Made by a program: the position numbers and the translations under genes
In this document: positions 1 through 64,000 of the stretch, piece by piece
How positions within the stretch are numbered: the first letter of the stretch is position 1
Layout: the number at the start of each line of letters is the position of its first letter
The notes under the pieces: generated by a model
Databases searched by the model: none
The model's input: only the letters and a program-made list of their open reading frames with translations
Told to the model about the DNA's origin: nothing
Assembly (NCBI GenBank): GCA_028712125.1
Contig: JAQTQS010000001.1
Span: 3,526 to 67,525, forward strand
DNA from: Candidatus Altiarchaeota archaeon
Lineage (GTDB): Archaea; Altiarchaeota; Altiarchaeia; IMC4; SCGC-AAA252-I15
Direction of reading: 5' to 3'
Length of the DNA: 64,000 nt

Positions 1-365
1 TCGCGGCCGGCCTTGCGCCGAAGCTGTGCGTCTATGACGGACTGATACAGCGCAGGATTGTGGCGATACCTGCGGAAATCAGCGGTTTCGACGCGACTGA
101 GATTAAGGTCGCGAACAAGCCGGGGACGCTCTCGGACGAGGCGTTTTCGGCCGTTAAGCGGGCTCTTTCGTCGGAAGGCCGTTTCAGGATTTTGGTCGAC
201 GGGGAGGAGGACCTGCTGGCGCTGGCTGCGATAATCCATGCCCCAGAGGGAGCAGTGGTCTTGTACGGCCAGCCGAACGAGGGCCTTGTCGGGGTCCTTG
301 TTGACGGTAGGAGCATTGGCAACGCGCGTTCACTAGTTGATGAGATGGTTGAAAATGGATGTTGA
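1..365 (+). CDS. 5'-truncated CDS; COG1909/DUF359-like protein (archaeal GTP-dependent dephospho-CoA kinase family)
   Basis: The reading frame is open from base 3 (no upstream stop), so the gene begins outside the window. The C-terminal sequence ...RILVDGEEDLLALAAIIHAPEGAVVLYGQPNEGLVGV resembles DUF359. It sits immediately upstream of the S24e-S27ae pair, which is the conserved archaeal neighbourhood for COG1909. The family assignment is from memory, not from a search. Confidence 0.45.
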   Translation, partial: AAGLAPKLCVYDGLIQRRIVAIPAEISGFDATEIKVANKPGTLSDEAFSAVKRALSSEGRFRILVDGEEDLLALAAIIHAPEGAVVLYGQPNEGLVGVLVDGRSIGNARSLVDEMVENGC

Positions 366-690
366 GATAATAAGCCAGCGGGATAACAGCCTGTTGGAGC
401 GCAAGGAAGTGAGGTTTAGGGTATCCTATCCCGGAGCCGGTGTTCCGGAGAGGCAGGAGGTGCGTAGCAAGCTTATAGCGGTCTTGGACGCGAGCAAGGA
501 TTTGACCGTGCTGGACCACCTGAAGCCGGAATACGGACGCAACTCCGCGGTAGGTTATGTCAAGATCTACGCGAACGCTGACGCCATGAAGGCCGAGCCC
601 GCCTACATGAACAAGCGGAATTTCGCCCCGAAGGAGAAGAAGGCTGCTGCCGAATCCGCGCCTGTAGCTGAAAAGAAGGAGGGCAAGTAG
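355..690 (+). CDS. rps24e: 30S ribosomal protein S24e
   Basis: [27 protein letters not shown]... is a typical S24e N-terminus. The size is right, and S27ae follows 3 bp downstream, which is the conserved archaeal operon. The track ORF begins at 337; the ATG at 355 is more likely. Confidence 0.85.
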
Positions 691-692
691 AG

Positions 693-1001
693 ATGGCCAA
701 GGATGTTAAGGACTCTAAGGACGCCAAGAAGAAGCCGGCTTTGGGCAGGGGCAAGTGGGACTTGTATGACACTTCTAAGGAGCTGAAGCGGGAGCGCAAG
801 TCGTGCCCGAAATGCGGGAGCGGCGTGTTCATGGCCCAGCATGAGGACAGGGTGTCCTGCGGAAGATGCGGCTATACCGAGTTCACGAAGGAGAAGCTGA
901 TTAAGATATTCCCAGAGCACCACAAGAAGGAGAAGCCGAAGGAGGAGAAGAAGGAAGCTCCAAAGGCAGTGGAAGAAGCTCCGGCGCCGAAGAAGAAGTG
1001 A
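693..1001 (+). CDS. rps27ae: 30S ribosomal protein S27ae (C4 zinc ribbon)
   Basis: [27 protein letters not shown] is a C4 zinc ribbon. The ends are Lys-rich and the gene is directly downstream of S24e. Confidence 0.85.
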
Positions 1002-1093
1002 GCGCTTGTCGCAGGGGTTTTGCATCCAGTTTTCTTTTTATCTGGCCTCTGCGGCCGACTTTATTTAAATCCTTGTAGGCTAATTATTCTGTC

Positions 1094-1645
1094 ATGAGGG
1101 TGGTGGGCGTTGATTTGGCCGGCTGCAGCAGGAACGAGACGGGTGTCTGCGTTCTTACTGTTGAAGGCAGTCGCAAGCATGTTGCGACGCGCCTGTTGCT
1201 TGAGGATGCTGAGATTCTATCGGCGATAGAGGAGTCAAAGCCAGACCTTGCTGGAATCGACGCCCCGCTGACGTATGCGGGGGTCAGGAGGGATTGCGAC
1301 GAGCTTCTTCGCGAGTATGGCGCTCTGCCTGCGACTCTGCCCGGGATGGAGACGCTCGCAAGGAGGGGCTGTATTATCGCAAAGGAGCTTGCTTTGCGAA
1401 AGGTGCCGTTTATAGAGGTTTACTCAAAGGCCAGCGCGAAGATACTGGGCGTTTACAGCAAGGACGAGTTCTCGATGCAGAAGAGCATGATGGCGCTTGA
1501 CTTGGACGGGGACATCAACACGAGGCTGCTTACACGGGACGAGCTTGACGCCGTCAGCGCGGCAATGACGGCTTATCTGCACCTGCTCGGCCGTACGTCC
1601 CTTGTCGGCGGCGAGGGCGGGTCGATTGCGATACCGTCTGTTTAG
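1094..1645 (+). CDS. predicted RNase H-fold nuclease (DUF429/COG2410-like), hypothetical
   Basis: The N-terminus MRVVGVDLAG...GVCVL and the GIDAPL motif resemble the DUF429 predicted-nuclease family. This is a weak, memory-based assignment. Confidence 0.35.
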   Translation: MRVVGVDLAGCSRNETGVCVLTVEGSRKHVATRLLLEDAEILSAIEESKPDLAGIDAPLTYAGVRRDCDELLREYGALPATLPGMETLARRGCIIAKELALRKVPFIEVYSKASAKILGVYSKDEFSMQKSMMALDLDGDINTRLLTRDELDAVSAAMTAYLHLLGRTSLVGGEGGSIAIPSV

Positions 1646-1680
1646 GTTATTACCCATGTTTCTCATATTTGTAATCTAAT

Positions 1681-2196
1681 ATGAAGGTCGTAGTTTTGCG
1701 TCTGGGGCACAGGTATGGCAGGGACAAGCGTTTGAGCACCCATGTCGCCTTGACCGCGCGGGCTTTTGGCGCGAAGGAGGTTGTCTTTGACGCTGTTGAC
1801 CGCGAGGTCGAGGAGAGTATCAATGCTGTCAGCTCGTCATGGGGCGGGTCCTTCAAGGTGTCGTTCACCGACGGCTGGAAGAAGTACGTGAAAAATTTCA
1901 AGGGCGACATAGTACATTTGACGATGTACGGGCTTCCTGTGGGCAAGGTCGTCGGGAAATTGAGGAAGTCCAGGAAGGACAAGCTTGTCATCGTGGGCAG
2001 CCAGAAGGTGCCTTCCGAGGTCTACCAGATGGCGTCATACAACGCGGCCGTCGGGAGCCAGCCGCACTCGGAGGTCGCGGCCTTGGCTGTTTTTTTAGAC
2101 CGGTTGTTCGCCGGCAGACAGCTTATGAAGAGGTTTGGTGGCAGGATTGAGATTGTCCCGCAGGCTCGCGGTAAGAGGATGGTTGAGAATCGTTGA
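1681..2196 (+). CDS. trm56: tRNA (cytidine56-2'-O)-methyltransferase aTrm56 (SPOUT)
   Basis: LRLGHRYGRDKRLSTHVALTARAFGA is the hallmark aTrm56 (COG1303) N-terminus. The ~170 aa size fits. Confidence 0.75.
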   Translation: MKVVVLRLGHRYGRDKRLSTHVALTARAFGAKEVVFDAVDREVEESINAVSSSWGGSFKVSFTDGWKKYVKNFKGDIVHLTMYGLPVGKVVGKLRKSRKDKLVIVGSQKVPSEVYQMASYNAAVGSQPHSEVAALAVFLDRLFAGRQLMKRFGGRIEIVPQARGKRMVENR

Positions 2197-2206
2197 TTTC
2201 CAGTTA

Positions 2207-5200
2207 CTATCTTTCTTCTTCCAGGGCTGTGAGGAAGTCTTCCCTTTCCGGGGCCCTGTGGCCGCCGCCTTCCAGTATGGCATCTTTCAGCCCCCGGTCT
2301 TTGTCGCGCCTGTCGCGGATTTCGTCTGCGGACATGCCCCGGTCCATCATTGACTGCTCGCCCTGTGTGGCGCTTCGGGTTGTTGCCTCTATTGCGCCGT
2401 CGCGCATGCTGGATAGCTCGTCTTTAGTGTAATTCTGGCTCATGCCGTGGGCCGGGTCGCTGCTCATCCTTACCATGCGGTCCATCTGGTCGTCTGTCAT
2501 GTTAGCGAGCTCGCCCCGCGTCTGGATGCCCGCCTTCTCAAGGTCTTTGGCTGTGTCCTCTGTCATCCCATGGTGGATAGTCCCGTTCCTGTCGGCCCAG
2601 TCTACCGGGTTTTTCTCCTTCTCAGCGCTTGCAGCCTCTAATGCCGCGTTTCTATCGCCCCCGGTCTCGTATTGAGCCAATTGGCGGTCGGTCTCGGCCT
2701 TGTTGCCGTCGGTCTTGGCGTCTTCCCTTAGGCTCTTGTTCGCCAGGCTCTTGTCCTCGAACTTTTCCCCATAATCGCCCGTGCTGTATGTCTTGTCTAT
2801 GCCGTCCCTTACTTTGTCGAAGTGGTCATTTGACTTTTCAAGCATATCGCCCGTCTGGGTCTGCATTCCTAGGTCTCTCTTCAGCTGTTGTTCCCAGCCC
2901 GGTTGTGTAGTGTCTATGCCTGCGATATATGCAAGCTCCTTTTTGTCGCCGTCTTTTAGCTTGTCGAAGCCCTCGCCTTTATTGTCTATGACATTATTTA
3001 TTTTATTTCGCGAGCGCTCTGATTCACGCCGCGATCGCGCGCCACCGCCCCGTTTCTCTAGGGCCGCGACCTGCGAGTCCGTGAGATTTAATGCCTTCTG
3101 CGCCGCCCTGCGGGCTAGGGAGCCTATCAATGCCCTGTTCTTCCCGACCGGGCCGCCGCTTTGGAACTGGCCTTTGCCTTTCAACTTGTCGGTGTAGCGG
3201 CCGAATTCCTGGTCGCCTAGGGCCTTGTGTACTGCCGCTCTTGCCGCATGTTGTACGCCGGTCTTGATGGCCTGTCCGAGGCCTTTCCGGCTTTCGATGC
3301 GCGAGAGGGCGCTCACGCTTCGCCCCATTGCCGTGCGTTTCATCATGTCCCATGCGGCTTTGGCTGTTGTTTGCACCTTGCGCAGGGCCGCGCCGCGGCC
3401 GGTCTTGGATGCGAGTAATCCGCCTGCCGCAAGTGTGGCCGCTGCTGCGGTGGCTGGCATTAGCAGGCTCAGTCCCGCGCCAGCCGCAAGCGCAAGAGCG
3501 CCGATTCCTAGGGTCTTGCCTACGCCTTTAATGGATAGATTTTTAGCTCCCTGCCATGCCTTGCCTATGGCTGCTTTGCTGGCCTGCAGGCCGCTTTGGA
3601 CTGCCATCTTCCCGCCGGCATATGCGGCTCCGGCAAGGGCGCCGATGGACCTGCCTTTCGCCATCAATGCGGCCGGTAGGGAGCTTATTTTATCGCCGAT
3701 GGACTTGCCAAGCCCCTGGAACATGTCGCGCCCGGTAATCAGGCCTCCGGTCGCCTTTTCCATGACCTTGCCCAATGCCTTTCCGATGGAGACCTTTGCG
3801 GCGAATCTCAGGCCCTTGGCCATGAGGCCTCCGATTTTTCTCCCGAATCCGGCCTTAAGCCCTATGCCGAGCGCGCGGCCTAACTGGCCTCTCAACAGGG
3901 CTTTTCCTGCGACCCTGCCGGTACGTCCTAAGAGGCTCCATCTTCCTGCTACTGCGCTCGGGCTGAACGGGGAGACAGCCGACTTCATCAGTGACCCGCC
4001 GCCCATAAAGCCTTTTCCGACGCTGGAAAGGCCGCGTTTGCCCATCCCGTATGCCATGGACCCGAACGCGCCCGCTCTCCCCCTGCCGGAAATTTTAGCT
4101 GATGCGTAATCGCCCAAGGCCTTGCCTAAGCCGATACTAGCCGCACCCCGTGTTAAGGCCGAACTGCCCATCATGCCGAACATCATGCCCCTGCCGGTTC
4201 CTCCGGCCATTCCTGACGCCATGGATGCGGCCCGGGATACTGTTTTTGCAATGCCGCTGAACGGCCGCTTGACTGCTTCGACGAAACCCGCCTTCCCGCC
4301 GAACACCGCCGCGCCCATAAGGGCTTTCCCGCCCTTCAGCATCTTGCTGGCTGAGAATTTGGCTGCGGCCATTGACATTGCCGACGCCCCCTTTCCCTGC
4401 ATCAGGCTTCCGGCGGCGACCATTGCCGTGCCCCAGAAGCCAGGTACGAACTGGCCGGCGGATGTGATTATGCCGCCGATGACGTTGAGCATTCCTGACA
4501 GCGCGAGCGGTGAGAAGCTTACCATCATTGACATGAGGATGAGCAGGAAGAGGCTGCTGAAATAGTTGCTGGATGACCGGGTGTATGGCAGCAGCGCCAA
4601 TGCGCAGGCCAGCCACATCGCCATTATGAAGGGGGTGAAGATGAATATGAATGTGGCCTTGAACATCTTCCTTCCGGCGTTCCTTGTGAACTCGAACATG
4701 TAAAGGCTGACTGTGAGGGGGAATATTATGCCGAGGAATGTCGTTGCTGTGTACCTGAACATCGCGACCATTATGGCGAGAATCCAGAATACCGCGGTTA
4801 GTGCAAGCACGATAATCGCCATCATGACCTTGGGCATGTCGAATGCGCGAAGCATGTCCTCGTTCGGCGGCCATAAGTCGGGGAAGGGCATGATGTTGTG
4901 CGTGAATGCGAAGATTAGCCTGTCACGTATGGTGCCCGCGCCCGGTATGATGGACACGTCTATGACGTTGAGCACGCCGTCTGTCAATGAGCCGCCAACT
5001 ATCAGGAGCACTTGGTACACTATCGGCGAGAGGCTTGCCAGTACCATCCCGATAAGCAGCTTGAGGAGCATCTGCTTGGCCCTTGCCCGGTGCGGCGGGC
5101 TGTTGGCCATGAACACAAGGTAGGCCCCCAGGAAGACGAGTGCGAGGAGGAACATGGGGTACATTATGGCGAGGAACAGGCGTATCATGTTTGTGAGTGC

Positions 5201-5515
5201 GTCGGCCCGGACTCCTGCGGCCGGAAGCATGCATATTCCATTGTAGACTGAGGTGAATCCGGGAGCTTCGAACGTTGGGTTTATGAGGAGGGCGCAGAAC
5301 AGCGATGAAACCAGGAATCCGTTGATTACCTTGATTATGGCAAGGGCTATCCATGCGAATATGACGCCCATGAACCCGATTACTGCGGATAGCAGGAGGC
5401 CCACGTATGTCGTCCATGGCAGTGCGAGCACCGTGGGCGGCAGGACTGATATGACGAACAACAATGTTAAGGCTAATGCTATGAACCGCCTTCCATTGCA
5501 ACCCTTTATTTTCAT
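2207..5515 (-). CDS. polytopic membrane protein (~10 TM helices at the N-terminus) with a ~430-aa Gly/Ala/Lys-rich low-complexity region and a ~250-aa acidic C-terminal tail; unknown family
   Basis: The start is assigned to ATG 5515-5513 (MKIKGC...), which overlaps the TGA stop of the upstream giant gene as ATGA. The track's earlier start at 5617 lies inside that upstream gene. The N-terminal third is hydrophobic with many predicted helices. The middle is repeats of GKALG/GKxxG type. The C-terminus is D/E/K/R-rich. Confidence 0.6.
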   Translation of the reverse strand: MKIKGCNGRRFIALALTLLFVISVLPPTVLALPWTTYVGLLLSAVIGFMGVIFAWIALAIIKVINGFLVSSLFCALLINPTFEAPGFTSVYNGICMLPAAGVRADALTNMIRLFLAIMYPMFLLALVFLGAYLVFMANSPPHRARAKQMLLKLLIGMVLASLSPIVYQVLLIVGGSLTDGVLNVIDVSIIPGAGTIRDRLIFAFTHNIMPFPDLWPPNEDMLRAFDMPKVMMAIIVLALTAVFWILAIMVAMFRYTATTFLGIIFPLTVSLYMFEFTRNAGRKMFKATFIFIFTPFIMAMWLACALALLPYTRSSSNYFSSLFLLILMSMMVSFSPLALSGMLNVIGGIITSAGQFVPGFWGTAMVAAGSLMQGKGASAMSMAAAKFSASKMLKGGKALMGAAVFGGKAGFVEAVKRPFSGIAKTVSRAASMASGMAGGTGRGMMFGMMGSSALTRGAASIGLGKALGDYASAKISGRGRAGAFGSMAYGMGKRGLSSVGKGFMGGGSLMKSAVSPFSPSAVAGRWSLLGRTGRVAGKALLRGQLGRALGIGLKAGFGRKIGGLMAKGLRFAAKVSIGKALGKVMEKATGGLITGRDMFQGLGKSIGDKISSLPAALMAKGRSIGALAGAAYAGGKMAVQSGLQASKAAIGKAWQGAKNLSIKGVGKTLGIGALALAAGAGLSLLMPATAAAATLAAGGLLASKTGRGAALRKVQTTAKAAWDMMKRTAMGRSVSALSRIESRKGLGQAIKTGVQHAARAAVHKALGDQEFGRYTDKLKGKGQFQSGGPVGKNRALIGSLARRAAQKALNLTDSQVAALEKRGGGARSRRESERSRNKINNVIDNKGEGFDKLKDGDKKELAYIAGIDTTQPGWEQQLKRDLGMQTQTGDMLEKSNDHFDKVRDGIDKTYSTGDYGEKFEDKSLANKSLREDAKTDGNKAETDRQLAQYETGGDRNAALEAASAEKEKNPVDWADRNGTIHHGMTEDTAKDLEKAGIQTRGELANMTDDQMDRMVRMSSDPAHGMSQNYTKDELSSMRDGAIEATTRSATQGEQSMMDRGMSADEIRDRRDKDRGLKDAILEGGGHRAPEREDFLTALEEER

Positions 5516-8500
5516 TTCTTCCCTTTCCACTCGTCCCACATGTCCTGGAAGTCCATCCGTCTGGCCTCGAAGAATCTGTAGGACATCAGGGCTAGGAACA
5601 CTACAATTATGACCCATGCATTCTCTAGCAGGTAGTCTAGGAAGTTCTTGTAAGCGACCTCGATTTCAAGCTCCTTTAAGGAGGTTTGGTAGCCGGCTTG
5701 CCCAGATGCCGGGCCGTATCCGAAGTAGTCTGCATTGAAGGTTATGCGCCTGCTTCGCTTTTCAATACAGGTCGGTGCCCGTATTATCTGCCCTATCGAG
5801 TATATGCCGGAATATTGGGTGTAGGGGAAGTTGAAGTCTAACTTATACCGTCCCATGCGGAGTTCGCTTCCATCGCATTGGTCTGTTCCAGTGACCCTGA
5901 AGCAGATGTGGGTGGGGGTTTCACTTACCGGCTCGACATCCAGTTCGACTGGGTGTCGCATGTACACGTTCTTCCAGACCGAGCCGACCGCCTCTGTAAT
6001 GTGGTCGTTGCCGCAGCTTAATGCCTGGCCGTCTTCAGTCCTGAACGGGTGTATTTCTATGTGCCTGAAGTCGCTGTATATCCGTAGGATTGAGTCCTCG
6101 AACTTCTCGGACTCTATGCTCTGTGTGCTGAAATTAAGCGTGTAGAGCTTTGTTTGGGGGCTGAATGCTATCTTGGAGGAGATGGCACTCTCCTCTTCGG
6201 CAACCTTTTTAAACTCGAATGTCTCGCTGCCCGAAGCCTGTTTTCCGCCCATGCTCGTTTCGGATTCTTGCAGGTCTTTCGGCTGGGAGTAGAAGCCCAC
6301 AAGGTCCCAGTATTTGGCTTCATCCTCGTGGAAGTTCCTGAACAGCCCGACCTGCTCCTTGGACGGGTCTTTGAACCATGTCCCGTCGTCGCATGTGAGC
6401 TGCACGTCCCAGCTGTAAGGCTCTCCTATAGCCATGAAGAATGTCCGCGTCTTGCCGTTCTTTTCCTGGATTCTGCCTTGTGTCCCGTAGTAGTATTTCT
6501 TGAAGGGGTTTATCATGTAGTGCCAGTAGTCTTCTGACCCTCCCTTGCATGGTTTGAGGAAAAGCATGTCCTGCATCTTGCTGTTTATCGTTATCACCTC
6601 TTTTGATATCGTCGAGTCGAGTATGTAGAGCTCGTGGATTGGCGGGTAATCCTTGGCTATGAAGTTCACCATTGTGGAATCCGGGACTACCATGTCAAAT
6701 CCGCCAATCAGGTCGTTTTGTCGGAGGTCAATAGAGCCTATGCGCAACGAGCCATTAACGCGGTATCTGCGATAGTCTGCGTCGCTTGGAGAGCCACCCC
6801 AGTTGTAGTCGATGAACCCGTACACATTCACGAATGCGTGAGAGCCGGGATTGCCCAGCGGACGGCTTGTTTCAAGGTGGCCGCCGTAGGGTTTGGCATA
6901 AACCGAGGAGGTGTCGTTGATTTCCTCAAGCGCGTCGGGTCTGGCTTGCTGAAAGCCGCCTAACGGGTCTTCGCTAGATACGGGGTAAGCACAGGGATTG
7001 TGAGTCCACGCACCCCAGCAATGGATGCACCCCCTCCACCGGTAAATTACCTGGCAATTGACGACTATTGGACCAGTTGGTGTGTTGTGAACCTCAGTGC
7101 CCAAATCCAGCGGATAGTTACAATTTTCCCATAGTATGCAGGTTCCGTTGGGATAGTACCCTGACGGGCAGCATGGGTAAGTACCTACCTCGCACTCCCC
7201 GCAGGGACTATCGCAATCCTTGTAATAAAAACCATTCATGGGAAATTCACCGTCATCACATAGTTTATAATAATCTATCCAATGGCAGTATTGGTATGCG
7301 TTACATCCGTACCAAAAGCATTCCTGGGCTAGCGGCTGTCGGATTATTGTATGGAGGGCCGAATAATTCATTGTAATTTGGAATGATGTGGTTTGGTCAT
7401 TCAGATTGTGAGTAAGCACACTCGCCCCAACATGCAAAAAGTTCCAAGGGGCTTCAAGCGGCAGGACGTTCGGCCCGGCTGGCATCTTGCCATTTGCGCC
7501 GGCGCCGCTGTTTTCGGATATCATATAGTCGAACCATGCAAGAACCGGATATGAGAGGTACTCAGGTTTCATTAACAGCTTCCTGCAGGACTTGCCGCAT
7601 GATTCTGGCGGTTCGGGGGTCTTCCCATCAGGATTTTGCAGTGCTCCATCGCAAACCCAGTATGGGTTTTCGCCGCTCTGGGGAGCTATACGATTCGTCC
7701 AATCGCCCGGACCGGTAAGGGTTGCGTAATTCGGGTAACAGTTGCAGCCTTCCAGGTTGCTGCACCAGTAATGCTGCGGCGTCCAGACATTACAACCGGT
7801 TGCACCATCAGGATTAGGGCCTGTTTGAGACCAGATATCATCGACAATGACATCCTCTCTGACCCGGTCGTTCCCAAGGTTCTTCGACTCGTCCCAGATG
7901 CCGCCTTGGTCGCGCATATAGTCCCATGCGTAGGGACATATCTGTGTGTTAAAGTATGAGCCGAAATCAGGATCTGAACTCATCCAACCGCCATCGTCAC
8001 AACCGCTTCCGATAAATTTCTGGCAGTACTCGGTGGCAGTGTATGTTCCTCCTGCTTCGGTCTCGTTCGGGAGGTTTCCTCCTGCTGCAAAGTGGAACCA
8101 TATGGGTCCGCCGCCGCGTTCTTTAACGCCGGACAGCGCATTCCCGCGCGTACGGGTGTAGATGGTTGCATCCTTTTGGATTACGGGAGTTCCCGGCGCC
8201 GGAACGCACTCTATCCCGTTCCACAAGAGGGCATCTGCCGGACAGCAAGCCTTGTTCCAGTTTCCGCATCCGCCAAAGCAGTGGACATAGGGATTTGCTG
8301 TACAATTCAGGCCAGGCATGCATTCGTCGTTGTTCCGGCAGCCGCCTTCAGCCTTGCCGCAACGGCAGTCATTCCCCCACCGGTTGCCGTTCTGTATCTT
8401 GTATCGGCAGTAGTCGTTATGGTGTATCTCCCTCTGATATACGCCGCACGTCTGGCAGCATCCGGCTGACGTATCCCAGGTGGTGCCGTCCTCGCAGCAG

Positions 8501-11172
8501 AAGTCCTCGCCCCAAATTGTGCCGTCGCAATGGCCGCTTATACATTTGGCGTCAAACCAGCCGCAGTCGCCGTGGCCGTTGCCGAGCATATCACCCTGGT
8601 TGTCGGTCTCAGCTGCGCATAAATTGTCTTTAGCTTCAAAGTCTGGTATTATGTGGAATTCAGGCGTCACCTTGAATACCATGTCCCAGAGCATCCTCTT
8701 GTTGAACTGGCGGTAGTACTTCAGCTCGGACCTAGTCTCGCCCTCGTTGAACGGGTCTATCCGCCACATGTCTCCGACAACCGTGGAACCGCCGGGATTG
8801 TGGTAATACAGCGGATCCTCGTCATTCCGCTTTAAATCGCCCTGATGGGCCGGCCGCGTAGCCTCGACCTTCGGTGCATTCCAATTTGTGGTCTTTGGGC
8901 TTACAAACCAGTAACGGTCGGTAGCAGCAGGGTCGAAATAATCGATAAGCCTGGGAGGGGACAGCTTCCAGTAGATTATGGGATTGTTGACGGTATTTTC
9001 TAAAGGCCATGCGGCGGGCGATCGCCAATCCGTGACTTTTGGATATTCCGTGTAATTGTAGATTCTGTTTTGCATCGTGTAGTTATACGTTGTGCCGCCG
9101 TGCCAAGGTCCTTGCGTATAGTAATCAACCGCACCGGCACAACCAGAGCTGGTTCCGTCACTGCTATTGCCCCATGGAATTAGGTAAAACTTAGTGGACC
9201 AGCAAGTATTCGGGCGGCAACCTAGGTTAAAGGCTAAACGATAGTCGAATCCTTTCCAGTGTACTGTCGAATGGTTCACAAACGACGCGCTGACGTTGGA
9301 GCTGATTGATTCTATCGACTCGTTGACGATGTGCTTTCGGTCTGGAATACCGAGCTCGAAGTCGAACGCCTTGTCGTCGTACTCCTCGTCAGTCCCGAAA
9401 AACCAGCTCAACCAGCCGCCCCTCTTCCACGGATTCCCGTTGTCATCCTCGTCGTCAATGTCGTTAAACTGGAAGTAGTCGGCTGTCATGCCGGGCGTTT
9501 CGGACGGATCCGGCTGCTCCCACTCGAAGTAACCGCACTTCTGGCTCATAAGCGGATTTCTGAGCGAGCTGTCCTGGAAGCCCATTTCGTAGGAGGCAGC
9601 AAGCGCGGCCCCATAGCTGCATGTGAAATTCCCGGGACCGCACTTGTCGCTCCAGAAGGCGTCTGAGTCTGTCCGGCAGCCGAGGAGCCTGCCCGCGGAC
9701 TTTAAATTCCAATCCCGGAGCGTATAGACGTTCGATTCCCGTATCCTTTGCAGGTCTGACGGGTTTACCATGTGGGTTGAGCCTCTCGACTGCATCGACG
9801 TGGTGTAGTAGTACATCAAGCCCAAGTTCGCGCCATGCCTGGATTTGTTCAACACGGTTATGTAAACCATGGGGAAGTCAAATAGCTTGCCGGCGTCGAT
9901 GGCTTCCCACTGGCAGTCATTAAAGCCGACGTCTTTAATCTGCGCATCGTAAGAGGTGGATGTGGTGGTCCATTGGAGGCGAACGTTTTTGCACATGTTT
10001 GTAACGTTCACGTTGTAAGGCAGGTCGCAAGCGCGCACAAGTATGTAATCCATGCAGTAGTCGTAGTACCCCTCGTCGGTTGGCGTCCCGACCCCCGTGA
10101 CCGGGTTGACGCAACCCTGGGGGGTGTTCCGGCAGGCGTCCATGGCAGCGGCGATGTCCTTGCGGACATCGATTAACTCCCTGTCATCAACCGCTATGGG
10201 CGAGTAAACCCCATCAACAACGGTCAGGTTCAGGTACTCGCTTGGGAGCGTCCCATCTTCATAGGCCCGGTCTACCTTCATCAGGACCAGATACCTCTTC
10301 GGCTCGTCCTCCTCGCTGGAGCGGGCGCAATAGGGTACGTAATCGTTCTCGATGGCAGTCTTCCTGTCGCGGTTGGCGGCATTGTCCTCGCAGTAGCTGG
10401 CGCTATAGGTGAACTGGACTTCATCGTCGGTAATGCCGGTAACCTCTCCGCATTCGATGGTGCCGTCGTTACAAACCTTGACTGCGCGTATGTAACTCTT
10501 GAAGCTGTCCGGAGAAACTGGCATCGGGTCGTGGTCGACATCGAAGCCCATCGTCCCGCGCCCAAGCAACTTGCCCATTTTGCTGACGTTCAGACGCACA
10601 TACCAGACTGTCCCGCCGGCCCCGGCGCCGGACTCGCTCGGCGGGTCGACCGACCCGCGGAATCCGTCAACGTAATCCGGCACGTATTCGGGCGGCTTGC
10701 CATTGCACGTGTCTTTCATGGGGGCGCAGCAGCACAATGATTTCTTGAACGATCCCTCGTACTCGCCTGCCATGCAGCTTGCATCCCCGTTAATGTCGTG
10801 CATCCAGCCTTCGGGGCACATGAATTCCGACTTGTCGTCGCTGTTGGAGTAGATGCACTCCCCCCCGTCAGCGTCCGGGTCCATCGGGTCGTCCAACGTG
10901 GACCTGACGCAAGTCCCGTCTCCGCTCGCGTCGCACGTGAGGAAATCACAGCACTTCGCATCCGGCGGAAAGTCGGGCAGATTCTGGCAGAAGTCGTTGC
11001 CATCCGGCATCTCCCGCTGGCAGTACACGCCGCAGTCCCCGGGCTGGCAGTCCGGGCTTATACTTTCCGGCAGCGATTCATCGCACGGTGTCTGGGCGCT
11101 AGCGATTTGACATGCTGCGAGAAGGAGACCGGCTATTGCAAGGAAGGCGATTGACAGTTTCCGTGCATTCAT
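5512..11172 (-). CDS. giant (1886 aa) secreted cysteine-rich surface protein with a C-terminal TM anchor; unknown family
   Basis: The N-terminal signal peptide is MNARKLSIAFLAIAGLLLAACQIASA. There are over 100 Cys in clustered C-x-C / CC motifs, and the protein is Trp/Tyr/Asn/Asp-rich with many N-x-S/T sequons. The C-terminus has one hydrophobic helix (AWVIIVVFLALMSY) followed by a basic tail. The ORF is uninterrupted. Confidence 0.7.
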   Translation of the reverse strand: MNARKLSIAFLAIAGLLLAACQIASAQTPCDESLPESISPDCQPGDCGVYCQREMPDGNDFCQNLPDFPPDAKCCDFLTCDASGDGTCVRSTLDDPMDPDADGGECIYSNSDDKSEFMCPEGWMHDINGDASCMAGEYEGSFKKSLCCCAPMKDTCNGKPPEYVPDYVDGFRGSVDPPSESGAGAGGTVWYVRLNVSKMGKLLGRGTMGFDVDHDPMPVSPDSFKSYIRAVKVCNDGTIECGEVTGITDDEVQFTYSASYCEDNAANRDRKTAIENDYVPYCARSSEEDEPKRYLVLMKVDRAYEDGTLPSEYLNLTVVDGVYSPIAVDDRELIDVRKDIAAAMDACRNTPQGCVNPVTGVGTPTDEGYYDYCMDYILVRACDLPYNVNVTNMCKNVRLQWTTTSTSYDAQIKDVGFNDCQWEAIDAGKLFDFPMVYITVLNKSRHGANLGLMYYYTTSMQSRGSTHMVNPSDLQRIRESNVYTLRDWNLKSAGRLLGCRTDSDAFWSDKCGPGNFTCSYGAALAASYEMGFQDSSLRNPLMSQKCGYFEWEQPDPSETPGMTADYFQFNDIDDEDDNGNPWKRGGWLSWFFGTDEEYDDKAFDFELGIPDRKHIVNESIESISSNVSASFVNHSTVHWKGFDYRLAFNLGCRPNTCWSTKFYLIPWGNSSDGTSSGCAGAVDYYTQGPWHGGTTYNYTMQNRIYNYTEYPKVTDWRSPAAWPLENTVNNPIIYWKLSPPRLIDYFDPAATDRYWFVSPKTTNWNAPKVEATRPAHQGDLKRNDEDPLYYHNPGGSTVVGDMWRIDPFNEGETRSELKYYRQFNKRMLWDMVFKVTPEFHIIPDFEAKDNLCAAETDNQGDMLGNGHGDCGWFDAKCISGHCDGTIWGEDFCCEDGTTWDTSAGCCQTCGVYQREIHHNDYCRYKIQNGNRWGNDCRCGKAEGGCRNNDECMPGLNCTANPYVHCFGGCGNWNKACCPADALLWNGIECVPAPGTPVIQKDATIYTRTRGNALSGVKERGGGPIWFHFAAGGNLPNETEAGGTYTATEYCQKFIGSGCDDGGWMSSDPDFGSYFNTQICPYAWDYMRDQGGIWDESKNLGNDRVREDVIVDDIWSQTGPNPDGATGCNVWTPQHYWCSNLEGCNCYPNYATLTGPGDWTNRIAPQSGENPYWVCDGALQNPDGKTPEPPESCGKSCRKLLMKPEYLSYPVLAWFDYMISENSGAGANGKMPAGPNVLPLEAPWNFLHVGASVLTHNLNDQTTSFQITMNYSALHTIIRQPLAQECFWYGCNAYQYCHWIDYYKLCDDGEFPMNGFYYKDCDSPCGECEVGTYPCCPSGYYPNGTCILWENCNYPLDLGTEVHNTPTGPIVVNCQVIYRWRGCIHCWGAWTHNPCAYPVSSEDPLGGFQQARPDALEEINDTSSVYAKPYGGHLETSRPLGNPGSHAFVNVYGFIDYNWGGSPSDADYRRYRVNGSLRIGSIDLRQNDLIGGFDMVVPDSTMVNFIAKDYPPIHELYILDSTISKEVITINSKMQDMLFLKPCKGGSEDYWHYMINPFKKYYYGTQGRIQEKNGKTRTFFMAIGEPYSWDVQLTCDDGTWFKDPSKEQVGLFRNFHEDEAKYWDLVGFYSQPKDLQESETSMGGKQASGSETFEFKKVAEEESAISSKIAFSPQTKLYTLNFSTQSIESEKFEDSILRIYSDFRHIEIHPFRTEDGQALSCGNDHITEAVGSVWKNVYMRHPVELDVEPVSETPTHICFRVTGTDQCDGSELRMGRYKLDFNFPYTQYSGIYSIGQIIRAPTCIEKRSRRITFNADYFGYGPASGQAGYQTSLKELEIEVAYKNFLDYLLENAWVIIVVFLALMSYRFFEARRMDFQDMWDEWKGKK

Positions 11173-11179
11173 TTTTAGA

Positions 11180-11245
11180 CTTGCGTATATTAATGCCGAC
11201 GCCGCATGGCTTATAATTTATAATATAATATACTATTAATTTTCG
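11180..11245 (-). promoter_or_regulatory. AT-rich putative promoter (TATA-like boxes) upstream of the giant surface-protein gene
   Basis: The 116-bp intergenic region between the S2P stop and the giant-gene start is very AT-rich (tataatttataatataatatac, ttaatatac) in an otherwise GC-rich locus. Confidence 0.3.
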
Positions 11246-11288
11246 CCCTATATAACCGTCATAAACACCACCGCCAGGTTTGAGAAAA

Positions 11289-12401
11289 TCATCGACGCCC
11301 ACGCGATAAAACCGTTTTATAATAAAGGTTGTAAAAATGCGTTAATTCCGCAAAAAGCTCCGGCGTAACGTACCCAACAACAACCGAGCCGTCGACAACA
11401 AGCGTAATATCCCTCGCCAAAAACTCCCTCATCCCGTCGGCAACGCTGGCCCCGGAGCTGACAACGCCATAGCCGTCCTGCGCGACCGCGCCAACAGTAA
11501 GGGCATCGCGCCCGGGCGCCAGACGCCCAAGACTTTGGACGTCCAAGACACCGCGCAGGCTGCCGTCCGGATTCACGACAAGATAAAACCGTTCCTCAGG
11601 CCGGGCGACCACACGCAGGAATTCCGCCACCTTAAGCCGGCCGTCAACGACCGGCAGCTTGTGACCGGAGGAGACCAGTTCGCGCATCGACATGCCGGAA
11701 AATGTGTTTCTGAGCATTACGAACTGCACTTCAACGCTGCTGGACTGGGATAAGAACCAGCTCATGACTATCAGCCATATGCCCCCGGAAAAGAACGTGA
11801 GCAAACCCAGGACAAACATCGCCATGAAGATGAGATTGCCGAAGGCTCCGGCTATCTTCGTCGCCCTGACGTAATCAAACCACAATGCCAGCATGGACCT
11901 GAGCACCCGCCCGCCGTCCATCGGAAACGCGGGAATCATGTTGAATGTGCCGAGCACAAGGTTTGACATGACAAGCATGCTCATCACGAACGACGGCGTG
12001 AAGACGCCCATATTCCCGGAATCAAGCATGTTCAGAACGTCGAAATAGCCAATAAGCCCAAGACCGGATAATTTCATCAACAGCAGGCAGACGCCGGCAA
12101 GGAAGAAATTGAAGAAAGGCCCGGCGAGGGATATCCTTAGCTCTTTTACGGGGTTCTCCGGGATTTCGATGCTGGAGAGGCCTCCGAAGGGCAGGAGGAT
12201 TATCCTCGGCACCTTGATGCCGGAGAGAATCGCCGCAATGGAATGACACAGCTCGTGCGCGAGGACGAGCGAGAAGACCACAAGGATGAAGAGCATGTTG
12301 GGGAAGCCCAATAATGCAAAAAGCAGGAAGAACAGGATGAATGTCAGGTGGACTTCTACCGAAATGCCGGCCACGCGAAAAAGCCGAAAAGAGCTGCGCA
12401 T
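11289..12401 (-). CDS. site-2 protease (M50 family) with C-terminal CBS domains
   Basis: The HExxH motif (AHELCHS) lies in the first TM region, there are several TM helices, and the C-terminal ~120 aa have a CBS-pair-like pattern. Confidence 0.8.
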   Translation of the reverse strand: MRSSFRLFRVAGISVEVHLTFILFFLLFALLGFPNMLFILVVFSLVLAHELCHSIAAILSGIKVPRIILLPFGGLSSIEIPENPVKELRISLAGPFFNFFLAGVCLLLMKLSGLGLIGYFDVLNMLDSGNMGVFTPSFVMSMLVMSNLVLGTFNMIPAFPMDGGRVLRSMLALWFDYVRATKIAGAFGNLIFMAMFVLGLLTFFSGGIWLIVMSWFLSQSSSVEVQFVMLRNTFSGMSMRELVSSGHKLPVVDGRLKVAEFLRVVARPEERFYLVVNPDGSLRGVLDVQSLGRLAPGRDALTVGAVAQDGYGVVSSGASVADGMREFLARDITLVVDGSVVVGYVTPELFAELTHFYNLYYKTVLSRGRR

Positions 12402-12407
12402 TTTGAC

Positions 12408-12896
12408 CTAGCCCCGCTGGACCGCAGTGACGCCGGTGCGCGCGACCTCCTTGATTCCGAAGCCCTTCACGACGTTGATGAAGGCCTCAACCTTCGCCGA
12501 ATCCCCGGTAAGCTCGACCGAAAGCGACTTCGGGGAAACGTCGACCACGCTTCCGCGGAACACGTCGGCGTACTGTATGACATGCTCCTTCGTCTTGTTG
12601 TCGGGCGTGTGAATCTTGACGATGCAAAGCTCCCTGCAGACCGACGTCTCGGGCGAAAGCTCTACGACCTTAATCACATTGACGAGCTTGTTCAACTGCT
12701 TCTCAATCTGCTCGACAATCCTGTCCTCACCGCGCGTGAGGAGGGTCATCCGGGATATCGACGGATTCTCCGTAGGCCCGACCGAGATGCTGTCTATGTT
12801 GTACCTTCTGCGGGAGAAAAGCGACGAAACCCGCTGGAGCACGCCAGGCCGGTTCTCGACCAAGACCACGAAAATATGCTCGCTTCCTTCGGTCAT
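12408..12896 (-). CDS. ilvH: ACT-domain protein, acetolactate synthase small subunit (IlvH/IlvN)-like
   Basis: IFVVLVENRPGVLQRVSSLFSRRRYNIDSISVGPTE is a typical IlvH ACT domain. The protein is 162 aa. No ilvB is adjacent. Confidence 0.65.
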   Translation of the reverse strand: MTEGSEHIFVVLVENRPGVLQRVSSLFSRRRYNIDSISVGPTENPSISRMTLLTRGEDRIVEQIEKQLNKLVNVIKVVELSPETSVCRELCIVKIHTPDNKTKEHVIQYADVFRGSVVDVSPKSLSVELTGDSAKVEAFINVVKGFGIKEVARTGVTAVQRG

Positions 12897-13014
12897 AAGT
12901 ATAACTTACAACTTGGCCTTTAATAATCACTAGGGGAAAAACCAAGACAGGGGAGGCATGTATGACGCCGTGGAACACTCTTTATTTAAACGAAAAACGA
13001 ATCATTATTCCAAG

Positions 13015-13791
13015 ATGTATCCAAACGAAGGGGAGTTTATACTCGGCACGGTCCAAAGCCTGTTCAAGCAGGGAGCGTTCATAACCCTCGACGAATACCC
13101 GGGCAAACGCGGGATGCTGCCGCTGTCGGAGATATCGCTCAAATGGGTGCGCAACATCCGCGACTACGTGAAGGAGGGCCAAAAGGTCGTACTGCTGGTG
13201 CTTCGCGTGGACCCGGAGAGAGGCCACATCGACCTGTCGCTGCGCAGGGTTAACGACGCACAGAGAAAGCAGAAGCTGCAGGACATCAAACAGGAGCAGC
13301 GGACTAAAAAGATTCTCGAAATGGTGGCGGCCGAACTGAAGGTCAGTTTCCAGGAAATCTCGACGAAGGTCACATGCGAACTCACACTGGAATACCCGAG
13401 CATCTACAAGGCGCTTGAGGCCATAACGCTGGACAAGGCTGCGGCAGACAGGTTCAAGATTCCGGACAAATGGAAGGCCAAGCTCGTCGAGATAACATGC
13501 AAGAGCATAAAGCCGCCGTACGTCGAAATCAACGGGTATGTGGAGCTGCACAGCTACGAGCCTGACGGGATTGACGTCATAAAGGAGTCGCTCCAGAGGA
13601 TGTCCGGCAATACGAGCGACGCGGAGATAGGCATAAGCTACATATCGGCGCCCATCTACCGCATACACGTCAAGGCGCGCGACTACAAGACAGCGGAAAA
13701 GGCGCTCCAGCATTCCGCGGACTTGGGCATTGCCTACGTTGAGGAAAAACACGGCACCGGCGAATTCCACCGGGAGCTCAAGAAACAATGA
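13015..13791 (+). CDS. translation initiation factor 2 alpha subunit (aIF2alpha)
   Basis: There is an S1 domain (GEFILGTVQSL...GMLPLSEIS) followed by a helical domain. Nop10 follows, which is the conserved archaeal arrangement. The track ORF begins at 12958; the internal ATG at 13015 gives a canonical length. Confidence 0.85.
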   Translation: MYPNEGEFILGTVQSLFKQGAFITLDEYPGKRGMLPLSEISLKWVRNIRDYVKEGQKVVLLVLRVDPERGHIDLSLRRVNDAQRKQKLQDIKQEQRTKKILEMVAAELKVSFQEISTKVTCELTLEYPSIYKALEAITLDKAAADRFKIPDKWKAKLVEITCKSIKPPYVEINGYVELHSYEPDGIDVIKESLQRMSGNTSDAEIGISYISAPIYRIHVKARDYKTAEKALQHSADLGIAYVEEKHGTGEFHRELKKQ

Positions 13792-13943
13792 GCATGAAAA
13801 AATGCACGTCCTGCGGGACATACACGCTCAAGGCTGAATGCCCGGCATGCGGAAAGATTGCTGCAAGCCCCCACCCCGCCCGGTACTCGCCAAACGACAA
13901 ATACGGCGAATACCGCAGAAGGATGAAAAAAGAAAACATTTGA
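13788..13943 (+). CDS. nop10: H/ACA ribonucleoprotein complex subunit Nop10
   Basis: This 51-aa ORF is absent from the track because it is under 60 aa. MSMKKCTSCGTYTLKAECPACGKIAASPHPARYSPNDKYGEYRRRMKK is a Nop10 zinc ribbon. Its ATG overlaps the aIF2alpha stop as ATGA. Confidence 0.8.
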   Translation: MSMKKCTSCGTYTLKAECPACGKIAASPHPARYSPNDKYGEYRRRMKKENI

Positions 13944-13946
13944 ACG

Positions 13947-14711
13947 ATGGAAAACTCGATCATCACAATCCTGGAAAAACCCGACCTGAAAAATCCGATA
14001 CTCATAGAAGGATTGCCCGGCATCGGGCTTGTCGGAAAGCTTGCCGGCGACCACCTGCTTGAAGAGCTCAAGGCGAAAAAGATAGCCGAACTGCACTCCC
14101 CGTACCTGCCCCCGCAGGTGAACATACAGGAAGACGGCACGATAAAGCTCGTGAACATGGAATTCCACAGCTGGACCAACGGCACGCAGGAGGTAATACT
14201 ACTCACGGGCGACTTCCAGGGGATAACCCCGGACAGCCAGTACCAGATGGCTGAAAAGACCATTGACTTCGCAAAACAACTGAACGTCAAACGCATCTAC
14301 ACGCTCGGCGGGCTGGCCACCGGGAACATCACTCAGAAACCAAGGGTGTTCGGCGCCGCAACCAGCAAGAAAACCGTCGAGGAGCACCAGAAATACGACA
14401 TAACGTTCAAAGGAGACGGCGCGATATTCGGAGCCTCCGGACTGCTGCTCGGACTCGGCGCAAGAAGCGGCCTAGACGGCGTCTGCCTGATGGGCGAGAC
14501 GCACGGCCAGATAATAGACGCAAAATCCGCAGAAGCCGTGCTGCGGGTGCTTACCAAGATACTCGGAATCGAAGTGGACATGACAGCCCTCGAGAAAAAG
14601 GCCAAGGACACTGAAAAACAGATGAGCCAGATAACCAAGATGATAGCCGGCCACCAGCAGAACCGCAAGAGCGAGGACTACCCCGGCGAGGCCACCAACT
14701 ACATACGATAG
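13947..14711 (+). CDS. PAC2-family proteasome assembly chaperone (COG1938/DUF75)
   Basis: ILIEGLPGIGLVGKLAGDHLLEEL matches the family. It occupies the conserved position after aIF2alpha and Nop10. Confidence 0.6.
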   Translation: MENSIITILEKPDLKNPILIEGLPGIGLVGKLAGDHLLEELKAKKIAELHSPYLPPQVNIQEDGTIKLVNMEFHSWTNGTQEVILLTGDFQGITPDSQYQMAEKTIDFAKQLNVKRIYTLGGLATGNITQKPRVFGAATSKKTVEEHQKYDITFKGDGAIFGASGLLLGLGARSGLDGVCLMGETHGQIIDAKSAEAVLRVLTKILGIEVDMTALEKKAKDTEKQMSQITKMIAGHQQNRKSEDYPGEATNYIR

Positions 14712-14734
14712 GCATTTCGCGCTCATAGGAAAAG

Positions 14735-15130
14735 ATGGACGCCGTCAGCGTGCTGGAAGAGTACAACAACATCCTTTCCGACAGGACGGCTTTCGCCGTG
14801 CTCCTCGTTCTCGCCGCCCTCGTCGTAGTCGCAAGACAGCAGGAATTCCGAGCCCGCACGAGGATGGTGCTCCTATCCTTCATGCTCTTCATGGCCTTCC
14901 TCCGGACGGCCCCTTTCATCTACGAAAAAACCCAGTCGATTATGGCAGTCTACGCCGCCGGGGCGCTCACAGTAATAATAATTTATACGCTGCACAGGCA
15001 TACCACCACAGCCGCAACCAAAGCGCTGGACAGGGAATTTACGGATTGGAAAAAACAATCAAACGTGAAAAACGCCAGGTCGCATCACGGCGTTGACGGT
15101 GCTGAAACGAGCCGGCATGAGGCCGAATAG
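14735..15130 (+). CDS. hypothetical membrane protein
   Basis: The ORF has three hydrophobic helices and no recognisable motif. Confidence 0.35.
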   Translation: MDAVSVLEEYNNILSDRTAFAVLLVLAALVVVARQQEFRARTRMVLLSFMLFMAFLRTAPFIYEKTQSIMAVYAAGALTVIIIYTLHRHTTTAATKALDREFTDWKKQSNVKNARSHHGVDGAETSRHEAE

Positions 15131-15197
15131 GTTAACGATGCTTGCGAAAGTTGGCATACGCCGCTAGTCAAGCACTCTTGTGCAGTCGTAAACTGAA

Positions 15198-15261
15198 TTT
15201 TTCTTTCTTTGAACCCAAGGGCCTTTCTTTCTTTTTTCGCAAAAAAGAAAGAAAGGGGCTT
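15198..15261. repeat. 64-nt direct repeat, copy 1 (the tRNA 3' trailer); copy 2 is 15324-15387 inside the intron
   Basis: tttttctttctttgaacccaagggc[c/a]tttctttcttttttcgcaaaaaagaaagaaaggggctt occurs twice, 126 bp apart, and the copies are identical except for one substitution. Copy 1 abuts the tRNA discriminator base and supplies a T-tract on the minus strand, which looks like a terminator. Confidence 0.85.
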
Positions 15262-15305
15262 GCGGGGGACGAGGTTCGAACTCGCGCAGGCCTTCGCCAC
15301 AGGAT

Positions 15306-15387
15306 AACTTAAGTTCCTTGGGTTTTTTCTTTCTTTGAACCCAAGGGCATTTCTTTCTTTTTTCGCAAAAAAGAAAGAAAGGGGCTT
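15306..15387 (-). other. tRNA-Leu intron (82 nt) containing two hairpins
   Basis: The interruption falls between anticodon-loop positions 37 and 38. The intron holds the perfect 16-bp inverted repeat CCTTTCTTTCTTTTTT-GCG-AAAAAAGAAAGAAAGG and a second hairpin CCTTGGGTT...AACCCAAGG. Confidence 0.6.
15324..15387. repeat. 64-nt direct repeat, copy 2 (the core of the tRNA-Leu intron)
   Basis: See copy 1. This copy forms the 5' two-thirds of the intron. Confidence 0.85.
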
Positions 15388-15448
15388 CCTAAGTCCTGCT
15401 CATTTGACCAACTCTGACACCCCCGCGTAAGTAAAATTGGGATGTTCC

Positions 15449-15460
15449 CGCTTTTTATCG
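15449..15460 (-). promoter_or_regulatory. putative TATA box for tRNA-Leu
   Basis: On the minus strand ATAAAAAG lies 25-32 nt upstream of the tRNA 5' end at 15426. Confidence 0.35.
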
Positions 15461-15818
15461 GGACTTCATATTATAGGGATTCCAGTGAATAAAAGCCTAT
15501 TACGAGGCTTCTGTATGCGTTTTTTCGTTTTCCAAGCCCGCTGGTTTGGGTTGGAGTATCAAGCACTGTGCTTGATACTAAGGAGAATCAAACACCCTGC
15601 TTGATTCTCCTCTTTCAGCCTTTTCAGTAAGGTATTTAGACAACGAAAAATAGAAGACGCAAGCCCTAAAAACAAAAAAACGTCTACATGCCCTGTTGAA
15701 TCCTTACTCTGAGAAAGCCAAAACCTATCAAGAGGCTAGGTTGCACCAGAACAAACAAACGACTTACAGAAACAAACGAAAGGGCTTGACGTTGTATCCG
15801 GTTGGGTGTACATTAATC

Positions 15819-16289
15819 CTACTTTGGCTTTAATTGCTTATCTTTGGCTGACTTTCTGCATGGAGATTTACTTTTTTTAAATGCTGTTAAGATAGTTTTT
15901 TGGTCAAAGGAATTAAGCTCTAGCCTATTGAATTGCTGAAATACATAAACCTGGTATCTAGGAGTTTCTTTCTTTTCTTTGGATTTCTTTTTTATCAGCT
16001 TCTTTAAGGTATCTAGTATTATCGTAATAATGCCTGCCTTGGCAAGTTCTCCTAAAAAATCAGAAATAATTTCTGGACCACACTCATGCCGGATTAATGT
16101 AATACGAATTCTGTCTTTTGGACTAATTACTTCAATATTCTTGTAATCAATATCCTTTACGTTTAAATCGAGTTTTTCAAGCTCCTGAACAAATTCATCA
16201 AATTGCGCTCCTTTTAAGTCTAAGTAGTGATCTTTTGTTTTGAACCATATTGCCACACCCGGACTTTTACATTTATCACAATAGTCCAT
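15819..16289 (-). CDS. hypothetical protein (island)
   Basis: The ORF is AT-rich with a Lys-rich C-terminus and no motif. Confidence 0.4.
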   Translation of the reverse strand: MDYCDKCKSPGVAIWFKTKDHYLDLKGAQFDEFVQELEKLDLNVKDIDYKNIEVISPKDRIRITLIRHECGPEIISDFLGELAKAGIITIILDTLKKLIKKKSKEKKETPRYQVYVFQQFNRLELNSFDQKTILTAFKKSKSPCRKSAKDKQLKPK

Positions 16290-16464
16290 AAATAGAATAT
16301 TCTACCTAAAGAAGATAAGACAGTTTTCGAGTAAACCACCCCGAAGGGAATAGACGTCCGTCAGGATAGGTAGGACATATTATCCTTGGGAAGTCGATGC
16401 TGTATGCCCGGTTTAGCCGTTAAGGGCGTCCAGCATTTAGCAGGGAATAGAAGCTATTCGCTGG

Positions 16465-17040
16465 TTAGCTTTTGGTTGAATCCGGGCTTGAACCGTGCTT
16501 TGTTTTTGATTCTAGGCTTGAATCGCCTTGAAAATATGAGGCGATTTTATCTTGAACCGTTCGCCTAGTAAAAGTCGCACCGTATTCTTGATAATGCTCT
16601 AAATTATCCCAGTTGGTGACAACAAAGAAGTAATCAGCATAATTCCCTAAGACAACCATCTTAGGCATAAGCTCTTTTTCGCTTTTTCGGGTGGCTTCGA
16701 CCTCCACAGCTATCCAGCGACCTTCATCCAAACCGAATGTAACGTCCGGTAATCTCGTAAGATTGTATTCTACCTTAGGAGTGTATTTCCGAATCTCGTC
16801 GTATATTATGTTCCAAAGGATGAAATGGGCGTCCGACTCGCCAGTCTCATTCCTTACCAGAAAAGCAGTCCCATTGCCTTGAGAAAACCCCGGATCCCGG
16901 ACTTCATGAAAACCCAGACTTTTAAGTATGTCAAGCCGGACCTTATTCAACTCACTCTTAACATGAATCTTCCGCTCTGTATTAAACCGCGTATGGTCTA
17001 TACCTGCTATCCTCGCCATAAATATAACACTAGACGACAA
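16465..17040 (-). CDS. hypothetical protein, possible PD-(D/E)xK nuclease fold
   Basis: DVTFGLDEGRWIAVEVEATRK gives a D...EVE..K spacing like restriction-endonuclease-like cores. This is a weak assignment. Confidence 0.3.
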   Translation of the reverse strand: MSSSVIFMARIAGIDHTRFNTERKIHVKSELNKVRLDILKSLGFHEVRDPGFSQGNGTAFLVRNETGESDAHFILWNIIYDEIRKYTPKVEYNLTRLPDVTFGLDEGRWIAVEVEATRKSEKELMPKMVVLGNYADYFFVVTNWDNLEHYQEYGATFTRRTVQDKIASYFQGDSSLESKTKHGSSPDSTKS

Positions 17041-17168
17041 ACGACTTGTCGATTAAGAGAAAGCAAATTGACATTATCCAAAAGTACAACTCAAAAAATA
17101 CAAACTAGCATCGTACGAAATACGATAATACGAAAAAGGCAAATTTAAGGCCGCATGTAACTTAACTA

Positions 17169-17747
17169 ATGGGAAATAATATGCAAATAGCATGTTTGGG
17201 TTGGGGCTCTCTAGTTTGGGATCCTAGGGAACTGCCCATAAGAGGGATATGGTTTGAAGACGGCCCCTTCTTACCGATTGAATATGCACGACAATCCAAA
17301 GACGGGAGAATCACTCTTGTTATTGTTGAGGGTAGAACCTTAGTTCGTTCTTTGTGGACACTCCTCAATTGCAACGATTTAACTGGAGCAAAAAAAGCAT
17401 TAGCAGATAGAGAAGGGATAAAAGAGGATGATATCCCTAAAGATATTGGCTTTTGGCCTAGTGATGATAAGAAAAGCGGTAAATGTACTGATTCCATACC
17501 TTTGTGGGCTAAATCTCACTCTCTTGATGCAGTTGTATGGACAAACTTACCCCCTAGATTTGATGGCATAAATGGCAAAATACCAACTGTAGACGAAATA
17601 CTAAATTACTTTAACAGTAGTCTAATGCCAATAGAAAAAAGACGTCTTGCGGAGGAGTATATTACGAAAACCCCGCCCCAAATAGATACAGAATATAGAA
17701 GGGAGATGATATTAAGATTAAACTGGATAACTCGGCGTACGTGTTAA
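17169..17747 (+). CDS. hypothetical protein, ChaC/gamma-glutamylcyclotransferase-like N-terminus
   Basis: IACLGWGSLVWDP resembles the ChaC/GGCT motif (FGYGSLMW). This is a weak assignment. Confidence 0.3.
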   Translation: MGNNMQIACLGWGSLVWDPRELPIRGIWFEDGPFLPIEYARQSKDGRITLVIVEGRTLVRSLWTLLNCNDLTGAKKALADREGIKEDDIPKDIGFWPSDDKKSGKCTDSIPLWAKSHSLDAVVWTNLPPRFDGINGKIPTVDEILNYFNSSLMPIEKRRLAEEYITKTPPQIDTEYRREMILRLNWITRRTC

Positions 17748-17841
17748 GTAAGGGATATCCACACTACAGAGCATTATGTGTATCAGATAAAACAAGGGAT
17801 AAACTGGTGTTAGTGAAGGAATTATTTATACCTACTCCATA

Positions 17842-19392
17842 TTGCTATTTAGGTGTGGTGTGGGTCTGAAAGAATTAGGGGCTTCGGGGAGTAACTCTGT
17901 GGATTCTGGTGTAGAGAGGCGTATCCCAAATTTTAAGCTTGTAACTGTTATCTTATTTTTGTTATTTTCATTAGCTGTTCTATTCGCTATTCTGTTGTCT
18001 TATTTTATTTCATCTGATCTTGGAGATGTGGTGTTGGTAGTGTTTATATCATTGTTTCTATTACTCGCCATACCCGGTAGTGCTATTATCATTATAAGTT
18101 ATATCATAAGAGAGATTGTAAGAGAGAGAAGATTTGAAAAAGAACGAAAAGCAAAAGGATTAGTTAATTTTTGGGGTAAGTGGGGAACTCCAAAAGAGGT
18201 TGAAGAGTGGCGAAGGCAAGAGCAAGATAAACAACAAAAACAAAAAGAAACAATGGGGCTTGACATTGACATCATAGACAATACTGACGATATTCCCTTG
18301 AGGATTGAAAAGGCTCATGAAATATTAGAAAAATATTCTTCTGAACAACCGTATATTAAAGGTTTTGCAGAGAAGTATTACGATAGGATAGAGCAGTATA
18401 TTGATGATATTGGACATAATAAGATATTCCATAAAAGATGGTACCTTGATAAAATTAAAAGTTATGATAAGCAGAAATCCAAGAAAAATAAATGGGATAA
18501 CTGGGAGAAGTCCTTGATTGCGTCTAATAAAAAGGAATATCTCAAGGCTATTGAATTATGTTCAAATCCGTTGGAGATTCTTTTTCATTCTAATCCCCTG
18601 CCTTTCTATGTTAATGAAGAAACAACATCGTATAACGAAAAAAAATCGTATGAAGACAATGAATCATACTATAATGCTGAGCATCTGCGAGGGGAATTAT
18701 TAAAGTTACATCTGCTGCTACAAAATAAAGGATTTGATATTAATTACCACGATTTAGGGTTACTACTGCATTTCCAATTTCTAAATGCAGGGGCGAAACA
18801 ACTGTGGGATAAATTGAAATCTTACAACCCCTCTACATTTGATGATTATATTGATGCGTTTTTGGAGTATTATGGTGAATCCTATCTGCGGAAGACTACT
18901 CCATTTATAGTACTGCTGAGTTCAAAAGGTCTACCGTGTGACGATGAAATAGTGATTCTTGCATTAATGAATAAACATGACGAAGACGACCTCAAACAAC
19001 TTGAAAAATCGTTACTTTCTCGAAATAAAACAGTAAATATGTCTGAAATTGATGCATTATCTGGACACGAATTTGAGAGATTTCTAGGGCGGTTATTTGA
19101 TAAAATGGGTTACAAGGTGACTATAACCCCTAAATCGGGTGATTATGGAGCGGATTTGATACTCGAAAAACACGGTGAAAAGACTGCAGTACAGGCTAAA
19201 AAATGGGGCGGCAACATAGGAATTGAAGCGATACAACAGGTTGTGACATCTAAGAAGTTTTATGATTGCGATAAGGCTATGGTTGTTGGAACTAGCATCT
19301 ACTCAAAAAATGCCGAAGAATTGGCTTTTAGGAATAAGATAGAACTTGTTGACAGGGACAAACTACAGCGATTGATAGAGAAATACATGTAA
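17842..19392 (+). CDS. membrane-anchored protein with a C-terminal Mrr-type restriction endonuclease catalytic domain (Mrr_cat)
   Basis: There are two N-terminal TM helices. The C-terminal ~130 aa read HEFERFLGRLFDKMGYKVTITPKSGDYGADLILEKHGEKTAVQAKKW, which matches Mrr_cat on the D and QxK motifs. The middle ~300 aa are Lys/Asp-rich with no assignment. Confidence 0.6.
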   Translation: MLFRCGVGLKELGASGSNSVDSGVERRIPNFKLVTVILFLLFSLAVLFAILLSYFISSDLGDVVLVVFISLFLLLAIPGSAIIIISYIIREIVRERRFEKERKAKGLVNFWGKWGTPKEVEEWRRQEQDKQQKQKETMGLDIDIIDNTDDIPLRIEKAHEILEKYSSEQPYIKGFAEKYYDRIEQYIDDIGHNKIFHKRWYLDKIKSYDKQKSKKNKWDNWEKSLIASNKKEYLKAIELCSNPLEILFHSNPLPFYVNEETTSYNEKKSYEDNESYYNAEHLRGELLKLHLLLQNKGFDINYHDLGLLLHFQFLNAGAKQLWDKLKSYNPSTFDDYIDAFLEYYGESYLRKTTPFIVLLSSKGLPCDDEIVILALMNKHDEDDLKQLEKSLLSRNKTVNMSEIDALSGHEFERFLGRLFDKMGYKVTITPKSGDYGADLILEKHGEKTAVQAKKWGGNIGIEAIQQVVTSKKFYDCDKAMVVGTSIYSKNAEELAFRNKIELVDRDKLQRLIEKYM

Positions 19393-19460
19393 CTGTATAT
19401 AGAACCGTTATAGAGTAGTTGGTTTTGTTGTCCTTGTCGTTTTTATAGTCGTGTGTCCAC

Positions 19461-19913
19461 GTGTGTACGTGGAAGATGAGCAAGAATGCGCCTAGCAACC
19501 GGGTTAATGAGCTTCGTATTGAGAAGTTGTTCTTACGCAGGGGCTTGGTTGAGAAATTTGAGTCCAAACGGCTTCTGGGGCTTGAGGATTTTGTTTCCTT
19601 CATCTGGCACAACCACCCTAATTACGTTTCTGAGATTACCTTGGAGTTCTTGAAAGAGCTTATTGTATACCGTCGGGAGGGCAAACCCTATACCCAGGAT
19701 GATTGGGTTAGGTTTTGCGGTAGGATGAGTAGTAGCAAGAGCAGCAGGGACATTGTCTTTCGTAAGCTCCTGTATCTTGGCTTGATTGAGAAGCATAATA
19801 AGACTCTCATGCGGTATGAGGTTAGGTTAAGCGACAAGTGGATTAACTACCTAGATTATATGGCTCAGAGCTGGATAGCGATTTGCGAGAATGAACCGAA
19901 GGTCAAACGATAG
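19461..19913 (+). CDS. uncharacterised winged-helix-like family protein (paralogue 1 of 4)
   Basis: It carries the family motifs: an N-terminal W..(D/E)F(I/V)..(I/F)..P block and a C-terminal (K/R)LLYLGLIEKHNKT block, shared with 19891, 20264 and 41409. Confidence 0.45.
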   Translation: MCTWKMSKNAPSNRVNELRIEKLFLRRGLVEKFESKRLLGLEDFVSFIWHNHPNYVSEITLEFLKELIVYRREGKPYTQDDWVRFCGRMSSSKSSRDIVFRKLLYLGLIEKHNKTLMRYEVRLSDKWINYLDYMAQSWIAICENEPKVKR

Positions 19914-20301
19914 CGTATTCATGAAGGATGAGGTCTTTAGGAGGGCTGACGAGAAGCAGCAGATTAGGCTCTGGGAGTTCATGCAACTGTTCTTCCCGGA
20001 AGAAACTAACAAGAAGCAGTTCGAATGCGCATTCACGTTCATGAAAACGCTCTTGGAAGCCAAAAGCGTTGAAAGCACCGGATTAAGGGATATTGTCGAG
20101 TCGGACTATGTGAACCTTACGACTATCGTACTGCCGAAGCTGGAGAAATTCGGCTTAATCAGGGTTACCGGCGAGCGGGGCAAGGGCAAAACCTATAAAA
20201 TAGAGCTGGACAAAATCTTTTCAGACCGGATACGATACATGGGCTTGGAATGGTTCAGAATTTATGCTAAATACGGTGATGTCTATGGTGGGCAATCATG
20301 A
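19891..20301 (+). CDS. uncharacterised winged-helix-like family protein (paralogue 2 of 4)
   Basis: IVLPKLEKFGLIRVTGERGKGKTYKIEL matches the family. It overlaps the preceding gene by 23 bp. Confidence 0.45.
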   Translation: MNRRSNDSVFMKDEVFRRADEKQQIRLWEFMQLFFPEETNKKQFECAFTFMKTLLEAKSVESTGLRDIVESDYVNLTTIVLPKLEKFGLIRVTGERGKGKTYKIELDKIFSDRIRYMGLEWFRIYAKYGDVYGGQS

Positions 20302-20851
20302 GGGCAAGGGCATACCCTCAAGGCATGCCCTATATTTCCCGGAAAAAGGAGGACGCAAGTATGGAACCAAAATATGGGACTACTCCTACCGCTGGAACAT
20401 TGACGACTTACTGGGGTTCGTGTTCCCTGGTGAATTCAGCCCAGTATGCCATAAAATAGCAGTAGACTACCTGGAATACCTGGTTGAAAAAGGCGAAGTA
20501 ACCTACCAAGACAAAGTCGAATTCTGCAACCAACACAATTACAGCATAAACACGCTCAACAAACACATAATACCCAAACTATACCGATTCGGACTGATTC
20601 ACAGGACCAGGGAATTCCCTAAAACCACAGCTTGGAATATCAAAAGCAAAAGACGAAGCTATGAACACGAAAGCCAGCAATTCAGCTCATTCCTAAGGAA
20701 AATAGCAGACGAATGGGAAGCCATACTCAACACCGGAAGACTTAAAAGAAAACACGAAAACCAAAAACAAAAAGAAACACAAAAAGAAATCGAAAAACAA
20801 GAAAAACAGGACTGGGAACGATGGGAAAAGGAACGGGCTTTAGGATGTTAA
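20264..20851 (+). CDS. uncharacterised winged-helix-like family protein (paralogue 3 of 4) with a Lys/Glu-rich C-terminal tail
   Basis: WNIDDLLGFVFPGEFSPVCHKIAVDYL...NKHIIPKLYRFGLIHRTREF aligns along most of its length with the 41409 ORF. Confidence 0.5.
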   Translation: MLNTVMSMVGNHEGKGIPSRHALYFPEKGGRKYGTKIWDYSYRWNIDDLLGFVFPGEFSPVCHKIAVDYLEYLVEKGEVTYQDKVEFCNQHNYSINTLNKHIIPKLYRFGLIHRTREFPKTTAWNIKSKRRSYEHESQQFSSFLRKIADEWEAILNTGRLKRKHENQKQKETQKEIEKQEKQDWERWEKERALGC

Positions 20852-20891
20852 TATTAGATTACCACGCTTCTGAATATACCCAACGTGTTTT

Positions 20892-21146
20892 TTATTCTTC
20901 TGAACGTAATACGCCGGTTTCTCCTAAAAACTTTTTATCCGAATCATCTAAAGGCTTTTTCTTCAGCAATTTTTTAATAATTCCCTTCAACTCCACATTC
21001 TCCTGTTCTAAACTGCGACTGTGACTTAAAGCTTCTTCAGTTTTCTTTTTTTGCTGAATATACCCCCAAGGTGTCCCATCCATAAAATATTTATTATATC
21101 CATGACATATAAGCTTAAACGACAAAAATCGAGCTTCCACAAACAC
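20892..21146 (-). CDS. hypothetical small protein with coiled-coil character
   Basis: The ORF lies at the right edge of the island and has a Lys/Glu-rich heptad-like stretch. Confidence 0.3.
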   Translation of the reverse strand: MFVEARFLSFKLICHGYNKYFMDGTPWGYIQQKKKTEEALSHSRSLEQENVELKGIIKKLLKKKPLDDSDKKFLGETGVLRSEE

Positions 21147-21338
21147 CTTGCTTGATTCTTCCCTGAAAAGAAGTAGATTAAAACACCTTGCTTGATAGTC
21201 CGATAGGAGAAAAAGTAGTCTTGACGTTGAACCTAGCCGTGGTGGACGTCCGGTACGCCACTGGCGCTGTGGTATTGTGTGTTTTTTTGGGTGTCTTAGT
21301 ATATGAAACAGACGAATAAATATACTATTGCAGCAGGG

Positions 21339-21785
21339 TTATTTCTTTAGCATTTCTTCGAGTATTTCGGCTGCGTCTTTGACGTATTTAGGGCATTTGG
21401 TGGTTATGGCGTTTGTTTCGCTTGCTTTTTTAAAGCCTTCTGGCGTGCTTAGGTCGCAGCCGAGGAGGTCTTTGCAGTATAGCGAGCCGTTCCGGGCTTT
21501 GAATTCTTCGCTGAATTTTTTGACTGCATCGTATGTGTTTTCTTTCCTTTGCATGCCCGGCTCGTTTCCCAATGTGTGTTTAAGGCTTAGTACCATGAAT
21601 GCGCCGGTTACCGCGCCGCAAGTCAAGCCCATCCGGCCCATGCCGGCGCCGAAGGCGAGCGCAAGCCTGAGGGCTTCAGCCCGGCCAAGACCGTATTTCG
21701 GGCTGTATGTCGAGAGTATCGCCTGCGCGCAGTTCATGGCCGTTCCTTCCTTGAACGCGGTGACCGCGTCTTCGGGGGTTGTCAT
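21339..21785 (-). CDS. C_GCAxxG_C_C family protein (putative redox-active)
   Basis: MNCAQAIL...GAFGAGMG...TCGAVTGA...CPKYVKDAAEILE matches the C_GCAxxG_C_C pattern. GC-rich sequence resumes here. Confidence 0.55.
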   Translation of the reverse strand: MTTPEDAVTAFKEGTAMNCAQAILSTYSPKYGLGRAEALRLALAFGAGMGRMGLTCGAVTGAFMVLSLKHTLGNEPGMQRKENTYDAVKKFSEEFKARNGSLYCKDLLGCDLSTPEGFKKASETNAITTKCPKYVKDAAEILEEMLKK

Positions 21786-21845
21786 GGTCGTTTAATACTA
21801 GGCGTGCAGCTAATAACTTGGCTGGTACATATCCTTATTTTTATA

Positions 21846-22904
21846 TCAGTTGACTTCCAGGTAGTGGGTGTCGGATTTAGCACTTTCGATACAGGCGTCC
21901 ACCATCATTTGTCCGGATTGCACCTTGTTTATCATATCGCATATCCCGGGTTTGTGGAGGGCGAGAGCGAATGTCTTATAGCAACGATCTCTGTCGAATA
22001 TGTCTTTTAGGGCGTCGCATGTTGTAGGGTCGTTTTTGGATATGCCCACTTCCCTGCTGCAGAGTTCTTTGTAATCCTTGCTTATGTTACTGCAGTATTT
22101 TTCGTCTGCCGTAACTGCGGCTAAGCAGATTGCGGTATAGGGCTGTATACGCTGGCCGCGTTCCGTTACGTTCTCGCTTATAAGGTCGCACAGTTGGATG
22201 TCTTTCTTTGTCCTCGCTGCGGACATTATGCAGAGGTTTTGGTCGTCTTCATAGTAGAGGGACTTGCATATTGTTATGTTCATCGTCTTTAGCGCGATTG
22301 CCTTATAGCATCTCCTCTCGGTCCATTCGTAACCCGGCTCTCCTTCGGTGACAATTTCACAGAGGTTCAAGTCTTTGCGGGTTTTGCCGTTTTCCCTAAA
22401 GCATTCCTCCTGCGAGCCGTAGGTATGGCCGTCATAGACGTATCTGCCGTCATCCGGCGTACTGCGTTGGCAGATTATGCTGGAATTGAACGTCGTGTGA
22501 CATAATTTTAGGCTGTCTGTGGCGTTCATGTAGTTGTAACACATGCATTTATGGCTTATGTCTTTTATCCTGTCGCATTTAACCTGGAGGGTGCCGCCTT
22601 TAGGCTGCATCGCCTTCAAGCATTCCCTTTCCAGGTATTCCGAGAATATCTGGCAAAAGAAAGGGTCTTCTTTTTCGAGGACGTCTAAGTACTCTTGAGG
22701 GTGACGCATCGCCGGATGCCCGATTCCAAAACCGTAATATGTGGTTATCCCTTTGCATTCATCGATATTCTCGGCATTCAGGCAGTCAACCGAAGGGCGC
22801 GCGTAATGCTTGGGCATTATTTCAGAGCACAGGCAGCCAGAAAGGCATATGACGTAAACAAAGAGGAGGGGCAGTCTACAGAGTTTTCGAGTCATAATTA
22901 ACAT
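21846..22904 (-). CDS. secreted/lipoprotein-like cysteine-rich repeat protein, hypothetical
   Basis: The signal peptide is followed by the Cys cluster CLSGCLC. There are about 30 Cys with recurring ...K(D)xxLC(D/E)(I/L)... modules (KDLNLCEIV, KKDIQLCDLI, DQNLCIMSA, PGICDMI). Confidence 0.5.
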   Translation of the reverse strand: MLIMTRKLCRLPLLFVYVICLSGCLCSEIMPKHYARPSVDCLNAENIDECKGITTYYGFGIGHPAMRHPQEYLDVLEKEDPFFCQIFSEYLERECLKAMQPKGGTLQVKCDRIKDISHKCMCYNYMNATDSLKLCHTTFNSSIICQRSTPDDGRYVYDGHTYGSQEECFRENGKTRKDLNLCEIVTEGEPGYEWTERRCYKAIALKTMNITICKSLYYEDDQNLCIMSAARTKKDIQLCDLISENVTERGQRIQPYTAICLAAVTADEKYCSNISKDYKELCSREVGISKNDPTTCDALKDIFDRDRCYKTFALALHKPGICDMINKVQSGQMMVDACIESAKSDTHYLEVN

Positions 22905-22928
22905 TTATTTTTAATCATTAAATCCTCC

Positions 22929-23480
22929 TCAAGACCATTTCAGTATCTCTGGTTTGTTTCTTTTCCCACCCGCCAGCTTGCCTTTTGGGTGGCCGAGTAT
23001 TATCGGTACTTGTAGTTCGTATCCGTCTGGTATGCCGATTTTTTTGAGGATTTCTGGTTTGCTGTTGAGGTATGCTATGAATCCCATGTAGCATGTTCCG
23101 AGGCCGATTTCGTATGCTTTTAGGAACATATTTTGTGCGGCCAGCACGCTGTCGAGGAGGTTGACTTGGCCTGTTCTTTTGTCGGTTTGCGTGCAGATGA
23201 GTATTAGTACGGGTGCGTTGTAGCAGATGATGTCTTCTTCTGTTTCGAATCGTTTTGCAAAATCCGGCATCATCTCGCGCAGTAGTTTTTTAGTCTCGTC
23301 TGAGACGTATTTGATAAGGTTTTTGTCTTCTATTATGACGAACCGCCAGGGCTGGCGGCCCATTCCTGTGGGCGCCCAGACGCCGGCTTCGAGGACTGCT
23401 TCAATCTGCTCCTTCGAAACTTTCTCGCCGGTGTACGCCCGCACGCTCCTTCGTCCTTTGATGCATTCGTCGAGTTCCAT
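22929..23480 (-). CDS. nitroreductase-family NAD(P)H:FMN oxidoreductase
   Basis: CIKGRRSVRAYTGEKVSKEQIEAVLEAGVWAPTGMGRQPWRFVII is a nitroreductase N-terminus. Confidence 0.7.
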   Translation of the reverse strand: MELDECIKGRRSVRAYTGEKVSKEQIEAVLEAGVWAPTGMGRQPWRFVIIEDKNLIKYVSDETKKLLREMMPDFAKRFETEEDIICYNAPVLILICTQTDKRTGQVNLLDSVLAAQNMFLKAYEIGLGTCYMGFIAYLNSKPEILKKIGIPDGYELQVPIILGHPKGKLAGGKRNKPEILKWS

Positions 23481-23486
23481 GGTTTT

Positions 23487-24245
23487 TCAGACTTTGATGT
23501 TCTTGAACAGGTGTTGTCCGAGTATTATGGTGAGGAGCATGAAGCTTGTGAGGAATATGAAGCTTGTGACCGGGCTTATGTCGGATACGCCCAGCAGGCC
23601 GTAGCGTATTCCTTCGACTCCGTATGTCATGGGGTCGAGGTATATGAGGGGCCTTATGGCGGCGGGCACGTTTTCTATCGGGAAGAGGGCGCCTGAGAGG
23701 CCGAATATGGGGAAGATTACGAAGTTCATTATGAGCTGGAAGCCGTGCATGTCGTCCATCTTGGAGGCCATTGCTATTCCGAGGGCTGTGAAGGATATGC
23801 CGACGAGCACCATGAATACTAGCGCGATAAAGAATCCGGTTAGGGTGAATGAGAGGCCGCCTCCGAGGAGGAATGCGATGAGGAGGGTTAACAGGCCTTG
23901 CAGGAGCGATGTCGTGGCGCCGCCGAGGGTTTGTCCTATCATTATCTCAACGCGTGAGACGGGGGCGACTAGCGTCTCCTTGAGGAAGCCGAACTGCTTG
24001 TCCCATATCACCTGTATGCCTGCGAACATGGAGACGAAGAGGACGCTCATGGCGACTATTCCCGGCGATACGAACCCGAAGTAGCCCTTGTCGACGCCGG
24101 CCATCTGTATGCTCGGGTTTAGGCCGAATCCGAGGAGCAGGAGGAAGAATAACGGCATGCCGAGGCTTCCCACTATCCTGCTTTTAGAGCGCAGGTAGCG
24201 CTTGACCCACCTCAGCCAGATTATGTAGATTCCTCTGCCCCTCAT
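23487..24245 (-). CDS. ABC-2 type transporter permease
   Basis: It has six predicted TM helices and the ABC-2 pattern. Its start overlaps the ATPase gene stop. Confidence 0.7.
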   Translation of the reverse strand: MRGRGIYIIWLRWVKRYLRSKSRIVGSLGMPLFFLLLLGFGLNPSIQMAGVDKGYFGFVSPGIVAMSVLFVSMFAGIQVIWDKQFGFLKETLVAPVSRVEIMIGQTLGGATTSLLQGLLTLLIAFLLGGGLSFTLTGFFIALVFMVLVGISFTALGIAMASKMDDMHGFQLIMNFVIFPIFGLSGALFPIENVPAAIRPLIYLDPMTYGVEGIRYGLLGVSDISPVTSFIFLTSFMLLTIILGQHLFKNIKV

Positions 24246-24247
24246 TT

Positions 24248-25240
24248 TTATCTCCTTGTGAACATCCTGTGGCGCATGCGCATCGCCTCGTTAGTGTCTG
24301 CCTCGCGCTCGCGTATAGTCTTGCCCGTGTAGTAGAGGAAGACGTCTTCCAGCGTCGGGTTGTGTATCTTGAGCGACGTTATGCTTATCTTGTTTTCGTG
24401 CAGGAGGTTCATCAGCTCGATGACGTTCCTGTTCGCCTCGCTTACGTTCAATGTGATTACGCCGTCATGCTCCTTTGCCGAGGAAAGCCATGGCATCTTT
24501 TCGATGACTGGCATCAGCCTCCCGCCGTCCGGCGACTCCAATGTTATCACGTCGCCGCCGATGGTCTCCTTCAGCTCGTCGGAAGTGCCAAGCGCGATAA
24601 TCCGGCCGTGGTCTATGATAGCCACCCGGTTGCACAATCTATCGGCCTCCTCCATGTAATGCGTCGTAAGGATGATGGTTGTGTGTTTTTCTTTGTTGAG
24701 CTGCCGGATGTAATCCCAGATGTGGTTTCGCGTCTGCGGGTCGAGCCCCAACGTAGGCTCGTCAAGGAACAACACCTTAGGCTCGTGAAGCAGTCCCCGG
24801 GCTATCTCAAGGCGCCTTTTCATGCCGCCCGAGAACGTCTTGACGAAATGGCCCTGCCGGTCGTCCAATTCGACCAGTTTTAGAAGTTCCGGTATCTTCT
24901 TTTTCCTGACCTCGCGGGGGACGTTGTAAAGCCACCCGTGGAAGTCCATGTTCTCATAGGCCGTCAGCTCTTCGTCAAGGCTGGGGTCCTGGAAGACGAT
25001 TCCTATGGACTTTCGGACGTTATCCCTGTCGGTCTTGATGTCATAGCCGTTGACGGTCGCACCGCCGGAAGACGGCTCAAGAAGCGTGGAAAGCATGGAA
25101 AGCGTCGTCGTCTTGCCCGCGCCGTTCGGGCCCAGAAAGCCGAAAATCTCGCCCTCCTCAACGCTGAAGCTGATGCCGTCCACGGCCGCAAGGCCGTTGA
25201 AACGCTTTGACAGGTTGTGGATGGAGACTACTTCAGGCAT
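24248..25240 (-). CDS. ABC transporter ATP-binding protein (DrrA-like)
   Basis: Walker A is GPNGAGKTT, the signature is LSGGMKRRL, and Walker B is LFLDEPT. Confidence 0.85.
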   Translation of the reverse strand: MPEVVSIHNLSKRFNGLAAVDGISFSVEEGEIFGFLGPNGAGKTTTLSMLSTLLEPSSGGATVNGYDIKTDRDNVRKSIGIVFQDPSLDEELTAYENMDFHGWLYNVPREVRKKKIPELLKLVELDDRQGHFVKTFSGGMKRRLEIARGLLHEPKVLFLDEPTLGLDPQTRNHIWDYIRQLNKEKHTTIILTTHYMEEADRLCNRVAIIDHGRIIALGTSDELKETIGGDVITLESPDGGRLMPVIEKMPWLSSAKEHDGVITLNVSEANRNVIELMNLLHENKISITSLKIHNPTLEDVFLYYTGKTIREREADTNEAMRMRHRMFTRR

Positions 25241-25478
25241 GTGAACCCCCCGAGCGGCAGGCTGCTTTTTTCCGGCGTTTACGCCGGGATTTGCCTGTTA
25301 GAAATAGAGTTATGCGCTTATAACGGCTTGAAAAACGTCAAGGTGATGCCGGGAGGAGGTATTATTTCTTGAAGCCATAAACTTTCAAATCATGCTGTGA
25401 TAGGGGTGTACGGACCTTTTGGGCATGCTGGGTATAAGCCTTAAGGTTTTATCAACCAAACGCCCCTTATTTATTACG

Positions 25479-26624
25479 ATGATGCGCCAGAGGAAGACGC
25501 CTGCCGGCCGTGTTGACTTGTCTGACGAGACGTTGAGGATAGAGCGTTTTATGGCCGCCGGTTGGGATAAGCCGGAGATTGCGAAAGGCTTGGACAGGGC
25601 TTTGGACACTGTGGACCGGCGTATCCGTGACTCTAGAGGCATGTCTTTCGAGAGCAGGAAGGATGTTATCGCAAGCGAAGTCTTTAAGGCGGCAGTCGGG
25701 ACGGGCAGGAGCGTAGGCAGGATATTTACCATGCTTCAGGTAGACGAGGCGAAATTGCATGAACGGCTGAGGAATGGCGCAAGCCTCATGCGAGCTCGGG
25801 ATGGAACAGCGCATAAGAGGCTGACTGCGGATGAGGCGGCCGCCACCGTAACATTGGTTGACCGCCTTATGGCCGTGGGGCTTCGGAAGGATGATTTGGC
25901 GAAATCTGTGGGCAAGAGCGTGGGAGGCCTTGAAAAACTATTTACACGGGCTGCGGGCACCAACTTCAGGACAAGGGATAATGAGATTGCGCTCGAGGTT
26001 GCTGAAGCGTCAATTCGGGCCGGCAGGACTACCAAGCAAATCCTTGAGCAGCTTGACATTGACGAGACGACTCTGAAGGACCGTTTGAAGAGGGAGGGCG
26101 TCCGTCTTGCGGACCTGCAGGAGCGCATCAAGAGAGAGATGCTGGACAAAACCCGGGCGAGTATAAGGGAGTATTTGGGCACTGAAGGATTGCAAACCCC
26201 GCAGGGAGCAGAGGGACGATGGCAGGCGATAAACGGGCAGATAGAACCAACCTTATACGCCAAAGCCTTTCACCACCTGCTTCAGGGAGGTACTGTTACA
26301 GACTTCATGAAGTCGAACGGGATTCAAAAGGATATGGCAACGCAGGTCGTGGAAGTCGTACTCCCGACAGTGAGAGCCCGCAGGCAGGAGCTCACATGGA
26401 CGGTGGACGGATTCCTCCAGCCGCCGGTGGTGACCCAGAAGGAAAAGGACGTTTTCAGGCTGGTGGCAGTGGAAAATAAAACGGACGTTGAGGCATCAAA
26501 GGCCCTCGGAGAGGACCATGCCGGCATAACCGCGATTAAGATACTCCTGCTTAAGAAAATCCCGGAGCTGACGGGACTGCTCGTTTATCACGGAAGGGCG
26601 CTGGGAGAGGAGGGAAAGCAATAA
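25479..26624 (+). CDS. hypothetical protein with at least three tandem HTH-like repeat modules
   Basis: Three modules of about 35 aa recur: RFMAAGWDKPEIAKGLDRALDTVDRRIRD, RLMAVGLRKDDLAKSVGKSVGGLEKLFTRA and ASIRAGRTTKQILEQLDIDETTLKDRLKRE. The start is uncertain; the track ORF begins at 25419. A TATA-like ccttatttatta lies at about 25461. Confidence 0.45.
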   Translation: MMRQRKTPAGRVDLSDETLRIERFMAAGWDKPEIAKGLDRALDTVDRRIRDSRGMSFESRKDVIASEVFKAAVGTGRSVGRIFTMLQVDEAKLHERLRNGASLMRARDGTAHKRLTADEAAATVTLVDRLMAVGLRKDDLAKSVGKSVGGLEKLFTRAAGTNFRTRDNEIALEVAEASIRAGRTTKQILEQLDIDETTLKDRLKREGVRLADLQERIKREMLDKTRASIREYLGTEGLQTPQGAEGRWQAINGQIEPTLYAKAFHHLLQGGTVTDFMKSNGIQKDMATQVVEVVLPTVRARRQELTWTVDGFLQPPVVTQKEKDVFRLVAVENKTDVEASKALGEDHAGITAIKILLLKKIPELTGLLVYHGRALGEEGKQ

Positions 26625-26686
26625 TAGAGGGGGTGTTAGAATCATACTGAGGCAATGATTAATAGGATAGAACGTAGTATATCGAT

Positions 26687-27364
26687 TTAGCCAACCAATT
26701 TTACTAGAAAATCTAGTGTATCTACTATTGCGGTCTTTGTTAATGTATTTTCAACGCTAGTGTCTTCGTAGTATATTATTTGGTTTCCAGTTATTTTGAG
26801 TATTGTATAATTTAGGTTCTTATCGAGTTTCTTTAGTAGTAAATCAGTTCTGTAAGGATTCATAATATTCTGAGCTTGGGTAAGGTTTGTGGTTTTTACA
26901 AAGAATTTTTCATCAAATGCTTTGCTATTTGTTTCATAATACTGGAAGTCAGTCATCTTAAATTTTGGCATACTGCGAACTTCATGGACATGACCTTTCC
27001 TGAATATTAGCGTGCTGCCATCACCAATATTCATTTTGTTTGGGAGGGTAATCTCAAGAGTTGGCTTGTATCGGCTAGTAGAAATATAATCCGTTGCCAC
27101 ATACTGCATTTTACCTTCAAATGAAAGGATAATTGTTATTGTTCTACCCTGATAGTTACCTTCTACCATTATGACTTTATTACCCTCTTGTATACTCCAC
27201 GTACCGCCTAACTCTTGAAATATCTTTCTTACATCTGTTTGAGCCTTTTGCTGTCCTTTCTTCTGCCATCTCCTTGCAAGGAGTAATATTGCAAGTACTA
27301 TGGCAACTTGTGCTATAACAGATATTACTTTCTTTAGTGTGGTTTCACCTATCAAAACAACCAT
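26687..27364 (-). CDS. hypothetical membrane-anchored protein in a small AT-rich islet
   Basis: It has one N-terminal TM helix. The low-GC segment runs about 26640-27460. Confidence 0.4.
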   Translation of the reverse strand: MVVLIGETTLKKVISVIAQVAIVLAILLLARRWQKKGQQKAQTDVRKIFQELGGTWSIQEGNKVIMVEGNYQGRTITIILSFEGKMQYVATDYISTSRYKPTLEITLPNKMNIGDGSTLIFRKGHVHEVRSMPKFKMTDFQYYETNSKAFDEKFFVKTTNLTQAQNIMNPYRTDLLLKKLDKNLNYTILKITGNQIIYYEDTSVENTLTKTAIVDTLDFLVKLVG

Positions 27365-27460
27365 TTTGATTATTCTTTTAACTTAAGAATTAAACTATGA
27401 GTATAAGCTTCAAACGGCAGAAATTTAATCTATCGTGGTTTCCCAAAGTTGTAAAAAATC

Positions 27461-28579
27461 TTATTTTCCTTTATCTTCTATCAGCTTTTTAATATTTTTC
27501 GCCCCGTCTAGTCTTTTTGCGTATTCCTTCAGTCTCTGGCAGTTTTTCCTTACAGCGCTGTCATCCAAAAGTTCCTTAATTGCGTCGCTTATCATGAACG
27601 CGGGCGTGTGGTAGCTCAGACGCCGGCCGACGTTGAGAATATCCAGCTGTTCGGCGTTGTTTGCCTGCTCGCTGTGGTTCATGTCCGGGAAGGATATGAG
27701 CGGGACGCCGTAGGTCATGCATTCCATCATGGTTGAGTGGCCGCCGGGGGCGATTACGACGTCGGTTGATTTCAGGTAGGATGCTATGTTCGGCAGGTAG
27801 TCTATTACGGTGACGTTCTTGGGGTGGTTTTTCAGCTTTTCCGGGTTTACATTCGGGCCTGCGAGCATGGTGAAATTCAGCTTCGGGTTTTCACGCGCGA
27901 CTTCCAGGAGGTTTACTAGTAGTTTTTCCCTGTAGCCGAATCCGCCGACGAGCGAGAGCACGTGCGGCCGCGCTAGTTCAGCGGCTTTCACGTCCTCGGG
28001 CTTGTTCATGACGAGCGGGCCTGAGTAGTTTAGTATCTCGCCGAGCTCTTCGACGTTGCTCTTGCAGATGGTCCAGGGCGGCGGAAAGTCGGGGATGATT
28101 ACTTTTTGCACGTTGTTGAAGACGGCGTCCATGAAATGGCGCAGGAGCTTTCCCGCGAGTTCCGCGCTCACGCCGCGGTTCTCGAAGAACTTGTAGGTGT
28201 TGGTCTGGTTTGCAATGAGATAGGCTGGGACGCCCTGCAGCTTCGCCGCGATTATCGCAAGGAAATAGCTGTCTGAGATGAGCATGTCGGGCCGGCCTTC
28301 CCGCACCTGGTTTATCACCTTGGGCAGGCCGAGCGGCTCCATATCCGTTATGGAGGCCTTCATGCTCTCGTTTATGTCGAGGGAGCCTGCTTTACCGATG
28401 AGCTTTATCTCCGAGGGTATTTCGATGGCCGGATAGCCGTTCTTTTCTATATGGCTTTTGGAGGAGCCGTAGGCGTGGAAGGTCAGTTCATGGCCGGCGT
28501 TCAGCAGTTCCTTCCCGAGAGCTAGGCATCTGGACGTGTGGCCGAGGCCTTCTCCGCACATGTAGAGCTGGATTTTCAT
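27461..28579 (-). CDS. glycosyltransferase, GT1/GT28 (MGT/MurG-like UDP-sugar transferase) family
   Basis: The N-terminus is GEGLGHTSRCLALGKEL. The C-terminal donor-binding region GGHSTMMECMTYGVPLISFP...EQ..NA matches the GT-B UDP-glycosyltransferase pattern. Confidence 0.65.
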   Translation of the reverse strand: MKIQLYMCGEGLGHTSRCLALGKELLNAGHELTFHAYGSSKSHIEKNGYPAIEIPSEIKLIGKAGSLDINESMKASITDMEPLGLPKVINQVREGRPDMLISDSYFLAIIAAKLQGVPAYLIANQTNTYKFFENRGVSAELAGKLLRHFMDAVFNNVQKVIIPDFPPPWTICKSNVEELGEILNYSGPLVMNKPEDVKAAELARPHVLSLVGGFGYREKLLVNLLEVARENPKLNFTMLAGPNVNPEKLKNHPKNVTVIDYLPNIASYLKSTDVVIAPGGHSTMMECMTYGVPLISFPDMNHSEQANNAEQLDILNVGRRLSYHTPAFMISDAIKELLDDSAVRKNCQRLKEYAKRLDGAKNIKKLIEDKGK

Positions 28580-28741
28580 CTGGGTTTCTTGTTTATTCTA
28601 TTGTATTAACGGATTTATTAGGCGGGTTTCGTGAATGAACTATGAGTAGGGGGGGATGTCCCGGTTGGTTTACTATCTTGGCCTTGATGGTTGTCATCGC
28701 TTGCGGGTGCTTTCCGGCATTTTTCTGCCAGTCCTGCGTAA

Positions 28742-30379
28742 TTGTTTACATTGAAAAGGGAAGTGCATAGACCGGCAGGGGAGATTATCGCGCGCGGGCA
28801 GTTGGACGGCCAGCTGTCGATTCAGGGTTTGGTCGACCCCATATCTACTTGGGAGTTGAAGGTGAGGAATCTTGGCGCAAAACGCCTTCTTACGATAAGC
28901 AAGCCGGACCCTGCTCCGCAGGATGTTATGCGGTTTTTTGACGAGACGCCGCACCCGGCCGTGATGGAGGATTCGGGCTCACGCCTGCTGCAGGGCTCCA
29001 GGGCTTTAAGGGAGCGTCTGGTCGAGGTGGACAGGAAGTTCGGCACTGACTATTCCAAGGACGACGCTGACCGGCTTTATCTCACCGAAGGGGTCTCAGG
29101 CGCGCTCAGTTTCACATTAAGCCTTTTTAGCGGCTCCGATGTGCTAATCCAGCGGCCGGGGTGGGGTACGGTGTACACGATGGCCCGTGTCGTGGGCTGT
29201 AATCCCGTTCCCTGCGACTTGTTCGAGGGCGGCGTCTTCAACCCGGAGAAGGCGGACTCTGCTGTGACGAAGAGGACGAAGGCCGTTTTCATGAACATGC
29301 CGTCTAATCCTGAGGGCATGATACTGCCCGACGGCGAGGTCAGGAAGTTCGCTGAATACTGCGTCGACAGGAAGCTTCATGTCGTAAGCGACGAGGTCTA
29401 CAAATACCTCCGTTACGTGGGGAGGAACTACAGCCCGCTGAACGCCCCCGGAGCCTCCGAGAATGTGACGGTCGTCTCCAGCATGAGCAAGGTTTACGGC
29501 GAGAAAGCAAAGCCGGGCTATGCCAGGCTTTCACCCGCACTGCTCAGGGAGGCGGGACGGGACCGGATAGCCGACGCCTTCGGGAAGATGAACCAGACAC
29601 CGTCTCCGGAATCACAGTCCTCCCTGCTGAATGCGATAGAACACCACGAGGATTTGGCATTCATGTACAGGATTGTTGACGGCTATTTCCACAAGACCAG
29701 TTTCATGGCAGACTACCTGGAAGGCTTGGGCTGCACGGTGCCCTACAGGCCGAATGCCGGCTATTTCGTGTTCGCCAGGGCGCCGGAGGGCATGGACGGC
29801 GCGTCGTTCGTCGAGCGGATGGCCGGCGAGAGGGGTGTCGGCATGCTGCCGGGCGTGTGCTTCGGCGGAGGCGACCGCAGGTACGATGATTATTTCAGGG
29901 TTTCGCTCGGCGACGGCGTCACATACAGGGAACTGGACAAACTGCTGGGCGATGCCCTGCCGGACACCAAGGTTGCAGGCGCCATTGTCAAGCCTGATTT
30001 GACAGGCAAAACGGTTTTTAATGGCGTTAAGCTGGAGCGCGGGAGGAAGGATGTCACAATCACCAGCTCGTCAATGATACACCCGAAAAACGTCGGCTGG
30101 GTGGTAAAACAGGGAATAACCGACATAATCTCACTTGAGCCGATGCAGGCCGGCACGAAGACCGCGCTCGCAAGCCGCGGGGTAAAAACCTATGATTTCC
30201 CTGTTAGAGACGACACGGACGTCGTGTTTGGCGAGAGCGATGTTAGAAGCCTGGTTGGCCTTGTGAAGGGCATACTCGAAAAAAACCAGAAAGGCAGCAT
30301 ACTCATACACTGCGAGCACTGCAACAACCGGACGCCTGAGGCCATAAGGGTGCTCACAAGAGAGCTAGGCCGAAAGTAA
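28742..30379 (+). CDS. fusion protein: class I/II PLP aminotransferase-like domain plus C-terminal dual-specificity/tyrosine phosphatase-like domain
   Basis: Aminotransferase-fold motifs are NMPSNPEG, SDEVYKY and SMSK (the Schiff-base Lys is present). The C-terminal ~150 aa have FPVRDDTD (general acid) and HCEHCNNRT (a CX5R P-loop with Gly replaced by Cys). The N-terminal start is uncertain; MRFF at about 28931 is possible. Confidence 0.5.
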   Translation: MFTLKREVHRPAGEIIARGQLDGQLSIQGLVDPISTWELKVRNLGAKRLLTISKPDPAPQDVMRFFDETPHPAVMEDSGSRLLQGSRALRERLVEVDRKFGTDYSKDDADRLYLTEGVSGALSFTLSLFSGSDVLIQRPGWGTVYTMARVVGCNPVPCDLFEGGVFNPEKADSAVTKRTKAVFMNMPSNPEGMILPDGEVRKFAEYCVDRKLHVVSDEVYKYLRYVGRNYSPLNAPGASENVTVVSSMSKVYGEKAKPGYARLSPALLREAGRDRIADAFGKMNQTPSPESQSSLLNAIEHHEDLAFMYRIVDGYFHKTSFMADYLEGLGCTVPYRPNAGYFVFARAPEGMDGASFVERMAGERGVGMLPGVCFGGGDRRYDDYFRVSLGDGVTYRELDKLLGDALPDTKVAGAIVKPDLTGKTVFNGVKLERGRKDVTITSSSMIHPKNVGWVVKQGITDIISLEPMQAGTKTALASRGVKTYDFPVRDDTDVVFGESDVRSLVGLVKGILEKNQKGSILIHCEHCNNRTPEAIRVLTRELGRK

Positions 30380-30428
30380 CATGCAAGACGCAAGACTGAC
30401 GCCAAGCAACAGCGGAAAAGCTTACCGC

Positions 30429-31073
30429 CTATTTCACCCTCTCATGTTGTTTCAATGCCCTTGCTATGTCCAAGGGGCCGCCGGCCTGCTTGTATGTTTG
30501 TCCGAGCCTTTCCATGGTTTCCCTTCCTTCGGTAATCAGGCCTGACGGGAATTCCGCACTAAACGGATTTTTCGGCCTTGCCACCGCCCTGTCGAAGTGG
30601 TTTAGCACGCTTTGCGTTATTATGTCGGCCGTCAGCCCTCTTTGAACCAGCTCGGCCAGACTGATGTTCTGTGAACGCCTGAAATCGGCGGTCCCTAGTT
30701 TGAATTTTATGGGCAGGCGCCTGTCCAATTGCGCTTCGGCAAACACGTACCAAGATCCTTCCGGCGGGTTTTCCATCGCCCCCTCGGGAACAATCTTGTA
30801 GTCATACTTCACGGACCTTGCCTTGTCGAGTGGGAACTGCTGGCCGCTGCCCTGCTCGGGTACGACAACCGCCACCACCAGAGGCTGCCGCGGGCGGTTA
30901 TTCAGGCGAGTGTGGGCTATGAAGTATAATGCTTTCTCCCAGTCCGGAGAGTTGGCGAATTCAGCTAACGATTGCATGCGGGGTGCGACCCCAAGAGCTG
31001 CAACTTTCTCTGTGACTTGGGCGTCAGGTCCCGTCGGGCTGACCTTTATCTGCCTTCTCTGCTCTTGCGCCAT
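30429..31073 (-). CDS. hypothetical protein
   Basis: The ORF is clean with no motif. The internal start MAQEQRR at 31073 is preferred over the track start at 31151. Confidence 0.35.
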   Translation of the reverse strand: MAQEQRRQIKVSPTGPDAQVTEKVAALGVAPRMQSLAEFANSPDWEKALYFIAHTRLNNRPRQPLVVAVVVPEQGSGQQFPLDKARSVKYDYKIVPEGAMENPPEGSWYVFAEAQLDRRLPIKFKLGTADFRRSQNISLAELVQRGLTADIITQSVLNHFDRAVARPKNPFSAEFPSGLITEGRETMERLGQTYKQAGGPLDIARALKQHERVK

Positions 31074-31217
31074 CAATAATATACATGGGGTTAATGTTAA
31101 TAAGCATGCACGGCGGCGTGACGCGCGATTTGGCTTTATAGGAGTTCGCATATGGCTTTGACTCGCTTTCGCCTTTCCATGGGGGTATATTAAACCGTCC
31201 GGCCTGTATCTTATTGT

Positions 31218-32105
31218 ATGGCATCTGTCAGGCGCGTCGAGCCGAGGGGGGAGTTTGTCTCAAGGCTTGACGGCAGGGTTGACGAGGTCTTGAAGAGCAA
31301 TTTCCCGGACGGCATCGGGTTTTCCTCGGTTGCGGACAGCGAGCGCAAGAGAAGCGGGTTAAGCGTTGGCGTCCTCCGGTTCGTGAGGGAAAGCCTCGGC
31401 CTGTCGGCAGACACCGTCGGGCCAAAAGGGCTCGCTATTCTAAGAGAAGTCGAATCGCAGGACAACCGGCTGGGATGGATGGGGGGCGCGTTCGGGATGA
31501 TTCTCCATGCCGGCCTTATTATGAACGACCCCAAACCCGATGTAGCCAGGCGGTTTTTCGAGACTATTAGGGACGACCTTGCAAAGTACGGCGACATATA
31601 CCCAGACCCCACGAAGAGGAGGCTTGCCGCGGCCGTCAACGGAAAGCTGGGCGAACTGGGCAGCATGCAATTGGACGACGTCATGGCGGACCCGGTCGTG
31701 GGAGAGCTTCTCAATGCTTCCAAGGCTCTCAGCGAGCGGAAGGTCGAGTCCGTCATCGGCGGCGACTCAAAGGAGTACTATGAGAGGTTCAAACTCGGCA
31801 TGAGGGCTGCGGGCGGCAAGGTGAGGGCGCACGCCCCGCCGTTTGAGAGGCAGACAGGCGATAAAGACCAGCTGATAAGCGTGATAGAAAGAAGGCCCGA
31901 CGCCGAGGTCGGCGCTGTGGCGGACTTCGAAAAACTAAAGGGGGAACACCCGCCGGATTCGTCAATAAAATTCAGGGATTACAGCAGGGAGTTCATATAC
32001 CTCGAGCAATGGGAGGGGGCCGTCGCCTCACGCAGGATGAACCAGGCGAGGAGGATAATACCAAAGGCCGACGCCGCAGAGGTCGAGAGGAACCTGTTGG
32101 CGTAA
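31218..32105 (+). CDS. hypothetical protein
   Basis: This 295-aa ORF has GC-rich codon usage consistent with its neighbours. No motif was found. Confidence 0.35.
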   Translation: MASVRRVEPRGEFVSRLDGRVDEVLKSNFPDGIGFSSVADSERKRSGLSVGVLRFVRESLGLSADTVGPKGLAILREVESQDNRLGWMGGAFGMILHAGLIMNDPKPDVARRFFETIRDDLAKYGDIYPDPTKRRLAAAVNGKLGELGSMQLDDVMADPVVGELLNASKALSERKVESVIGGDSKEYYERFKLGMRAAGGKVRAHAPPFERQTGDKDQLISVIERRPDAEVGAVADFEKLKGEHPPDSSIKFRDYSREFIYLEQWEGAVASRRMNQARRIIPKADAAEVERNLLA

Positions 32106-32394
32106 CGCTCTTGGGCGCGGGAAGCCTTGAGGCCGCACTTAAGGCCGGGAAAGGCTGCTGAGACGGTCTCGATGGCGGACAGGGGTGCCGACATATCCAT
32201 CATGGACTTTTACCGCCTCCATCCGGACGGCGCCACCATAGAGAAACGGCAGGAGTACATAGCATCAACCAAAGGCGTCGGCATGCCGAAAGGCCACGTC
32301 CTGTTCTCGACCCACTGGGTTACGATGGATGCCGAAGGCCGGCTTAAGTACGGCCAGGAGTCGAGGAACGTGCCTAAAGAAAAGTTGAGGTAGG

Positions 32395-32934
32395 TTAGTG
32401 TCTTGTTTCTCTTATTTTTTTCGCAAGCGCAAGTAAGCCAGTGAGTATCTGTTTCGGCGTCGGGGGGTTGCCGGGTATCTTCAGGTCTACCGGGAGTATC
32501 TTGTCGGCCCCGCCGAGGACTGCATAAGTGCCTTTGTAGATTCCGCCGTCGCATGCGTCGTCCCCGACCGCGATTACGAACTTCGGGCCGGGCATGGCGT
32601 CGTATGTCTTTTTGGCCGCTATTGCCATGTTGTGCGTCACCGCGCCGGTTACGATGAGTACGTCGGCGTGGCGCGGCGATGCGACGAAGGTTATGCCATA
32701 GCGTTCGATGTCGTAGTGCGGCGTTGTCAGGTTAACTAGCTCTATCTCCGCTGCGTTGTCGCTTCCGGTGTCAAGCTCGCGTATTGCGAGGCTGCGGCCG
32801 AATATAGCGTCCGCTTCCTTTTTCAGCTTGATGCCGAGTCGTTCGAATTCCCCGTCACTGATTGCGAACGATTCCGTCTTCTTCGGCCTTAATAGCCTTG
32901 CTAGCGTGTTTTCCATTTTATCTAAAGGTCGCAT
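32395..32934 (-). CDS. NuoB / [NiFe]-hydrogenase small-subunit-like protein lacking the Fe-S cluster cysteines (Ehr-type)
   Basis: RHADVLIVTGAVTHNMAIAAKKTYDAMPGPKFVIAVGDDACDGGIY aligns with NuoB RQSDLMIVAGTVT...[20 protein letters not shown]. The CC motif is absent and PGCPP has become PGNPP. Confidence 0.65.
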   Translation of the reverse strand: MRPLDKMENTLARLLRPKKTESFAISDGEFERLGIKLKKEADAIFGRSLAIRELDTGSDNAAEIELVNLTTPHYDIERYGITFVASPRHADVLIVTGAVTHNMAIAAKKTYDAMPGPKFVIAVGDDACDGGIYKGTYAVLGGADKILPVDLKIPGNPPTPKQILTGLLALAKKIRETRH

Positions 32935-34493
32935 CCTGCGTATGAGAGGTTTAGGCTCTTGTTTATGAGCGGGAAGTCCGGCACAATGTTCCCGAGGACC
33001 GCGTGCTCTATCGCCTGCCAGTTGCAGTAGGACGCCGTCCGTATCTTATAGCGGTCTATCAGGCCGTCTTTGATGGACACGTAGTGGAGATTCTGGCCGC
33101 GTGCTGATTCCACGAGCGCGAGCGCGTGGCCGTCAGCTACCGGCTGCAGGGATAATATTTCGCCTTCCGGCATTTCCTTTATCGACTTTTTTATGATTCT
33201 TGCAGAATCGTTTATCTCGTGGAGCTTGAGCTCGAACCTTGAGAGGACGTCGCCGCCGTCGGAAGTCTTCAAGTCCGGCTTGATTGCGCCGTAAGTGCCG
33301 TAGGGGTGGTCTATGCGCGTGTCTGCCGGCGTTCCTGACGCTCGGGCTATCGGGCCGGTCAGGTTGAGCGGCTCGATTAGCTCTTTTTTGATTAAGCCCG
33401 TCTTTTCAAGGCGGTCTATGACTGTCGTGTGGGATTTGCAGTGTTCGGCGGCTTTGGCGAGCCGGCCTGTGAAGGAGTCAATGAATAGGGATGTTTCCCT
33501 GAGGCGCGAATCGTCGATGTCTCTTGCAAGCCCGCCTATCGTTATGGCGTTTTTCATGAACCTAGAGCCTGTGAGCCTTTCGTTCTGGCGCAGCGCCTCC
33601 TCGCGCAGGACGTAGAAATCGCTCGCCCCGGCCGGGTATGCGACATCGGTTATGATGCCGGCAACGTCGCCGAGCAGCGAGTACATGCGCTCCATCTCCA
33701 GTAGTATTGTGCGAAGGTATTGCGCTCTCTCAGGCACGGCAATCCCGGATATTTTCTCCACCGCCGTGCAATACGCGACCGAGTTCGTGACAGTCTCGTC
33801 GCCGCTGATTGACTCCGAGATTCTGACGCAGTCCTGCGGCCGCAGGCCTTCGGCCAGCTTTTCAATCCCCCGGTGGGTGTAGAACATGCGCACCTCAAGG
33901 TTGAAGATGGTCTCCCCGATGACGCTGAACCGGAAATGGCCGGGCTCGATTATGCCAGCGTGCACGGGGCCTACTGGGATTTCGTATACTCCTTCGCCTT
34001 CGACTTTTTTGAATTTGTATTCCTGTTCGGGAGGTATATTCGCATTGGTTTGTATGTCTGCGTTCTTGAAGGATTTAAGCAGGGGGTGGAAGTTCTCGGG
34101 ATAACCTTCGTGCAGGAAAAGCCGCCGTTTGTCGAATGCGTCCTCGAACTCTACTCCGAAGCCGTCGCGAATCTCCCGCTCGTACCAGCATGCCGACGGG
34201 AACGTTTCGGCGATGGACGACGCCCTGCCGCCGGCCGCATCGCGCGCAAGGACGAGAATTTCAGGAGCGCCGCGCTTTTCAAAGACGTAGAGCAGCGTGA
34301 AGGATGCGCGGCCTTCGAAACCTTGGACGCAGAACAGGCTGATTAGTATGAAGCTCTCTTTGGACAACGTCTGGATTGTGCTGTCGAACGCGCCTTCATG
34401 GACGTTCGCGTACAGCTCGCCGTTCCTGCCGGCCCGTATCCCCGATATCCCGCCTTCCAGCAGGCTTTCTATGCGTCTTTTAAGTTCGTCCAT
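32922..34493 (-). CDS. fused NuoC-NuoD / hydrogenase large-subunit-like protein without [NiFe]-binding cysteines
   Basis: The N-terminus is a 30-kDa-subunit-like domain and the C-terminus a 49-kDa/HycE-like domain (GPVHAGIIEPGHFRF). The N-terminal RxCGxC motif has Ser in place of Cys (RISESISGDE). The protein ends YAGCDL rather than DPCxxCxxH. Confidence 0.65.
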   Translation of the reverse strand: MDELKRRIESLLEGGISGIRAGRNGELYANVHEGAFDSTIQTLSKESFILISLFCVQGFEGRASFTLLYVFEKRGAPEILVLARDAAGGRASSIAETFPSACWYEREIRDGFGVEFEDAFDKRRLFLHEGYPENFHPLLKSFKNADIQTNANIPPEQEYKFKKVEGEGVYEIPVGPVHAGIIEPGHFRFSVIGETIFNLEVRMFYTHRGIEKLAEGLRPQDCVRISESISGDETVTNSVAYCTAVEKISGIAVPERAQYLRTILLEMERMYSLLGDVAGIITDVAYPAGASDFYVLREEALRQNERLTGSRFMKNAITIGGLARDIDDSRLRETSLFIDSFTGRLAKAAEHCKSHTTVIDRLEKTGLIKKELIEPLNLTGPIARASGTPADTRIDHPYGTYGAIKPDLKTSDGGDVLSRFELKLHEINDSARIIKKSIKEMPEGEILSLQPVADGHALALVESARGQNLHYVSIKDGLIDRYKIRTASYCNWQAIEHAVLGNIVPDFPLINKSLNLSYAGCDL

Positions 34494-35957
34494 TCATGTC
34501 ACCTGAAACCCGAGTTCAGTAGCGATTGTGTTGAGCGAGTTTTCAAGAAAGTCCGGGAAGTAAAGGCCGACGGCGATGATTACGACCACGAGGACTGCAA
34601 GCGATATCTTCATGCCGGCGGTAATTGCGTATGGCTTCTCCTGCGCGTGCTCGCCCCCCGTCTGGGAGAACGCGGTCAGGAGGAATATCGCGAAGGCCGA
34701 CGACGCTGCGAGGAATAGCAGGAGCACGATAGCGAGGAGTATCGGCGAGGCACCCCCTATCTGGATGAGGAGCGACAGCTTCGAGAGGAACACCATGGAG
34801 GGCGGCATGCCGGTTATGGCCGCGCTTCCGATAATCAGGCACCATGAGGCCAGCGGCTGCAGCCTGAACAGGTCTTTCATGCGCTCTATCCTGCTGCTCG
34901 CGTACTGGCTGTGCAGTATCCCGGCCGAGAGGAATATCAGGGCCTTTGTGAGGGAGTGGGCGAGCGTGTGGAAGAGCGCCCAGAAGATTGACAGCGGCGT
35001 CCCAATGCCTACGCCCATGAGAATCAAGCCCATGTTCTCGATGCTTGAGAATGCTATAAGCCGCTTCAGGTTCTTCTGCTGGAGCATGCTGAATGCGGCA
35101 ATCAATATGCTCAAAAGGCCGAATGCTATGAGAAGGCTTGATATCATGCCTGCGGCCATTGTCTGGCGGGCTATCGAGTACATCCTCAGTATGCCGTATA
35201 GCCCGACATTGAGGAGTACCGCGGACAATACCGCGCTTATCTGGGATGGCGCCTTGGAGTGGGCGTGGGGAAGCCAAGTGTGGAAGGGCGCGATGCCCGC
35301 CTTCGCTGCGAAGCCGATGAAGGTGAATGCGAATACAACCATCATGATGTTTTGGGGGAGCGCCTGCGCGTGAAGCATTAGAACGCTCCACGTCAGGGTG
35401 CCGGCGCTGAAATAACGCTGGGTGAAAGCGAAGAGGAATATCAGGCCTATGAACGAGAAGAGCATGGCTATGGATGTCACGAATATGTACTTGAGCGACG
35501 CGTCTATGTTCTTACGGGAGTTTCGTATCGCTATGAGAAGGGCTGAGAAGAAGGTCGTAAGCTCGGTGAAAATCCAGAACAATGCGAGGTTGTTTGACAT
35601 GAAAGCCATGGCCGTGACGAAGAGCAGTATGTTGAAGCCTATATAGAAGAGCTTGATGCTGCCCTTGCCGAATTCCCCGTGGCGGGCGAGGCTTTCTACG
35701 TAGCCGCCGGAGTAGACTGCCGCAAGCAGGAATATGGCCGCGGCGATGAGTATCTCATAGGCGCCCAGGTGGTCGATGAAGAGGTATTGCTCCGCGGAGT
35801 AGTACTCCGGGAGGCCTGCGTATAGGAGTGCGTAGAGCGATAACGCGAGGTAGGCTGCGGAGTGGGCTATGGAGAGCGCGTTCATCGTCCGGCAGGAGCG
35901 GGCGAGCGAGAGCGCAATCAGCGCCAGCAGGCTTGACACAACGTAGTATTGCAGCAT
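34494..35957 (-). CDS. NuoN/NuoM/MrpD-family antiporter-like membrane subunit (HyfF/HyfD-like)
   Basis: It has about 14 TM helices and the PF00361 pattern (GIAPFHTWLPHAHSKAPSQISA). Confidence 0.65.
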   Translation of the reverse strand: MLQYYVVSSLLALIALSLARSCRTMNALSIAHSAAYLALSLYALLYAGLPEYYSAEQYLFIDHLGAYEILIAAAIFLLAAVYSGGYVESLARHGEFGKGSIKLFYIGFNILLFVTAMAFMSNNLALFWIFTELTTFFSALLIAIRNSRKNIDASLKYIFVTSIAMLFSFIGLIFLFAFTQRYFSAGTLTWSVLMLHAQALPQNIMMVVFAFTFIGFAAKAGIAPFHTWLPHAHSKAPSQISAVLSAVLLNVGLYGILRMYSIARQTMAAGMISSLLIAFGLLSILIAAFSMLQQKNLKRLIAFSSIENMGLILMGVGIGTPLSIFWALFHTLAHSLTKALIFLSAGILHSQYASSRIERMKDLFRLQPLASWCLIIGSAAITGMPPSMVFLSKLSLLIQIGGASPILLAIVLLLFLAASSAFAIFLLTAFSQTGGEHAQEKPYAITAGMKISLAVLVVVIIAVGLYFPDFLENSLNTIATELGFQVT

Positions 35958-35959
35958 TC

Positions 35960-36640
35960 TTAATCGTCCTCCCTGAAGAGCACGCCCAGCCTGCGGAGCC
36001 GGTTCTGGAACTCTTCGATGCTTGAGTCTATGCCGATTGCCAGCACCGCCGCAAGCAGCACCAGCATTATCAGGTCTATCATGACAAGGACCTCTATGAT
36101 GAACGGGAGCTCGATGAGGAATATGCTGAACAATAGTACGCCGTTCTCAATCATCAGGTAGCCCAGTATCTTGGTGACTATCTTCGTCCTGCTGAACGTG
36201 ACCATCATGCCCATAAGCGAGAGCGATATGCCGAAGACCGCGCCGAGGTAGAAAAGGTTGCTGAGCGAGAACTCCCGGAGTATCACTGAAAAGGAGCCGT
36301 AGACAATGAGCACCAGCACAAGCGTCACGAAAATTGAGCCGACCGGGCCGATGTAATGGAACTCTATGTCCCGGCGTATGCTGATCTTCCTCTGCACCCT
36401 GCGTATCACATAGGGGATTGCGACGACCTTGCTGGCAAAAGTCAGGACTGCAAGGTACAATAGGAGGCGACCGCCCTGGCCGAGGTAGAGGGAAAGCGCG
36501 AGCAATGCCAGAAGGAGCGACTGCGTTGCGTAGGTCGAAACCAATGACAAGAGGTCCCGGCGGGTCACGATGAACGCGCCGGTCACGAGCACGAGGGCCA
36601 GGAGGACTTCTATCGCGCCCTCGACCGGAACGCTGGTCAT
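35960..36640 (-). CDS. small membrane subunit of the complex (HyfE/NuoK-like)
   Basis: This 226-aa protein has about 7 TM helices. Its position between the NuoH-like and NuoN-like genes matches the hyf operon order. Confidence 0.45.
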   Translation of the reverse strand: MTSVPVEGAIEVLLALVLVTGAFIVTRRDLLSLVSTYATQSLLLALLALSLYLGQGGRLLLYLAVLTFASKVVAIPYVIRRVQRKISIRRDIEFHYIGPVGSIFVTLVLVLIVYGSFSVILREFSLSNLFYLGAVFGISLSLMGMMVTFSRTKIVTKILGYLMIENGVLLFSIFLIELPFIIEVLVMIDLIMLVLLAAVLAIGIDSSIEEFQNRLRRLGVLFREDD

Positions 36641-37587
36641 TTGAACACCTCCAGTAGTATGGTTACCGAAGAGAGGAAGAACACCATTGCGAACAGGCCG
36701 GGCAGGCTGAACAGCCTGAACTTGGCGAGCGAAGACTCGAAAAGCCCGACAAGGACCGAAAGGAGCGAAGCCTTCGCTATGAACAGAACCGCGGCGACGA
36801 TAATGCCGCCTGCGGCAAGCCCTTGCGACAGCCCGAACGGGAGGAGGATGTTGATGAGTATGCCCATCAGGAGCGTCTGCTTGAGCGCGTGCGCAACTTC
36901 CATCAGCGCAAGGTCGCGTCCCGAGTACTCGAGGAGCATCGCCTCGTGTATCATCGTCAGCTCGAGGTGGGTTTCGGGGTTGTCTATGGGAATGCGCGCG
37001 GTCTCAACGATGAGGATGAGGAACAGCGACACCGAGATGAGGACGACTGCCGGATTTAGGAAGGGCACTGAGGAAGACGTCCTCTCGAACATCTCGTGTA
37101 TGCTCGTGGTGTTGAGCGTGAACGCGAGGGCTGCAAAGGCGATGATAGTTATCGGCTCGATTACCGCGGAAATGCTCATCTCCCGCGAGCTCCCCATGCC
37201 CCCGAACGTGCTGCCGGCGTCCAAACCCGCGAGGGCCATGAAGAACCTCCCGGCCGCAAGGTTGTATTTCAGCAGTATGATCTTGCCGATGCCCGCCATC
37301 GGCGATGGTATGAACAGGAATGGGACGAAGAGTGTTGCGGCCAGCGTCGACGATATGACGATATAAGGCGTCGCCCGCATGAGCCACGACGAGTTGGAGG
37401 AGTACACGCGCTCCTTTCGGAAAAGCTTCGCGATGATGTAGTAGAATTGGAGCAGCGGCGGACCCTGCCGGCCCTGGGTGAACGCCTTCACCTTCTTTAT
37501 CATGCTTACGAACAGCGGCGAGAATGCGAGCGCGAACGCCGTGTTGACTAGCGCATAGGCGATGAAGGAGTGGTTCATGCGTACCAC
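36637..37587 (-). CDS. NuoH/HycD-like membrane subunit
   Basis: GRQGPPLLQFYYIIAKLFRKE matches the NuoH motif R.GP...GLLQP..D..KL..KE. It has 8 TM helices. Confidence 0.6.
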   Translation of the reverse strand: MVRMNHSFIAYALVNTAFALAFSPLFVSMIKKVKAFTQGRQGPPLLQFYYIIAKLFRKERVYSSNSSWLMRATPYIVISSTLAATLFVPFLFIPSPMAGIGKIILLKYNLAAGRFFMALAGLDAGSTFGGMGSSREMSISAVIEPITIIAFAALAFTLNTTSIHEMFERTSSSVPFLNPAVVLISVSLFLILIVETARIPIDNPETHLELTMIHEAMLLEYSGRDLALMEVAHALKQTLLMGILINILLPFGLSQGLAAGGIIVAAVLFIAKASLLSVLVGLFESSLAKFRLFSLPGLFAMVFFLSSVTILLEVFK

Positions 37588-39518
37588 CCCAGTATCACGA
37601 TGAACAATACCACCGCTATGAAGCTGTAGGCGATGTAGGAGTCGAGGCTCCCGTTCTCAAGCCGGTTGAACGCCTTTGAAACCAATTCCCCGAGACGCGC
37701 GACCGGCAGGTACAGATACTCCTCGAAGAAGCGCATGAGCTTGATTTCGCCCCTGCCCGAGCGGAAGATTACCTTGTGGAGGTCGTAGAACAGATTGTGG
37801 CTTTCCTTTTTGGTATGGTAAATGGGCTTGAAAATAGTGACGACCGGCTCTGAAAAACCGGAAGCGGTATACTCCATGCGGCTGTCCTGCGAGAGAATGC
37901 CGCAGCCCCACGTCTCGGCTACCCTCGACGCGTTGTTAGAGAAAACGCGGACAAATAAATAGACCACTGCAAATGACGCAAGCATGAGCAGCCCTATTAC
38001 GAGCATGTCAGGCATGGGCACATTAAATCCGGCAAGCGCGAAAAGCTGCGGGGAAAACAAACCGAGCAGCGCGCACGACAATGCAAGAACCAGCGGCCCG
38101 GCGAGCATCGGCAACGGAGCTTCCACCGCCTTTTTCGCGCACTCGGACCTCGGGGCTGCGAGGAAGGTTATCCCGAACGCCTTGACAAAGCAGGCTGCGG
38201 CCAGCGCGCTGGTGAGCGCGAAAGCCGAAAGGCAGAGCATCATCACAAGCTGGATTACCTTGCTGCCGATGAGGTACGACTGCAACAGGGCCTGGAATAT
38301 CAACAGCTCGCTTGCGAAACCGTTGAACGGCGGCAGAGCTGATATCGAGACTGAACCTACGAGGAAGAACAGCGCGGTGTAAGGCATGCGCCTTGCGAGC
38401 CCGCCCATCTCCTCGATGTTCCGCGTCTTCGCGGCCTCGACGACCGAGCCGGCAGTAAGGAAAAGAAGGCTCTTGAAGACCGCATGGTTCAGCACGTGGA
38501 AGAGCGAGCCTGCGAGCGCGAGGAATGCGATTTCAGGAAGGCCGTAGCTCCGAAAGAGTATGCATGCGCCAAAGCCGATGAGTATGATACCGATGTTCTC
38601 TATGCTGTGGTACGCGAGCAGCCTTTTGATGTCGTGCTCCTTGAGCGCGTATATCACCCCGAGGAACGCTGAAACGGTGCCGGCAAGCAGTATGAACGTG
38701 CCCCACCACGAATCCGGCGCAAGGACGTCCAGGACGAAGCGCATCAGGCCGTAGACCGCAACCTTTATCATCACGCCGGACATCAACGCCGAGATGTTGG
38801 AAGGACTTGCGGGATGCGCATAAGGCAGCCACTTGTGGAAGGGTATGACGCCGGCCTTAACCCCGAAGCCGGCGAACAAAAGCAGGAAGACAACAGTCAT
38901 GACGCGCGAACTTAGATAAGGCATGGGCTGGATTGCGAACGAGCCGCTGTGGCCGTAAAGCATGAGGAAAGCCGCAAGCAGGAACACGGTGGAAAGCTGC
39001 GTCATCACGAAATAGAATATGCCGGCCCTTCGGGATTCAGGCTTCTCATAGTCATAGACCACCAGCAGGAAGGATGCGAGCGACATCGCCTCCCAGAAGA
39101 ACATGAAGGAGAACGTGTTGTCGGACGCGACGACAAGAATCATGGACAAGACGAATACGCTCAGGAGAGAAGCCAGCACGCTCTTGCGCTTCTCATGAAC
39201 GCCGTGCTCCGCATAAGCGATGGAATACACGCCGACGCAACCCGACACAAAAGAAATCGCCAGCATGAAAAAGGCCGAAAGGCGGTCCACGAAAAAAGAC
39301 AAACCAAAGCCGGGCAGCATCCCAAAACCGGGCAAACGCAAACCCAAATTGCCGTACAAAACCAAGGCCGAAAACGCGAACATCAAAACAGAACCTGCAA
39401 CCGCGAACAGGAAGGACATGCTCCGCGACACCCTGCCGCCCAAACGGCCGAAAACCAGCGGCCAAGCTGACCCAAGCAAAAGCAAAGCAAGACTTGCGTA
39501 AAAAAGGAATGAAAGCAT
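37575..39518 (-). CDS. NuoL/MrpA/HyfB-like antiporter-type membrane subunit
   Basis: This 647-aa protein has about 16 TM helices and the PF00361 pattern (GVIPFHKWLPYAHPASPSNISALM). Confidence 0.65.
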   Translation of the reverse strand: MLSFLFYASLALLLLGSAWPLVFGRLGGRVSRSMSFLFAVAGSVLMFAFSALVLYGNLGLRLPGFGMLPGFGLSFFVDRLSAFFMLAISFVSGCVGVYSIAYAEHGVHEKRKSVLASLLSVFVLSMILVVASDNTFSFMFFWEAMSLASFLLVVYDYEKPESRRAGIFYFVMTQLSTVFLLAAFLMLYGHSGSFAIQPMPYLSSRVMTVVFLLLFAGFGVKAGVIPFHKWLPYAHPASPSNISALMSGVMIKVAVYGLMRFVLDVLAPDSWWGTFILLAGTVSAFLGVIYALKEHDIKRLLAYHSIENIGIILIGFGACILFRSYGLPEIAFLALAGSLFHVLNHAVFKSLLFLTAGSVVEAAKTRNIEEMGGLARRMPYTALFFLVGSVSISALPPFNGFASELLIFQALLQSYLIGSKVIQLVMMLCLSAFALTSALAAACFVKAFGITFLAAPRSECAKKAVEAPLPMLAGPLVLALSCALLGLFSPQLFALAGFNVPMPDMLVIGLLMLASFAVVYLFVRVFSNNASRVAETWGCGILSQDSRMEYTASGFSEPVVTIFKPIYHTKKESHNLFYDLHKVIFRSGRGEIKLMRFFEEYLYLPVARLGELVSKAFNRLENGSLDSYIAYSFIAVVLFIVILGWYA

Positions 39519-39887
39519 TTTAACACCAACGGAAATTATCTAGGAGCATGCAAGACGAAAGGGCGAGGCACAAGGGATCTACGGCAAACGCTGGAACAGA
39601 CGCCCGACTGCGGGCGTAAAAAGCTTCCCGGACAACAACAACTGCTTACGATTTCCATGCAACGCGCCTTCGATACCCTGCTTAAACTCCCATACGGAAT
39701 TTAATTCTAATCAATAGGGGTTATTCGCTTAAAAAGGTCTAACCAGACAATAAAAAATACCATTCATACCGCATACGGGAGCACCAATGATTAATGTTCC
39801 CTGAGCACTTTCATACATCTTGGATTCAAGGTACTCTTGAAAAGACTAATTTAAACTTAACTACTCGTCTGCCCCCAGGTCTTAGAT

Positions 39888-40241
39888 TCATCTCATAATA
39901 TTACCAAGGGATATGAGGACAATTAACGACCAAACAAACGAGGTCATAAAACAAGATAAAATACCTCCAACAATAGCTCTCTTTAATATTCTATTAAAAT
40001 TGTAATCAGTGATGAGAGATATCAAAAATGAAAATGAAAAGATAATGCCAACAAGGTTACCTGGGAATACATCAATGAGACCACCTAAATCTTTTTCTAT
40101 ATAATATGAGAATAAACCAGACAGGAATATAAAGTACGTCAAAGCAACTCCTACTAGGATTGCCAATATAGAGTATTTATCCTCCTCTTTTCCTTTTGTA
40201 TTACTTTGTTTATTGTTCATAGTCAGACTGTGCTGCTCCAA
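39888..40241 (-). CDS. hypothetical small membrane protein in an AT-rich islet
   Basis: It has three TM helices. The low-GC segment runs about 39700-40250. Confidence 0.35.
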   Translation of the reverse strand: MEQHSLTMNNKQSNTKGKEEDKYSILAILVGVALTYFIFLSGLFSYYIEKDLGGLIDVFPGNLVGIIFSFSFLISLITDYNFNRILKRAIVGGILSCFMTSFVWSLIVLISLGNIMR

Positions 40242-40253
40242 GGTTTAATCGCA

Positions 40254-41390
40254 TCATCCTTCGTATCCCTTGTCCAATGCCGCCTCTATGAGCGTCTCAT
40301 CCAGTTGTTCTTCTATCTTTTTTACTGTCGCAAGGTCTGCCTTTGTTTCCGGGTGCTGCGGGAGGAGGAAGTTGCAGCAGTCGGTGTATTGTTGTATCGA
40401 GGTTTCGTATGTCCCGATTTTGTTCGCGATGTCTATGATTTCCCTTTTGTCAAATCCTGCGAGCGGCCGTATCGTCAGCACGCCTGCCGCTTCGTCTATG
40501 ACGTTGAGGTTGTCGAGGGTTTGTGATGCAACCTGGCCGATGTTGTCGCCGGTGACTATCGCCTTTGCGCCGGTTTTATGGCATAGCCTGCTTGCTATTC
40601 GCATGAAGATTCTTCTTAGCAATATTATGCGGTATTTGGACTGGGCGTTCATGACGAGGTCTTTTTCGATTTTACCTGTCGGTATGTAGAGTAGCTTTAT
40701 GGATGGGTGGTATGCCGCAAGCTTTTCCTGGAGTTCCTGGATTTTGCCCGGCTTTGGGTTTTTCTCGTCGTGGATGAAATGTAGTAATGTCACGTCGCAG
40801 CCGCGCTTTAAGGCAAGGTAGGCCGCTACTGGGCTGTCTATGCCGCCTGAGAAAAGGCATAATACTTTCCCTGAGACTCCGACCGGCAGGCCGCCGACGC
40901 CCTCGATTCTATGCGTATGGATGTAGGCGCCGTCCTTGGCCAGGTCGATACCGATGTCGAGTTCCGCGCCCCTGAGCCTGACAGTGCAGCCGGTCTCATC
41001 TTTGAGGTATCCGCCGACGGTGTTGTTGACTTCTACTGAAGTCATCCTGAATGTCTTGTCAAGCCTGCCTGCCGTAACCCTGAAGGAAGAGGGTTTCACA
41101 TCCCGGATTATTTCAAGAGCGGCAGCCTTGATGTCCTCAAGAGCCGGCCGTATCTTCAATGCGGGACTGGCTGACGTCACGCCGAACACACGGGCCGCGG
41201 ATGATGCTGCATTAGGGTTTTTGGCGTTAAGGACGAAGCGTCCTGAAATGCGCTCAATCGTGCATTCGCCGATGCCGTCTCTCTCAAGCATTTTTTTGAT
41301 GTTGTCTTTCAGCCTTCGTTCGAACATGCCCTTGTTGCCGCCCTTGAGGGCTATCTCGCCGTACCTGACGAGAACGCACGACTGCTCCAT
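40254..41390 (-). CDS. thiI: tRNA sulfurtransferase ThiI (THUMP domain plus PP-loop ATPase)
   Basis: The N-terminus MEQSCVLVRYGEIALKGGNKGMFE is a THUMP start. SGGIDSPVAAYL is the PP-loop. The track start at 41624 adds an unlikely 78-aa extension. Confidence 0.8.
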   Translation of the reverse strand: MEQSCVLVRYGEIALKGGNKGMFERRLKDNIKKMLERDGIGECTIERISGRFVLNAKNPNAASSAARVFGVTSASPALKIRPALEDIKAAALEIIRDVKPSSFRVTAGRLDKTFRMTSVEVNNTVGGYLKDETGCTVRLRGAELDIGIDLAKDGAYIHTHRIEGVGGLPVGVSGKVLCLFSGGIDSPVAAYLALKRGCDVTLLHFIHDEKNPKPGKIQELQEKLAAYHPSIKLLYIPTGKIEKDLVMNAQSKYRIILLRRIFMRIASRLCHKTGAKAIVTGDNIGQVASQTLDNLNVIDEAAGVLTIRPLAGFDKREIIDIANKIGTYETSIQQYTDCCNFLLPQHPETKADLATVKKIEEQLDETLIEAALDKGYEG

Positions 41391-41408
41391 TGGTACTGTT
41401 ATTTTTCT

Positions 41409-41948
41409 TTGTTGCTTTTTAATAGTATCCTGATGGCAAGAGGGGGGAATCCCAATCCACGGCCGCCTTCCAGCGGGGGCATTCCGTCGGGCGAGAGCCT
41501 GTGGCTGCCTTCGCACTACGGCAGGGACGTTAAAGCGAAGGGGGGTTTGGACAAGACCGTGTTCTGGAACGTTTCGGACGTCTTGGACTTCATTTTTCCG
41601 AAAAAGTACCAGCCGACCTACCATGCGGTCTCCTGCAAGCTGATGGATTTAATATTGACGAAGGGCTATGTAGGCAAGAAGGACATCGGCAAGTTCATGA
41701 AGGACAACGCGGTCAGCAAGTCCACGCTGGAGAACAAGGTCATACCCAAGCTCGTAAGGCTCGGATTGCTGAAGCGCGAACGGGAGTTCAAGGCGGGCCT
41801 TGGCAAGGGGCGGGGGCTGGTCTTGTCCGAGTCTTTGACTTTCACGGCGTATCTGGACAGGGTGGGGTTCGCGTGGAACATGCTCGTATCGACAGCCCGG
41901 AAGAGGAAGCAGGATGACGCGATGGAGGGGCAACAGCTCACTCTTTAG
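41409..41948 (+). CDS. uncharacterised winged-helix-like family protein (paralogue 4 of 4; outside the island)
   Basis: TVFWNVSDVLDFIFPKKYQPTYHAVSCKLMDLILTKGYVGKKDIGKF...NKVIPKLVRLGLLKREREF aligns with the 20264 ORF. The true start may be at M9. Confidence 0.5.
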   Translation: MLLFNSILMARGGNPNPRPPSSGGIPSGESLWLPSHYGRDVKAKGGLDKTVFWNVSDVLDFIFPKKYQPTYHAVSCKLMDLILTKGYVGKKDIGKFMKDNAVSKSTLENKVIPKLVRLGLLKREREFKAGLGKGRGLVLSESLTFTAYLDRVGFAWNMLVSTARKRKQDDAMEGQQLTL

Positions 41949-42543
41949 AATCTCCGCTCTTTTTCAGCTTGCTGATTCTCGCCTCAAGCTCGATTAATTC
42001 CTTCTGTTTCTGGGTCATGATTTCGCCGTAGCTGTTTTCGTCTATCTCGCCGCTTACGCGCTTGCGCTTGGTTATTTGTATGATATCGTCTATGTCGCGC
42101 TTTTTCGCATCAAGCACGGTAAGATCGGACGCCGCGGATTTTCGTATCGTGGACTCAAGCCGGTCCCAGTACAATCGCTTGGTATACTGCTCGCGCATGG
42201 TGGCCTTGGAGTCCTCGGCGACCTTCTGCGAGCTCACGGCGGCAATCTCGCTTTTTTCGGGTATCTTCTTTGCCGGCTCGATGTGCTCCTCGTGCATGCT
42301 GACGTATTCCGCAAGCTTGCTCTTGTAACGCGCAGCCTCCTCTTTCAGGCGCAGATTATCCTTCTGCAGCTTGTAGGAGTACGCGAACAACAGGATAAGA
42401 AGCAGCCCGACCGCGGCTACGGGGAGCATGCCCGGCGGGATGGAAGACATGACGGCTTCCGGGTCCAATGCGCTCACACTGCCGGCAAATGCGATGGACA
42501 GGAACGGCAACGACAGTATATGCGTAATGTTATGCCTCATCAT
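41938..42543 (-). CDS. hypothetical membrane protein with a SHOCT-like C-terminal domain
   Basis: It has a signal/TM segment, a coiled-coil, and the C-terminal RVSGEIDENSYGEIMTQKQKELIELE, which is like the SHOCT short C-terminal domain. Confidence 0.35.
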   Translation of the reverse strand: MMRHNITHILSLPFLSIAFAGSVSALDPEAVMSSIPPGMLPVAAVGLLLILLFAYSYKLQKDNLRLKEEAARYKSKLAEYVSMHEEHIEPAKKIPEKSEIAAVSSQKVAEDSKATMREQYTKRLYWDRLESTIRKSAASDLTVLDAKKRDIDDIIQITKRKRVSGEIDENSYGEIMTQKQKELIELEARISKLKKSGDSKE

Positions 42544-42863
42544 TGCTGCGGCTCGGATGTCTCAGCCGGCTCCCTGCGGTCTTCCGATGCCTTGTCAAGC
42601 TGCCGGACCAATCCCTCAAGCTCGTGCGCTATGTCCATTCCCTTGTCGGTCAGCTCGACGATTTTAGTCCGGCCCTCCTTCTTGAAGCGCACTACGCCGA
42701 ACTCCTGCATCTGGTTCAGTACTTTTAGTATGTGAGTGTAGGTGCAGTTGGTCTCCTTGGCGAGTACCGACGCGTATTTGCCCTTCGAACCCTTCAGGCT
42801 TAGAATGACGCCTGCCGGCTTTTCATGGAGTATCAGATTCGCCATGCCCTTTATTGCTTCCAT
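42540..42863 (-). CDS. winged-helix transcriptional regulator (ArsR/MarR-like)
   Basis: This 107-aa protein has an HTH (ASVLAKETNCTYTHILKVLNQMQEFGVV) followed by a wing. The C-terminus is acidic. Confidence 0.55.
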   Translation of the reverse strand: MEAIKGMANLILHEKPAGVILSLKGSKGKYASVLAKETNCTYTHILKVLNQMQEFGVVRFKKEGRTKIVELTDKGMDIAHELEGLVRQLDKASEDRREPAETSEPQQ

Positions 42864-43038
42864 TTTTATTTAATCGGGATATTACTTGCGCCTCACGAGC
42901 CTCTGGCCTGCTTGCTGCCGGGCTTTTCAACGGCCGCATCTTCCTGCGGCGTTATGTTGATGACTGCCGGCATGTGCTTCCTGTGCTTCTTGAAGAAGCG
43001 CGTTTCTATGCACCGCTCGACTGTCGGACTTTTCAATT

Positions 43039-43302
43039 TCAGCCTCCCTTAAGGCCTTTTAGGAGCTCTTTCTTGATTTCTTCCCAGTCGCCCTCGATTG
43101 TGTTTATCGCTTTTTTGAGTTTTTTAATCGGGTCTTCCCCTGCGATATGGAGCCGGTAGCCCGGGAACAGCGGGTGTTTTTCGTAGACGTAGGCGTCCAC
43201 GCCCCCCTTGGAGAGTTCCTTGACGAGGACTGCGGGCAGAGTCTTGTCGTCGAATTCTATTTCAACAACGTCTTTTTTGTTTTCAATTATCTTTATTTCC
43301 AT
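43039..43302 (-). CDS. rpoL: DNA-directed RNA polymerase subunit L (Rpb11 homologue)
   Basis: MEIKIIENKKDVVEIEFDDKTL...YEKHPLFPGYRL fits RpoL. The protein is 87 aa and adjacent to csl4. Confidence 0.75.
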   Translation of the reverse strand: MEIKIIENKKDVVEIEFDDKTLPAVLVKELSKGGVDAYVYEKHPLFPGYRLHIAGEDPIKKLKKAINTIEGDWEEIKKELLKGLKGG

Positions 43303-43315
43303 TTCATGTCCCCCG

Positions 43316-43864
43316 TTAGAGTTGTGCGACGTTTCCGTAGTCTGCCGCGATTTTGCGCTTTTCCTTGTGCTTGCAGGACGGGCATTCCATGTTGATGTCG
43401 TCCTTCTTCTCCAGCGGCGTCCGGCATACCCTGCAGAACGCCTTTACGACGCCAAAGTCGCCCCGTGTCTCGATGTCCACGAGGTCGTTGTCTATCTTCA
43501 GGATTCTGGCTTTGACTATGTCGCCGATGCCGAACATCTCCTCGACCTTCTCGACGTAGCTGTTCGAGACGTTCGAGACGTAAAGGCCCGTCTTGAACTC
43601 GATTGACTCCTTAAGGCCTTCTATCTTGGATACGATGACGTTGACCATGTTCTTGCGCGCTCCCTGGACTTCGCCGAATACGATTTGGCCGGGCTTTATG
43701 TCGGGCATGGGTTTCCCCTTTACTGCGACGCTGTGCCTGTCCGGGTCCATTATCTTCTCGCCTATTACGGCCGCGTATATCTTCCCGTCTTCGGTGTATG
43801 TTCCGTCTCCTGCGAGGTATTCTTCTGTCGTTCCTAGGTAGTCCCCTATCAGTGTCTTGTCCAT
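43316..43864 (-). CDS. csl4: exosome complex RNA-binding protein Csl4 (S1 domain plus zinc ribbon)
   Basis: An N-terminal beta-domain and S1 domain are followed by the C-terminal C4 ribbon CRVCRTPL...CPSCKHKE. Csl4-RpoL linkage is conserved. Confidence 0.75.
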   Translation of the reverse strand: MDKTLIGDYLGTTEEYLAGDGTYTEDGKIYAAVIGEKIMDPDRHSVAVKGKPMPDIKPGQIVFGEVQGARKNMVNVIVSKIEGLKESIEFKTGLYVSNVSNSYVEKVEEMFGIGDIVKARILKIDNDLVDIETRGDFGVVKAFCRVCRTPLEKKDDINMECPSCKHKEKRKIAADYGNVAQL

Positions 43865-43937
43865 TCTGTGGAATAATACATGGATTATGCGTTTAAAAAA
43901 AGTTTTATGATGTAGATATTACAGTATATAGGAGGCT

Positions 43938-45182
43938 TCAGGTCCCTTCTTCCCAGCCGGAAAGATACTCCTTCTGCCTTGCAGTAAGCGAGTCAATCCG
44001 GATGCCCATGGTCGCAAGCTTCATCTTCGCAACCAGGGAATCAATCTCAACAGGCACGGGATAAACGCCGGGAGCAAGCTTATTCTTGTTTATATACGCA
44101 CAAGACAACGCCTGGTCGGCAAAACTCATGTCCATCACCTCGGAAGGATGGCCTTCGGCTGCCGCAAGGTTTACAAGCCTTCCTTCGGCAAGCAGGTAAA
44201 TCCTCTTTCCGCCCTTCAGCGTGTACATGACTACGTTATCCCGCATGACTTTTTTTCCGGCTGAAAGCTTCTCCAAATCCGGGACGACTATTTCCACGTT
44301 GAAATGACCGGAATTCGCAAGTACCGCGCCGTCCTTCATTTTCCTGATATGCCGCTCGCAGATGATGTCAATGTCGCCCGTGGCGGTGATGAAAATGTCG
44401 CCTATGCTGCTGGCCGAATCCATCGGCATGACACGGTAGCCGTCCATCGCGGCCTGCAATGCCTTGACCGGGTCGACCTCGCAGACGATGACGTTCGCGC
44501 CCATGCCCTGCGAGCGCATCGCAATGCCCTTCCCGCACCACCCGTAGCCGGCCACGACCACGGTCTTGCCCGAGAACAGTATGTTGGTAGACCGCAATAT
44601 GCCGTCGAGCGTGGACTGGCCCGTGCCGTAATGGTTGTCGAACATGTGCTTGGTGTCGGCGTCGTTGGTCGCTATGACCGCGTATTCCAAGGCGTTGTCT
44701 TTTTCCATGGCGCGCAGTCGGATGACGCCGGTAGTGGTCTCTTCACAGCCGCCCTTCACCACGGACAGAAGCTCGCGACGGTGCTTGTGTATCGTGAAAA
44801 CCAAGTCCCCGCCGTCGTCAATCGTAATCTGCGGCTTATGGTCGAGCACCTTGTTCAGGTTCTCGTAATACTCCTTGGCAGACTGGCCCCGCCAGGCGTA
44901 TACGTCGACGCCCTCCTTCGCAAGGGCTGCCGCAACGTCGTCCTGCGTGGAGAGCGGGTTGCATCCGGCTATGGCGACCCTCGCCCCGCCGGCGACTAGA
45001 GTGCGCACAAGGACTGCAGTCTCCTTTGTGACGTGCAACGCGAAACCGACCGTGACGCCTCTGAGAGGCTTCTTGGCCGTAAACTGCTTCCTGATTTCCA
45101 TCAAGACCGGCATGTGGCTTTCGGCCCAGTCGACCTTCAGCGCGCCCTGAGCGGCCAGCCTGATGTCCTTTACTTTGCTCAT
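43938..45182 (-). CDS. ahcY: adenosylhomocysteinase (S-adenosyl-L-homocysteine hydrolase)
   Basis: The NAD-binding GxGxxG is [12 protein letters not shown], and the substrate-domain motifs (HMTKETAVL-like, GVSEETTTGV-like CEETTTGV) match. The track start at 45215 adds 11 aa. Confidence 0.85.
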
Positions 45183-45280
45183 GTTGAGAACGAGAATACT
45201 ATGCGATTTGCGCAATAAAACATCTGTCGCTATCTGGCAATCGCTTGTTTAAAACGCGAAATTCACAGTAGTATTCAGAA

Positions 45281-45793
45281 ATGAGCGACATGGCAAAACC
45301 GCCTTTAATCACATTCCGAAGTGTCGGGAGTAAGGACCTTACGCGCCTCAACGAAATCGTGAATCACCCGCAGGTGGCCCGTTTTCTAAACCTGATACCG
45401 CCGGTGTCAATGAAGTCAACGGTGGAATTCTACGAGCAATGCAAAAAAGGCAACGCACTGCTTTACGCAATCATCGTCAACGGCATCCTTGCCGGCTCGG
45501 TCTGCCTTACGCCCCGGAAAAAAGACGGCAAGCAGGCCCACGTCGCGGAATTCGGAATAAGCATCGATAGGGAGTGCTGGGGCATGGGCGCAGGCGCTAA
45601 GGCGATAGACAGGATTATTTCGGAAGGCAGGAAGCGGGGAATCAAACGCGTCGAATTCGAAGTCGTGGCCGGCAATACCCGGGCCTTAAGGCTCTACCGC
45701 AGGAAAGGCTTCAAAGAGGAAGGCGTGAAGGAAAAGTCCTTCAAAATCAACGGCCGCTATCACGACACGCTCGTAATGGCAATGCTCCTCTGA
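45281..45793 (+). CDS. GNAT family N-acetyltransferase
   Basis: ECWGMGAGAKAIDRIISEGRKRGIKRVEFEVVAGNTRALRLYRRKGF is an acetyl-CoA binding motif. Confidence 0.7.
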   Translation: MSDMAKPPLITFRSVGSKDLTRLNEIVNHPQVARFLNLIPPVSMKSTVEFYEQCKKGNALLYAIIVNGILAGSVCLTPRKKDGKQAHVAEFGISIDRECWGMGAGAKAIDRIISEGRKRGIKRVEFEVVAGNTRALRLYRRKGFKEEGVKEKSFKINGRYHDTLVMAMLL

Positions 45794-45835
45794 AAAGCCA
45801 GGACCGATGATACGAGCGCCTGACGCCCGATAAAG

Positions 45836-46210
45836 TCAACCGCACGAGCCGACGGGGCCCGTCCTCCTCGTGCGGCACGTCTCGATGATGGATACCTCAT
45901 CATCGCTGGATAATTGAGGCCTCTTGGCATGCCCGGCCAAACCGCTTTCGTTCGCAGGGACTGTTCCCTCGAGGATGTGGTAAATCGAACCGGAGTCTTC
46001 GACAATCAATGACGCGCCTGGCACGACAAGGAGCTCGTCGCCCTCGCGATGGATGTAAAGCTCTATAAGGCAGTCCTTCCCGAACTCCACAAAGGAGACG
46101 TCAAGCCCGACCACGCTCCCGCGGCGCAGCTCTCCGGCCGCAACCGCCTTGTCGGTCAGCTCCTCGGGAATGCCCTTCACATACCTAATCTTCTTCACCA
46201 ATACACGCAT
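45836..46210 (-). CDS. hypothetical protein
   Basis: The ORF is about 125 aa with no confident motif. The start is probably MRVLVKK. Confidence 0.3.
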   Translation of the reverse strand: MRVLVKKIRYVKGIPEELTDKAVAAGELRRGSVVGLDVSFVEFGKDCLIELYIHREGDELLVVPGASLIVEDSGSIYHILEGTVPANESGLAGHAKRPQLSSDDEVSIIETCRTRRTGPVGSCG

Positions 46211-46366
46211 CTTAAAACCACCTCTCAAAAAAAATGAAGTAATGAATTTGACGACTTAGTATAAAAATCAAAGAAAGGATTTTGCTTTGTTTCAAAATTC
46301 GGAGGGTCTGCGGGACTATTTATTGCAGGTTCTTTAATCATGAAGCCAAATGGGTAATCAGAGGGT

Positions 46367-47365
46367 TTGTTTCAAACGATGAAAGTCAACGGAAAATCCT
46401 ATAGGACGGTCTGGATGGAGGGCAATATTGTCAGGATGATTGACCAGCTAAGGCTCCCGCATGAATTCAAGATACACGAATGCAAGACTTACCTTGAAAC
46501 CGCCGACGCCATCAAAAACATGACAATTCGGGGCGCGCCGGCCATCGGCGCGACCGCGTGCTATGGGATGGCGCAGGCTGTATCAGCCGGCGTTTCTATT
46601 GACGTTGCCGAACGCGAGTTAGGCGCTACACGTCCGACCGCCCACGACCTCTTTGACGCCATCGGATTTTTCAGAAAGCGCTATAACGGCTCTAACGCGG
46701 CTGCCGTCGCATCCTCATACGCGGACGCCTCGGTCGAACGCTGCAGGAAAATAGGCGAATTTGGCCAGCGGCTGATTAAGGACGGCATGCGGGTCCTGAC
46801 GCACTGTAATGCCGGATGGCTGGCGTGCGTGGACTACGGCACGGCCACAGCCCCGATGTACGTCGCGCATGAGAAAGGCAGGAAGTTCTTCGTCTGGGTT
46901 GACGAGACTAGGCCGAGGCTCCAGGGCGCGAAGCTGACGGCTTGGGAGCTGTCACAATGCGGCATTGATCATGCGGTGATAGCCGACAACGCGGCCGGCT
47001 ACTTCATGCGGCGCCGCGAAGTGGACATTGTCATAGTCGGCGCGGACCGGATTGCGGCGAACGGCGACGTTGCGAACAAGATAGGGACCTATGAGAAGGC
47101 AGTCCTTGCGAAAGAGAGCGGGATACATTTCTACGTCGCCGCGCCGGCTTCCACATTCGACCTTGAGGCGAGGACCGGGAGCGACATCCCAATAGAGGAG
47201 CGAGGCGGGGATGAGGTCGCCTTCATCGAAGGCGTCCGCATAACGCCCGAAGGCTCGAAAGCAAGGAATCCCGCCTTTGACATCACGCCCGCAAAATACG
47301 TAACCGGCATCATCACTGAGGAGGGAATCCTGAACCCGTGGGAAAAACCTGCCAGCCTTGTTTGA
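46367..47365 (+). CDS. mtnA: eIF-2B alpha/beta/delta-like family isomerase (methylthioribose-1-phosphate or ribose-1,5-bisphosphate isomerase)
   Basis: GNIVRMIDQLRLPHEF...TIRGAPAIGATACYGMA and the C-terminal DxxIVGADRIAANGDVANKIGTY match the family. Confidence 0.75.
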   Translation: MFQTMKVNGKSYRTVWMEGNIVRMIDQLRLPHEFKIHECKTYLETADAIKNMTIRGAPAIGATACYGMAQAVSAGVSIDVAERELGATRPTAHDLFDAIGFFRKRYNGSNAAAVASSYADASVERCRKIGEFGQRLIKDGMRVLTHCNAGWLACVDYGTATAPMYVAHEKGRKFFVWVDETRPRLQGAKLTAWELSQCGIDHAVIADNAAGYFMRRREVDIVIVGADRIAANGDVANKIGTYEKAVLAKESGIHFYVAAPASTFDLEARTGSDIPIEERGGDEVAFIEGVRITPEGSKARNPAFDITPAKYVTGIITEEGILNPWEKPASLV

Positions 47366-47397
47366 ATTTTTTAAACCAGAACGCCCAATACTCATGG

Positions 47398-47844
47398 ATG
47401 AACGGAGGGATAGTCGAGAAGAACGGCCAAAACGGCATAGTCCCTGCTCCCGACCCAGCCAAGGAACTGCCGGCCGAGAAGGCCGTGCCGTTGACGGCCG
47501 ACGAGGCGCAAGCCGTTGAACGGGTTAGGAAGGCGCTGTACTACGGGGAGTATTATAGGCTGACGGCGGCCGCACCGTATGATTACCAAAAAGTAGCGGA
47601 ATCCACGGACCATGCGAGGGATGCGCTTTCAAAGCCGACCAGGGCGGGGATTCTACAGGCGGTCGGGAAGCTTACAGACCATGAGAAGACGCTGATTTCA
47701 ACGGCGGCGCACAGGGCTGATGCGACCGACGCGCATCTGATTCACGCCATATACGGCGGCGCGCTCCCGGGAAAAGACCCTTCAAGCCAAAGGTACAAAA
47801 TCATCGGCGAGATACTTGCCGCGGTCAGGAGAACGGATAAGTGA
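47398..47844 (+). CDS. hypothetical protein
   Basis: The ORF is downstream of and partly overlapping mtnA. No motif was found, and the start is uncertain. Confidence 0.3.
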   Translation: MNGGIVEKNGQNGIVPAPDPAKELPAEKAVPLTADEAQAVERVRKALYYGEYYRLTAAAPYDYQKVAESTDHARDALSKPTRAGILQAVGKLTDHEKTLISTAAHRADATDAHLIHAIYGGALPGKDPSSQRYKIIGEILAAVRRTDK

Positions 47845-47905
47845 TTCGCTTTTGGCCGAAACAAAACATTCTCCTTTTTTAAAACGCCTATTAATGTAAT
47901 ATTGT

Positions 47906-50647
47906 ATGAATAAGACTCCAGCATTACTGGCCCTGCTGCCACTGGCTTTGATAATTTCGGCAGGCTGCATCAGCCAGATGAACAAGACCGTAGAATGCTA
48001 TTCGGCTGTGGATTGCGAGGGAAACAGCCACGGCACGTGCAATGGAAGCTGGGACTGCGTCGAAGGCAAGTGCGCATGGGACTGCGGGCCTGCGACGACC
48101 ACCACCATCCCGCCGGGCTCGAAAAACGGCCATTGCGGCGGGCCGGACGGCGTGCGATGCAAAGACGGCCTTACATGCATTTTTGACAGCCCTTGCGTGA
48201 ACTGCGTCGGCGTCGGCGGGATATGCCAAGTCGACGAGTCGGCCGTCTCGCTTGAGCGATTGTTCGCCACTTACTATGAGCCGGTGGAATACGAAGTCCG
48301 GTATAATCCGCCGGATTACAGGCTTCCATTGGATGCCGCGCGAATTTACAACATAAACCACGTGGAGACATTCCTTAAGTTGGATGCGGGCGAGAAGAGC
48401 TCGCTTGCCCATAACGGCGTCATTGTCATTAGAAATCCGTATAATCCGCGCGAGGACGGCATAACGGACGTCTATACCAACCTGAAGGACGCTGAAATCC
48501 CGGTGTTCATCACGAGCGACAGCCTCCTGCACCTCTATCACATACAGTTCGACGAGACGCTCCGCACTGTCGAGGAGCAGCAGTTCTACGATTTCGCGTG
48601 GAACATAAGCCGGAGGCTTCTGGAGGAGAACAACCGCGGCTATGCGCAATCCAGCGGCGAAATCAAGGAGGCTTACCGCAGGAACATGGCCTTCTTCTCG
48701 GTCGCAATGAGCCTGCTCGCGCCCGCGCCAGACCAGTCGTGTTTGGAAGACGAATACGGGCAGGGTTATTCGGATAAATGGGAGTGCATGAACGATGAAA
48801 GCAAGTTCCCGCACGCAGAGTACGTGCTCTACCGCTTCAACGCGTCGCCTGAAGTGAAAGACAATGTGGACGCGGAGCTCGCGCTCATAAGAAGGCATGA
48901 TGGTTTCAGCGCGTCGCCGCTGTTCGGCTACAAGGAGGACTACAGCCAGTATGTCCCGCGGGGGCATTACACCCGCAGCGAAAAGCTGAAGAACTACTTC
49001 AAGGCGCTGATGTGGTACGGCAGGATGAGCTTCCTGCTGAAGGAAAGCCCCATCATATCAAAGGAAGACGCGAGAATGCAGACCCTACAGGCGTCGCTCA
49101 TAGCAAGCCAGCTCATGACCGACCCGGACGCGAAGAGGATGTGGGACAACATATACGCAGTCACCTCATTCTACGTCGGCTTCAGCGACGACCTAGGGCC
49201 TTATGAATACCGTGAGGCGTTAGGCAAGGTCTTCGGCGGACAAGTCCCCTGCGAGAGCGGCTGCCCGCTGGGCGAGACGTGCTACAGCTCGCAACTATGC
49301 TCCACCGGGCCTTCGGGGACAGTCTGCGGAAAGCAGACCGGAGACCTACTCTGCCACAAGCCCTGCTCAACCGACCAGGACTGCCCGGGCGGCCAGTACT
49401 GCCGTACTGTGACGATGTGGAGCGGCGACACCGGCTCAGACGCGCGACTGTGCTTATCAAAGCCTTTCGCGCCGGAAGATTTGAACGAATCCTCGCTCGA
49501 ACAATTGAAAGCGGAACTCGCAACCTACCGGGCGCCGAAGATATACGGCGGCACCGGAGACTGCGAGGTTACGCCGGGCTCGCGCGACGGCATACTCGCC
49601 TGCCTTGAGGCCACAAAGGGCCTGAGGCTGATGGGCCAGCGGTTCATCCCGGATTCCTACATGTTCCAGAACCTTGTGAACAGCGGGAACGTCGGCTTTT
49701 ACACCGGGGCGCAGCCGGTGCCGTTCACCTACGGCGAGTCTACGAGAGTGTTCCCAAGGGGATTGGACGTGATGGTGCTGCTCGGCTCCAAACGCGCGAG
49801 AGATATTGAGAAGTCGGCGAAGGACGACGCCTACCAGAATTACTCTACGGCCTACGGACGCCTTGAGGATGAGTTCAACGGCTTTACGCCGGAAGAGTGG
49901 AACCGCAACCTCTACTGGAGCTATCTATACAGCCTCCAGCCGCTGCTTGCGGACTTCAACGAGAGCCATCCCGCATTCATGCGCTCGGACGCATGGAAGG
50001 ACAAGGAGCTCTTGACTGCGCTCGCCGCATGGACTGAACTGCGGCACGACACCATCCTGTACGCCAAGCAGAGCTACACGATGAGGGAGACCGCGATGCC
50101 GGACATTTTGCCTGAAAAGCCGGTCGTCGGCTACGTCGAGCCGGTGCCGGAATTCTACGCCCGCCTGCTTGCGCTCACCCGCATGACCACGCGCGGCCTG
50201 GACGACTTGGGCGCGATAGACGAGACAAGCCGCTACAGGCTGAAAAAGCTGGAATCGGTGCTCAAACGCCTGCTGGACATATCGGCGCAGGAGCTCAGGA
50301 ACAGGGAGCTCTCGCAGGAGGACTACGATTTCATCAAAAACTTCGACGCAAGCCTGAACGGCGTCATACAGGACGTTGACGAGAAGGCAAAGAAGACAAC
50401 GATAATCGCGGACGTGCACACGGACTCAAACTCCGGCCAGGTGCTGGAGGAAGGCGTCGGCTATGTGAACATAGCGGTCGTCGCCTACCAGTTGCCGGAC
50501 GGCAGGGTGCTTGCGGGCGCAGGGCCGGTCTTCACGTATTACGAGTTCAAGCACCCTATGGGTGACCGGCTGACTGACGAGGGATGGCGCACGATGCTTG
50601 AGACGAACCCGCCGTCACCGCCGGAATGGGCTTTGAATGCAACATGA
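47906..50647 (+). CDS. secreted lipoprotein-like protein with N-terminal Cys-rich modules, DUF3160-like
   Basis: A signal peptide is followed by a Cys (LALIISAGC). Two Cys-rich modules read CEGNSHGTCNGSWDCVEGKCAWDC and PCESGCPLGETCYSSQLC...CSTDQDCPGGQYC. The large conserved body (YVPRGHYTRSEKLKNYFKALMWYGRMSF) is recalled as DUF3160, at low confidence. Confidence 0.45.
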   Translation: MNKTPALLALLPLALIISAGCISQMNKTVECYSAVDCEGNSHGTCNGSWDCVEGKCAWDCGPATTTTIPPGSKNGHCGGPDGVRCKDGLTCIFDSPCVNCVGVGGICQVDESAVSLERLFATYYEPVEYEVRYNPPDYRLPLDAARIYNINHVETFLKLDAGEKSSLAHNGVIVIRNPYNPREDGITDVYTNLKDAEIPVFITSDSLLHLYHIQFDETLRTVEEQQFYDFAWNISRRLLEENNRGYAQSSGEIKEAYRRNMAFFSVAMSLLAPAPDQSCLEDEYGQGYSDKWECMNDESKFPHAEYVLYRFNASPEVKDNVDAELALIRRHDGFSASPLFGYKEDYSQYVPRGHYTRSEKLKNYFKALMWYGRMSFLLKESPIISKEDARMQTLQASLIASQLMTDPDAKRMWDNIYAVTSFYVGFSDDLGPYEYREALGKVFGGQVPCESGCPLGETCYSSQLCSTGPSGTVCGKQTGDLLCHKPCSTDQDCPGGQYCRTVTMWSGDTGSDARLCLSKPFAPEDLNESSLEQLKAELATYRAPKIYGGTGDCEVTPGSRDGILACLEATKGLRLMGQRFIPDSYMFQNLVNSGNVGFYTGAQPVPFTYGESTRVFPRGLDVMVLLGSKRARDIEKSAKDDAYQNYSTAYGRLEDEFNGFTPEEWNRNLYWSYLYSLQPLLADFNESHPAFMRSDAWKDKELLTALAAWTELRHDTILYAKQSYTMRETAMPDILPEKPVVGYVEPVPEFYARLLALTRMTTRGLDDLGAIDETSRYRLKKLESVLKRLLDISAQELRNRELSQEDYDFIKNFDASLNGVIQDVDEKAKKTTIIADVHTDSNSGQVLEEGVGYVNIAVVAYQLPDGRVLAGAGPVFTYYEFKHPMGDRLTDEGWRTMLETNPPSPPEWALNAT

Positions 50648-51290
50648 GATGGACGAGAGGGACAAGATAACGATAGACCGGGAGACGTTCAAGGCGCTGG
50701 CAGCAGACAGCAGGATAGAGATTTTAAAGCGCTTGGAAGAGCACAAGCTGACGCTGACAGACCTTGCAGAAAAGCTGAAGATGAGCCCCTCCACGGTAAA
50801 GGAGCACTTGGACAGGCTCTCAGCGGCCGGCCTGATAGAGCAATTGCCCGGCGACGCGAAATGGAAGTACTACAAGCTCACCAGGAAGGGTAAGAACATC
50901 CTCAATCCCTATGAGACGAGGGTCTGGTTCGTGCTCGCGGTCTCTGCGATAGGGCTGATAGGCATCCTAATCGACCTCTTCGGGAGGATGACGGTCTTTA
51001 ACACATCCATCATGTCTCGCATGGAAGAGACGCTGCCGCAGGCGGGGGGGACGCGCATGCTCTCAGACGCGATGAAGAACGTCACATCAGAACCTGAAGT
51101 CATGCTAAAGGCCGCATCGGAAGCGGCCGACACGGCAACCACGACCCTCGCAACCGCCCTGGAATCAGCATCCCACGCACGCGGCATAATCGAGACCATG
51201 CCGACCGGAGAAATCGCCCTCGCGCTCGTCCTGACGCTGGCGGTAGGCCTATGCATCGGCCTTTTGATGAAGAAGAAAAGCATGCTATAG
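50637..51290 (+). CDS. ArsR-family winged-helix regulator with C-terminal TM helices (membrane-tethered)
   Basis: The HTH is LADSRIEILKRLEEHKLTLTDLAEKLKMSPSTVKEHLDRL. Two hydrophobic helices follow at about residues 85-110 and 190-212. Confidence 0.55.
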   Translation: MQHEMDERDKITIDRETFKALAADSRIEILKRLEEHKLTLTDLAEKLKMSPSTVKEHLDRLSAAGLIEQLPGDAKWKYYKLTRKGKNILNPYETRVWFVLAVSAIGLIGILIDLFGRMTVFNTSIMSRMEETLPQAGGTRMLSDAMKNVTSEPEVMLKAASEAADTATTTLATALESASHARGIIETMPTGEIALALVLTLAVGLCIGLLMKKKSML

Positions 51291-51352
51291 GGCGTATGCA
51301 GACTTTTTACCTTCAAGTCGAATGTATAGGTAAGTTCTATCGGGGTGCATGA

Positions 51353-53101
51353 TTGGCCAAAAGAAAGAAAGCTGCAAGCATCGAGACAACGGATGGCGGG
51401 CAACCGGACGCCGGCCAGCACGTCGCCTCCGCCGGGAAAGGCCAGACGCCCAGGCAGGACTGGTATCTCGCAGGCGGGCTGTTCCTCATCGCACTCCTCC
51501 TGAGACTTCGGTTCGTAAACGCCGGACTATTCTACACGGACGCGGTGATAGCCGCACAGAACGCGGAAGCGACCTACAACACGCTCAGCATACACTACAT
51601 GCACGGCGTAGGCTACCCCGGCCACGTGATTATGATAGCCGTGCTTTACGCAATCGCCAAGCTCTTCTTCGGCGTCGCGACGGCGGAATCCTCGACATTG
51701 TTCATCTCGCTGTTCACCGCTGCGCTTTCGGTCGGACTGCTCTATCTGCTGGTCAGAAAAATGGGCGGCTCCAAGTTCGCAGGCATCTCCGCAGCGCTCG
51801 TCCTAAACACGCTTCCCGTATACCTTTCGACCTCGACATTCGGCATGAGCCACCAGCCGGCAGGCCTGTTCATGCTCCTCTCGTTCTACCTCGCCATGCT
51901 TGCGGCCGAAACAGGGGACGTCAGGCTGAAGCTTGCCGCGCCGCTGTCGCTCGGCTGGGCGGCCGCGATAAGGCTTGAGACTATCCAGATGCTCCCCCTC
52001 ATGCTGCTGTTCTACTGGATTAAACGCCCGCCCGCATCAATCGGCATAAGCGAGGGATACCTCAAATTCAGGCTGAAGACAGGAAAGGACGAGCTCGTAA
52101 AGGACGCAGCCTACGCAATAATTCCCGCAATCATAATGCTCGCCATCCCCTACATACCCATGCTGCGCGAAAGCGGCCTGAAGACGCTGATAGACGCATT
52201 TGAATACAACCGCTGGCTGGGACTATGGGTCAGCGGCCTGACAGAGCTGGTGATAGAGTGGGTGACAATCTCGCTGACGCAGTATGGCTGGCTGCTCGTG
52301 CTCTTCGGGATGGCCGCGCTGTTCGCGCGAAAGGAGAAGGGCCCGTTCATCGCCATGCTCCTGTGGTGCTTCTACTTCCTCGTGCTCGCCAATACCCTGA
52401 CCGTGGAAGACCGCCACACGATACCCGCATTAATCGGTTTTACGGTCGCCATCGGCTTCGCTCTGGACTGGGCATACAGGAGGATACACGCGATAGCAGG
52501 CATTGCGATAATGCTCGCGCTCCTCGGAATCATGCTCTCCACAATCTACCCGATACTCGACTACCGGGCCAACTTCTGCGGGCCGAAATCGTTCACATTC
52601 GCGATAAAGGACATCATCGAGAAAAACTCGGTGGTAATCGTAATGGACGAGGCGCCCCACCTCCAGTACTACGGCGGCCTCGACACCATCGGCCATCCCC
52701 TCGACGGGGACATGGTTAAGATTGAAAAGAGCCTTGCCGAGCTTCACGGCTACCTGGCGAACGGCACGAACGTCTATCTAGTCTCCAGCGCCTTCGTCTA
52801 CGACTCAGGCGCCGGAATCTCCTACGATCAGTCTTCAGGAAGGCTGTACAACACCCAGACGAGAAAGGTCTTCGAAAACCTGCAGCTGAACAAGGACGGG
52901 AAGTCCATGACAGACACGTCAACAGGCGTCAGCATACCGATATACGGCATATGGCAGATGGAACTCTTCTCGGAATTCACAGTCCTGCCTCTCAAGTCCA
53001 TCGAAAACGAAGACTGGCACAAGCGCAACGTCATAACCGGAAAATACGACGAGACACTGTTCAGGATAACAGACCGTCCGGCCAATCAGAGAGGAACATG
53101 A
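51353..53101 (+). CDS. GT-C fold glycosyltransferase (PMT/ArnT-like, GT39/GT83) membrane protein
   Basis: It has 12 or more TM helices with an N-terminal loop bearing acidic residues, the architecture of dolichyl/undecaprenyl-phosphate-sugar transferases. Confidence 0.5.
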   Translation: MAKRKKAASIETTDGGQPDAGQHVASAGKGQTPRQDWYLAGGLFLIALLLRLRFVNAGLFYTDAVIAAQNAEATYNTLSIHYMHGVGYPGHVIMIAVLYAIAKLFFGVATAESSTLFISLFTAALSVGLLYLLVRKMGGSKFAGISAALVLNTLPVYLSTSTFGMSHQPAGLFMLLSFYLAMLAAETGDVRLKLAAPLSLGWAAAIRLETIQMLPLMLLFYWIKRPPASIGISEGYLKFRLKTGKDELVKDAAYAIIPAIIMLAIPYIPMLRESGLKTLIDAFEYNRWLGLWVSGLTELVIEWVTISLTQYGWLLVLFGMAALFARKEKGPFIAMLLWCFYFLVLANTLTVEDRHTIPALIGFTVAIGFALDWAYRRIHAIAGIAIMLALLGIMLSTIYPILDYRANFCGPKSFTFAIKDIIEKNSVVIVMDEAPHLQYYGGLDTIGHPLDGDMVKIEKSLAELHGYLANGTNVYLVSSAFVYDSGAGISYDQSSGRLYNTQTRKVFENLQLNKDGKSMTDTSTGVSIPIYGIWQMELFSEFTVLPLKSIENEDWHKRNVITGKYDETLFRITDRPANQRGT

Positions 53102-54324
53102 AGGAATACAACGCCGACTTCCACATGCACTCGAAATACAGCGGCGGAAGCTCTGACGCCATGGTCCTGCCGGAAATCGCAAGACAGGCCGTATTAAAAG
53201 GCCTGGACCTTGTCGGGACTTCGGATGCGACCAATCCCAACTGGCTCGAACACCTCGAAGAGCACCTCACCATGGACGGCGACGGGGCATACGCCATCAA
53301 GGGATACAAAACGAAGTTCATCGTCACTACCGAGATAGAAGACTCATACCGCGTACACCACTTAATACTCCTCCCGACGATAGACGCCGCAAAGGAGCTG
53401 AGGAGGAAACTTTCGCCCCACTCCGTCGACATAGACCGGGAAGGCAGGCCCCACATACAGCTCGCAGGCGAAAAGCTTGCGGAATTTACGGCGGATGTTG
53501 GCGGGATGCTCGGCCCGTCCCACGCCTTCACGCCGTGGACAGCGGTGTACAAGGAATACCGGACGCTTGCGGAATGCTACGGCGGCATGCTCCATCACGT
53601 CAAATACCTCGAGCTCGGCCTTTCCGCAGACACCGACATGGCGGACCGCATCGGAGAGCTGCAGGAACTGACGTTCATGAGCAACTCGGACTGCCATTCC
53701 CCGTCCCCGCACAGGCTGGGCAGGGAGTTCAACCGCGTGCTGATGAAGAACCCGGGCTTTGACGAAGTAAGGCAGGCGATAGAACGCCACGGAGGACGGA
53801 GATTCACCCTCAACGCAGGCCTCAACCCCCGCGAGGGCAAGTACCACCTCACCGCCTGCAGCCGGTGCTTCACGAAATTCATGATGACTGATGCCGTGAA
53901 CCTTAGATGGAGATGCCCGGAGTGCGGGGGGATTATCAAGAAGGGGGTCGCGGACAGGATATCGGAGCTCGCGTCATTCTCAGAAGTCCGCCACCCAAAG
54001 CACCGCCCGCCCTACATACACTCGCTGCCCCTTGCGGAATGCATCGCCCTCGTCCTCGGCATCAAGACGCTGACCAGCGGCAGAGTGCAGGAGATGTGGC
54101 ACAGGTTCGTTGAGGCATGCGGCAGCGAGATTTCGGCCCTGATAGACGCCCCGGTTGAAGACCTGAAGGCTGTCGACATTGGCGTTGCGGGCGTGATAGA
54201 CAGATTCAGGAGGGACCGTCTGGACTACGTCGCGGGAGGGGGCGGACAGTACGGCAGGCCCACGCTCACGGGCGAAAAGGACGAGTTTTACGGAATCGGC
54301 CAGAAGAAGCTGGGCGACTTCTGA
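53098..54324 (+). CDS. PHP-family phosphoesterase with zinc ribbon (COG1379-like)
   Basis: ADFHMHSKYSGGSS is a PHP motif I. The C4 ribbon is CSRCF...CPECGG. The start ATG overlaps the preceding stop as ATGA; the track start at 52951 is antisense-overlapped. Confidence 0.6.
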   Translation: MKEYNADFHMHSKYSGGSSDAMVLPEIARQAVLKGLDLVGTSDATNPNWLEHLEEHLTMDGDGAYAIKGYKTKFIVTTEIEDSYRVHHLILLPTIDAAKELRRKLSPHSVDIDREGRPHIQLAGEKLAEFTADVGGMLGPSHAFTPWTAVYKEYRTLAECYGGMLHHVKYLELGLSADTDMADRIGELQELTFMSNSDCHSPSPHRLGREFNRVLMKNPGFDEVRQAIERHGGRRFTLNAGLNPREGKYHLTACSRCFTKFMMTDAVNLRWRCPECGGIIKKGVADRISELASFSEVRHPKHRPPYIHSLPLAECIALVLGIKTLTSGRVQEMWHRFVEACGSEISALIDAPVEDLKAVDIGVAGVIDRFRRDRLDYVAGGGGQYGRPTLTGEKDEFYGIGQKKLGDF

Positions 54325-54480
54325 CAATGAGCAGTCATGACATTTCGCACCATGCTTTTTGAGAGTCACGCGCGTTTTCCGGCACACTCCGCATGATTCC
54401 CGTGATATAGGCCGCAGCAGTCTTATTTTATGGTTTTTTTGCGGGCGATGGGTCATAATGCCCCATAGAAAGATTTTTAT

Positions 54481-54494
54481 ATAGTCATGACTAT
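54481..54494. promoter_or_regulatory. 14-bp perfect palindrome ATAGTCATGACTAT (putative operator) 12 bp upstream of the 54507 gene; a second GTCATGAC core lies at 54336-54343
   Basis: The palindrome is seen directly in the sequence and is positioned over the promoter/start of a wHTH gene. Confidence 0.4.
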
Positions 54495-54506
54495 ATCATA
54501 ACACTC

Positions 54507-54956
54507 ATGACAGATACAGATTATAAACAGGAATTCAAAAGCCTGACAAGCGAACTCACAAACGCAGTGCATGAGATACAAGACCCAGTGGCAATAGCCA
54601 CAATGCTGTACTCCATAGCAGAGGAAAAGAAATCCTCAAACCTAGTCACAAGAAACATCAACGCAAAACTCGACACCATCGCGCTAAAGATGGAGCAGCT
54701 CAACAAAACGCTCGAAAAACTCAACGTCTACCTCGAAAAAAGAGAGCAAACACCCGCAGCCAAGACATCCAAACGCGACAACGAGGTAATCAGCTTCGTA
54801 AAGCAAAAAAAGAAGATATCCGCAAAAGAACTCCAGGAAAAATTCAAATACAGAGGCCGGAACGCGGCAAGCGCAAGGCTATCCAAGCTCTTCAAGGAAG
54901 GCGTGCTCGAAAAATCCTTCATCGGCCGCGAAGTATACTACGTGAACAAAACGTAA
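54507..54956 (+). CDS. hypothetical DNA-binding protein with C-terminal winged helix
   Basis: ISAKELQEKFKYRGRNAASARLSKLFKEGVLEKSFIGREVYYV is a wHTH. The N-terminus is coiled-coil. The region is AT-rich. Confidence 0.4.
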   Translation: MTDTDYKQEFKSLTSELTNAVHEIQDPVAIATMLYSIAEEKKSSNLVTRNINAKLDTIALKMEQLNKTLEKLNVYLEKREQTPAAKTSKRDNEVISFVKQKKKISAKELQEKFKYRGRNAASARLSKLFKEGVLEKSFIGREVYYVNKT

Positions 54957-55187
54957 GGATCACATCACCCCAACCACCCCGTCGTCCCGGGTCCACTGAA
55001 ACGACCCGGGACGAACCCCCTCACCACTCCAAGAAAAACACCAGCAGACCGCCGTAGACATCCGCAATGTAGGGATTGCGGATGAAATTCTCAACCGTCC
55101 CGCCCCAAAAACGGGATTCAGGGGATGACGCCTTTATGCCAGTGGGGTAAAAGACGTTATAAATATCCTGTCAATTAATAGGTAAAT

Positions 55188-55868
55188 GTGGAGGATAATC
55201 CTATTGTAGTTGATGGGACAGGCTCCAAGGTAGTTCATTCGAAGGGCTATAGCCTGGGTTATTTTATTGGTTCTTTTTTCCTCGGAGTGGTTTTACTTTT
55301 ATTAATCCTTTATTGGCAACTGGGGATTTTCGAAATGGCCAAGCCGGTGATTTATCTTTACCCGACCGTTGCTGGCCAAGTCAAAGTTACCCTTGTTACT
55401 CCTGGCAGTATTACCGTGTCTGACCCCCCGTATAATGGAGCCTGGAACGTCTTAGCGACCCCTGAGGGCAGAATAGACGGAGCATATGACTATCTCTTCT
55501 ATGAGGCGGATGTCGGAAGGGGTGCGGATTTATCGGAGGGATGGATTGTGGAAGGCGAGAAAATCGGTGAATGGTTCGACCTGAATTTGCCTGTCTTCGG
55601 ACTAAACGAAAATGAAGAGAAGGACTTCATGGAGTACTGGATGGTTCACCTGCCAAAAGCAGACTACTACAAGGTCGTATTGCTATCGGACGAAGACCTT
55701 GACGAGATGGTAAGGTTGGACATCGAGCCTAAACCTGACACCATAATCAGGGTCAACCTGTACATAAAGCCGATAAATGAGAAAATCGTAATCCCACATC
55801 CCAGGATAAAGGAAAAACAAAGGGAAGGATTCACTGTTGTGGAATGGGGGGTGATTCTTGATGACTGA
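55188..55868 (+). CDS. hypothetical membrane-anchored protein
   Basis: It has one TM helix (FFLGVVLLLLILYW) and a predicted extracytoplasmic domain. Confidence 0.35.
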   Translation: MEDNPIVVDGTGSKVVHSKGYSLGYFIGSFFLGVVLLLLILYWQLGIFEMAKPVIYLYPTVAGQVKVTLVTPGSITVSDPPYNGAWNVLATPEGRIDGAYDYLFYEADVGRGADLSEGWIVEGEKIGEWFDLNLPVFGLNENEEKDFMEYWMVHLPKADYYKVVLLSDEDLDEMVRLDIEPKPDTIIRVNLYIKPINEKIVIPHPRIKEKQREGFTVVEWGVILDD

Positions 55869-56352
55869 AACCGGGAAAAAGGAGCCGGGATTCATTCAAG
55901 GCCTGTGGGATGGACTGATGAAACACAAAACTGTGAATTTCATCATTATGGTAATTATAATCCTCATCATATGGGATATTATGCAGAAACCGCATTATTC
56001 GGGGGTGATGATAACCGCCTCGGGTTTTGCAAAGATTAAACCCCAGCTTTACGCTACAAGTTTAAGGGCTGATGGAAACTTCACTGGAGTATTCACTGAT
56101 GGAGCGGGAGCGAGGATAACTGTCATGACTGCGACCGCGACATTGGATAATGGTGACACATGTACGTTGACTGCTATTCCAACACAGGCATCTGCTGGAG
56201 ACAACTTCATATTATCAGGCTCGAGCTGTGATGCAGGCGGCGACAAAGGGGATATGTACATGATGACTATCTCAATCCCCTACACGATAGTTATCGGAAA
56301 TATAACCTCAACACACAATGATACCGGAAGGATAAACGGGCCACTAATGTGA
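55858..56352 (+). CDS. hypothetical membrane-anchored protein (possible pilin-like/surface protein)
   Basis: An N-terminal TM helix is followed by a Thr/Gly/Ala-rich beta-like domain. It overlaps the previous gene by 11 bp. Confidence 0.3.
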   Translation: MMTETGKKEPGFIQGLWDGLMKHKTVNFIIMVIIILIIWDIMQKPHYSGVMITASGFAKIKPQLYATSLRADGNFTGVFTDGAGARITVMTATATLDNGDTCTLTAIPTQASAGDNFILSGSSCDAGGDKGDMYMMTISIPYTIVIGNITSTHNDTGRINGPLM

Positions 56353-56463
56353 ATTTTGTTCTTTAAAATTGTTTGTTGAATATTTTTACAATAGCTAGTG
56401 AGTTTAGTGTATTGATTGCGGAGGGGGGAGAAAACGTTTTTGATCTGAGGTAATTGGTTGCCC

Positions 56464-57138
56464 TTAACTTTTCAGCATGTCCATAAGCCGCACCGGCTTC
56501 TTCTTCAAGAGAAACTCCAGGTTCTTCACGTAATTCTCCCGCTTGTAGCCGAAGACCGCCATCTTCCTGCGCCTCTTCGCAATCAGCGAAAAGTCCATCC
56601 CGCCGAACTCCCAAGGGTGCGCGAAATAAACCTTGTCCTCAAGCGGGAAATCAAGAGTCCTTTTGAACAAGGAAGGCCGCACGCCCATCATCTTCCCGCC
56701 CGTGAAAATCGGGACTTCAGGAATCTCTACGCCCTTCGGCAAACTCTGGTAGAACAACAAGGAAGAGTCATAAGAGAAATACTTGGATACGACCTTCAGG
56801 ACGCGCTCATTGACGCTTGCATACGGGGCCCGGAAACCCCTCGCGTCCAGCCCGTACTCCTCAAGGCACTCCACGGCTTCGAGTATTTCCCCCTCAAGCT
56901 GCAATGGGCTTAGTTTTGTAAGGTCTATGTGCCTTAGGCTGTGGCAGCCGAGCTCAAAGCCTTTTAGCAAATCGATTATTCCGGGATTCTTGTCTAGATA
57001 GTCCGCGCAAATGAAGAACGTGGCGTCTGAACGATGCTTTCGAAGAATCTTCGTTATCGCCCCAAGGCCCTCGACTCCCTTGCTCGTGTCGTAATGCGGG
57101 GGAAAGTCCGGCTCGACGTCGAAGGAAAGGCCTATCAT
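56464..57138 (-). CDS. polysaccharide deacetylase (NodB/CE4 family)
   Basis: GLSFDVEPDFPPHY, the TFFICADYL motif and HS...H match the family. Confidence 0.65.
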   Translation of the reverse strand: MIGLSFDVEPDFPPHYDTSKGVEGLGAITKILRKHRSDATFFICADYLDKNPGIIDLLKGFELGCHSLRHIDLTKLSPLQLEGEILEAVECLEEYGLDARGFRAPYASVNERVLKVVSKYFSYDSSLLFYQSLPKGVEIPEVPIFTGGKMMGVRPSLFKRTLDFPLEDKVYFAHPWEFGGMDFSLIAKRRRKMAVFGYKRENYVKNLEFLLKKKPVRLMDMLKS

Positions 57139-57182
57139 GGTAAACTCTGGGGGCGAGCGCTTAAAATCCGAGGAAGGCTTTC

Positions 57183-58154
57183 CTAGGCCGCTGGTATTAT
57201 GCTGTCCACGAACCAGTTCCTGTCGAACTCCTTGAGGTCGCCGTAGCCCTGGCCCGTGCCTATGAGTATTATGGGTTTTTTCGTCTCGTGGGTTATGGAA
57301 AGCGCGCTCCCGCCTTTCGCGTCGGCATCCATCTTAGTTAGTATGACGGCATCGATGCCCGCATTGTCGTTGAACGAGCGCGCCTGCTCGACGGCGTCGT
57401 TACCGGTCAGCGCGTCGCCGACGAAAATCTTCAAATCCGGCTTTGCGACCCTTATAATCTTCTTCATCTCGTCCATCAAATTGACGTTCGTCTGCATCCG
57501 GCCGGCGGTGTCGGCGAGCACGACGTCGATTCCCCTGGCTTTCGCGTGCTCTATGGCGTCGAATATGACTGCGGCCGAGTCGCTGCCTTTCTGCTGCTTG
57601 ACTACGCGTACGCCGACCATTCCGGCGTGCTTTTCAGCCTGCTCTATGGCGCCGGCCCTGAACGTGTCGCCTGCCGCTATTACCGGGCTTATGCCGTTTT
57701 TCAAAAGGTAGGCCGCGACCTTTGCTATCGTCGTCGTCTTCCCGGTGCCGTTGACTCCGAAGAAGACTATCTTGACGGGCTTCTCTTTCCTGCGTATGAA
57801 TTCTATGAGATTGAACTCGCTGCCGGTGGATAGTGTCTCCAGGAGGACTTCCCGCACGGCCTTGCTGACGAATTCATTGACCTTGCCATGCTCGATGTCC
57901 ATGCCGACGAGGCGCTCCTTCAGCCGGCCTGTGAGGTACTCCACCGTCTCAGAAGCGACATCGTTTTGCATGAGCTCGAGCTGCAGATTCCAGAGCACGT
58001 CCTCGAGGTCGGAATCGGAAAGCCTTATCGCGCCCGACAGCATTCCCCTGACCTTGGTCGCGACCGACAATTCGACCTCATGCTTTCTTGCTGAGTCTTC
58101 GACCGTCCCCATGAACGACGCTATCTTCTTCCTAAGAATTTCGAACATCTTCAA
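57183..58154 (-). CDS. ftsY: signal recognition particle receptor FtsY
   Basis: GVNGTGKTTTIAKVAAYL is the G1 motif. DTAGR and TKMD motifs are present. Confidence 0.85.
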   Translation of the reverse strand: MKMFEILRKKIASFMGTVEDSARKHEVELSVATKVRGMLSGAIRLSDSDLEDVLWNLQLELMQNDVASETVEYLTGRLKERLVGMDIEHGKVNEFVSKAVREVLLETLSTGSEFNLIEFIRRKEKPVKIVFFGVNGTGKTTTIAKVAAYLLKNGISPVIAAGDTFRAGAIEQAEKHAGMVGVRVVKQQKGSDSAAVIFDAIEHAKARGIDVVLADTAGRMQTNVNLMDEMKKIIRVAKPDLKIFVGDALTGNDAVEQARSFNDNAGIDAVILTKMDADAKGGSALSITHETKKPIILIGTGQGYGDLKEFDRNWFVDSIIPAA

Positions 58155-58591
58155 TCGTGATCGTGGCCCGTGTGCGCGCCGCCCATAAGGTGCTGCGCCC
58201 GGTGGTTCAGTTCCTCAAGCTGGCCGTTGAGCGAGATGATGCCCTGCTGCGCCTGCGAGAGGGCGCGCTCAAGCTCGGCCGCCCTTTCCTTCAGGACTTT
58301 AATTGCGTCTTCGGCTTTTTTATCGACCGAAACCTTAGCCCCGACGCCGAATATGACGCTGCCGGCGTCCTTCAGCGAGGCCGAAATTAGGCAGTCGCTG
58401 CCTATGGGCACGAGTATTTCATCGCCTTTCTTCGCCGTCTTAAGGTTCTCCAAAGTCTCGATTGTGGCGTTTGTTTCCGCGAGAGCGCCCTCCATCATCC
58501 TCCCCTGCTTTATGAGCGCCTCAAGCTGCTTCTTCCCGGCCTCGAACTGCACAAGGGCCGCCTGCAGGTCGGCCTCCTTTTTTTCGGTCAT
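58151..58591 (-). CDS. pfdA: prefoldin alpha subunit
   Basis: This 146-aa protein has a coiled-coil, beta-hairpin, coiled-coil layout. The ATGA overlap with ftsY gives the conserved ftsY-pfdA linkage. Confidence 0.75.
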   Translation of the reverse strand: MTEKKEADLQAALVQFEAGKKQLEALIKQGRMMEGALAETNATIETLENLKTAKKGDEILVPIGSDCLISASLKDAGSVIFGVGAKVSVDKKAEDAIKVLKERAAELERALSQAQQGIISLNGQLEELNHRAQHLMGGAHTGHDHD

Positions 58592-58592
58592 T

Positions 58593-59282
58593 TCACATCT
58601 CGTATACCCTGAATTCCTTTCCCTTGCCCATGATGACCATGTCCGCGTTTCGTATCGCGAATATGCCGTTCTCTATGAGCCCGGGGATGTTGTTGAGCAT
58701 GCCTTCCATGTCGAGCGGGTCAGACAGGTCGAGGCCCGTCACGTCCAGTATGACGTTCCCGTTGTCGGTGGTGAAGCCCTCCCTCAGCATCGGCGTCCCG
58801 CCGAGTTCGCGTATTTCGGATTCGACGAACTTCTGGGCGAACGGCAGCACCTCAATCGGAAGCGGGAACTTGCCTATCTTTTCCACCCATTTGGTCTCGT
58901 CTATGCAGACGATAAAGGTCTTGGACGCCGAAGCGACAAGCTTTTCCCTCGTGAGCGCGCCGCCGCCGCCCTTGATGAGGTTCATCCTCTTGTCGGCCTC
59001 GTCCGCGCCGTCGACTGCCAGGTCTATCTGGGGTATCTCGCCGTACCTTGCCTTGCCCAGCGCCGAGTTGAGGTCTATGACTTTCAGGTTGAGTTTGACG
59101 GCGAGCGTCTCGGTGGCGCGCGACGATGGAACGCACGTGACGTCAAGTTTGGCGTTCGCAAGCTCTTCGATGAAATAGCGCATGGTAGTCCCGCTGCCAA
59201 GCCCCAGCTTCATGCCGGGTTTCACGTATTCCAACGCCTTCAGGACCGCAGTACGCTTCGACTGCTCCGTGTCTGACGCCAT
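58593..59282 (-). CDS. rpiA: ribose-5-phosphate isomerase A
   Basis: LGLGSGTTMRYFIEEL, DGADEAD and KGGGGAL are RpiA motifs. Confidence 0.85.
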   Translation of the reverse strand: MASDTEQSKRTAVLKALEYVKPGMKLGLGSGTTMRYFIEELANAKLDVTCVPSSRATETLAVKLNLKVIDLNSALGKARYGEIPQIDLAVDGADEADKRMNLIKGGGGALTREKLVASASKTFIVCIDETKWVEKIGKFPLPIEVLPFAQKFVESEIRELGGTPMLREGFTTDNGNVILDVTGLDLSDPLDMEGMLNNIPGLIENGIFAIRNADMVIMGKGKEFRVYEM

Positions 59283-59344
59283 TTTTTAGTGTGTTAATGA
59301 TAGCTATTGCGCTTATTTAAATTCGAGCGCAGCAACGCGCTCTT

Positions 59345-61228
59345 TCACGCAACACCAGAGAACTTCGGCCGGCCGGACAGGTTTCTCGGCAGCGGGAGGG
59401 GCCTGAACGGCTTTTTCTGCGTCTGGCCGAGTATGCCGGCCGTCAGCTCTTCGATGGTCGTCTCCTCCTGTTTTTTCGTCTCCCTTGTCCTGACCTGCAG
59501 GCGTTTGGACTCGCGCTCCTTCGCGCCGACGACAACGATTCTTGGAATCCATTCCCGTTCCGCGTCCCTTATCTTGCCGCCCAGCGGTTCTGAGCGGTCG
59601 TCAACGTCTACGCGTATGCGCTCTTTGCTGATTCGGTCCGCGACTTCGTTCGCGAATGCAAGGTATTCTTCGGATACGGGTATTACGCGGACCTGCGTCG
59701 GGCATAGCCACATCGGGAGCGTCGGCACGCCGCCCGCTTCCTTTGCCATGTACGCCTTTTCCAGCAGGGCGTAGATTATGCGCTCGACCGCGCCTGAGGG
59801 GCTGCAGTGCAGTATTATCGGGTTCCTCTTCTGCCCGTCCCTGCCTGTGAACCGAATGTCGTATCTTTCGCCGTTTTCGACGTCTATCTGGTCTGTGGAG
59901 AGCGCCGACGACTTGTCCAGCGCGTCGACGAAGTTGAGCTCGTACTTCAAAACGAAGTAGAATATCCTCGCATCCCACATCTCGACGAGCGCGGGCTTGC
60001 CGAACTCCTTGACGAGGTACAGCACGAAGTCCTTGTTGCTCTCGTAGAACTCCCTTGTGACGCGTATTCCTATTTCAACGTCGTCCTTCGATATTCCAAG
60101 GCCGTCAAGCGTCCTGATGCAGAGGGCGAAACGTTTCCTGTACTCGTCCATCGCCTGCGTCATGTCCTCGCAGAGCGCGTGCACGTCCGGCATGGTGAAA
60201 GCCCGGAGCCTTCGCAGGCCCGTGAGCTCGCCGGACTTCTCCCTGCGGAATGCGTATCTTGCAAGCTCGTAGAGCCTTAGCGGGAGGTTCTTGTAGCTTA
60301 TTGTCGCGTCGTGGGCCATGAGGAACTGGCCGAAGCAGGCTGCGAACCTTAGGAAGAACTTCTTGTCTTCGGATTCTACGAGGTATTGCCTTGCCGGGAA
60401 GCGGTTCAGGTATTTCGCGAGCGTCGGGTGCTCGAGGTCGTACATTATGGGCGTCTCGACTTCTATTCCCCCGTAGTCTAGGATGTTCTCTGTGACGTAC
60501 TGCTCGATGAGCGCTTTTACCATCCTGCCTTTCGGGTAATAGCGGAAGTTCCCGGGGTCGCTGCCGGGCTCGTAGTCCGCAAGCTCGAGCTTTCGCATGA
60601 GCTCGATATGGGGCGGCGGCCTGTCGACTGTCCGGTCCTTCTCCTTCTCATAGAAGCTGAACTTTTTCAGGTTTTCATGGCTTGCATAGTCGAATTCGCT
60701 GATTTCGTGGAGCGTGCCGTCTTCTGTTAGTATGTGCCAGGTGGACTTGAGTTTTTCTTCGCCCTTCAAGGCTTCGGAAACTGCCTTCTCGTCAGCCTTC
60801 GGCTTCTGGCCTTCGGGCAGTATCGTGCGCGACAATTCGCTCAACGGATGGCCTTTGCACTTCAATTCGAAGCTCTTGTACCAGCCGAACGGCGCTTTAA
60901 CTACCTTGTAATCGCCGCGCAATTCGTCATAGAGGTCGTCAATCAGCTTGCTTGCGAGCTTTGGATTTCCTAGGTTCGAGGACAGGTGGGCGTACGGATA
61001 GAGGACGATGCTTTGAGCCTTGACCTTTCCATAGGTGTCTTTTATGCCGTCGATGAGCTGGCGCTTTACGGACTCGACGTCCTGCTCGTCGGGCTTTTCG
61101 AATGCCATGAAGACCACGAGCGCGTCGTCGGACCCGCCGGTCGTCTCCTTCAGTTCTTCGGCATCCTTTAATGCCTTTTTCTTCGCCTCGAAGCGAAGGT
61201 AGTCAGAGTGTATTAAAAGCACGCGCAT
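59345..61228 (-). CDS. thrS: threonyl-tRNA synthetase (archaeal type with N-terminal editing domain)
   Basis: The class II motifs are present, and the anticodon-binding C-terminus and the archaeal-type N-terminal domain (MRVLLIHSDYLRFEAKKKA) match. Confidence 0.85.
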   Translation of the reverse strand: MRVLLIHSDYLRFEAKKKALKDAEELKETTGGSDDALVVFMAFEKPDEQDVESVKRQLIDGIKDTYGKVKAQSIVLYPYAHLSSNLGNPKLASKLIDDLYDELRGDYKVVKAPFGWYKSFELKCKGHPLSELSRTILPEGQKPKADEKAVSEALKGEEKLKSTWHILTEDGTLHEISEFDYASHENLKKFSFYEKEKDRTVDRPPPHIELMRKLELADYEPGSDPGNFRYYPKGRMVKALIEQYVTENILDYGGIEVETPIMYDLEHPTLAKYLNRFPARQYLVESEDKKFFLRFAACFGQFLMAHDATISYKNLPLRLYELARYAFRREKSGELTGLRRLRAFTMPDVHALCEDMTQAMDEYRKRFALCIRTLDGLGISKDDVEIGIRVTREFYESNKDFVLYLVKEFGKPALVEMWDARIFYFVLKYELNFVDALDKSSALSTDQIDVENGERYDIRFTGRDGQKRNPIILHCSPSGAVERIIYALLEKAYMAKEAGGVPTLPMWLCPTQVRVIPVSEEYLAFANEVADRISKERIRVDVDDRSEPLGGKIRDAEREWIPRIVVVGAKERESKRLQVRTRETKKQEETTIEELTAGILGQTQKKPFRPLPLPRNLSGRPKFSGVA

Positions 61229-61268
61229 GGTAAATTAATAGAAGCAGCCGTATAAATTAAATCCTTAC

Positions 61269-62033
61269 ATGAAACTTGTGGCATTTTCACGGGAGGACGC
61301 GGCCGGGAGCAACATAGCTTCGATTCTTTTGAAGGAATTCGGATTGGACGACAAACAGGTGATGGCCTTTGACAAGACGATGACGAATGCTACATTTCCC
61401 CAGGACTTCAGGCCTGAAGTCTGCATTGTCGCATCAAGGCACAGGTCAGAGTCAGGCCAGCCGACGTTGACGGCGCACGTTACAGGCAACTTTGATGCTG
61501 CCGAGCTTGGCGGCAGGGAGAAGGAGCTTGCAATCGCGCCTGCGCTCTATTTACGGGAGGCTATTAGAAAACTATTATTGTACGGCGCGGGAAGCGGCTA
61601 CTCCGTCTCGCTGGAAGTCACCCATCACGGGCCTACAAGCCAGCCGTTCCCCTTGCTGTTCGTCGAGGTCGGCAGCGGGCCGGTCCAGTGGAACGACCTG
61701 TCGGCCTGCAGGATTGTCGCGCGGGTGATTAGCGAGCTTTTGTCCGGCGAGCCGGAACGAGTGCCGGTGGCTGTCGGATTCGGCGGCCCGCATTATGCGC
61801 CGAATTTCACGGCGGTTATTGAGAAGGTTGCGGTGGGGCATATCGCGTCCAAGCACGTTATCGAGTCTATTGACGAATCCATGTTAAGGCAGATGGTCGA
61901 GAAGACCGTGCCGAAGCCGGATTTTGCCTTGTTCGACTGGAAGGGCTTGCGGGGAGAGGAGCGCGGAAGGATTGCAGGGATGCTTTCTAAGATGGGCTTG
62001 GAGTGCAAGCGGACGAGCGAGTTCAAGGATTAG
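61269..62033 (+). CDS. dtdA: D-aminoacyl-tRNA deacylase, archaeal type (DTD2)
   Basis: MKLVAFSREDAAGSNIASIL... together with VTHHGPT and GGPHYAPNF fits the archaeal Dtd family. It is adjacent to thrS. Confidence 0.65.
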   Translation: MKLVAFSREDAAGSNIASILLKEFGLDDKQVMAFDKTMTNATFPQDFRPEVCIVASRHRSESGQPTLTAHVTGNFDAAELGGREKELAIAPALYLREAIRKLLLYGAGSGYSVSLEVTHHGPTSQPFPLLFVEVGSGPVQWNDLSACRIVARVISELLSGEPERVPVAVGFGGPHYAPNFTAVIEKVAVGHIASKHVIESIDESMLRQMVEKTVPKPDFALFDWKGLRGEERGRIAGMLSKMGLECKRTSEFKD

Positions 62034-62074
62034 AGTTCTTTATAGTTTTTTAAGGAGTAGGCCCAAAGTATAAT

Positions 62075-62641
62075 GTGGAAAAAAGGACCACATACATACT
62101 CGCAGGAATAATCATCGGCATCATCCTAGGCGTCGAAGCCATACAATACGCAGACGCCCGGATATGCCCCTCCAAAACATGCGTCGAAACCGCAGAGATA
62201 ACCCCAATCTCAGACCGCGGCTACTTCCCGCAGGCCCACAAAGCCCTCCAAGCGGCCAGAGAGACCATACACATGGCCCAGTTCGAGCTGAAATACTATA
62301 AAAATTATCCCAACAGCAGCGCTACGATACTGGTACAAGACTTAATAGAGGCGAAAAACCGCGGAGTCGAAGTGATAATACTGGTAGACGAATTCTCAAC
62401 CGAAAGCAACGCATTCCAGCTCCTCAAAGACAACGGAATCGAAATAAAAATGGACTCTGAGAACGTAACAACCCACGCCAAACTAATCATAGTGGACGGC
62501 GAAACGGTCATCCTCGGAAGCACAAACCTGTCGTTCTACGGACTTGAAAAGAACAACGAGATTAACGTGGAAATAAAAGACAGAAAGACCGCGGAATACT
62601 ACGAGCAATACTTCTGGGAGCTATGGAACGGAGAATACTAG
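62075..62641 (+). CDS. phospholipase D-like (HKD motif) protein with N-terminal TM anchor
   Basis: THAKLIIVDGETVILGSTNLS is an HxK...D...GSxN HKD motif. The N-terminal helix is ILAGIIIGIILGV. Confidence 0.65.
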   Translation: MEKRTTYILAGIIIGIILGVEAIQYADARICPSKTCVETAEITPISDRGYFPQAHKALQAARETIHMAQFELKYYKNYPNSSATILVQDLIEAKNRGVEVIILVDEFSTESNAFQLLKDNGIEIKMDSENVTTHAKLIIVDGETVILGSTNLSFYGLEKNNEINVEIKDRKTAEYYEQYFWELWNGEY

Positions 62642-62726
62642 AAAGACCTGACACACGCAAGCGAACCATACTGAGTTTTTATCCTCACACGGCCCAAGAT
62701 TAAACACAGATAAGGAGGCGGATTAA

Positions 62727-63176
62727 ATGACCTTACATAAGCCAAGAGCGAAAGACAGAATCACCGACGCCACAATCCTCGGCGAAGTGAGAGAGCTTGC
62801 AGGCAGCGTTCAAATCTATCTTGGCAGAGATGGAAATGACCAAATCAAGCCCGCGTTGGAAGTATCCGGAGACCATGTCAAACTGTCAATGGAAAAGTCA
62901 GTTCACGCGCACGACCCCAACTTTGACCTGAAAGTAAATGTAAAAAGCCACACCGGCCATCAGTTCTCTACCGCATTACGCACGCACGACCTCGTGCTAA
63001 CAGACTTCAGGACGAAAGAGCTGGTGATGCGAACGCCAATCGACGGCGGGACGGCGATGCTAAAAGACGTACCGCCGGGCAAATACGGAATAGAAGTGGT
63101 GAAAAGAAATGCTAAACCGCCCGGGCCGAACATGGACATCCAGCCTAAAGAGCTGGGAAGACAGGCAATACGTTAA
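62727..63176 (+). CDS. hypothetical protein (tandem paralogue A, C-terminal KPPGP motif)
   Basis: It shares ...LG.V..L.G.V...L......KP........G..V.V... and the C-terminal KPPGPNMDI with the next ORF. Confidence 0.4.
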   Translation: MTLHKPRAKDRITDATILGEVRELAGSVQIYLGRDGNDQIKPALEVSGDHVKLSMEKSVHAHDPNFDLKVNVKSHTGHQFSTALRTHDLVLTDFRTKELVMRTPIDGGTAMLKDVPPGKYGIEVVKRNAKPPGPNMDIQPKELGRQAIR

Positions 63177-63250
63177 TGCGACAGACAGGCACCCCCGCTT
63201 TTCATCCCAATACCGCTCAAAAATAACAATACAATACAATGTGACAAACC

Positions 63251-63670
63251 ATGACCATAGCGCAAAAACCCCAGCAACCGGAACAAACGATTTTAGGAGA
63301 CGTTAACACGCTAATAGGCCGCGTTAGGGTTAATTTAAATTACGGCGACAAACCGGACATCCTGCCATACCCGGAAACAAAAAATCTTGACGGCAGCGTC
63401 AGAGTCAGCGTAACGGCCTCGCAAAACCCACAAAGCTACTCAAGGAGCATAGGAGTAGGCGTAATAGGAAAAGACGGCCAGCCCATCAAAATGCCAGACC
63501 ACCTTCTCGCGCTGATAGACATGAGGACAGGCAAGGACGAAGCCATCCAAAGCCTTGAAAACGGAAGGGCATCATACACCGGCGTAAAATCGGACAGATA
63601 CAGACTGGAAATAAGGCCGAAAGAAGGGAGGAAACCGCCGGGACCGATGTTGGACGTAGGACTAAAATAA
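63251..63670 (+). CDS. hypothetical protein (tandem paralogue B, C-terminal KPPGP motif)
   Basis: It ends RKPPGPMLDVGLK, like the upstream paralogue. Confidence 0.4.
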   Translation: MTIAQKPQQPEQTILGDVNTLIGRVRVNLNYGDKPDILPYPETKNLDGSVRVSVTASQNPQSYSRSIGVGVIGKDGQPIKMPDHLLALIDMRTGKDEAIQSLENGRASYTGVKSDRYRLEIRPKEGRKPPGPMLDVGLK

Positions 63671-63684
63671 AATAAAACGCGCTA

Positions 63685-64000
63685 TCACTGAGCCATCGGC
63701 CTTCTAAGCCAGTCTCCAAGGAGGTCTGCGCGGTACTCCACCGCCTTGAGGAACTCCCGGTAGCCCCAGGTGAGGCTCCTCTCGCCGTAAGGCTCGCCAG
63801 TCTCCCTGTTGTATTGCTCCGGAATCCTCCTGTCTTCCAAGTCCTCCGTCATATGCACGATGCCGGATGGATGGGGGTTGAACCTCCTCGTAATCTCCGA
63901 AAACCTTCTATCGCCCCACCCCCAGACGCCGGAGATAATTGTGTCGAACAACTTGGGGTCTTTGGCCCGCTCTATAACAACATGCTTTTTCAGCGAACCG
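63685..64000 (-). CDS. 3' part of a CDS that continues beyond the window end; hypothetical
   Basis: The minus-strand ORF is open to the window edge and its codon usage resembles neighbouring genes. Confidence 0.3.
   Translation of the reverse strand, partial: GSLKKHVVIERAKDPKLFDTIISGVWGWGDRRFSEITRRFNPHPSGIVHMTEDLEDRRIPEQYNRETGEPYGERSLTWGYREFLKAVEYRADLLGDWLRRPMAQ

Follow-up and report, generated by a model that had tools for sequence, protein, structure and literature searches.

A giant Cys/Trp-rich ectoprotein and a VirB6/TrbL-like membrane protein are encoded by a conserved two-gene module in Altiarchaeota

VirB6 forms the inner-membrane platform of type IV secretion systems (T4SSs), and its first hairpin resembles the VirB2 pilin. 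To our knowledge, it is the least understood core part of these systems and is rarely seen outside a complete T4SS. In the F plasmid, TraG joins a VirB6-like N-terminus to a large C-terminal domain and, together with the Cys-rich TraN, stabilizes mating pairs. Altiarchaeota possess a double membrane, and we know of no described mechanism by which their hami are anchored. Extended VirB6 paralogues of Rickettsiales are known to combine a VirB6-like transmembrane (TM) domain with a long hydrophilic extension at the C-terminus, and their extended C-termini appear to be surface-exposed (PMC7648143). Archaeal Ced and Ted are domesticated T4SSs, for which the relationship between VirB2/VirB6 and CedA1/CedA has been described (PMC9905601). 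The hamus subunit is a 97-kDa, Gly/Thr-rich protein with S-layer-like N-terminal similarity and no C-terminal TM helix, and S-layer proteins reach ~210 kDa (PMC4460559). Our literature search returned no paper tying Altiarchaeota to VirB6, TrbL or T4SSs.

The window, i.e., the whole 64-kb stretch of DNA that we analyzed, contains two minus-strand ORFs: a giant gene (5512..11172) encoding 1886 aa (212 kDa, pI 4.7) and a partner gene (2207..5515) encoding 1102 aa (117 kDa, pI 10.1). The initial annotation had proposed both ORFs at these coordinates, and they were reproduced by ORF translation and by the NCBI annotation, in which the identical genes are listed as PHG85_00060 (giant) and PHG85_00055 (partner). 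A 116-nt spacer of 34% GC (11173..11288, minus strand) separates the M50 peptidase gene from that of the giant, and further neighbors in the window are aTrm56, DUF429, ALS small subunit, aIF2alpha and PAC2. The GC content of the two genes is 0.54 and 0.58, compared to 0.53 for the window. Inside the spacer we located the AT-rich promoter-like element TAATAGTATATTA (11226-11238, minus strand), which has no other exact copy in the window and, within the pair, is found ahead of the giant only. Near-identical AATAGTATATTA-type motifs occur 5' of the giant at three related loci (L001, L002 and L003), in keeping with the AT-rich promoter that had been proposed to precede the pair, and the element may represent an archaeal TATA-like promoter. 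Together, these data support a dedicated, same-strand, closely linked module with its own promoter-like element. Elsewhere in the window, 4 kb from the pair, there is a low-GC island (~15.2-21.3 kb, GC 0.40) that includes an Mrr-type nuclease gene.

The giant begins with a signal peptide, which precedes a Cys/Trp-rich ectodomain of ~1815 aa; a single TM helix near the C-terminus and a 20-aa cytoplasmic tail complete the protein. This topology, which had been proposed for it, was recovered by hydropathy analysis as an N-terminal hydrophobic segment (aa 3-28) and a single C-terminal TM segment; on the basis of the former and of sequence inspection, the signal peptide would span ~aa 1-26 (11095..11172, minus strand; MNARKLSIAFLAIAGLLLAACQIASA, with the predicted cleavage before Q). 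Cys and Trp account for 4.5% and 2.8% of residues, respectively, versus 1.2% and 0.84% in 20 Pfam-confirmed genes of the window, which bears out the described Cys/Trp richness, although we counted 85 cysteines instead of "over 100", 55 of which are conserved among orthologues. Likewise, the "dozens" of N-x-S/T sequons reduce to 18, against 12.5 expected from composition. The densest Cys cluster (aa 852-989, 20 Cys; 8206..8619, minus strand) was delineated from Cys positions and orthologue conservation and is also found in L005_1212 and L009_1495. A second cluster (aa 1285-1394, 15 Cys; 6991..7320, minus strand), defined by the same features, includes CDSPCGECEVGTYPCCPSGYYPNGTC at aa 1320; this was the second of two example peptides quoted in the initial annotation and is exact, whereas the first is correctly read as CFGGCGNWNK.

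The conserved core of the giant comprises the last ~460 aa, the TM anchor and the cytoplasmic tail. Its C-terminal ectodomain module (aa 1417-1843; 5644..6924, minus strand), marked by the motifs P-x-KK-Y/W and RN(F/Y)HEDExxY(W/Y)D, is the only part of the giant common to the short, 523-aa L006 homologue of Ca. Altiarchaeum hamiconexum and all family members. It is followed by the TM anchor (aa 1844-1866; the hydropathy segment extends over aa 1844-1870) and the tail SYRFFEARRMDFQDMWDEWKGKK (together 5515..5643, minus strand). The tail pattern SYRFF...RMD..M..E..G.K is kept in 10/10 aligned family members from different lineages, which argues for a conserved intracellular or membrane contact. 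No domain had been recognized in the giant, and none was retrieved here: searches of Pfam, NCBIfam, PDB sequences, PADLOC and PHROGs gave no match, and a PDB sequence-profile search with the giant alignment yielded nothing or low-complexity noise only. Neither the giant nor its orthologues showed similarity to S-layer families in the Pfam, NCBIfam and PDB searches, and Pfam and PDB searches with the giant revealed no resemblance to TraN, PrgB or any adhesin family. The giant has no internal repeats, and an AF2 prediction of aa 700-1886 from two sequences was a poor model (pLDDT 27). The C-terminus (...LENAWVIIVVFLALMSYRFFEARRMDFQDMWDEWKGKK) contains no PGF motif and did not match the PGF-CTERM model. 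These observations support the view of a secreted Cys/Trp-rich ectoprotein that is anchored at its C-terminus and has no recognizable domain. An LLAAC lipobox-like motif had raised the possibility of a lipoprotein, which we dropped because Cys21 is not conserved in orthologues. The hamus subunit and archaeal S-layer proteins share with the giant a Sec signal peptide and the character of large, acidic, probably glycosylated surface proteins; yet at 212 kDa the giant is Cys/Trp-rich, TM-anchored and without an S-layer family match, and its identity with the hamus subunit was rejected on size, composition and topology as published for the latter.

The layout described initially for the partner, in which a multi-helix membrane domain at the N-terminus is succeeded by a basic middle rich in Gly/Ala and then by a charged tail, was upheld in outline. 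Hydropathy analysis identified at least seven hydrophobic segments in aa 7-350, where a VirB6-type polytopic helical protein calls for at least five TM helices. The putative VirB6/TrbL-like membrane domain (~aa 30-380; 4376..5428, minus strand) carries the motifs NPT, SPPHRARAKQM, FRY, FPLTVSLYMFEFTRNAGRK and SPLALSG, and within it lies a predicted VirB2-pilin-like helical hairpin with a basic loop (aa 112-170; 5006..5182, minus strand; Pfam T4SS_pilin PF18895). By composition, aa 401-800 (3116..4315, minus strand) form a Gly/Ala-rich, strongly basic low-complexity region (37.5% G+A; K+R 61 vs D+E 10). Its reported GKALG/GKxxG-type repeats come down to four copies of GKxxG and two of GKALG, so that we regard the region as low complexity and not as a repeat array. 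The C-terminal tail (aa 801-1102; 2210..3115, minus strand), likewise delineated by composition and without a family match, is highly charged but only mildly acidic (K+R 51 vs D+E 63), not "strongly acidic" as first described. In most family members, the TM domain gives way to a comparable G/A/K-rich stretch, and aa 524-1102 are partly conserved with L003 at 31-33% identity. Both the positive-inside rule and the analogous A. tumefaciens VirB6 suggest that the extension may be cytoplasmic; the apparent surface exposure of extended VirB6 C-termini in Rickettsiales means that this placement may be wrong.

Next, we considered the family membership of the partner, which had been deemed unplaceable in any described family. 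A word-indexed homologue search returned just 3-4 relatives per protein, and a narrow alignment search for related loci returned three genome loci; the family was seen by exhaustive HMMER search, in which the membrane-domain profile retrieved 354 cluster representatives of an Altiarchaeota-expanded family with lengths of ~300 to 2200 aa. The window partner itself gave no match to Pfam TrbL (PF04610) at E ≤ 1 and matched T4SS_pilin with E = 0.0055-0.025 (15-17 bits), under the 26.6-bit threshold; beyond this weak match, nothing was found in Pfam, NCBIfam, PADLOC or PHROGs. Its clear homologues, in turn, match TrbL or T4SS_pilin at curated thresholds and provide a transitive link. The profile of the window clade matches P0055 at E = 4e-33, and P0055, which carries the NCBI name "type IV secretion system protein", aligns with Pfam TrbL over positions 3-208 of 215, its score of 25.9 bits coinciding with the gathering threshold. 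P0134 scores 30.2 bits against T4SS_pilin, over the 26.6-bit cut-off, and the same model matches P0009 in the region that it matches in the window partner. In a 58-member sample of the family, TrbL was matched in 9/58 and T4SS_pilin in 18/58 proteins. Free-standing pilins of L008 match the pilin-like hairpin part of the family profile, and a neighbor of P0142 has a weak TrbL_3 match.

Comparison by hhalign of the trimmed 58-sequence family alignment with four alphaproteobacterial VirB6 proteins, including that of pTiC58, gave a probability of 67% (P = 5e-5) over 264 collinear columns, with the family motif FPLT..LY.F(E/D).TR...K corresponding to VirB6 GPLILTGYIFDRTRDIAAKW; the window clade alone reached 11.5% (P = 0.0026). 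A PDB sequence-profile search with the partner alignment produced no VirB6 match and low-complexity noise at most. AF2 modeling of partner aa 1-430 from six sequences yielded an all-helical fold of low confidence (pLDDT 52). When this poor model was used in Foldseek, TrwI/VirB6 chains ranked 2, 6, 7 and 9 of 350,542 PDB chains, with non-significant E-values of 0.8-1.5 and TM-scores of 0.23-0.35. Contrary to the initial view, the partner can be placed in a family; judged from these sequence relationships, its membrane domain probably belongs to the VirB6/TrbL superfamily as a distant relative, with the window protein itself under Pfam thresholds.

Like A. tumefaciens VirB6, R388 TrwI and other VirB6/TrbL proteins (PF04610), the partner has a polytopic helical membrane domain of ~300 aa and a VirB2-pilin-like first hairpin with a basic cytoplasmic loop. 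Unlike them, it is 1102 aa long, including a 700-aa basic/charged extension, has no adjacent VirB4, VirB3, VirB8 or free pilin genes, and is fixed among housekeeping genes in obligate pairing with the gene of a giant ectoprotein. An extended VirB6-like protein next to a Cys-rich surface protein is also reminiscent of TraG/TraN, strictly as a functional analogy; TraN resides in the outer membrane and has ~600 aa, as opposed to the 1886 aa and cytoplasmic-membrane anchor of the giant. Very long hydrophilic C-terminal extensions, lineage-specific and sometimes tandem paralogue expansion, and a function apparently diverged from canonical VirB6 are shared between the Altiarchaeota family and the extended VirB6 proteins of Rickettsiales (RvhB6 of Rickettsia; Anaplasma VirB6-1 to -4; PMC2653234, PMC7648143). 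However, the latter are bacterial, lie in an operon with virB3 and virB4, carry tandem-repeat extensions without detectable similarity to that of the window partner and have no upstream giant Cys-rich partner. CedA and TedA of the Ced/Ted DNA import systems, compared by description only, are likewise VirB6-like proteins that archaea have domesticated on their chromosomes; they have 6-7 TM helices and, as in the partner family, an N-terminal region with homology to the cognate VirB2-like pilin (PMC9905601). Their genes, in contrast, cluster with those of a VirB4-like ATPase and pilins, and lack a giant or a long extension.

The two genes co-occur and share an operon structure. A partner-family gene is located directly 3' of the giant-family gene on the same strand in 17/17 loci with readable downstream DNA, answering from the giant's side the question of co-occurrence that the initial annotation had put forward; viewed from the partner, a giant is upstream in 12/15 partner-seeded loci. 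The pair usually sits between the M50 peptidase and aTrm56 genes, and this M50...Trm56 synteny was observed at L001, L003, L004, L009, L011, L012, L017, L018 and L026, with the pair kept together in other contexts at L005 and L006/L007. Partner paralogues without a giant were found at L008, L013 and L027. Such independent occurrence of the second gene, along with homology of the ectodomain to S-layer or adhesin families, had been named as evidence against the proposed system, and we observed the former but not the latter. Giant-linked partners nevertheless form a distinct clade in a crude NJ tree, apart from the paralogues of T4SS clusters. The T4SS-like clusters at L008 and L027 contain pilin, VirB6-like, TraC-PrgI-like and VirB4 genes, with two VirB6-like orthogroups of their own and no giant homologue. 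The 64-kb window contains no VirB4, VirB3 or free pilin gene, and none of these was detected in the available sequence around the 17 pair loci, as judged by similarity to the L008 T4SS proteins and by listed annotations. In genome GCA_043813075.1, the pair (L009) coexists with other VirB6-like genes (L013). Ca. A. hamiconexum alone has tandem VirB6-like copies (four to five, at L006/L007, without virB4), whereas the window has a single partner copy and no virB3/virB4. Taken together, the pair is best explained as a native, chromosomal, vertically inherited, Altiarchaeota-specific two-gene operon. Window ORF 16465-17040, matched in BLAST by the VirB4-like ATPase of L008, was considered as a VirB4 remnant and dropped, because the match spans only aa 604-759 of the ATPase C-terminus, a PD-(D/E)xK-like domain. 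A viral origin of the pair was also dropped, as no relatives were found in viral contigs.

With moderate confidence, we interpret the module as a giant ectoprotein coupled to a membrane platform that derives from a T4SS. The giant would be exported via Sec and held in the cytoplasmic membrane by its one C-terminal TM helix as an acidic, Cys/Trp-rich ectoprotein, while the VirB6-like partner may oligomerize into a membrane platform. This platform could dock the TM anchor and tail of the giant and display it on the cell surface, in parallel to the T4SS stalk, where VirB5 and VirB2 sit on VirB6. The outcome would be a contact or surface structure that derives from a T4SS but is not genetically linked with the VirB4 ATPase cluster, which these archaea encode elsewhere. 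The two proteins may interact physically, contact, adhesion or transfer could be their biological role, and the adhesin or surface-structure system suggested initially is likewise a possibility. The VirB6-like family includes at least 354 cluster representatives, with several paralogues per genome, many of which have 1000-2000-aa extensions. We would only tentatively go further and propose that Altiarchaeota turned the VirB6 module into a general, VirB4-independent membrane platform, with one orthogroup dedicated to anchoring or assembling a giant Cys-rich, envelope-spanning protein. The data show a large lineage-specific VirB6-like expansion in an archaeal phylum and provide a first handle on Altiarchaeota envelope biology. 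One orthogroup of this expansion is strictly tied to an orphan surface giant and genetically separate from the VirB4 motor. If the coupling is physical, it would be a concrete, testable case in which a platform from a secretion machine found new use as the base of a surface structure, and the general-platform proposal, if true, would imply an unrecognized cell-surface or intercellular-contact apparatus in a double-membrane lineage.

The pair could instead be an accessory module of an Altiarchaeal DNA- or protein-transfer T4SS (Ced/Ted-like) located elsewhere, in which the giant acts as a recipient-recognition or mating-pair-stabilizing adhesin and the partner as an extra VirB6 channel subunit working with distant VirB4 and pilins. 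The F-type TraN/TraG pairing offers a parallel, the conserved chromosomal clusters of L008 and L027, with VirB2-like pilins, two VirB6-like proteins, a TraC/PrgI-like protein and VirB4, could supply the remaining parts, GCA_043813075.1 combines the pair with other VirB6-like genes, and Ced/Ted are a precedent for domesticated archaeal T4SSs (PMC9905601). However, VirB4 adjoins the pair in 0/17 loci, the T4SS clusters are served by their own two VirB6-like orthogroups without a giant homologue, and the giant is devoid of detectable TraN, PrgB or adhesin-family similarity, such that we consider this arrangement possible but rather doubtful. That the giant is simply a main envelope protein, S-layer-like or periplasm-spanning, with the VirB6-like gene as a functionally unlinked neighbor, is unlikely. 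Its topology is indeed S-layer-like (signal peptide, large acidic glycosylatable ectodomain and C-terminal TM helix), its size is near the ~210 kDa known for S-layer proteins (PMC4460559), and the locus is set among housekeeping genes; yet adjacency survives in at least three genomic contexts and at 22% giant identity, and the 523-aa version of Ca. A. hamiconexum, which keeps the C-terminal module and anchor only, is still followed by VirB6-like genes. Furthermore, the giant has neither an S-layer family match nor a PGF-CTERM signal, and it differs from the hamus subunit, which is Gly/Thr-rich and has a size of 97 kDa.

That the module is what remains of an integrated conjugative element in decay appears very improbable and is largely refuted by the conserved synteny of the pair. 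VirB6-like genes are typical of conjugative elements, and the low-GC island with the Mrr-type nuclease gene 4 kb away might be taken to point to one. However, both ORFs are intact and, at 22% to 57% identity, retain the same housekeeping synteny across many lineages, their GC content is native, no integrase, relaxase, VirD4 or VirB4 gene is nearby, and viral contigs contain no relatives. We give practically no credence to the overlap of the two genes being an artefact, i.e., a frameshift that cuts one longer gene in two. The source sequence is a metagenome-assembled genome, and the L009 giant itself seems to be broken into ORFs of 871, 1495 and 141 aa, but in each of the independent assemblies a stop comes after ...KGKK (or ...GFK), and the partner ORF beyond it is separate and starts with its own N-terminal signal-like helix; moreover, members of the partner family are known as stand-alone proteins of ~300 to 2200 aa.

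The ATGA junction noted in the initial annotation is present at 5512..5515 (minus strand), where, as read from the sequence, the TGA stop of the giant and the ATG of the partner share 4 nt. Its conservation, proposed as a check, did not hold among orthologues, in which the junction ranges from -19/-4/-1 to +79 nt and includes TAGTG (-1), an ATG at -19, and distances of +1, +7, +36 and +79 nt. Given this variation, translation of the two proteins in fixed proportion through translational coupling may apply, at most, in some lineages, and the +36 and +79 nt junctions would allow separate expression of both genes in the two lineages concerned. The start codon of the partner is itself ambiguous, with in-frame GTG codons at -19 and -28 and an ATG at -106.

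The two-gene module proposed in the initial annotation, with its ATGA overlap, was confirmed on the minus strand. The first ORF (5512..11172; 1886 aa; NCBI PHG85_00060), hereafter the giant, has a TGA stop that overlaps the second ORF (2207..5515; 1102 aa; PHG85_00055), hereafter the partner, and NCBI calls identical proteins for this Candidatus Altiarchaeota MAG. The 116-nt spacer 5' of the giant has a GC content of 34% and contains TAATAGTATATTA, which fits an archaeal TATA-like promoter; exact TAATAGTATATTA occurs once in the window, and near-identical motifs lie upstream of the giant in three other genomes. The pair is flanked by housekeeping genes, with DUF429 and aTrm56 to one side and M50 peptidase, the small subunit of acetolactate synthase, aIF2-alpha and PAC2 to the other; its GC content (0.54 and 0.58) matches that of the window (0.53), and no integrase, relaxase, VirB4 or VirD4 gene was found within the 64 kb. 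The locus belongs to the native chromosome and is no mobile element.

The giant (212 kDa, pI 4.7) starts with a signal-type hydrophobic segment and ends with a single transmembrane helix (aa 1844-1870) followed by 20 residues. It is rich in cysteine (85 residues, 4.5%) and tryptophan (53 residues, 2.8%) compared with the 20 Pfam-confirmed genes of the window (1.2% and 0.84%, respectively), although the cysteine count falls short of the more than 100 given previously; likewise, the reported dozens of sequons reduce to 18, against 12.5 expected from composition, and one of the peptides quoted as examples had been slightly misquoted. Orthologues keep 55 of the 85 cysteines, and we found neither internal repeats nor a PGF-CTERM signal. 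That the giant lacks a recognisable domain was borne out by library and PDB searches, which returned no match, and the giant is an orphan family; an AlphaFold2 model of aa 700-1886, built from an alignment of two sequences only, reached a pLDDT of 27. We also considered the hamus subunit, and rejected this identity because the hamus protein has a mass of 97 kDa, is rich in Gly and Thr and has no C-terminal transmembrane helix (PMC4460559). A second Cys-rich secreted protein is encoded at 21846-22904 on the minus strand (352 aa; 26 Cys, 7.4%); its N-terminal signal contains a lipobox-like LSGC, Pfam gave no match, and its sequence is, so far as checked, unrelated to the giant.

The giant was compared with its versions at loci L005 (1212 aa, spanning positions 896-1890 of our giant profile) and L009 and in Ca. 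A. hamiconexum (523 aa, only positions 1427-1890), and on this basis the conserved core comprises the last ~460 aa of the ectodomain, the transmembrane helix and the cytoplasmic tail. The Cys clusters fall within the N-terminal 1400 aa, which are a variable "payload". The core ectodomain carries the motifs P.KK(Y/W) and RN(F/Y)HEDE..Y(W/Y)D, and the tail (SYRFF...RMDF..MWDE..GKK) is kept in every lineage compared. Conservation this strong speaks for a contact that has been retained on the cytoplasmic or membrane side, for which the always-adjacent VirB6-like partner is the obvious candidate. At L009 (1591-9921) the giant is divided among three ORFs (871, 1495 and 141 aa), the last two overlapping by 4 nt, with an unrelated 266-aa Cys-rich ORF, a homologue of L005_289, between the giant ORFs; this reflects either assembly frameshifts or a true division into modules.

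The gene order PAC2, aIF2a, ACT, M50, giant, partner is common to loci L001, L003 and L004 from other genomes, while L002 breaks off within the giant. Identity among giant orthologues ranges from 48-52% down to 22% (L004), and that of the partner transmembrane domain from 57% down to 32%. All fetched loci were scanned with the giant profile and the partner-family profile, and a giant-family gene lies directly 5' of a same-strand partner-family gene in the window itself as well as in L001, L003, L004, L005, L006/L007, L009, L010, L011, L012, L025 and L026. A metagenome scan seeded by the C-terminal module of the giant yielded five new loci (L015-L019), each with a partner-family gene directly downstream, such that co-occurrence, the check suggested at the outset, holds for 17/17 giant-family loci with readable downstream DNA. 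In L005 and at the Ca. Altiarchaeum hamiconexum locus L006/L007 the pair is present in a setting other than the M50...Trm56 synteny, and thus travels as a unit. The ATGA junction itself is not conserved, the spacing being -19 or -4 in the window, -1 (TAGTG) in L003 and +1, +7, +36 or +79 nt elsewhere.

The partner (117 kDa, pI 10.1) has hydrophobic helices to ~aa 380, followed by a Gly/Ala-rich, basic region (aa 401-800; net charge ~+51). The described GKxxG-type repeats amount to four occurrences of the motif, indicating low complexity rather than a repeat array, and the tail, previously called strongly acidic, is highly charged and only mildly acidic (51 K+R vs 63 D+E). The 700-aa extension probably lies in the cytoplasm, judging from where the basic loops are placed and by analogy with A. 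tumefaciens VirB6, whose N-terminus is periplasmic and C-terminus cytoplasmic (PMC7648143); the C-termini of the extended VirB6 proteins of Anaplasma appear surface-exposed (PMC7648143).

Although the partner had been regarded as not placeable in any described family, we were able to link its membrane domain to the VirB6/TrbL superfamily. Word-indexed searches with the partner retrieved only Altiarchaeota relatives, whereas an exhaustive HMMER search with a trimmed membrane-domain alignment gave 354 cluster representatives at E<=1e-3 (298 at E<=1e-10), proteins of ~150-2000 aa with the membrane domain near the N-terminus. All members with a name come from MAGs labelled Altiarchaeota, "Methanobacteriota archaeon" or "uncultured archaeon", and several share a genome. 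In a 58-member sample, Pfam matches were obtained to T4SS_pilin for 18 (best E=4.7e-7) and to TrbL/VirB6 for nine (best E=3.1e-6). Member P0055, named "type IV secretion system protein" by NCBI, aligns with positions 3-208 of 215 of TrbL with a score exactly at the gathering cut-off, and P0134 lies above the T4SS_pilin threshold; the window partner itself is below the curated Pfam thresholds. Its pilin-like stretch (aa 112-170) is a hairpin of two helices joined by a basic loop (SPPHRARAKQM), and free-standing pilins at locus L008 match the family profile at the same part. CedA1 is reported to be homologous to the N-terminus of CedA, as VirB2 is to VirB6 (PMC9905601), and the pilin-like hairpin mirrors this pilin-to-platform homology of Ced/VirB systems.

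Using hhalign with four annotated VirB6 proteins as the reference, among them that of A. tumefaciens pTiC58, the partner family aligned over 264 collinear columns (probability 67%, P=5e-5), and the window clade alone scored a probability of only 11.5% (P=0.0026). The family motif FPLT..LY.F(E/D).TR..G.K superposes on VirB6 GPLILTGYIFDRTRDIAAKW, and the basic hairpin loop on the first cytoplasmic loop of VirB6. An AlphaFold2 model of partner aa 1-430 is all-helical and of low confidence (pLDDT 52), and a Foldseek search with it gave nothing significant, with four TrwI/VirB6 chains of the R388 stalk ranking 2, 6, 7 and 9 among 350,542. Placement of the partner family within the VirB6/TrbL superfamily is well supported, and that of the window partner is supported through its clear sequence homology to this family.

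In a neighbor-joining tree of 26 membrane domains, which is crude and without bootstrap, all giant-linked partners form one clade, apart from two orthogroups of T4SS clusters, two long proteins of L013 and the tandem set of Ca. A. hamiconexum. Independent occurrence of the second gene, named initially as refuting evidence if combined with confident homology of the ectodomain to a known S-layer or adhesin family, is thus real, though confined to paralogues, while the window orthogroup is strictly giant-coupled; it never adjoins VirB4. Two paralogue loci, L008 (4269-17394) and L027 (9507-24036), are full, conserved, chromosomal T4SS-like clusters of similar order. Each opens with a VirB2-like pilin, followed by a long protein of the VirB6-like type (1589 or 1813 aa) and small ORFs; then come another VirB6-like protein (657 or 915 aa), a ~310-357-aa protein, a TraC/PrgI-like protein, VirB4 (DUF87/AAA_10; 760 or 764 aa) and two more pilins. 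In both genomes the cluster is preceded by two PMT_2 glycosyltransferase genes. We found no published description of this Altiarchaeota cluster. A 191-aa ORF of the window (16465-17040, minus strand; no Pfam, PADLOC or PHROGs match) shows 41% identity over 157 aa to the C-terminus (aa 604-759) of the L008 VirB4-like ATPase; the common region looks like a PD-(D/E)xK-type nuclease (PDVTF...VEVEATRK) rather than an ATPase, suggesting that a nuclease-like domain forms the C-terminus of Altiarchaeal VirB4 and is also encoded by a gene of its own.

In Ca. Altiarchaeum hamiconexum IMC4 and a related MAG (L006 5429-11044; L007 3-6285), the 523-aa giant homologue, homologous only to the C-terminal module and anchor, heads an operon that continues with four to five short VirB6-like paralogues in tandem (359, 320, 320, 347 and 325 aa), with no VirB4 nearby; this layout recalls the tandem VirB6 paralogues found in Rickettsiales. 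A tandem of two stand-alone VirB6-like proteins (1727 and 2188 aa) is encoded in a housekeeping context at L013 (10001-21757), with neither a giant homologue nor VirB4, showing that several very large Altiarchaeal proteins have the VirB6-like domain as their N-terminal module. The C-terminal extensions of 5/58 sampled family members contain TPR/SNAP-type repeats, and the extensions are therefore diverse and sometimes protein-interaction modules.

We lean towards a reading of the pair as a T4SS-derived membrane platform, the partner, that is coupled to a giant ectoprotein with a type-I anchor. This platform would dock the anchor and tail of the giant, which would thereby be displayed at the cell surface, much as VirB6 carries VirB5/VirB2 in the R388 stalk. 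F plasmids encode an extended VirB6-like TraG and a Cys-rich TraN, and by this analogy the pair could instead be an accessory adhesin/channel module of a VirB4-containing apparatus encoded elsewhere; we regard this main rival as doubtful. Coincidental adjacency of the two genes, a decaying conjugative element and a frameshift artefact are each unlikely, because synteny is conserved and the ORFs are intact in many independent assemblies. The partner is an extended VirB6 variant, and what is unusual is the combination of strict coupling, chromosomal fixation, detachment from VirB4 and placement inside a phylum-specific expansion of VirB6-like proteins. We found no paper describing a giant combined with a VirB6-like partner.

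Elsewhere in the window, a few kb from the giant gene, a low-GC island (15200-21300; GC 0.40 vs 0.53 for the window) is probably foreign or integrated DNA. Most of its ORFs could not be annotated; it also encodes a 516-aa protein (17842-19392, plus strand) that ends in an Mrr_cat restriction-endonuclease domain. The regions 32922-39518 (minus strand) and 47906-50647 (plus strand) contain a membrane-bound hydrogenase/Mrp-like cluster with complex-I-like subunits (Complex1_49kDa/30kDa with NiFeSe_Hases, two Proton_antipo_M and NADHdh) and a 913-aa DUF3160 protein, all of which are ordinary genes.

Follow-up and report, generated by a model that had tools for sequence, protein, structure and literature searches.

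The window, by which we mean the whole analyzed stretch of 64,000 nt, carries on its minus strand a tRNA-Leu(UAG) gene with an intron of 82 nt. With introns allowed, ARAGORN calls the gene as tRNA-Leu(tag), c[15261,15426], with the intron after position 37, a perfect 7-bp acceptor stem, A73, GG in the D-loop, and a long variable arm. The 166-nt gene (15261..15426) comprises a 5′ exon (positions 1–37; 15388..15426, anticodon TAG at 15391–15389), the intron at canonical position 37/38 (15306..15387), and a 3′ exon (positions 38–73; 15261..15305, A73 being 15261), and yields a mature tRNA of 84 nt in which CCA is not encoded. Default-mode tRNA finders and Rfam overlook it: default ARAGORN and Rfam gathering thresholds leave the locus uncalled because an intron is present, not for want of a gene. 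The spliced 84-nt product is called again as a type II tRNA-Leu(tag), which, together with the intron-mode call, bears out the initial annotation, where a type II tRNA-Leu(UAG) with an 82-nt interruption at 37/38 had been read from the letters alone.

A BHB-like context had also been proposed at this locus, and an explicit search found a splicing-compatible hBHBh′ motif spanning both junctions (cagga CTTA (GG/A) ag ... ct TAAG (TT/A) tcctg, with slashes at the splice sites). In the 5′ strand of the motif (15387..15393), CTTA of the central helix (15393–15390) is followed by a 3-nt bulge (G36 G37/A, 15389–15387) with the splice site between 15388 and 15387; in the 3′ strand (15305..15313), the h′ partner CT (15313–15312) and TAAG of the central helix (15311–15308) precede a second 3-nt bulge (TT/A38, 15307–15305) with the splice site between 15306 and 15305. 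Helix H is paired at 4/4 positions, h has 6 bp, and h′ has 2 bp. The MFE fold favors a 6-bp central helix (extra G36·U and G37-C pairs) over the 5′ bulge, so that the canonical BHB is an alternative pairing in a near-equal register. The intron as a whole folds at −25.6 kcal/mol (z = −3.9; 0/200 shuffles match).

The locus is probably an ordinary, functional archaeal (Altiarchaeota) tRNA-Leu(UAG) gene, and from the sequence and structure of the motif we infer that the intron is removed by the tRNA splicing endonuclease at the canonical BHB. A conserved promoter/leader region (15446..15476, minus strand) holds a TATA-like box (CTATAATAT, 15476–15468) and a leader hairpin (TCCCG...CGGGA, 15463–15446); identity to the related locus L008 is 93% over 290 nt, comparable TATA-like boxes and hairpins lie upstream of the orthologues, and this conservation argues that the gene is expressed. 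The host-marker genes (aIF2-alpha, PAC2, and an Mbh-type hydrogenase) are archaeal, and the PAC2 protein encoded in the window is 100% identical to a protein from a Ca. Altiarchaeota MAG.

Two copies of a 64-nt unit

Positions 15198–15261 and 15324–15387 form a direct repeat of 64 nt at a spacing of 126, and the measured identity of 63/64 agrees with the earlier observation that 64 of the 82 intron nucleotides recur 126 bp away with one mismatch (C at 15223 versus A at 15349 on the plus strand). Only these two copies of the unit occur within the 64-kb window, where the chance expectation is 0. The A-B-A structure of the repeat spans 190 bp. Simple 126-bp tandem duplication was rejected, since the 18-nt intron tail and the 3′ exon are absent after the copy in the trailer.

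Both copies read, on the minus strand, as a pyrimidine arm (Y), a loop, a purine arm that pairs with Y (R1), a spacer, and another purine tract (R2). The intron copy (15324..15387) starts with the prefix AAGCC and continues with the Y arm (15382–15367), the loop GCG (15366–15364), R1 (15363–15348, with one C·U mismatch at 15349), the spacer CCCTTGGGTTC (15347–15337), and R2 (AAAGAAAGAAAAAA, 15336–15323). The copy in the 3′ trailer (15198..15261) has its Y arm at 15256–15241, loop at 15240–15238, R1 at 15237–15222, spacer at 15221–15211, and R2 (AAAGAAAGAAAAA) at 15210–15198. Two details differ from the initial annotation: The trailer copy does adjoin the tRNA, but it begins on the discriminator A73 itself (15261) rather than beside it and thus overlaps the tRNA by 1 nt; and the perfect 16-bp stem holds for the trailer copy (15222–15256) but not for the intron copy, given its C·U mismatch. 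Taken alone, the 64-nt unit has a fold z of −1.65, which is weak because shuffles of such low-complexity sequence pair too. A second, T-arm-like hairpin in the intron (CCTTGGGTT / AACCCAAGG; 15316..15346, minus strand) encloses R2; its stem varies among relatives (CTCGGG/CCCGAG in L068), and in an alignment fold its compensatory change is confined to the GAG/CTC to AAG/CTT pair.

A module family at gene 3′ ends and intron starts

A search of other genomes for further copies of the 64-nt hairpin unit, as suggested with the initial annotation, recovered many. A hairpin pattern matched 33 times in GTDB representative genomes, with 32 archaeal matches and several per genome, and all 33 carry the series Y-R1-spacer-R2, in which the loop measures 2–9 nt and the spacer is either 4–13 nt long or structured and may hold additional hairpins. 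The same pattern has 0 matches in the viral contigs of IMG/VR, and a viral origin of the module was rejected on this basis. The family is multi-copy in Altiarchaeota and in other DPANN-type MAGs, and we found no published description of it. Assemblies of the relatives break at module repeats.

The genomic contexts of the matches are few: nine lie 1–7 nt past the 3′ end of a tRNA on the same strand, five to six lie 4–7 nt past an ORF stop, five are in sense orientation in tRNA introns, and two to three are antisense in introns. A class II module is present in 18/30 distinct tRNA-Leu(UAG) trailers, intronless genes included, as compared to 1/38 tRNA-Leu(GAG) trailers; of the bystander tRNAs, 4/30 are followed by a module trailer, and a module-like hairpin occurs in 3/14 introns. 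The tRNA-Leu(UAG) trailer modules start 1–5 nt past the discriminator and have the same architecture with differing sequence, and where they are orthologous, their sequences diverge while Y/R1 complementarity and the mirror order of R2 are kept.

Intron modules occupy the 5′ start of tRNA-Leu, -Phe, -Trp, -Cys, and -Arg introns, and their core (window copies excluded) is identical or shows at most five differences among these tRNAs while the remaining intron differs. One nearly invariant subfamily, recognizable by the prefix GAGC and the spacer GCCCTCGGGTTC, is also found at the 5′ start of canonical introns; its 61-nt core is near-invariant across genomes and contexts, to the point that the copy in the Leu intron of L046 equals the copy in the Trp intron of L024. 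Such invariance would exceed the need of a purely structural flank element and may fit either a sequence-specific function or ongoing copying. Tested as a guide RNA, the module showed no C/D or H/ACA features and no Rfam family; a permissive Rfam scan of 15000–15900 returned sub-threshold miRNA-precursor hairpin matches only, which were dismissed as low-complexity hairpin artifacts.

The three tracts have the layout of a triplex

In a block-order test across the family, R2 co-varies as a mirror of R1, with 38 mirror versus 6 direct informative patterns (p = 5e-7; distinct patterns, rather than independent events, are counted). All six direct calls have spacers of at least 24 nt, and the upstream control gave 12 mirror versus 15 direct patterns. 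In one case, TTTTTCTCTTTCTTT / AAAAAGAGAAAGAAA, the blocks are exactly co-linear, and those of the window run (3,3,6) in R1 to (3,3,5/6) in R2. This test superseded a first automatic mirror-versus-direct test, in which non-tract flanks were included and the outcome was weak (11/5/4). For multi-block modules it led us to reject R2 as a direct repeat of R1, that is, as an alternative Watson-Crick partner of Y, whereas a few single-block variants (the trailers of L068, L083, and L046) read as either mirror or direct.

Both window copies show the tract order Y, R, R on one strand that characterizes class II, and the third tract mirrors the duplex purine tract, as A·A-T and G·G-C triads demand. The first loop is 3 nt, and the second linker is 11 nt as compared to the ITxF loop limit of 1–6 nt, which places the window module outside the strict search definition of PMC4666352. 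Judged by its tracts, the module has a class II (purine-motif) intrastrand-triplex layout, and its complementary strand a pyrimidine-motif one. A role for R2 as internal promoter of a separately transcribed 3′ half was rejected, since the box used in this lineage is T/A-alternating (that upstream of the tRNA gene) and the intron holds no such box.

The initial annotation had seen a plausible terminator in the T-tract of the trailer. Archaeal RNAP terminates efficiently at T5–6 in vitro (PMC2253867), and a run of at least five T on the non-template strand just downstream from the gene is indeed found (T6 at 15246–15241, minus strand), which makes it a putative terminator; T5 and T6 on the plus strand face the ORF at 14735–15130. 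The idea is plausible but is weakened, because an identical T6 tract sits 7 nt into the intron. Ordinary introns of the tRNA-Leu(UAG) family have T-runs of at most three. A scan for bacterial-type terminators left the module unflagged, since the T tract forms the leading arm (5′) of the hairpin and not a tail.

An old intron copy and a probable homogenization

Loci of relatives were reached through PAC2 homologs, and wherever the neighboring PAC2 protein is 71–75% identical, the relative shares both the intron and the unit in it: In L046 (= L005) and L068 (= L008), the introns are 81 and 83 nt long, the unit is 92–95% identical, and each intron has its own BHB. The intron copy is therefore old. 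The trailers of these relatives hold a homologous element of different sequence in the same place, and the proposal of the initial annotation that the near-identity of the two copies reflects a recent move of the element, to or from the intron, is thus not supported, as the intron copy is orthologous and the trailer site was already occupied. The presence of the same element in tRNA introns and 3′ trailers of many genomes does imply that copying between introns and flanks has occurred in the lineage.

The window copies have one difference from each other and at least five from all 10 other subfamily copies. They share the derived T6/A6 and a compensatory AAG...CTT that replaces GAG...CTC, a state that is present in the L068 trailer (AAGCC...CCCTTGGG) and in no intron copy elsewhere; in other words, both are mosaics with the flank state of the L068 trailer and a core of the intron type. 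Because these shared derived states are absent from all other copies, the 63/64 identity appears best explained by local gene conversion between neighboring family members. A single step in which one module was overwritten by its neighbor would leave the same picture, and the direction of either event would not be resolvable.

We consider it probable, on balance, that the locus is a tRNA-Leu gene with a BHB intron and two neighboring copies of a triplex-layout module family, for which the 3′ flank is home and the intron a passenger seat, and that these copies were homogenized by local gene conversion. Our best guess from sequence is that the module is a 3′-flank element carried along in introns. 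Its usual home would be the first few nucleotides past the 3′ ends of tRNA genes and, in some lineages, of protein genes, where the module most likely serves, through its hairpin and the T-rich tracts on its two strands, to mark or insulate the 3′ end of the transcription unit. The GAGC-prefix subfamily would have been copied into several tRNAs, at the extreme 5′ start of their canonical introns, where the module is probably a passenger that is tolerated because it is spliced out. In the window, an inherited intron copy, common to the relatives, and a trailer copy, whose site is occupied by a diverged module in the relatives, would then have been homogenized over 126 bp by gene conversion, which would account for their being 63/64 identical.

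A bolder version, which we regard as possible but rather doubtful, is that Y-R1-R2 folds as an intrastrand triple helix, in nascent RNA or in transient ssDNA, and that the module is a dedicated and conserved DPANN-type element of tRNA gene ends that carries trailer sequence into anticodon-loop introns via local recombination or copying. If true, this would provide a concrete, sequence-traceable path for the gain and turnover of archaeal tRNA introns and, for archaea, the first naturally occurring triplex element whose role in the genome is defined.

Alternative explanations

The module could instead be a selfish mobile hairpin (MITE/REP/PATE-like, or a transposing intron of the Thermoproteales type) that survives in safe niches such as 3′ flanks and introns, with either the trailer or the intron copy recently inserted, as the initial annotation proposed. 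Subfamily copies at non-orthologous sites and in different genomes are nearly identical; both orientations of the module occur, also within introns; orthologous tRNA-Leu(UAG) genes differ in the presence or absence of the module intron; a 142-nt intron in L052 holds nested or tandem modules; and intron transposition has been recognized in the literature by near-identical introns in different tRNAs (PMC4090602). However, the two window copies have no terminal inverted repeats beyond the hairpin and no flanking target-site duplication, no transposase or integrase lies nearby, and no viral contig matched. The intron copy is orthologous in three lineages, the mosaic makeup of the window copies (L068-trailer flank, intron-type core) does not suggest a fresh insertion, and placement 1–7 nt from 3′ ends is too exact unless targeting is highly specific. 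Further, orthologous trailers keep the three tracts and diverge with co-variation, which points to selection in place and not to the decay of dead insertions. Taken together, these observations make a mobile element unlikely.

We think it quite unlikely that the module is a small functional RNA released by tRNA processing, with two expression sites and a 5′ end set by RNase Z past the discriminator and by the splicing endonuclease after position 37. Such an RNA could be likened to tRNA-linked snoRNAs, to the C/D-box RNA of the archaeal tRNA-Trp intron, and to tRF-1 trailers. In both contexts the module does start 0–7 nt from a tRNA-processing cleavage site; its sequence, beyond its structure, is more conserved than either the exons of the tRNAs or the remaining intron sequence; and the compensatory change in the basal helix, along with the tolerated insertions of hairpins in the spacer, suggests a folded single strand. 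Yet ∼20%–25% of the copies, intron copies included, are antisense to the flanking genes, others follow ORFs, where such processing is not known, and the module has neither an Rfam family, C/D or H/ACA features, nor an evident target. Moreover, a sense-strand triplex would be a purine-motif triplex in RNA, a structure that is not known to be stable.

Birth of the intron from the trailer, by tandem duplication of the gene with its trailer followed by loss of the 3′ half of the first copy and the 5′ half of the second, would produce exactly the architecture observed (5′ exon, module, 18 nt, 3′ exon, module). L003 has a possible intermediate, in which a 29-nt 5′ tRNA fragment with a short module precedes, by ∼100 nt, a complete gene that lacks an intron and has its own module, and L006 has repeated copies of the tRNA 3′ end and trailer. 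This route is nevertheless very improbable, as it needs two precise deletions that end at 37/38 and leave a BHB-competent remnant, as well as a separate event for each of the at least five different tRNAs whose introns are headed by the same subfamily. Because L046 and L068 share the intron and differ in their trailers, the 98% identity in the window cannot go back to the time when the intron arose.

Finally, a simple local duplication or assembly artifact without broader meaning, or an att site duplicated by an element integrated beside the tRNA, for which the A-B-A structure and a low-GC block with an Mrr nuclease adjoining the tRNA might speak, is hardly credible and already largely refuted, as dozens of copies of the unit occur in many genomes, independent assemblies of the relatives hold the intron copy, the repeated part is intron plus trailer and not tRNA body, no other tRNA fragment >12 nt occurs in the 64-kb window, and no integrase domain was found nearby.

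Comparison with known systems

With respect to its junctions, the intron is that of a canonical archaeal tRNA gene, of the kind cut by EndA and joined by RtcB: It lies at 37/38 in an archaeal host, has a 4-bp helix with two 3-nt bulges, and leaves a normal type II tRNA-Leu. What sets it apart is its T4–T6 tract, the 14–16-bp Y/R hairpin, and the sequence held in common with its own trailer. The trailer resembles archaeal oligo-T terminators (PMC2253867, PMC8716108) in having T5–T6 on both strands directly downstream from convergent genes, here the tRNA and the ORF at 14735–15130, but the same tract also lies within the intron, and the conservation and co-variation of R1 and R2 would be superfluous for oligo-T termination.

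The antisense strand of the module, U-rich, U-rich, A-rich, follows the U1-U2-A tract order of the MALAT1/MEN-beta 3′-end triple helix, which lies beside a tRNA-like structure (PMC8457004, PMC7583470). The module directly adjoins a tRNA processing site, and in L025 a tRNA-Val has an antisense module immediately at its 5′ end. This is an analogy only, as most modules are on the sense strand and 3′ of tRNAs, in another domain of life, and have no ENE-type internal loop and no evidence of RNase P-generated 3′ ends. Population-level heterogeneity at a single tRNA locus, with intron gain or loss and stray tRNA fragments (compare L003 and L006), is also known from Caldiarchaeum, where mobile elements disrupt tRNA genes (Sugahara et al. 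2012, PMC3293823); there, a 1.8-kb insertion encodes a recombinase, whereas no recombinase is seen here.

Transposition of introns in Thermoproteales was proposed from near-identical introns in tRNAs of different identity (a 2010 study, as summarized in PMC4090602 and PMC4033280). Our case is alike in that near-identical intron sequence is found across tRNA identities (Leu, Phe, Trp, Cys, and Arg). It differs in the phylum (Altiarchaeota/DPANN), in that the shared part is a discrete module heading the intron and not the intron as a whole, in being seen at canonical positions only (ARAGORN models anticodon-loop introns only), and in that the module also forms 3′ trailers of tRNAs and ORFs, which the two reviews leave unmentioned. 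Here, the intron core is the same discrete module as the lineage's tRNA 3′ trailers, and relatives display several stages: an intronless gene with a trailer module, a module intron with a diverged trailer, homogenized copies, nested modules, and stray fragments. This makes it tractable to study by comparison how introns are gained, lost, and converted.

The closest counterparts of the module itself are the class II intrastrand triplex repeats of bacteria, which are plentiful between the genes of prokaryotes, form DNA triplexes in vitro, and tag loci prone to rearrangement (PMC4666352). The tRNA-Leu loci compared here are rearranged as well, with copies of tRNA fragments and nested modules. In these PIT elements, exemplified by TM_ECO/BoxC (CCCTCNCCC-N3-6-GGGNGAGGG-N3-GGGNGAGGG; Holder et al. 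2015, PMC4666352), pyrimidine, purine, and mirror-purine tracts follow one another on one strand as they do here, and both kinds of repeat are multi-copy, intergenic, conserved, and found at rearrangement-prone loci; the bacterial TM_ECO showed neither promoter nor terminator activity (PMC4666352). The archaeal module is A/T-rich, (GAAA)n, in contrast to the G/C-rich bacterial repeats, and its second loop, at 7–13 nt or structured, is longer than their 1–6 nt (PMC4666352). It also differs in its archaeal host, its tight coupling to gene 3′ ends, and its residence in tRNA introns, and its triplex is predicted from layout. The module thus appears to extend conserved intrastrand-triplex repeats to DPANN-type archaea under a positional rule, gene 3′ ends and intron starts, that is far tighter than the bacterial one and that makes its function testable.

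The tRNA-Leu(UAG) gene and its surroundings

With introns allowed, ARAGORN calls a tRNA-Leu(UAG) gene at 15426..15261 on the minus strand (tRNA-Leu(tag), c[15261,15426]) with an 82-nt intron after position 37. The 7-bp acceptor stem of this tRNA is perfectly paired, the discriminator is A73, the D-loop contains GG, and the variable arm is long; default ARAGORN and the Rfam gathering scan gave no call anywhere in the window. An explicit search for the bulge-helix-bulge (BHB) motif, modeled as a helix, a 3-nt bulge, a 4-bp helix, a 3-nt bulge, and a helix, recovered hBHBh' junctions (cagga CTTA [GG|A] ag ... ct TAAG [TT|A] tcctg) where the initial annotation had noted a BHB-like context, and removal of the 82 nt leaves an 84-nt spliced form that ARAGORN calls as a normal tRNA-Leu(tag). 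Folded together, the anticodon arm and the intron reach -36 kcal/mol (z = -4.1); in this minimum free energy structure G36.U and G37-C are added to the central helix, which makes the strict BHB an alternative register. By its predicted junctions this is a canonical archaeal intron, itself ordinary. The window DNA is archaeal: its genes include aIF2-alpha, a PAC2 proteasome chaperone, and an Mbh-type hydrogenase, and its PAC2 protein is 100% identical to a protein from a Ca. Altiarchaeota MAG.

The sole direct-repeat family detected by repeat search is a 64-nt unit found in the tRNA trailer (15198-15261) and in the intron (15324-15387), 126 bp apart and 63/64 identical, and the hairpin pattern occurs at these two places only in 64 kb, against 0 expected. 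The first base of the trailer copy is the discriminator base of the tRNA, and the 16-bp stem is perfect in the trailer copy and has one C.U mismatch (15349) in the intron copy. The initial annotation thus described the tRNA-Leu and its duplicated unit correctly.

Upstream of the tRNA, ~290 nt (15427-15720, minus) are 93% identical to L008, a locus from a related genome, whereas the neighboring PAC2 proteins share just 75%. This stretch contains a TATA-like CTATAATAT ~46 nt ahead of the tRNA and a leader hairpin, and comparable TATA-like boxes lie upstream of orthologues. Because these features are conserved in relatives, the gene looks expressed. The stretch also has further hairpins (15581-15611 and 15555-15579) and no Rfam match, and may be an unannotated small RNA or regulatory region. 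On the tRNA's 5' side, a low-GC block (16000-22000; 0.38-0.45 vs ~0.53) that looks like an island carries an Mrr-type restriction endonuclease (17842-19392) plus ORFs without a Pfam match; no integrase or tRNA-fragment repeat was found for it. Neither Pfam nor NCBIfam matches either of two very large minus-strand ORFs (2207-5617, 1136 aa; 5512-11172, 1886 aa). The plus-strand ORF at 14735-15130 encodes 131 aa, including hydrophobic segments, and runs convergent to the trailer copy, ending 68 nt away; it has no convincing family match, and no ORF occupies this position in the fetched loci of relatives.

Related loci

Relatives were found via PAC2 homologues, leading to syntenic contigs, and by a metagenome scan for the conserved 3' exon; 82 tRNA-Leu loci were compared in total. 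The same intron, with the unit at 92-95% identity, occurs in L005 (also L046; 81 nt, PAC2 71% identical) and L008 (also L068; 83 nt). The automated search recovered a canonical BHB in L068, and the BHB of L046, whose central helix contains a single U·U mismatch, was read from the sequence by eye. Since both relatives carry this intron with its unit, the intron copy is inherited and not new, and the recent movement into or out of the intron suggested by the initial annotation is not supported. The closest relative by PAC2, L003 (81%), has a tRNA-Leu gene without an intron, and the remaining lineages are either intronless or have a 42-43-nt intron of unrelated sequence.

The trailers of L005/L046 and L008/L068 are unlike the window trailer in sequence. 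Most tRNA-Leu(UAG) trailers, including those of intronless genes, follow the plan of the unit with other sequences: an element of this plan lies 1-5 nt past the discriminator (one at +40) in 18 of 30 distinct tRNA-Leu(UAG) trailers, and occurs in 1 of 38 tRNA-Leu(GAG) trailers. The trailer site thus already held a homologous element. Among the 82 loci, the unit occupies intron and trailer together in the window alone.

Stray pieces of tRNA were also seen. In L003 (1824-1900 and 1953-2060), 29 nt of the tRNA-Leu 5' end are repeated ahead of a short module, and a full tRNA-Leu(UAG) gene, intronless and with a module-like trailer, lies ~100 nt downstream; three further contigs of this lineage end or break at this locus. 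In L006 (3136-3152 and 3288-3301) and L008 (~5985-6010), the tRNA's last ~17 nt recur past the real gene, every time with a module-like trailer behind them; these extra copies resemble pseudo-3'-halves or traces left by repeated local duplication. The 142-nt tRNA-Leu(UAG) intron of L052 (in c[994,1220]) holds two or three module-like units, apparently including one nested in another, which suggests repeated insertion or slippage.

A module family in archaeal genomes

Further copies of the unit, a prospect raised by the initial annotation, exist in the form of a module family: the pattern CCCTTTCTTTCTTTT-N(1-14)-AAAGAAAGAAA matches at 33 places in GTDB species representatives, 32 of them in archaeal MAGs labeled Altiarchaeota/Altiarchaeia, Iainarchaeum, or Micrarchaeota, with up to six per genome. 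IMG/VR gave no match to the pattern. The layout is the same in every match: a short loop joins a pyrimidine arm (Y) to the complementary purine arm (R1), and after a spacer (GCCCTCGGGTTC in Altiarchaeota, GTGTAAGTTGCCC in other lineages, with extra hairpins in some) comes a second purine tract (R2, CAAAGAAAGAAAA).

Because matches were picked by the module alone, their contexts are unbiased. Nine lie 1-7 nt past a same-strand tRNA 3' end, five lie within tRNA introns in sense and two to three in antisense orientation, five to six lie 4-7 nt past a same-strand ORF stop, and the remainder occupy other intergenic sites, some antisense between co-directional genes. Bystander tRNAs of the fetched loci have module trailers in 4/30 cases and a module-like hairpin in 3/14 introns. 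In the module introns of Phe, Arg, Gly, and Leu(CAA) tRNAs, BHBs are recognizable and splicing in silico yields normal tRNAs.

Some Iainarchaeota/Micrarchaeota-type loci carry the module in antisense (L013 ~5200-5260; L025 685-790), in one case directly upstream of an GGAGGTGA ribosome-binding site and start codon, and in another adjoining the 5' end of tRNA-Val, an arrangement reminiscent of MALAT1. The spacer CT(C/T)GGGTTCAAA (15337-15347, 15211-15221) equals the 5' strand and loop start of tRNA T-arms of the same lineages (L040, L023, L026), an identity that could be accidental or could mean that the spacer derives from a tRNA 3' part; in intron modules the spacer closes with CCCGAG/CCCAAG, T-arm-like with R2 inserted in the loop. 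A second recurrent conserved hairpin, GGGTTGATAAGGGCGGGAA...GCCTGCCCTTAT, is found near tRNA loci (L006 3235-3275; also L020, L065, L095, L098, L105, L114, L117, and L052), and in some tRNA-Leu(GAG) introns right before the 3' exon.

Near-identity of the two window copies

Among 12 copies of the Altiarchaeota subfamily, those other than the two window copies and a truncated L018 copy show 0-6 differences whatever the context; the L046 Leu intron copy is identical to the Trp intron copy of another genome and one position from Ile and Ser trailer copies. The window copies differ from each other at 1 position and from every other subfamily copy at no fewer than 5. They share T6/A6 at the stem top, AAG for GAG, and CTT for CTC, the latter two amounting to a compensatory G-C to A-U change in the basal helix. 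Outside the window, AAG...CTT was seen in one trailer alone, that of L068, whose upstream region is the most similar among the relatives, and the inner hairpin and R2 of the window copies are intron-type, so that the window copies look like a mosaic of ancestral trailer and ancestral intron module. Gene conversion across 126 bp, in one direction or both, is the most economical explanation of the near-identity. Plain tandem duplication is argued against by the lack of an 18-nt intron tail or 3' exon remnant past the trailer copy.

Three-tract layout

Across variants, Y/R1 complementarity is kept while sequences vary, and R2 has the same 5'-to-3' order as Y, making it a mirror of R1. Run-length patterns follow from Y to R2, as in (5,3,3) to (5,3,2), (4,5) to (4,5), (4,2) to (4,2), and, in the window, (3,3,6) to (3,3,5/6); the unusual Y arm TTTTTCTCTTTCTTT occurs together with R2 AAAAAGAGAAAGAAA. 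Scoring gave mirror 38, direct 6, and tied 13 (binomial p = 5e-7, for informative distinct patterns that are not independent events), and all six direct cases, which have spacers of at least 24 nt, look like wrong R2 assignments. A second, independent scoring gave mirror versus direct 29 vs 4 downstream of the hairpin and 12 vs 15 in the upstream control. A basal helix is predicted between the prefix GAG and spacer CTC. As an inverted plus mirror repeat, the module strand has its tracts arranged as in a class II (purine-motif) intrastrand triplex, and its complementary strand has the pyrimidine-motif arrangement. Strong subfamily sequence conservation, tolerance of structured spacer insertions, and co-variation all speak for selection on a folded single strand.

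Possible function

A 3'-end or insulating element is suggested by the position just past gene ends and by T-rich tracts on both strands, which in the window are T6 toward the tRNA and T5 plus T6 toward the convergent ORF 14735-15130. In vitro, archaeal RNAP terminates at T5-6, and U-tracts act together with aCPSF1 (PMC2253867, PMC8716108). The same T6 tract lies 7 nt into the window intron, whereas T-runs are <= 3 in 14 ordinary introns of the tRNA-Leu family; hence either termination at the module would be inefficient, or it would depend on the RNA upstream (folded tRNA body vs 5' half), or the role of the module would be other than termination.

Our best guess is that the module would be a host 3'-flank element riding in introns as a passenger. 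We rank a selfish mobile hairpin second and an RNA released via tRNA processing third. Last comes the reading in which the intron arose from the trailer through duplication and deletion, an idea kept alive by the stray tRNA fragments beside modules in L003 and L006.

Relation to known systems

Two elements of this picture are already known: intron sequence common to different tRNAs in Thermoproteales (PMC4090602) and intrastrand triplex repeats in bacteria (PMC4666352). We found no description in the literature of this archaeal (GAAA)n-type triplex-layout module, of its tight coupling to tRNA/ORF 3' ends, of canonical tRNA introns in which it forms the conserved core, or of a gene with the module in both intron and trailer. 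In bacteria, class II-type triplex motifs are abundant, conserved intergenic repeats (Holder et al. 2015, PMC4666352), of which TM_ECO/BoxC forms a DNA triplex in vitro, showed neither promoter nor terminator activity, and is a marker of loci prone to rearrangement (PMC4666352). The archaeal module differs from these motifs in that its second linker exceeds their search definition.

Follow-up and report, generated by a model that had tools for sequence, protein, structure and literature searches.

A modular, tRNA-Leu-anchored island with palindromic ends and a winged-helix gene trio in Altiarchaeota

The island and its genes

An uncultivated archaeon of the Altiarchaeota carries, next to a leucine tRNA gene, a 5.9-kb stretch in which GC content is 0.32-0.46 (approximately 15.45-21.3 kb; ~15,500 to ~21,250 in 500-nt windows) as compared with 0.51-0.61 on either flank. 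At 1-kb resolution, no other GC trough in the window, the 64-kb stretch of DNA analysed here, is as deep or as long. The tRNA gene, missed by both default ARAGORN and Rfam, is recovered as tRNA-Leu(TAG) on the minus strand (15261-15426) by ARAGORN with introns allowed, an 82-nt intron (about 15306-15387) being located at position 37/38 in the anticodon loop, and it constitutes the outer left anchor of the island. Among the eight ORFs of the island, no integrase or transposase was found by Pfam, NCBIfam, or PADLOC. The initial annotation of this DNA as a low-GC island at a tRNA-Leu locus that lacks an integrase is borne out in each of these respects.

In this island the cargo is an Mrr nuclease with a membrane anchor plus four ORFs of unknown function. 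The nuclease, i4 (516 aa; 17842-19392, plus strand), possesses a hydrophobic N-terminus, a long middle region, and, as initially annotated, a C-terminal Mrr_cat restriction-endonuclease domain (Pfam E 7e-31, residues 403-512); its PADLOC matches are the ZorD Mrr-like nuclease region and mREase_IV, and it is the part of the island with the lowest GC content (0.32-0.38). The preceding gene, i3 (192 aa; 17169-17747, plus strand), belongs to a large uncharacterised family also represented in bacteria, with more than 1,790 homologues that are 50-64% identical, some of them named as Chloroflexota and none with a Pfam domain; a 29-sequence profile finds neither a Pfam nor a PDB relative, leaving the earlier designation of this protein as ChaC-like without support. 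Equally unsupported is the suggestion of a possible PD-(D/E)xK fold for i2 (191 aa; 16465-17040, minus strand), which has no Pfam, PADLOC, or PDB match, and a homologue of which, 50% identical, is encoded 1.8 kb upstream of the gene trio described below in another locus (L078). The remaining two cargo genes come from the ORF list: i1 (156 aa; 15819-16289, minus strand) yields a sub-threshold DUF1398 match alone and has no homologue in the other trio loci, and i8 (20892-21146, minus strand; 84 aa from GTG or 63 aa from ATG 21083, the latter being the form called on the identical Logan contig L001) is without a match in family searches of Pfam, NCBIfam, and PADLOC. Together, the GC trough and the 50-64% identity of i3 to Chloroflexota-annotated proteins point to a foreign origin of the island.

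Three overlapping winged-helix genes on the plus strand (19476-20851) complete the gene content: i5 (145 aa from ATG; 19476-19913, the mechanical ORF beginning at GTG 19461), i6 (136 aa; 19891-20301, overlapping both of its neighbours), and i7 (195 aa; 20264-20851). Their description as tandem paralogues of a winged helix-turn-helix (wHTH) family was confirmed with respect to both paralogy and fold (hhalign of i5 against the i6 family, E 1e-7). Additionally, i5 has a weak precomputed Pfam AF_0843 match, and i7 combines a conserved disordered N-terminal motif, FPEKGGRK..KIW, with a winged helix and a long C-terminal helix. A segment preceding the trio (19440-19475, plus strand), conserved and aligned in 8 loci, comprises a TATA box, TTTTTATAG (19440-19448), and a dyad, TCCACGTgtgtACGTGGA (19456-19473), right before the ATG at 19476, a position suggesting that it functions as the promoter and operator of the trio. 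Elsewhere in the window, at 41409-41948, a paralogue of i7 with native GC content is found.

Conserved end modules and palindromic sites

Flanking the cargo and the trio are two non-coding modules, designated L and R. The L module (15545-15822, plus strand; nhmmer E 2e-63 and 1e-48) contains two palindromes located 29 bp apart, A0 (TATCAAGCActgTGCTTGATA, 15557-15577) and A1 (AATCAAACAcccTGCTTGATT, 15586-15606), followed by a TATA-like stretch of degenerate sequence (~15630-15650), a pair of direct 12-mers, ACCAGAACAAAC and ACAGAAACAAAC (both inside 15743-15778), and a CTTGACGTTG block (15785-15794). The R module (21139-21289, plus strand; nhmmer E 5e-25) likewise contains two sites, A0 (21139-21161) and A1 (21176-21197), followed 22 nt past A1 by (T)CTTGACGTTG (21219-21229), by CCTAGCCGTGGTGGAC...GGTACGCCACTGGC extending to ~21266, and by a T7 run (21283-21289). 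Conserved RNA structure was looked for in L and none was found, and for R both a structured RNA and a coding function were excluded.

The 22-bp direct repeats reported at the ends of the island fall within these modules, the left copy (15588-15609, plus strand) corresponding to the A1 palindrome of L, and being thus itself palindromic, and the right copy to site A0 of R. A repeat search recovers CAAACACCCTGCTTGATTCTCCTCT at 15589-15613, CAAACACCTTGCTTGATTCTTCCCT at 21140-21164 (88%), and AAAACACCTTGCTTGATAGTCCGAT at 21180-21204; the core, CACCYTGCTTGAT, occurs without mismatch at 15593, 21144, and 21184, and with up to 2 mismatches is matched 8 times as compared with 2.4 expected, a number reached in 0/100 shuffles. 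Both the repeats and the extra core copies beside them, one said to be palindromic, are thereby corroborated, the latter by the exact core at 21184 and the A0 palindrome of L.

In general terms, the sites are 21-bp palindromes of the form N7-CA-N3-TG-N7, paired 29 bp apart in the L and R modules of 7 loci. Their sequence varies by locus with dyad symmetry retained, and the L and R modules of one unit have a common half-site (TGCTTGAT in the window, TGTTATCAT in L095). Palindromes of this form (up to 1 mismatch) number 8 in 846 kb of control DNA. Since the sites accompany the trio and do not occur in the 846 kb of control DNA, they are probably better read as binding sites of the wHTH proteins, the alternative offered in the initial annotation, than as attachment scars, the predicted binding being based on co-occurrence and dyad symmetry.

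Recurrence of the backbone in other loci

The same L and R modules recur with the trio in other Altiarchaeota contigs, and the cargo between them differs each time. Homologues of L are present in 10 further loci (L066, L077, L062, L079, L083, L088, L089, L091, L093, and L095), and the R model identifies 11 distinct full-length copies in 8 other loci (E ≤1e-18), with 2 more loci giving weaker matches (E ~3e-6); these models derive from loci of the type in which they were then searched, and the independent result is the negative control, in which both gave 0 matches at E ≤0.01 in 845,722 nt of other Altiarchaeota loci. The rest of the window contains no further copy of either module, and R is missing from L072, L078, L083, and L085 despite 5-10 kb of sequence downstream of the trio. 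The trio itself, three overlapping genes, is conserved as a cassette across about 20 distinct contigs. Homologues of i5 (45-73% identical) occupy the equivalent place in more than 10 loci, and trio GC content is 0.39-0.50 (0.44-0.50 in 12 of 13 loci) regardless of a host GC content of 0.40-0.55. Its neighbours elsewhere include SNF2-PLD, MmeI-type methyltransferase, GmrSD, DpnI, AAA_14, STAND-like NTPase, SNase, Holliday-resolvase-like, PIN, ParE, and NTase-HEPN proteins as well as toxin-antitoxin pairs. The island in L059 adjoins T4SS-pilin and MJECL32/33 genes.

With respect to arrangement, the order L...trio...R with ordinary chromosomal genes beyond both ends is observed in the window, L062, and L095; R and L abut, about 100-150 bp apart, in L066, L077, L079, L088, L089, L063, and L095, and an inverted R-R abutment is present in L067. 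Together these arrangements suggest discrete units set side by side. Half-sites are often unlike across the R-L abutments (L066, L077, L079), a pattern that fits a pair of adjacent units better than a single circle.

In four more loci (L091, L095, L093, L083), a tRNA-Leu or Leu-like tRNA is found immediately outside the island. The distance from tRNA-Leu to the first L palindrome is 117-131 bp (window, L091, L095), L begins 117-119 bp upstream of the tRNA in the two other loci measured, and the chromosomal genes past the tRNA display no synteny between loci. Comparison of loci further reveals, 18 nt upstream of the tRNA 5' end in the window, a dyad core (GTTCCCG-ctttttat-CGGGAC then TTCAT; 15444-15469) that represents a candidate attachment or exchange core. 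Its counterparts, imperfect inverted repeats with TTTCAC/T, are likewise placed beside the tRNA in L091, L095, and L083, and are found after R in L095, L077, L088, and L060; as single-stranded DNA the hairpin is weak (z -2.0).

Cassettes of this family are gained or lost even between near-identical genomes. A 2.1-kb cassette present in L095 and L096 (two independent assemblies) is missing in L097, the flanks being 99.6-99.96% identical, and these loci form a true occupied/empty pair: the cassette is bounded by two 36-bp copies of the dyad core, ATCCATTTACCC-N7-GGGCAAATTTCAC, where L097 carries one hybrid copy. This sole pair exchanges at the duplicated dyad core, outside L and R, and not at the repeats initially proposed as the exchange point. 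The whole 9-kb island of L095 is enclosed by a 122-nt direct repeat (about 85% identity) beginning 3 nt from the tRNA. In the window, 21282-21329 (plus strand) may be a degenerate repeat of the spacer on the tRNA side (15453-15501), the similarity being weak (local alignment score 26, equalled or exceeded in 25/1000 shuffles, p ~0.025); if real, it might represent a similar outer direct repeat. No empty site for the window's own island was found in the genomes of the collections, the closest of which is only 74% identical in PAC2, with synteny gone.

Interpretation and alternative explanations

Taken together, the comparative data define a conserved backbone, consisting of an intron-containing tRNA-Leu, a short dyad core in its promoter-proximal region, an L module of ~280 bp, the overlapping trio with its own operator-bearing promoter, and an R module of ~125-150 bp in which two related palindromic sites precede TTGACGTTG...GCCGTGG...GGTACGCCAC. 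All remaining genes are exchangeable cargo of defence type, in which nucleases, restriction enzymes, toxin-antitoxin pairs, and NTPases predominate. We favour, with a probability of roughly 0.6, the interpretation that the window segment is one copy of a modular island family, so far known only from Altiarchaeota and apparently new to description, that is tRNA-Leu-anchored, non-autonomous, and horizontally acquired, and whose ends are read by its own trio. The initial view of a decayed or non-autonomous element or defence islet thus stands as regards a discrete, integrase-less tRNA-Leu island of foreign composition with repeats at its ends, and lacks support as regards those repeats being attL/attR scars.

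Under the favoured interpretation, a cassette unit would sit at the core upstream of tRNA-Leu, dimers of at least one trio protein would bind its end palindromes, including the 22-bp repeats, and the different dyad in the trio promoter would mediate autoregulation. The resulting palindrome-protein complexes may mark and pair the ends of the unit, and probably hold the nuclease cargo under control. Strand exchange at the dyad core would be carried out by a recombinase encoded elsewhere in the genome. Several observations weigh against this interpretation: no recombinase, integrase, or transposase is recognisable in any island examined, no empty site was found for the window's own island, the outer direct repeat in the window is weak, and several trio loci are without R.

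The strongest alternative, which we consider unlikely but worthy of serious attention, is that tRNA-Leu, L, the trio, and R make up an ancient chromosomal locus, passed on by vertical inheritance, in which L and R are promoters or operators and the trio proteins are ordinary transcription factors repressing often toxic neighbours. Its content would then change by way of a generic insertion/deletion hot spot, with no dedicated cassette mechanism, and the difference between L095 and L097 would reflect a slippage deletion between short repeats. Such a locus would account for palindrome pairs resembling cooperative operators, for the canonical TATA-like boxes (TTTAAAATA) of L in most loci, for the trio's own operator, for the native-GC i7 paralogue, and for the lack of a recombinase; moreover, L091 and L093, in which the trio lies beside tRNA-Leu with hardly any cargo, could equally be a stable chromosomal locus merely gathering insertions. 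Against it stand the lack of synteny beyond the tRNA or beyond R, the independence of trio GC from host GC, and an indel that ends exactly at duplicated dyad cores. Furthermore, R-L and R-R abutments, as well as units with matched yet locus-specific palindromes, are hard to explain as promoters, and in the window L and R face no downstream gene in the right orientation, as i1, i2, and the C_GCAxxG gene beyond R (21339-21785) are all on the opposite strand.

The 22-mers in direct orientation at both ends, tRNA adjacency, low GC content, and the absent integrase are what would be expected of a classical integrase-type element at tRNA-Leu, with the repeats as attL/attR scars and the integrase since lost. 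This earlier model is nonetheless disfavoured and now appears highly improbable: the repeats are paired palindromic sites within larger conserved modules, are separated from the tRNA 5' end by 160 bp of upstream sequence, and have nothing in common with the tRNA; no tRNA fragment was found at the far end, and R blocks B-D are not significantly similar to the tRNA-Leu 5' half; an integrase is kept in none of about 20 related islands; and the observed exchange point, the dyad core, is elsewhere. Just as improbable is an integrated plasmid or provirus, in which R-spacer-L would serve a circular replicon as its attP or origin and the trio proteins would act in replication or partition. In its favour, the R-then-L junctions and L...R integrated copies are the permutation expected of a circle, L contains iteron-like direct repeats and A-rich tracts, and L059 has the neighbours noted above. 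Against it, none of the contigs is circular, IMG/VR contains no relatives of the trio and PHROG gives no matches, the trio is accompanied by no conserved replicase, ATPase, or capsid gene, and palindromes often differ across the R-L junctions.

Comparison with known systems

Tyrosine-integrase tRNA islands (Islander-type; SSV/pTN3-type archaeal elements) sit inside the 3' half of a tRNA gene. The present family resembles them in comprising discrete islands of deviant composition beside a tRNA, with flanking direct repeats, defence-type cargo, and tandem accretion of units at one site, but no member has an integrase, the island is on the 5' (promoter) side of the tRNA at a distance of 117-131 bp, the repeats are without tRNA sequence, and the ends are large palindrome-pair modules. 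Integrons, which reportedly occur in archaea, similarly consist of a fixed platform behind which exchangeable cassettes are arrayed; these vary in presence among close strains, have imperfect inverted-repeat sites between them, and are rich in toxin-antitoxin and defence genes. In contrast to integrons, the islands described here lack IntI, their sites lack the attC R''/R' (GTTRRRY) signature, their cassettes carry promoter-like L modules of their own and are found in either orientation, and their platform genes encode three winged-helix proteins.

Integrative elements exploiting the host Xer recombinase at dif (IMEX) also lack a recombinase of their own, which in the present case too would be supplied in trans, and also form tandem arrays split by short dyad core sites; here, unlike in IMEX, the site is the tRNA-Leu upstream region and not dif, and the core is about 8-7-8 with variable arms. 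Archaeal Tn7-family elements targeting tRNA genes are a further point of reference (examples in bioRxiv 10.1101/2025.07.27.667033). Insertion at a fixed short distance outside the tRNA gene and defence-rich cargo are common to both, as would be several protein-binding repeats at the left and right ends and the use of sequence-specific DNA-binding proteins as site selectors, predicted features of the present islands. The latter differ in having no TnsA, TnsB, TnsC, or TniQ homologue and no identified target-site duplication, and in ends that are not terminal inverted repeats of TnsB sites.

Restriction-modification controller (C) proteins and other HTH regulators with tandem palindromic operators offer a last comparison. 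No sequence relationship of the trio to C proteins was found, and the trio differs in comprising three paralogues, not one, with sites at the island ends and not before the nuclease gene. What the two systems have in common are small HTH proteins encoded beside nuclease genes, paired palindromic sites at a fixed spacing, and a dyad in the regulator's own promoter, through which the trio, like C proteins, would regulate its own expression.

The island and its tRNA-Leu neighbour

The fall in base composition reported in the initial annotation is borne out by 500-nt windows, in which GC content is 0.32-0.46 at ~15.5-21.25 kb as compared with 0.52-0.61 elsewhere, and at 1-kb resolution the island is both the longest and the deepest GC trough of the 64-kb window. 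A second trough (0.34-0.38) is confined to a single gene at 26687-27364 (-), a 225-aa ORF with an N-terminal hydrophobic segment. The source of the window is an Altiarchaeota-like archaeon: the best relatives of its PAC2, Nop10, and aIF2-alpha genes, at no more than 74% identity, are found in Candidatus Altiarchaeales MAGs. Sequencing run SRR22315508 has yielded an identical contig, L001.

When introns are allowed, ARAGORN recovers the flanking tRNA-Leu gene proposed earlier as a tRNA-Leu(TAG) at complement 15261-15426 that is interrupted at the canonical position by an 82-nt intron; default ARAGORN and Rfam give no match to this gene. The island thus adjoins a tRNA gene and departs in composition from its host, as is characteristic of the location of tRNA islands. 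Similarly, a tRNA-Leu or Leu-like tRNA borders the island at four other Altiarchaeota loci that carry homologues of its three winged-helix genes (hereafter the trio), namely tRNA-Leu(TAA) in L091 (7602-7827, 137-nt intron), L093 (10-212, 120-nt intron), and L095 (2539-2644, 20-nt intron), and in L083 a tRNA, called Ser by ARAGORN, whose 5' half is Leu-like (13787-13916, 47-nt intron). Wherever a tRNA-Leu or Leu-like gene was found next to a trio island, it contains an anticodon-loop intron, the length of which differs widely (20-137 nt), and these genes escape default tRNA and Rfam scans. The distance from the tRNA 5' end to the first palindrome of the left end module is 131 bp in the window, 117 bp in L091, and 119 bp in L095, a set offset from the tRNA in all three that resembles the way Tn7-like elements are positioned outside their attachment gene. 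Beyond the tRNA, no genes are common to the loci.

A 64-nt hairpin-forming sequence is present twice at the window tRNA gene, with 63 of 64 bases identical. One copy (15324-15387) makes up most of the 82-nt intron and the other (15198-15261) lies in the 3' trailer, beginning exactly past the discriminator base, and as a result the intron and trailer of tRNA-Leu(TAG) open with the same AAGCCCCTTTCTTTC... sequence. No further copies were found in the window or the fetched loci.

A conserved winged-helix trio

The genes i5, i6, and i7 (19476-20851, +), described earlier as three tandem paralogues, are indeed related to one another by hhalign (i5-i6, E 1e-7; i6-i7, E 2e-10) and, in the case of i6 and i7, by BLASTP (1e-5). 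The trio proteins have the predicted three-helix bundle and beta-hairpin wing of winged-helix proteins, and i7 is extended by a C-terminal helix of 45 residues and by the N-terminal motif FPEKGGRK..KIW, which is conserved and disordered. Homologues of i6 (30) and i7 (50) are restricted, where named, to Altiarchaeota, a search of 1.84 billion proteins with an i7 profile recovers no more than 69 cluster representatives, and IMG/VR contains no detectable relatives of the trio. Gene order and overlaps are constant in every contig recovered, with 39-78% identity to the window proteins, and trio GC content is 0.39-0.50 (0.44-0.50 in 12 of 13 loci) against a local host GC of 0.40-0.55.

The trio promoter (window 19440-19478) is conserved in eight loci and consists of TTTTTATAG, 7 nt, the dyad TCCACGTgtgtACGTGGA, and then ATG. 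This highly conserved dyad, which sits downstream of the TATA box and ahead of the i5 start codon, is separate from the palindromic A sites of the end modules described below. It probably acts as an operator for autoregulation, the transcript being nearly leaderless, and translation of i5 probably begins at ATG 19476 instead of GTG 19461.

Variation in the trio family takes several forms. L067 (2-1615) contains four genes, including an extra i6-like copy, while L063 (1500-2298) contains two i6-like genes only, without i5 and i7. A solitary i7 paralogue is encoded at window 41409-41948 (+), with 33% identity over 150 aa and a native GC content of 0.54; it adjoins a ThiI-like gene and has no i5 or i6 partner and no end module nearby. 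Extra paralogues of the TATA-binding protein (TBP) are located no more than a few kb from trio islands at three unrelated loci (L059 1655-1951; L091 5422-5970; L095 16179-16724, also in L096 and L097).

Variable cargo of predominantly defence type

Only one of the eight island ORFs belongs to a curated family. This gene, i4 (17842-19392, +), encodes a 516-aa protein that is hydrophobic at its N-terminus and matches the full length of the Mrr_cat model (PF04471, E 7e-31), in agreement with its earlier description as a membrane-anchored Mrr_cat nuclease. PADLOC matches it to mREase_IV and to the ZorD nuclease region, i.e., Mrr-type nuclease modules, and it is the only cargo gene with the Mrr_cat PD-(D/E)xK domain of Type IV (Mrr-like) restriction. 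The initial annotation had reported no integrase, and indeed no integrase or recombinase family is represented in the eight ORFs by Pfam, NCBIfam, PADLOC, or PHROGs; the same searches detected no transposase or replicase, and no integrase or recombinase was found in related islands either. Recurrent ORFs of 361 and 368 aa, considered as a hidden integrase, proved to be mutually unrelated and without recombinase signal.

Two further assignments are unsupported. The label 'ChaC-like' for i3 (17169-17747, +) derives from a GWGSLVW motif alone: neither i3 nor 28 homologues of it match Pfam, i3 has no NCBIfam or PDB match, and a 29-member family profile finds nothing in Pfam or the PDB. The family of i3 numbers more than 1,790 proteins of ~185-190 aa without a Pfam domain, and its invariant residues include C9, G11-W12-G13-S14-L15, E38, R41, and a W/R-rich C-terminus. 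Because its members are 50-64% identical to the window copy and include proteins of Chloroflexota bacteria, among them Ktedonobacteraceae and Anaerolineales, i3 appears to be horizontally travelling cargo and, judged from this distribution, is an uncharacterised cross-domain mobile gene. Likewise, the suggestion of a PD-(D/E)xK protein for i2 (16465-17040, -) receives no support from Pfam, NCBIfam, or the PDB. An i2 homologue with 50% identity is encoded on an unrelated contig (L078 62-571, -), 1.8 kb upstream of a trio, and i2 is the sole window cargo gene seen again with the trio.

The neighbours of the trio change from locus to locus, with defence-type genes predominating. They include an SNF2-PLD helicase, an MmeI-type methyltransferase, GmrSD, and a PDDEXK nuclease (L059); DpnI (JGI 3300075153); AAA_14 and a 931-aa STAND-like NTPase (L060/L062); SNase, two Holliday-junction-resolvase-like proteins, YdjM, and UPF0175-DUF3368 (L065/L066); NTase-HEPN and PIN (L063); and PIN, ParE, and AAA_14/DUF4143 (L095-L097).

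Two non-coding end modules with paired palindromes

The 22-bp repeats noted previously were located as CAAACACCCTGCTTGATTCTCC at 15588-15609 and CAAACACCTTGCTTGATTCTTCC at 21139-21161, as was the palindrome TATCAAGCActgTGCTTGATA at 15557-15577, and a third repeat copy lies at 21180-21204. The 13-nt repeat core occurs exactly three times and, at two or fewer mismatches, eight times as compared with 2.4 expected, a count reached in none of the shuffles. Each of these repeats is part of a larger element. Those on the right belong to R (window 21139-21289), a module of ~125-150 nt first noticed as repeats in L063 and L060 and composed, in order, of palindromic site A0, a short linker TTCTYCCCTGAAA, site A1, a ~24-nt spacer, and the blocks TTGACGTTG, CCTAGCCGTGGTGGAC or CCTTGCCCAGACAGCCAC, and GGTACGCCAC(T/A)GG. 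An R profile identifies 11 distinct full-length copies (E <=1e-18) in eight other loci, nearly always on the trio strand and 0.3-6 kb downstream of the trio, together with weaker copies (E ~3e-6) in two further loci. The repeats on the left belong to L (window 15545-15822), a module of ~280 nt present in ten further loci and composed of two palindromes, TATA-like boxes (TATATA and TTTAAAATA), an AAGCCC..AAAC block, direct 12-mers ACCAGAACAAAC and ACAGGAACAAAAG ~22 nt apart, and a GCTTGACGTTGC block echoing R.

Control Altiarchaeota loci, collected via PAC2 and totalling 845,722 nt, contain no match to either profile at E <=0.01, and nor does the rest of the window. Since L and R are in this way confined to trio neighbourhoods, their motif is no general intergenic repeat, the alternative against which the initial annotation had asked that they be checked.

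The A sites take the form N7-CA-N3-TG-N7, which occurs eight times at one or fewer mismatches in the 846-kb control. In seven loci the A sites of L and R are paired, 29 bp from start to start (window 15557/15586; L066 7919/7948; L077 10507/10536; L062 12817/12846; L091 7944/7973; L095 2763/2792 and 11896/11925; L088 979/1008). Half-sites vary by locus (TCAAGCA, TAATACA, GATAACA, ATTAACA, TACTACA) and both halves co-vary, as would be expected for the sites of dimeric DNA-binding proteins. The L and R of one unit have a common half-site (window, TGCTTGAT; L095, TGTTATCAT), and where R abuts the next L the half-sites are often unlike (L066, L077, L079). The exact window motif TGCTTGAT was considered as a universal trio-linked motif and rejected, there being no enrichment in L059 or L060; the conserved feature is the palindrome architecture rather than the exact TGCTTGAT sequence.

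Spacing within R also varies. One copy (L076 9755-9883, equivalent to L077 10269-10397) has a 10-nt insertion between A1 and the TTGG/ACGTTG block, which, being one helical turn, would leave both on the same DNA face, and the A0-A1 spacing of the window R is 40 nt as opposed to 29, or about one turn more.

Several other identities for the modules were tried and rejected. As a small-RNA gene, neither R nor L gains support: no Rfam family passes its gathering threshold or gives a credible E-value, single-sequence fold z-scores are -1.0 to +2.0, and RNAalifold predicts zero pairs for R (14 sequences) and for L (8 sequences). A leaderless small ORF in R has an open frame in 11 of 12 copies, yet no codon periodicity, with column entropies by codon position of 0.87, 0.98, and 0.96. 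Finally, blocks B-D of R show no significant similarity to a displaced tRNA-Leu 5' half, the one marginal match falling outside the tRNA, and a blastn search for a displaced fragment with both tRNA exons returns only the gene itself.

Arrangement of units and turnover of a cassette

Comparison of the loci reveals a conserved backbone consisting of tRNA-Leu, a dyad core, L, the trio, and R, within which cargo is variable and mostly of defence type. L and R are specific to trio loci. In three loci, L, trio, and R are followed on both sides by ordinary genes: tRNA-Leu and a C_GCAxxG gene (21339-21785, -) in the window, an IS element and RNase J in L062, and tRNA-Leu and further cassettes in L095. 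In seven loci (L066, L077, L079, L088, L089, L063, L095), R is followed by L ~100-150 bp later, and in L067 two R elements face each other; such abutments have the look of discrete units placed next to one another. The dyad core, a short imperfect dyad followed by TTTCAC/TTCAT, lies between the tRNA and L (window 15444-15469) and recurs 3' of R in L095, L077, L088, and L060.

At least one cassette has been gained or lost at a duplicated dyad core. Specifically, a 2.1-kb cassette is present in L095 and L096, two independent assemblies, and absent from L097, the flanks being 99.6-99.96% identical. It contains an L-type palindrome pair, a 125-aa gene, a 12-mer block, and a 304-aa gene, and is bounded by two 36-bp copies of ATCCATTTACCC-N7-GGGCAAATTTCAC; L097 has one hybrid 36-bp copy, which indicates that the exchange fell within GGGCAAATTTCAC. 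The whole 9-kb trio island of L095 is in turn bracketed by a 122-nt direct repeat of ~85% identity that starts 3 nt from the tRNA, and a possible counterpart in the window is only weakly detectable (15453-15501 and 21282-21329, p ~0.025). A search for empty sites by way of the conserved left neighbour, a PAC2-like proteasome-assembly-chaperone gene (13947-14711), yielded 57 Altiarchaeota/DPANN loci, at best 74% identical and without downstream synteny; the known occupied/empty pair is that of the sister cassette, not of the window island itself.

Proposed function and alternative explanations

Taken together, the co-occurrence of trio and end modules and the dyad symmetry of the sites suggest that the trio proteins may bind the end palindromes as well as their own promoter. 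The resulting complexes would set the ends of each unit and control its cargo, and exchange would be carried out by a recombinase encoded elsewhere. To this model as a whole, comprising trio-read ends, cargo control, and a recombinase acting in trans, we assign a probability of roughly 0.6.

Its main rival, a fixed chromosomal regulatory locus that merely accumulates insertions, is distinctly less probable, and would account well for minimal loci such as L091 and for the lack of a recombinase anywhere; it is difficult to reconcile with the non-syntenic flanks, the constant GC content of the trio, the R-L and R-R abutments, and the precision of the indel that separates L095/L096 from L097. An integrated plasmid or virus is a slim prospect, given that no contigs are circular (none has terminal overlaps), that viral relatives are lacking, PHROG matches being limited to the Mrr domain and IMG/VR containing no relative of the trio, and that palindromes are mismatched across R-L junctions. 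Equally disfavoured, and very improbable, is the interpretation, in line with the initial annotation, that the 22-mers are att sites left behind by a since-decayed integrase element.

What makes the trio-based model interesting is that conservation is limited to two non-coding end modules with co-varying palindromes, a promoter-proximal dyad at tRNA-Leu, and a rare lineage-specific trio. Should the trio read the island ends, it would offer a new and tractable system for investigating how foreign genes for nucleases and toxins are taken up, ordered, and silenced in archaea, as well as a route to the enzyme that moves integrase-less cassettes. In practical terms, the trio together with L and R can serve as a marker for variable defence regions in Altiarchaeota metagenome bins.

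Comparison with known systems

The backbones known from defence islands and tRNA-linked genomic islands, both familiar classes, are made up of integrases, transposases, or flanking host genes that are conserved. The window island behaves as such an island does. Unlike islands integrated into tRNA genes by tyrosine or serine integrases, however, it has no integrase and neither a tRNA-derived att repeat nor a distal tRNA fragment. Cassette turnover of the type observed in L095-L097 recalls an integron or a Xer-exploiting element, but IntI recombinase is missing from the window island and the platform genes encode winged-helix proteins; moreover, while dyad cores bound one cassette in the manner of attC, GTTRRRY fits only the window TTGACGTTGAAC and not the other copies, and no conserved single-strand structure was found. 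The fixed offset from the tRNA and the multi-site ends are reminiscent of the Tn7 family, although Pfam detects no tnsB (DDE/rve), tnsC (AAA+), or tniQ/tnsD in the window, and the rve and DDE genes of L062 and L095 are separate IS copies. Archaeal Tn7-family elements that target tRNA genes do exist (bioRxiv 10.1101/2025.07.27.667033), and our literature search found no description of islands like the present ones in Altiarchaeota, nor of AF_0843.

It is conceivable, though we think it quite unlikely, that the tRNA-Leu upstream core, L, R, and the trio compose a new archaeal cassette-capture platform, functionally similar to an integron or to Tn7-style insertion, in which end recognition and perhaps recombination would be performed by the trio and not by a known integrase or transposase family. 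Because the window island departs from each known family in the features that define it, we regard it as belonging to a family of tRNA-anchored islands that lack an integrase and have a novel backbone.
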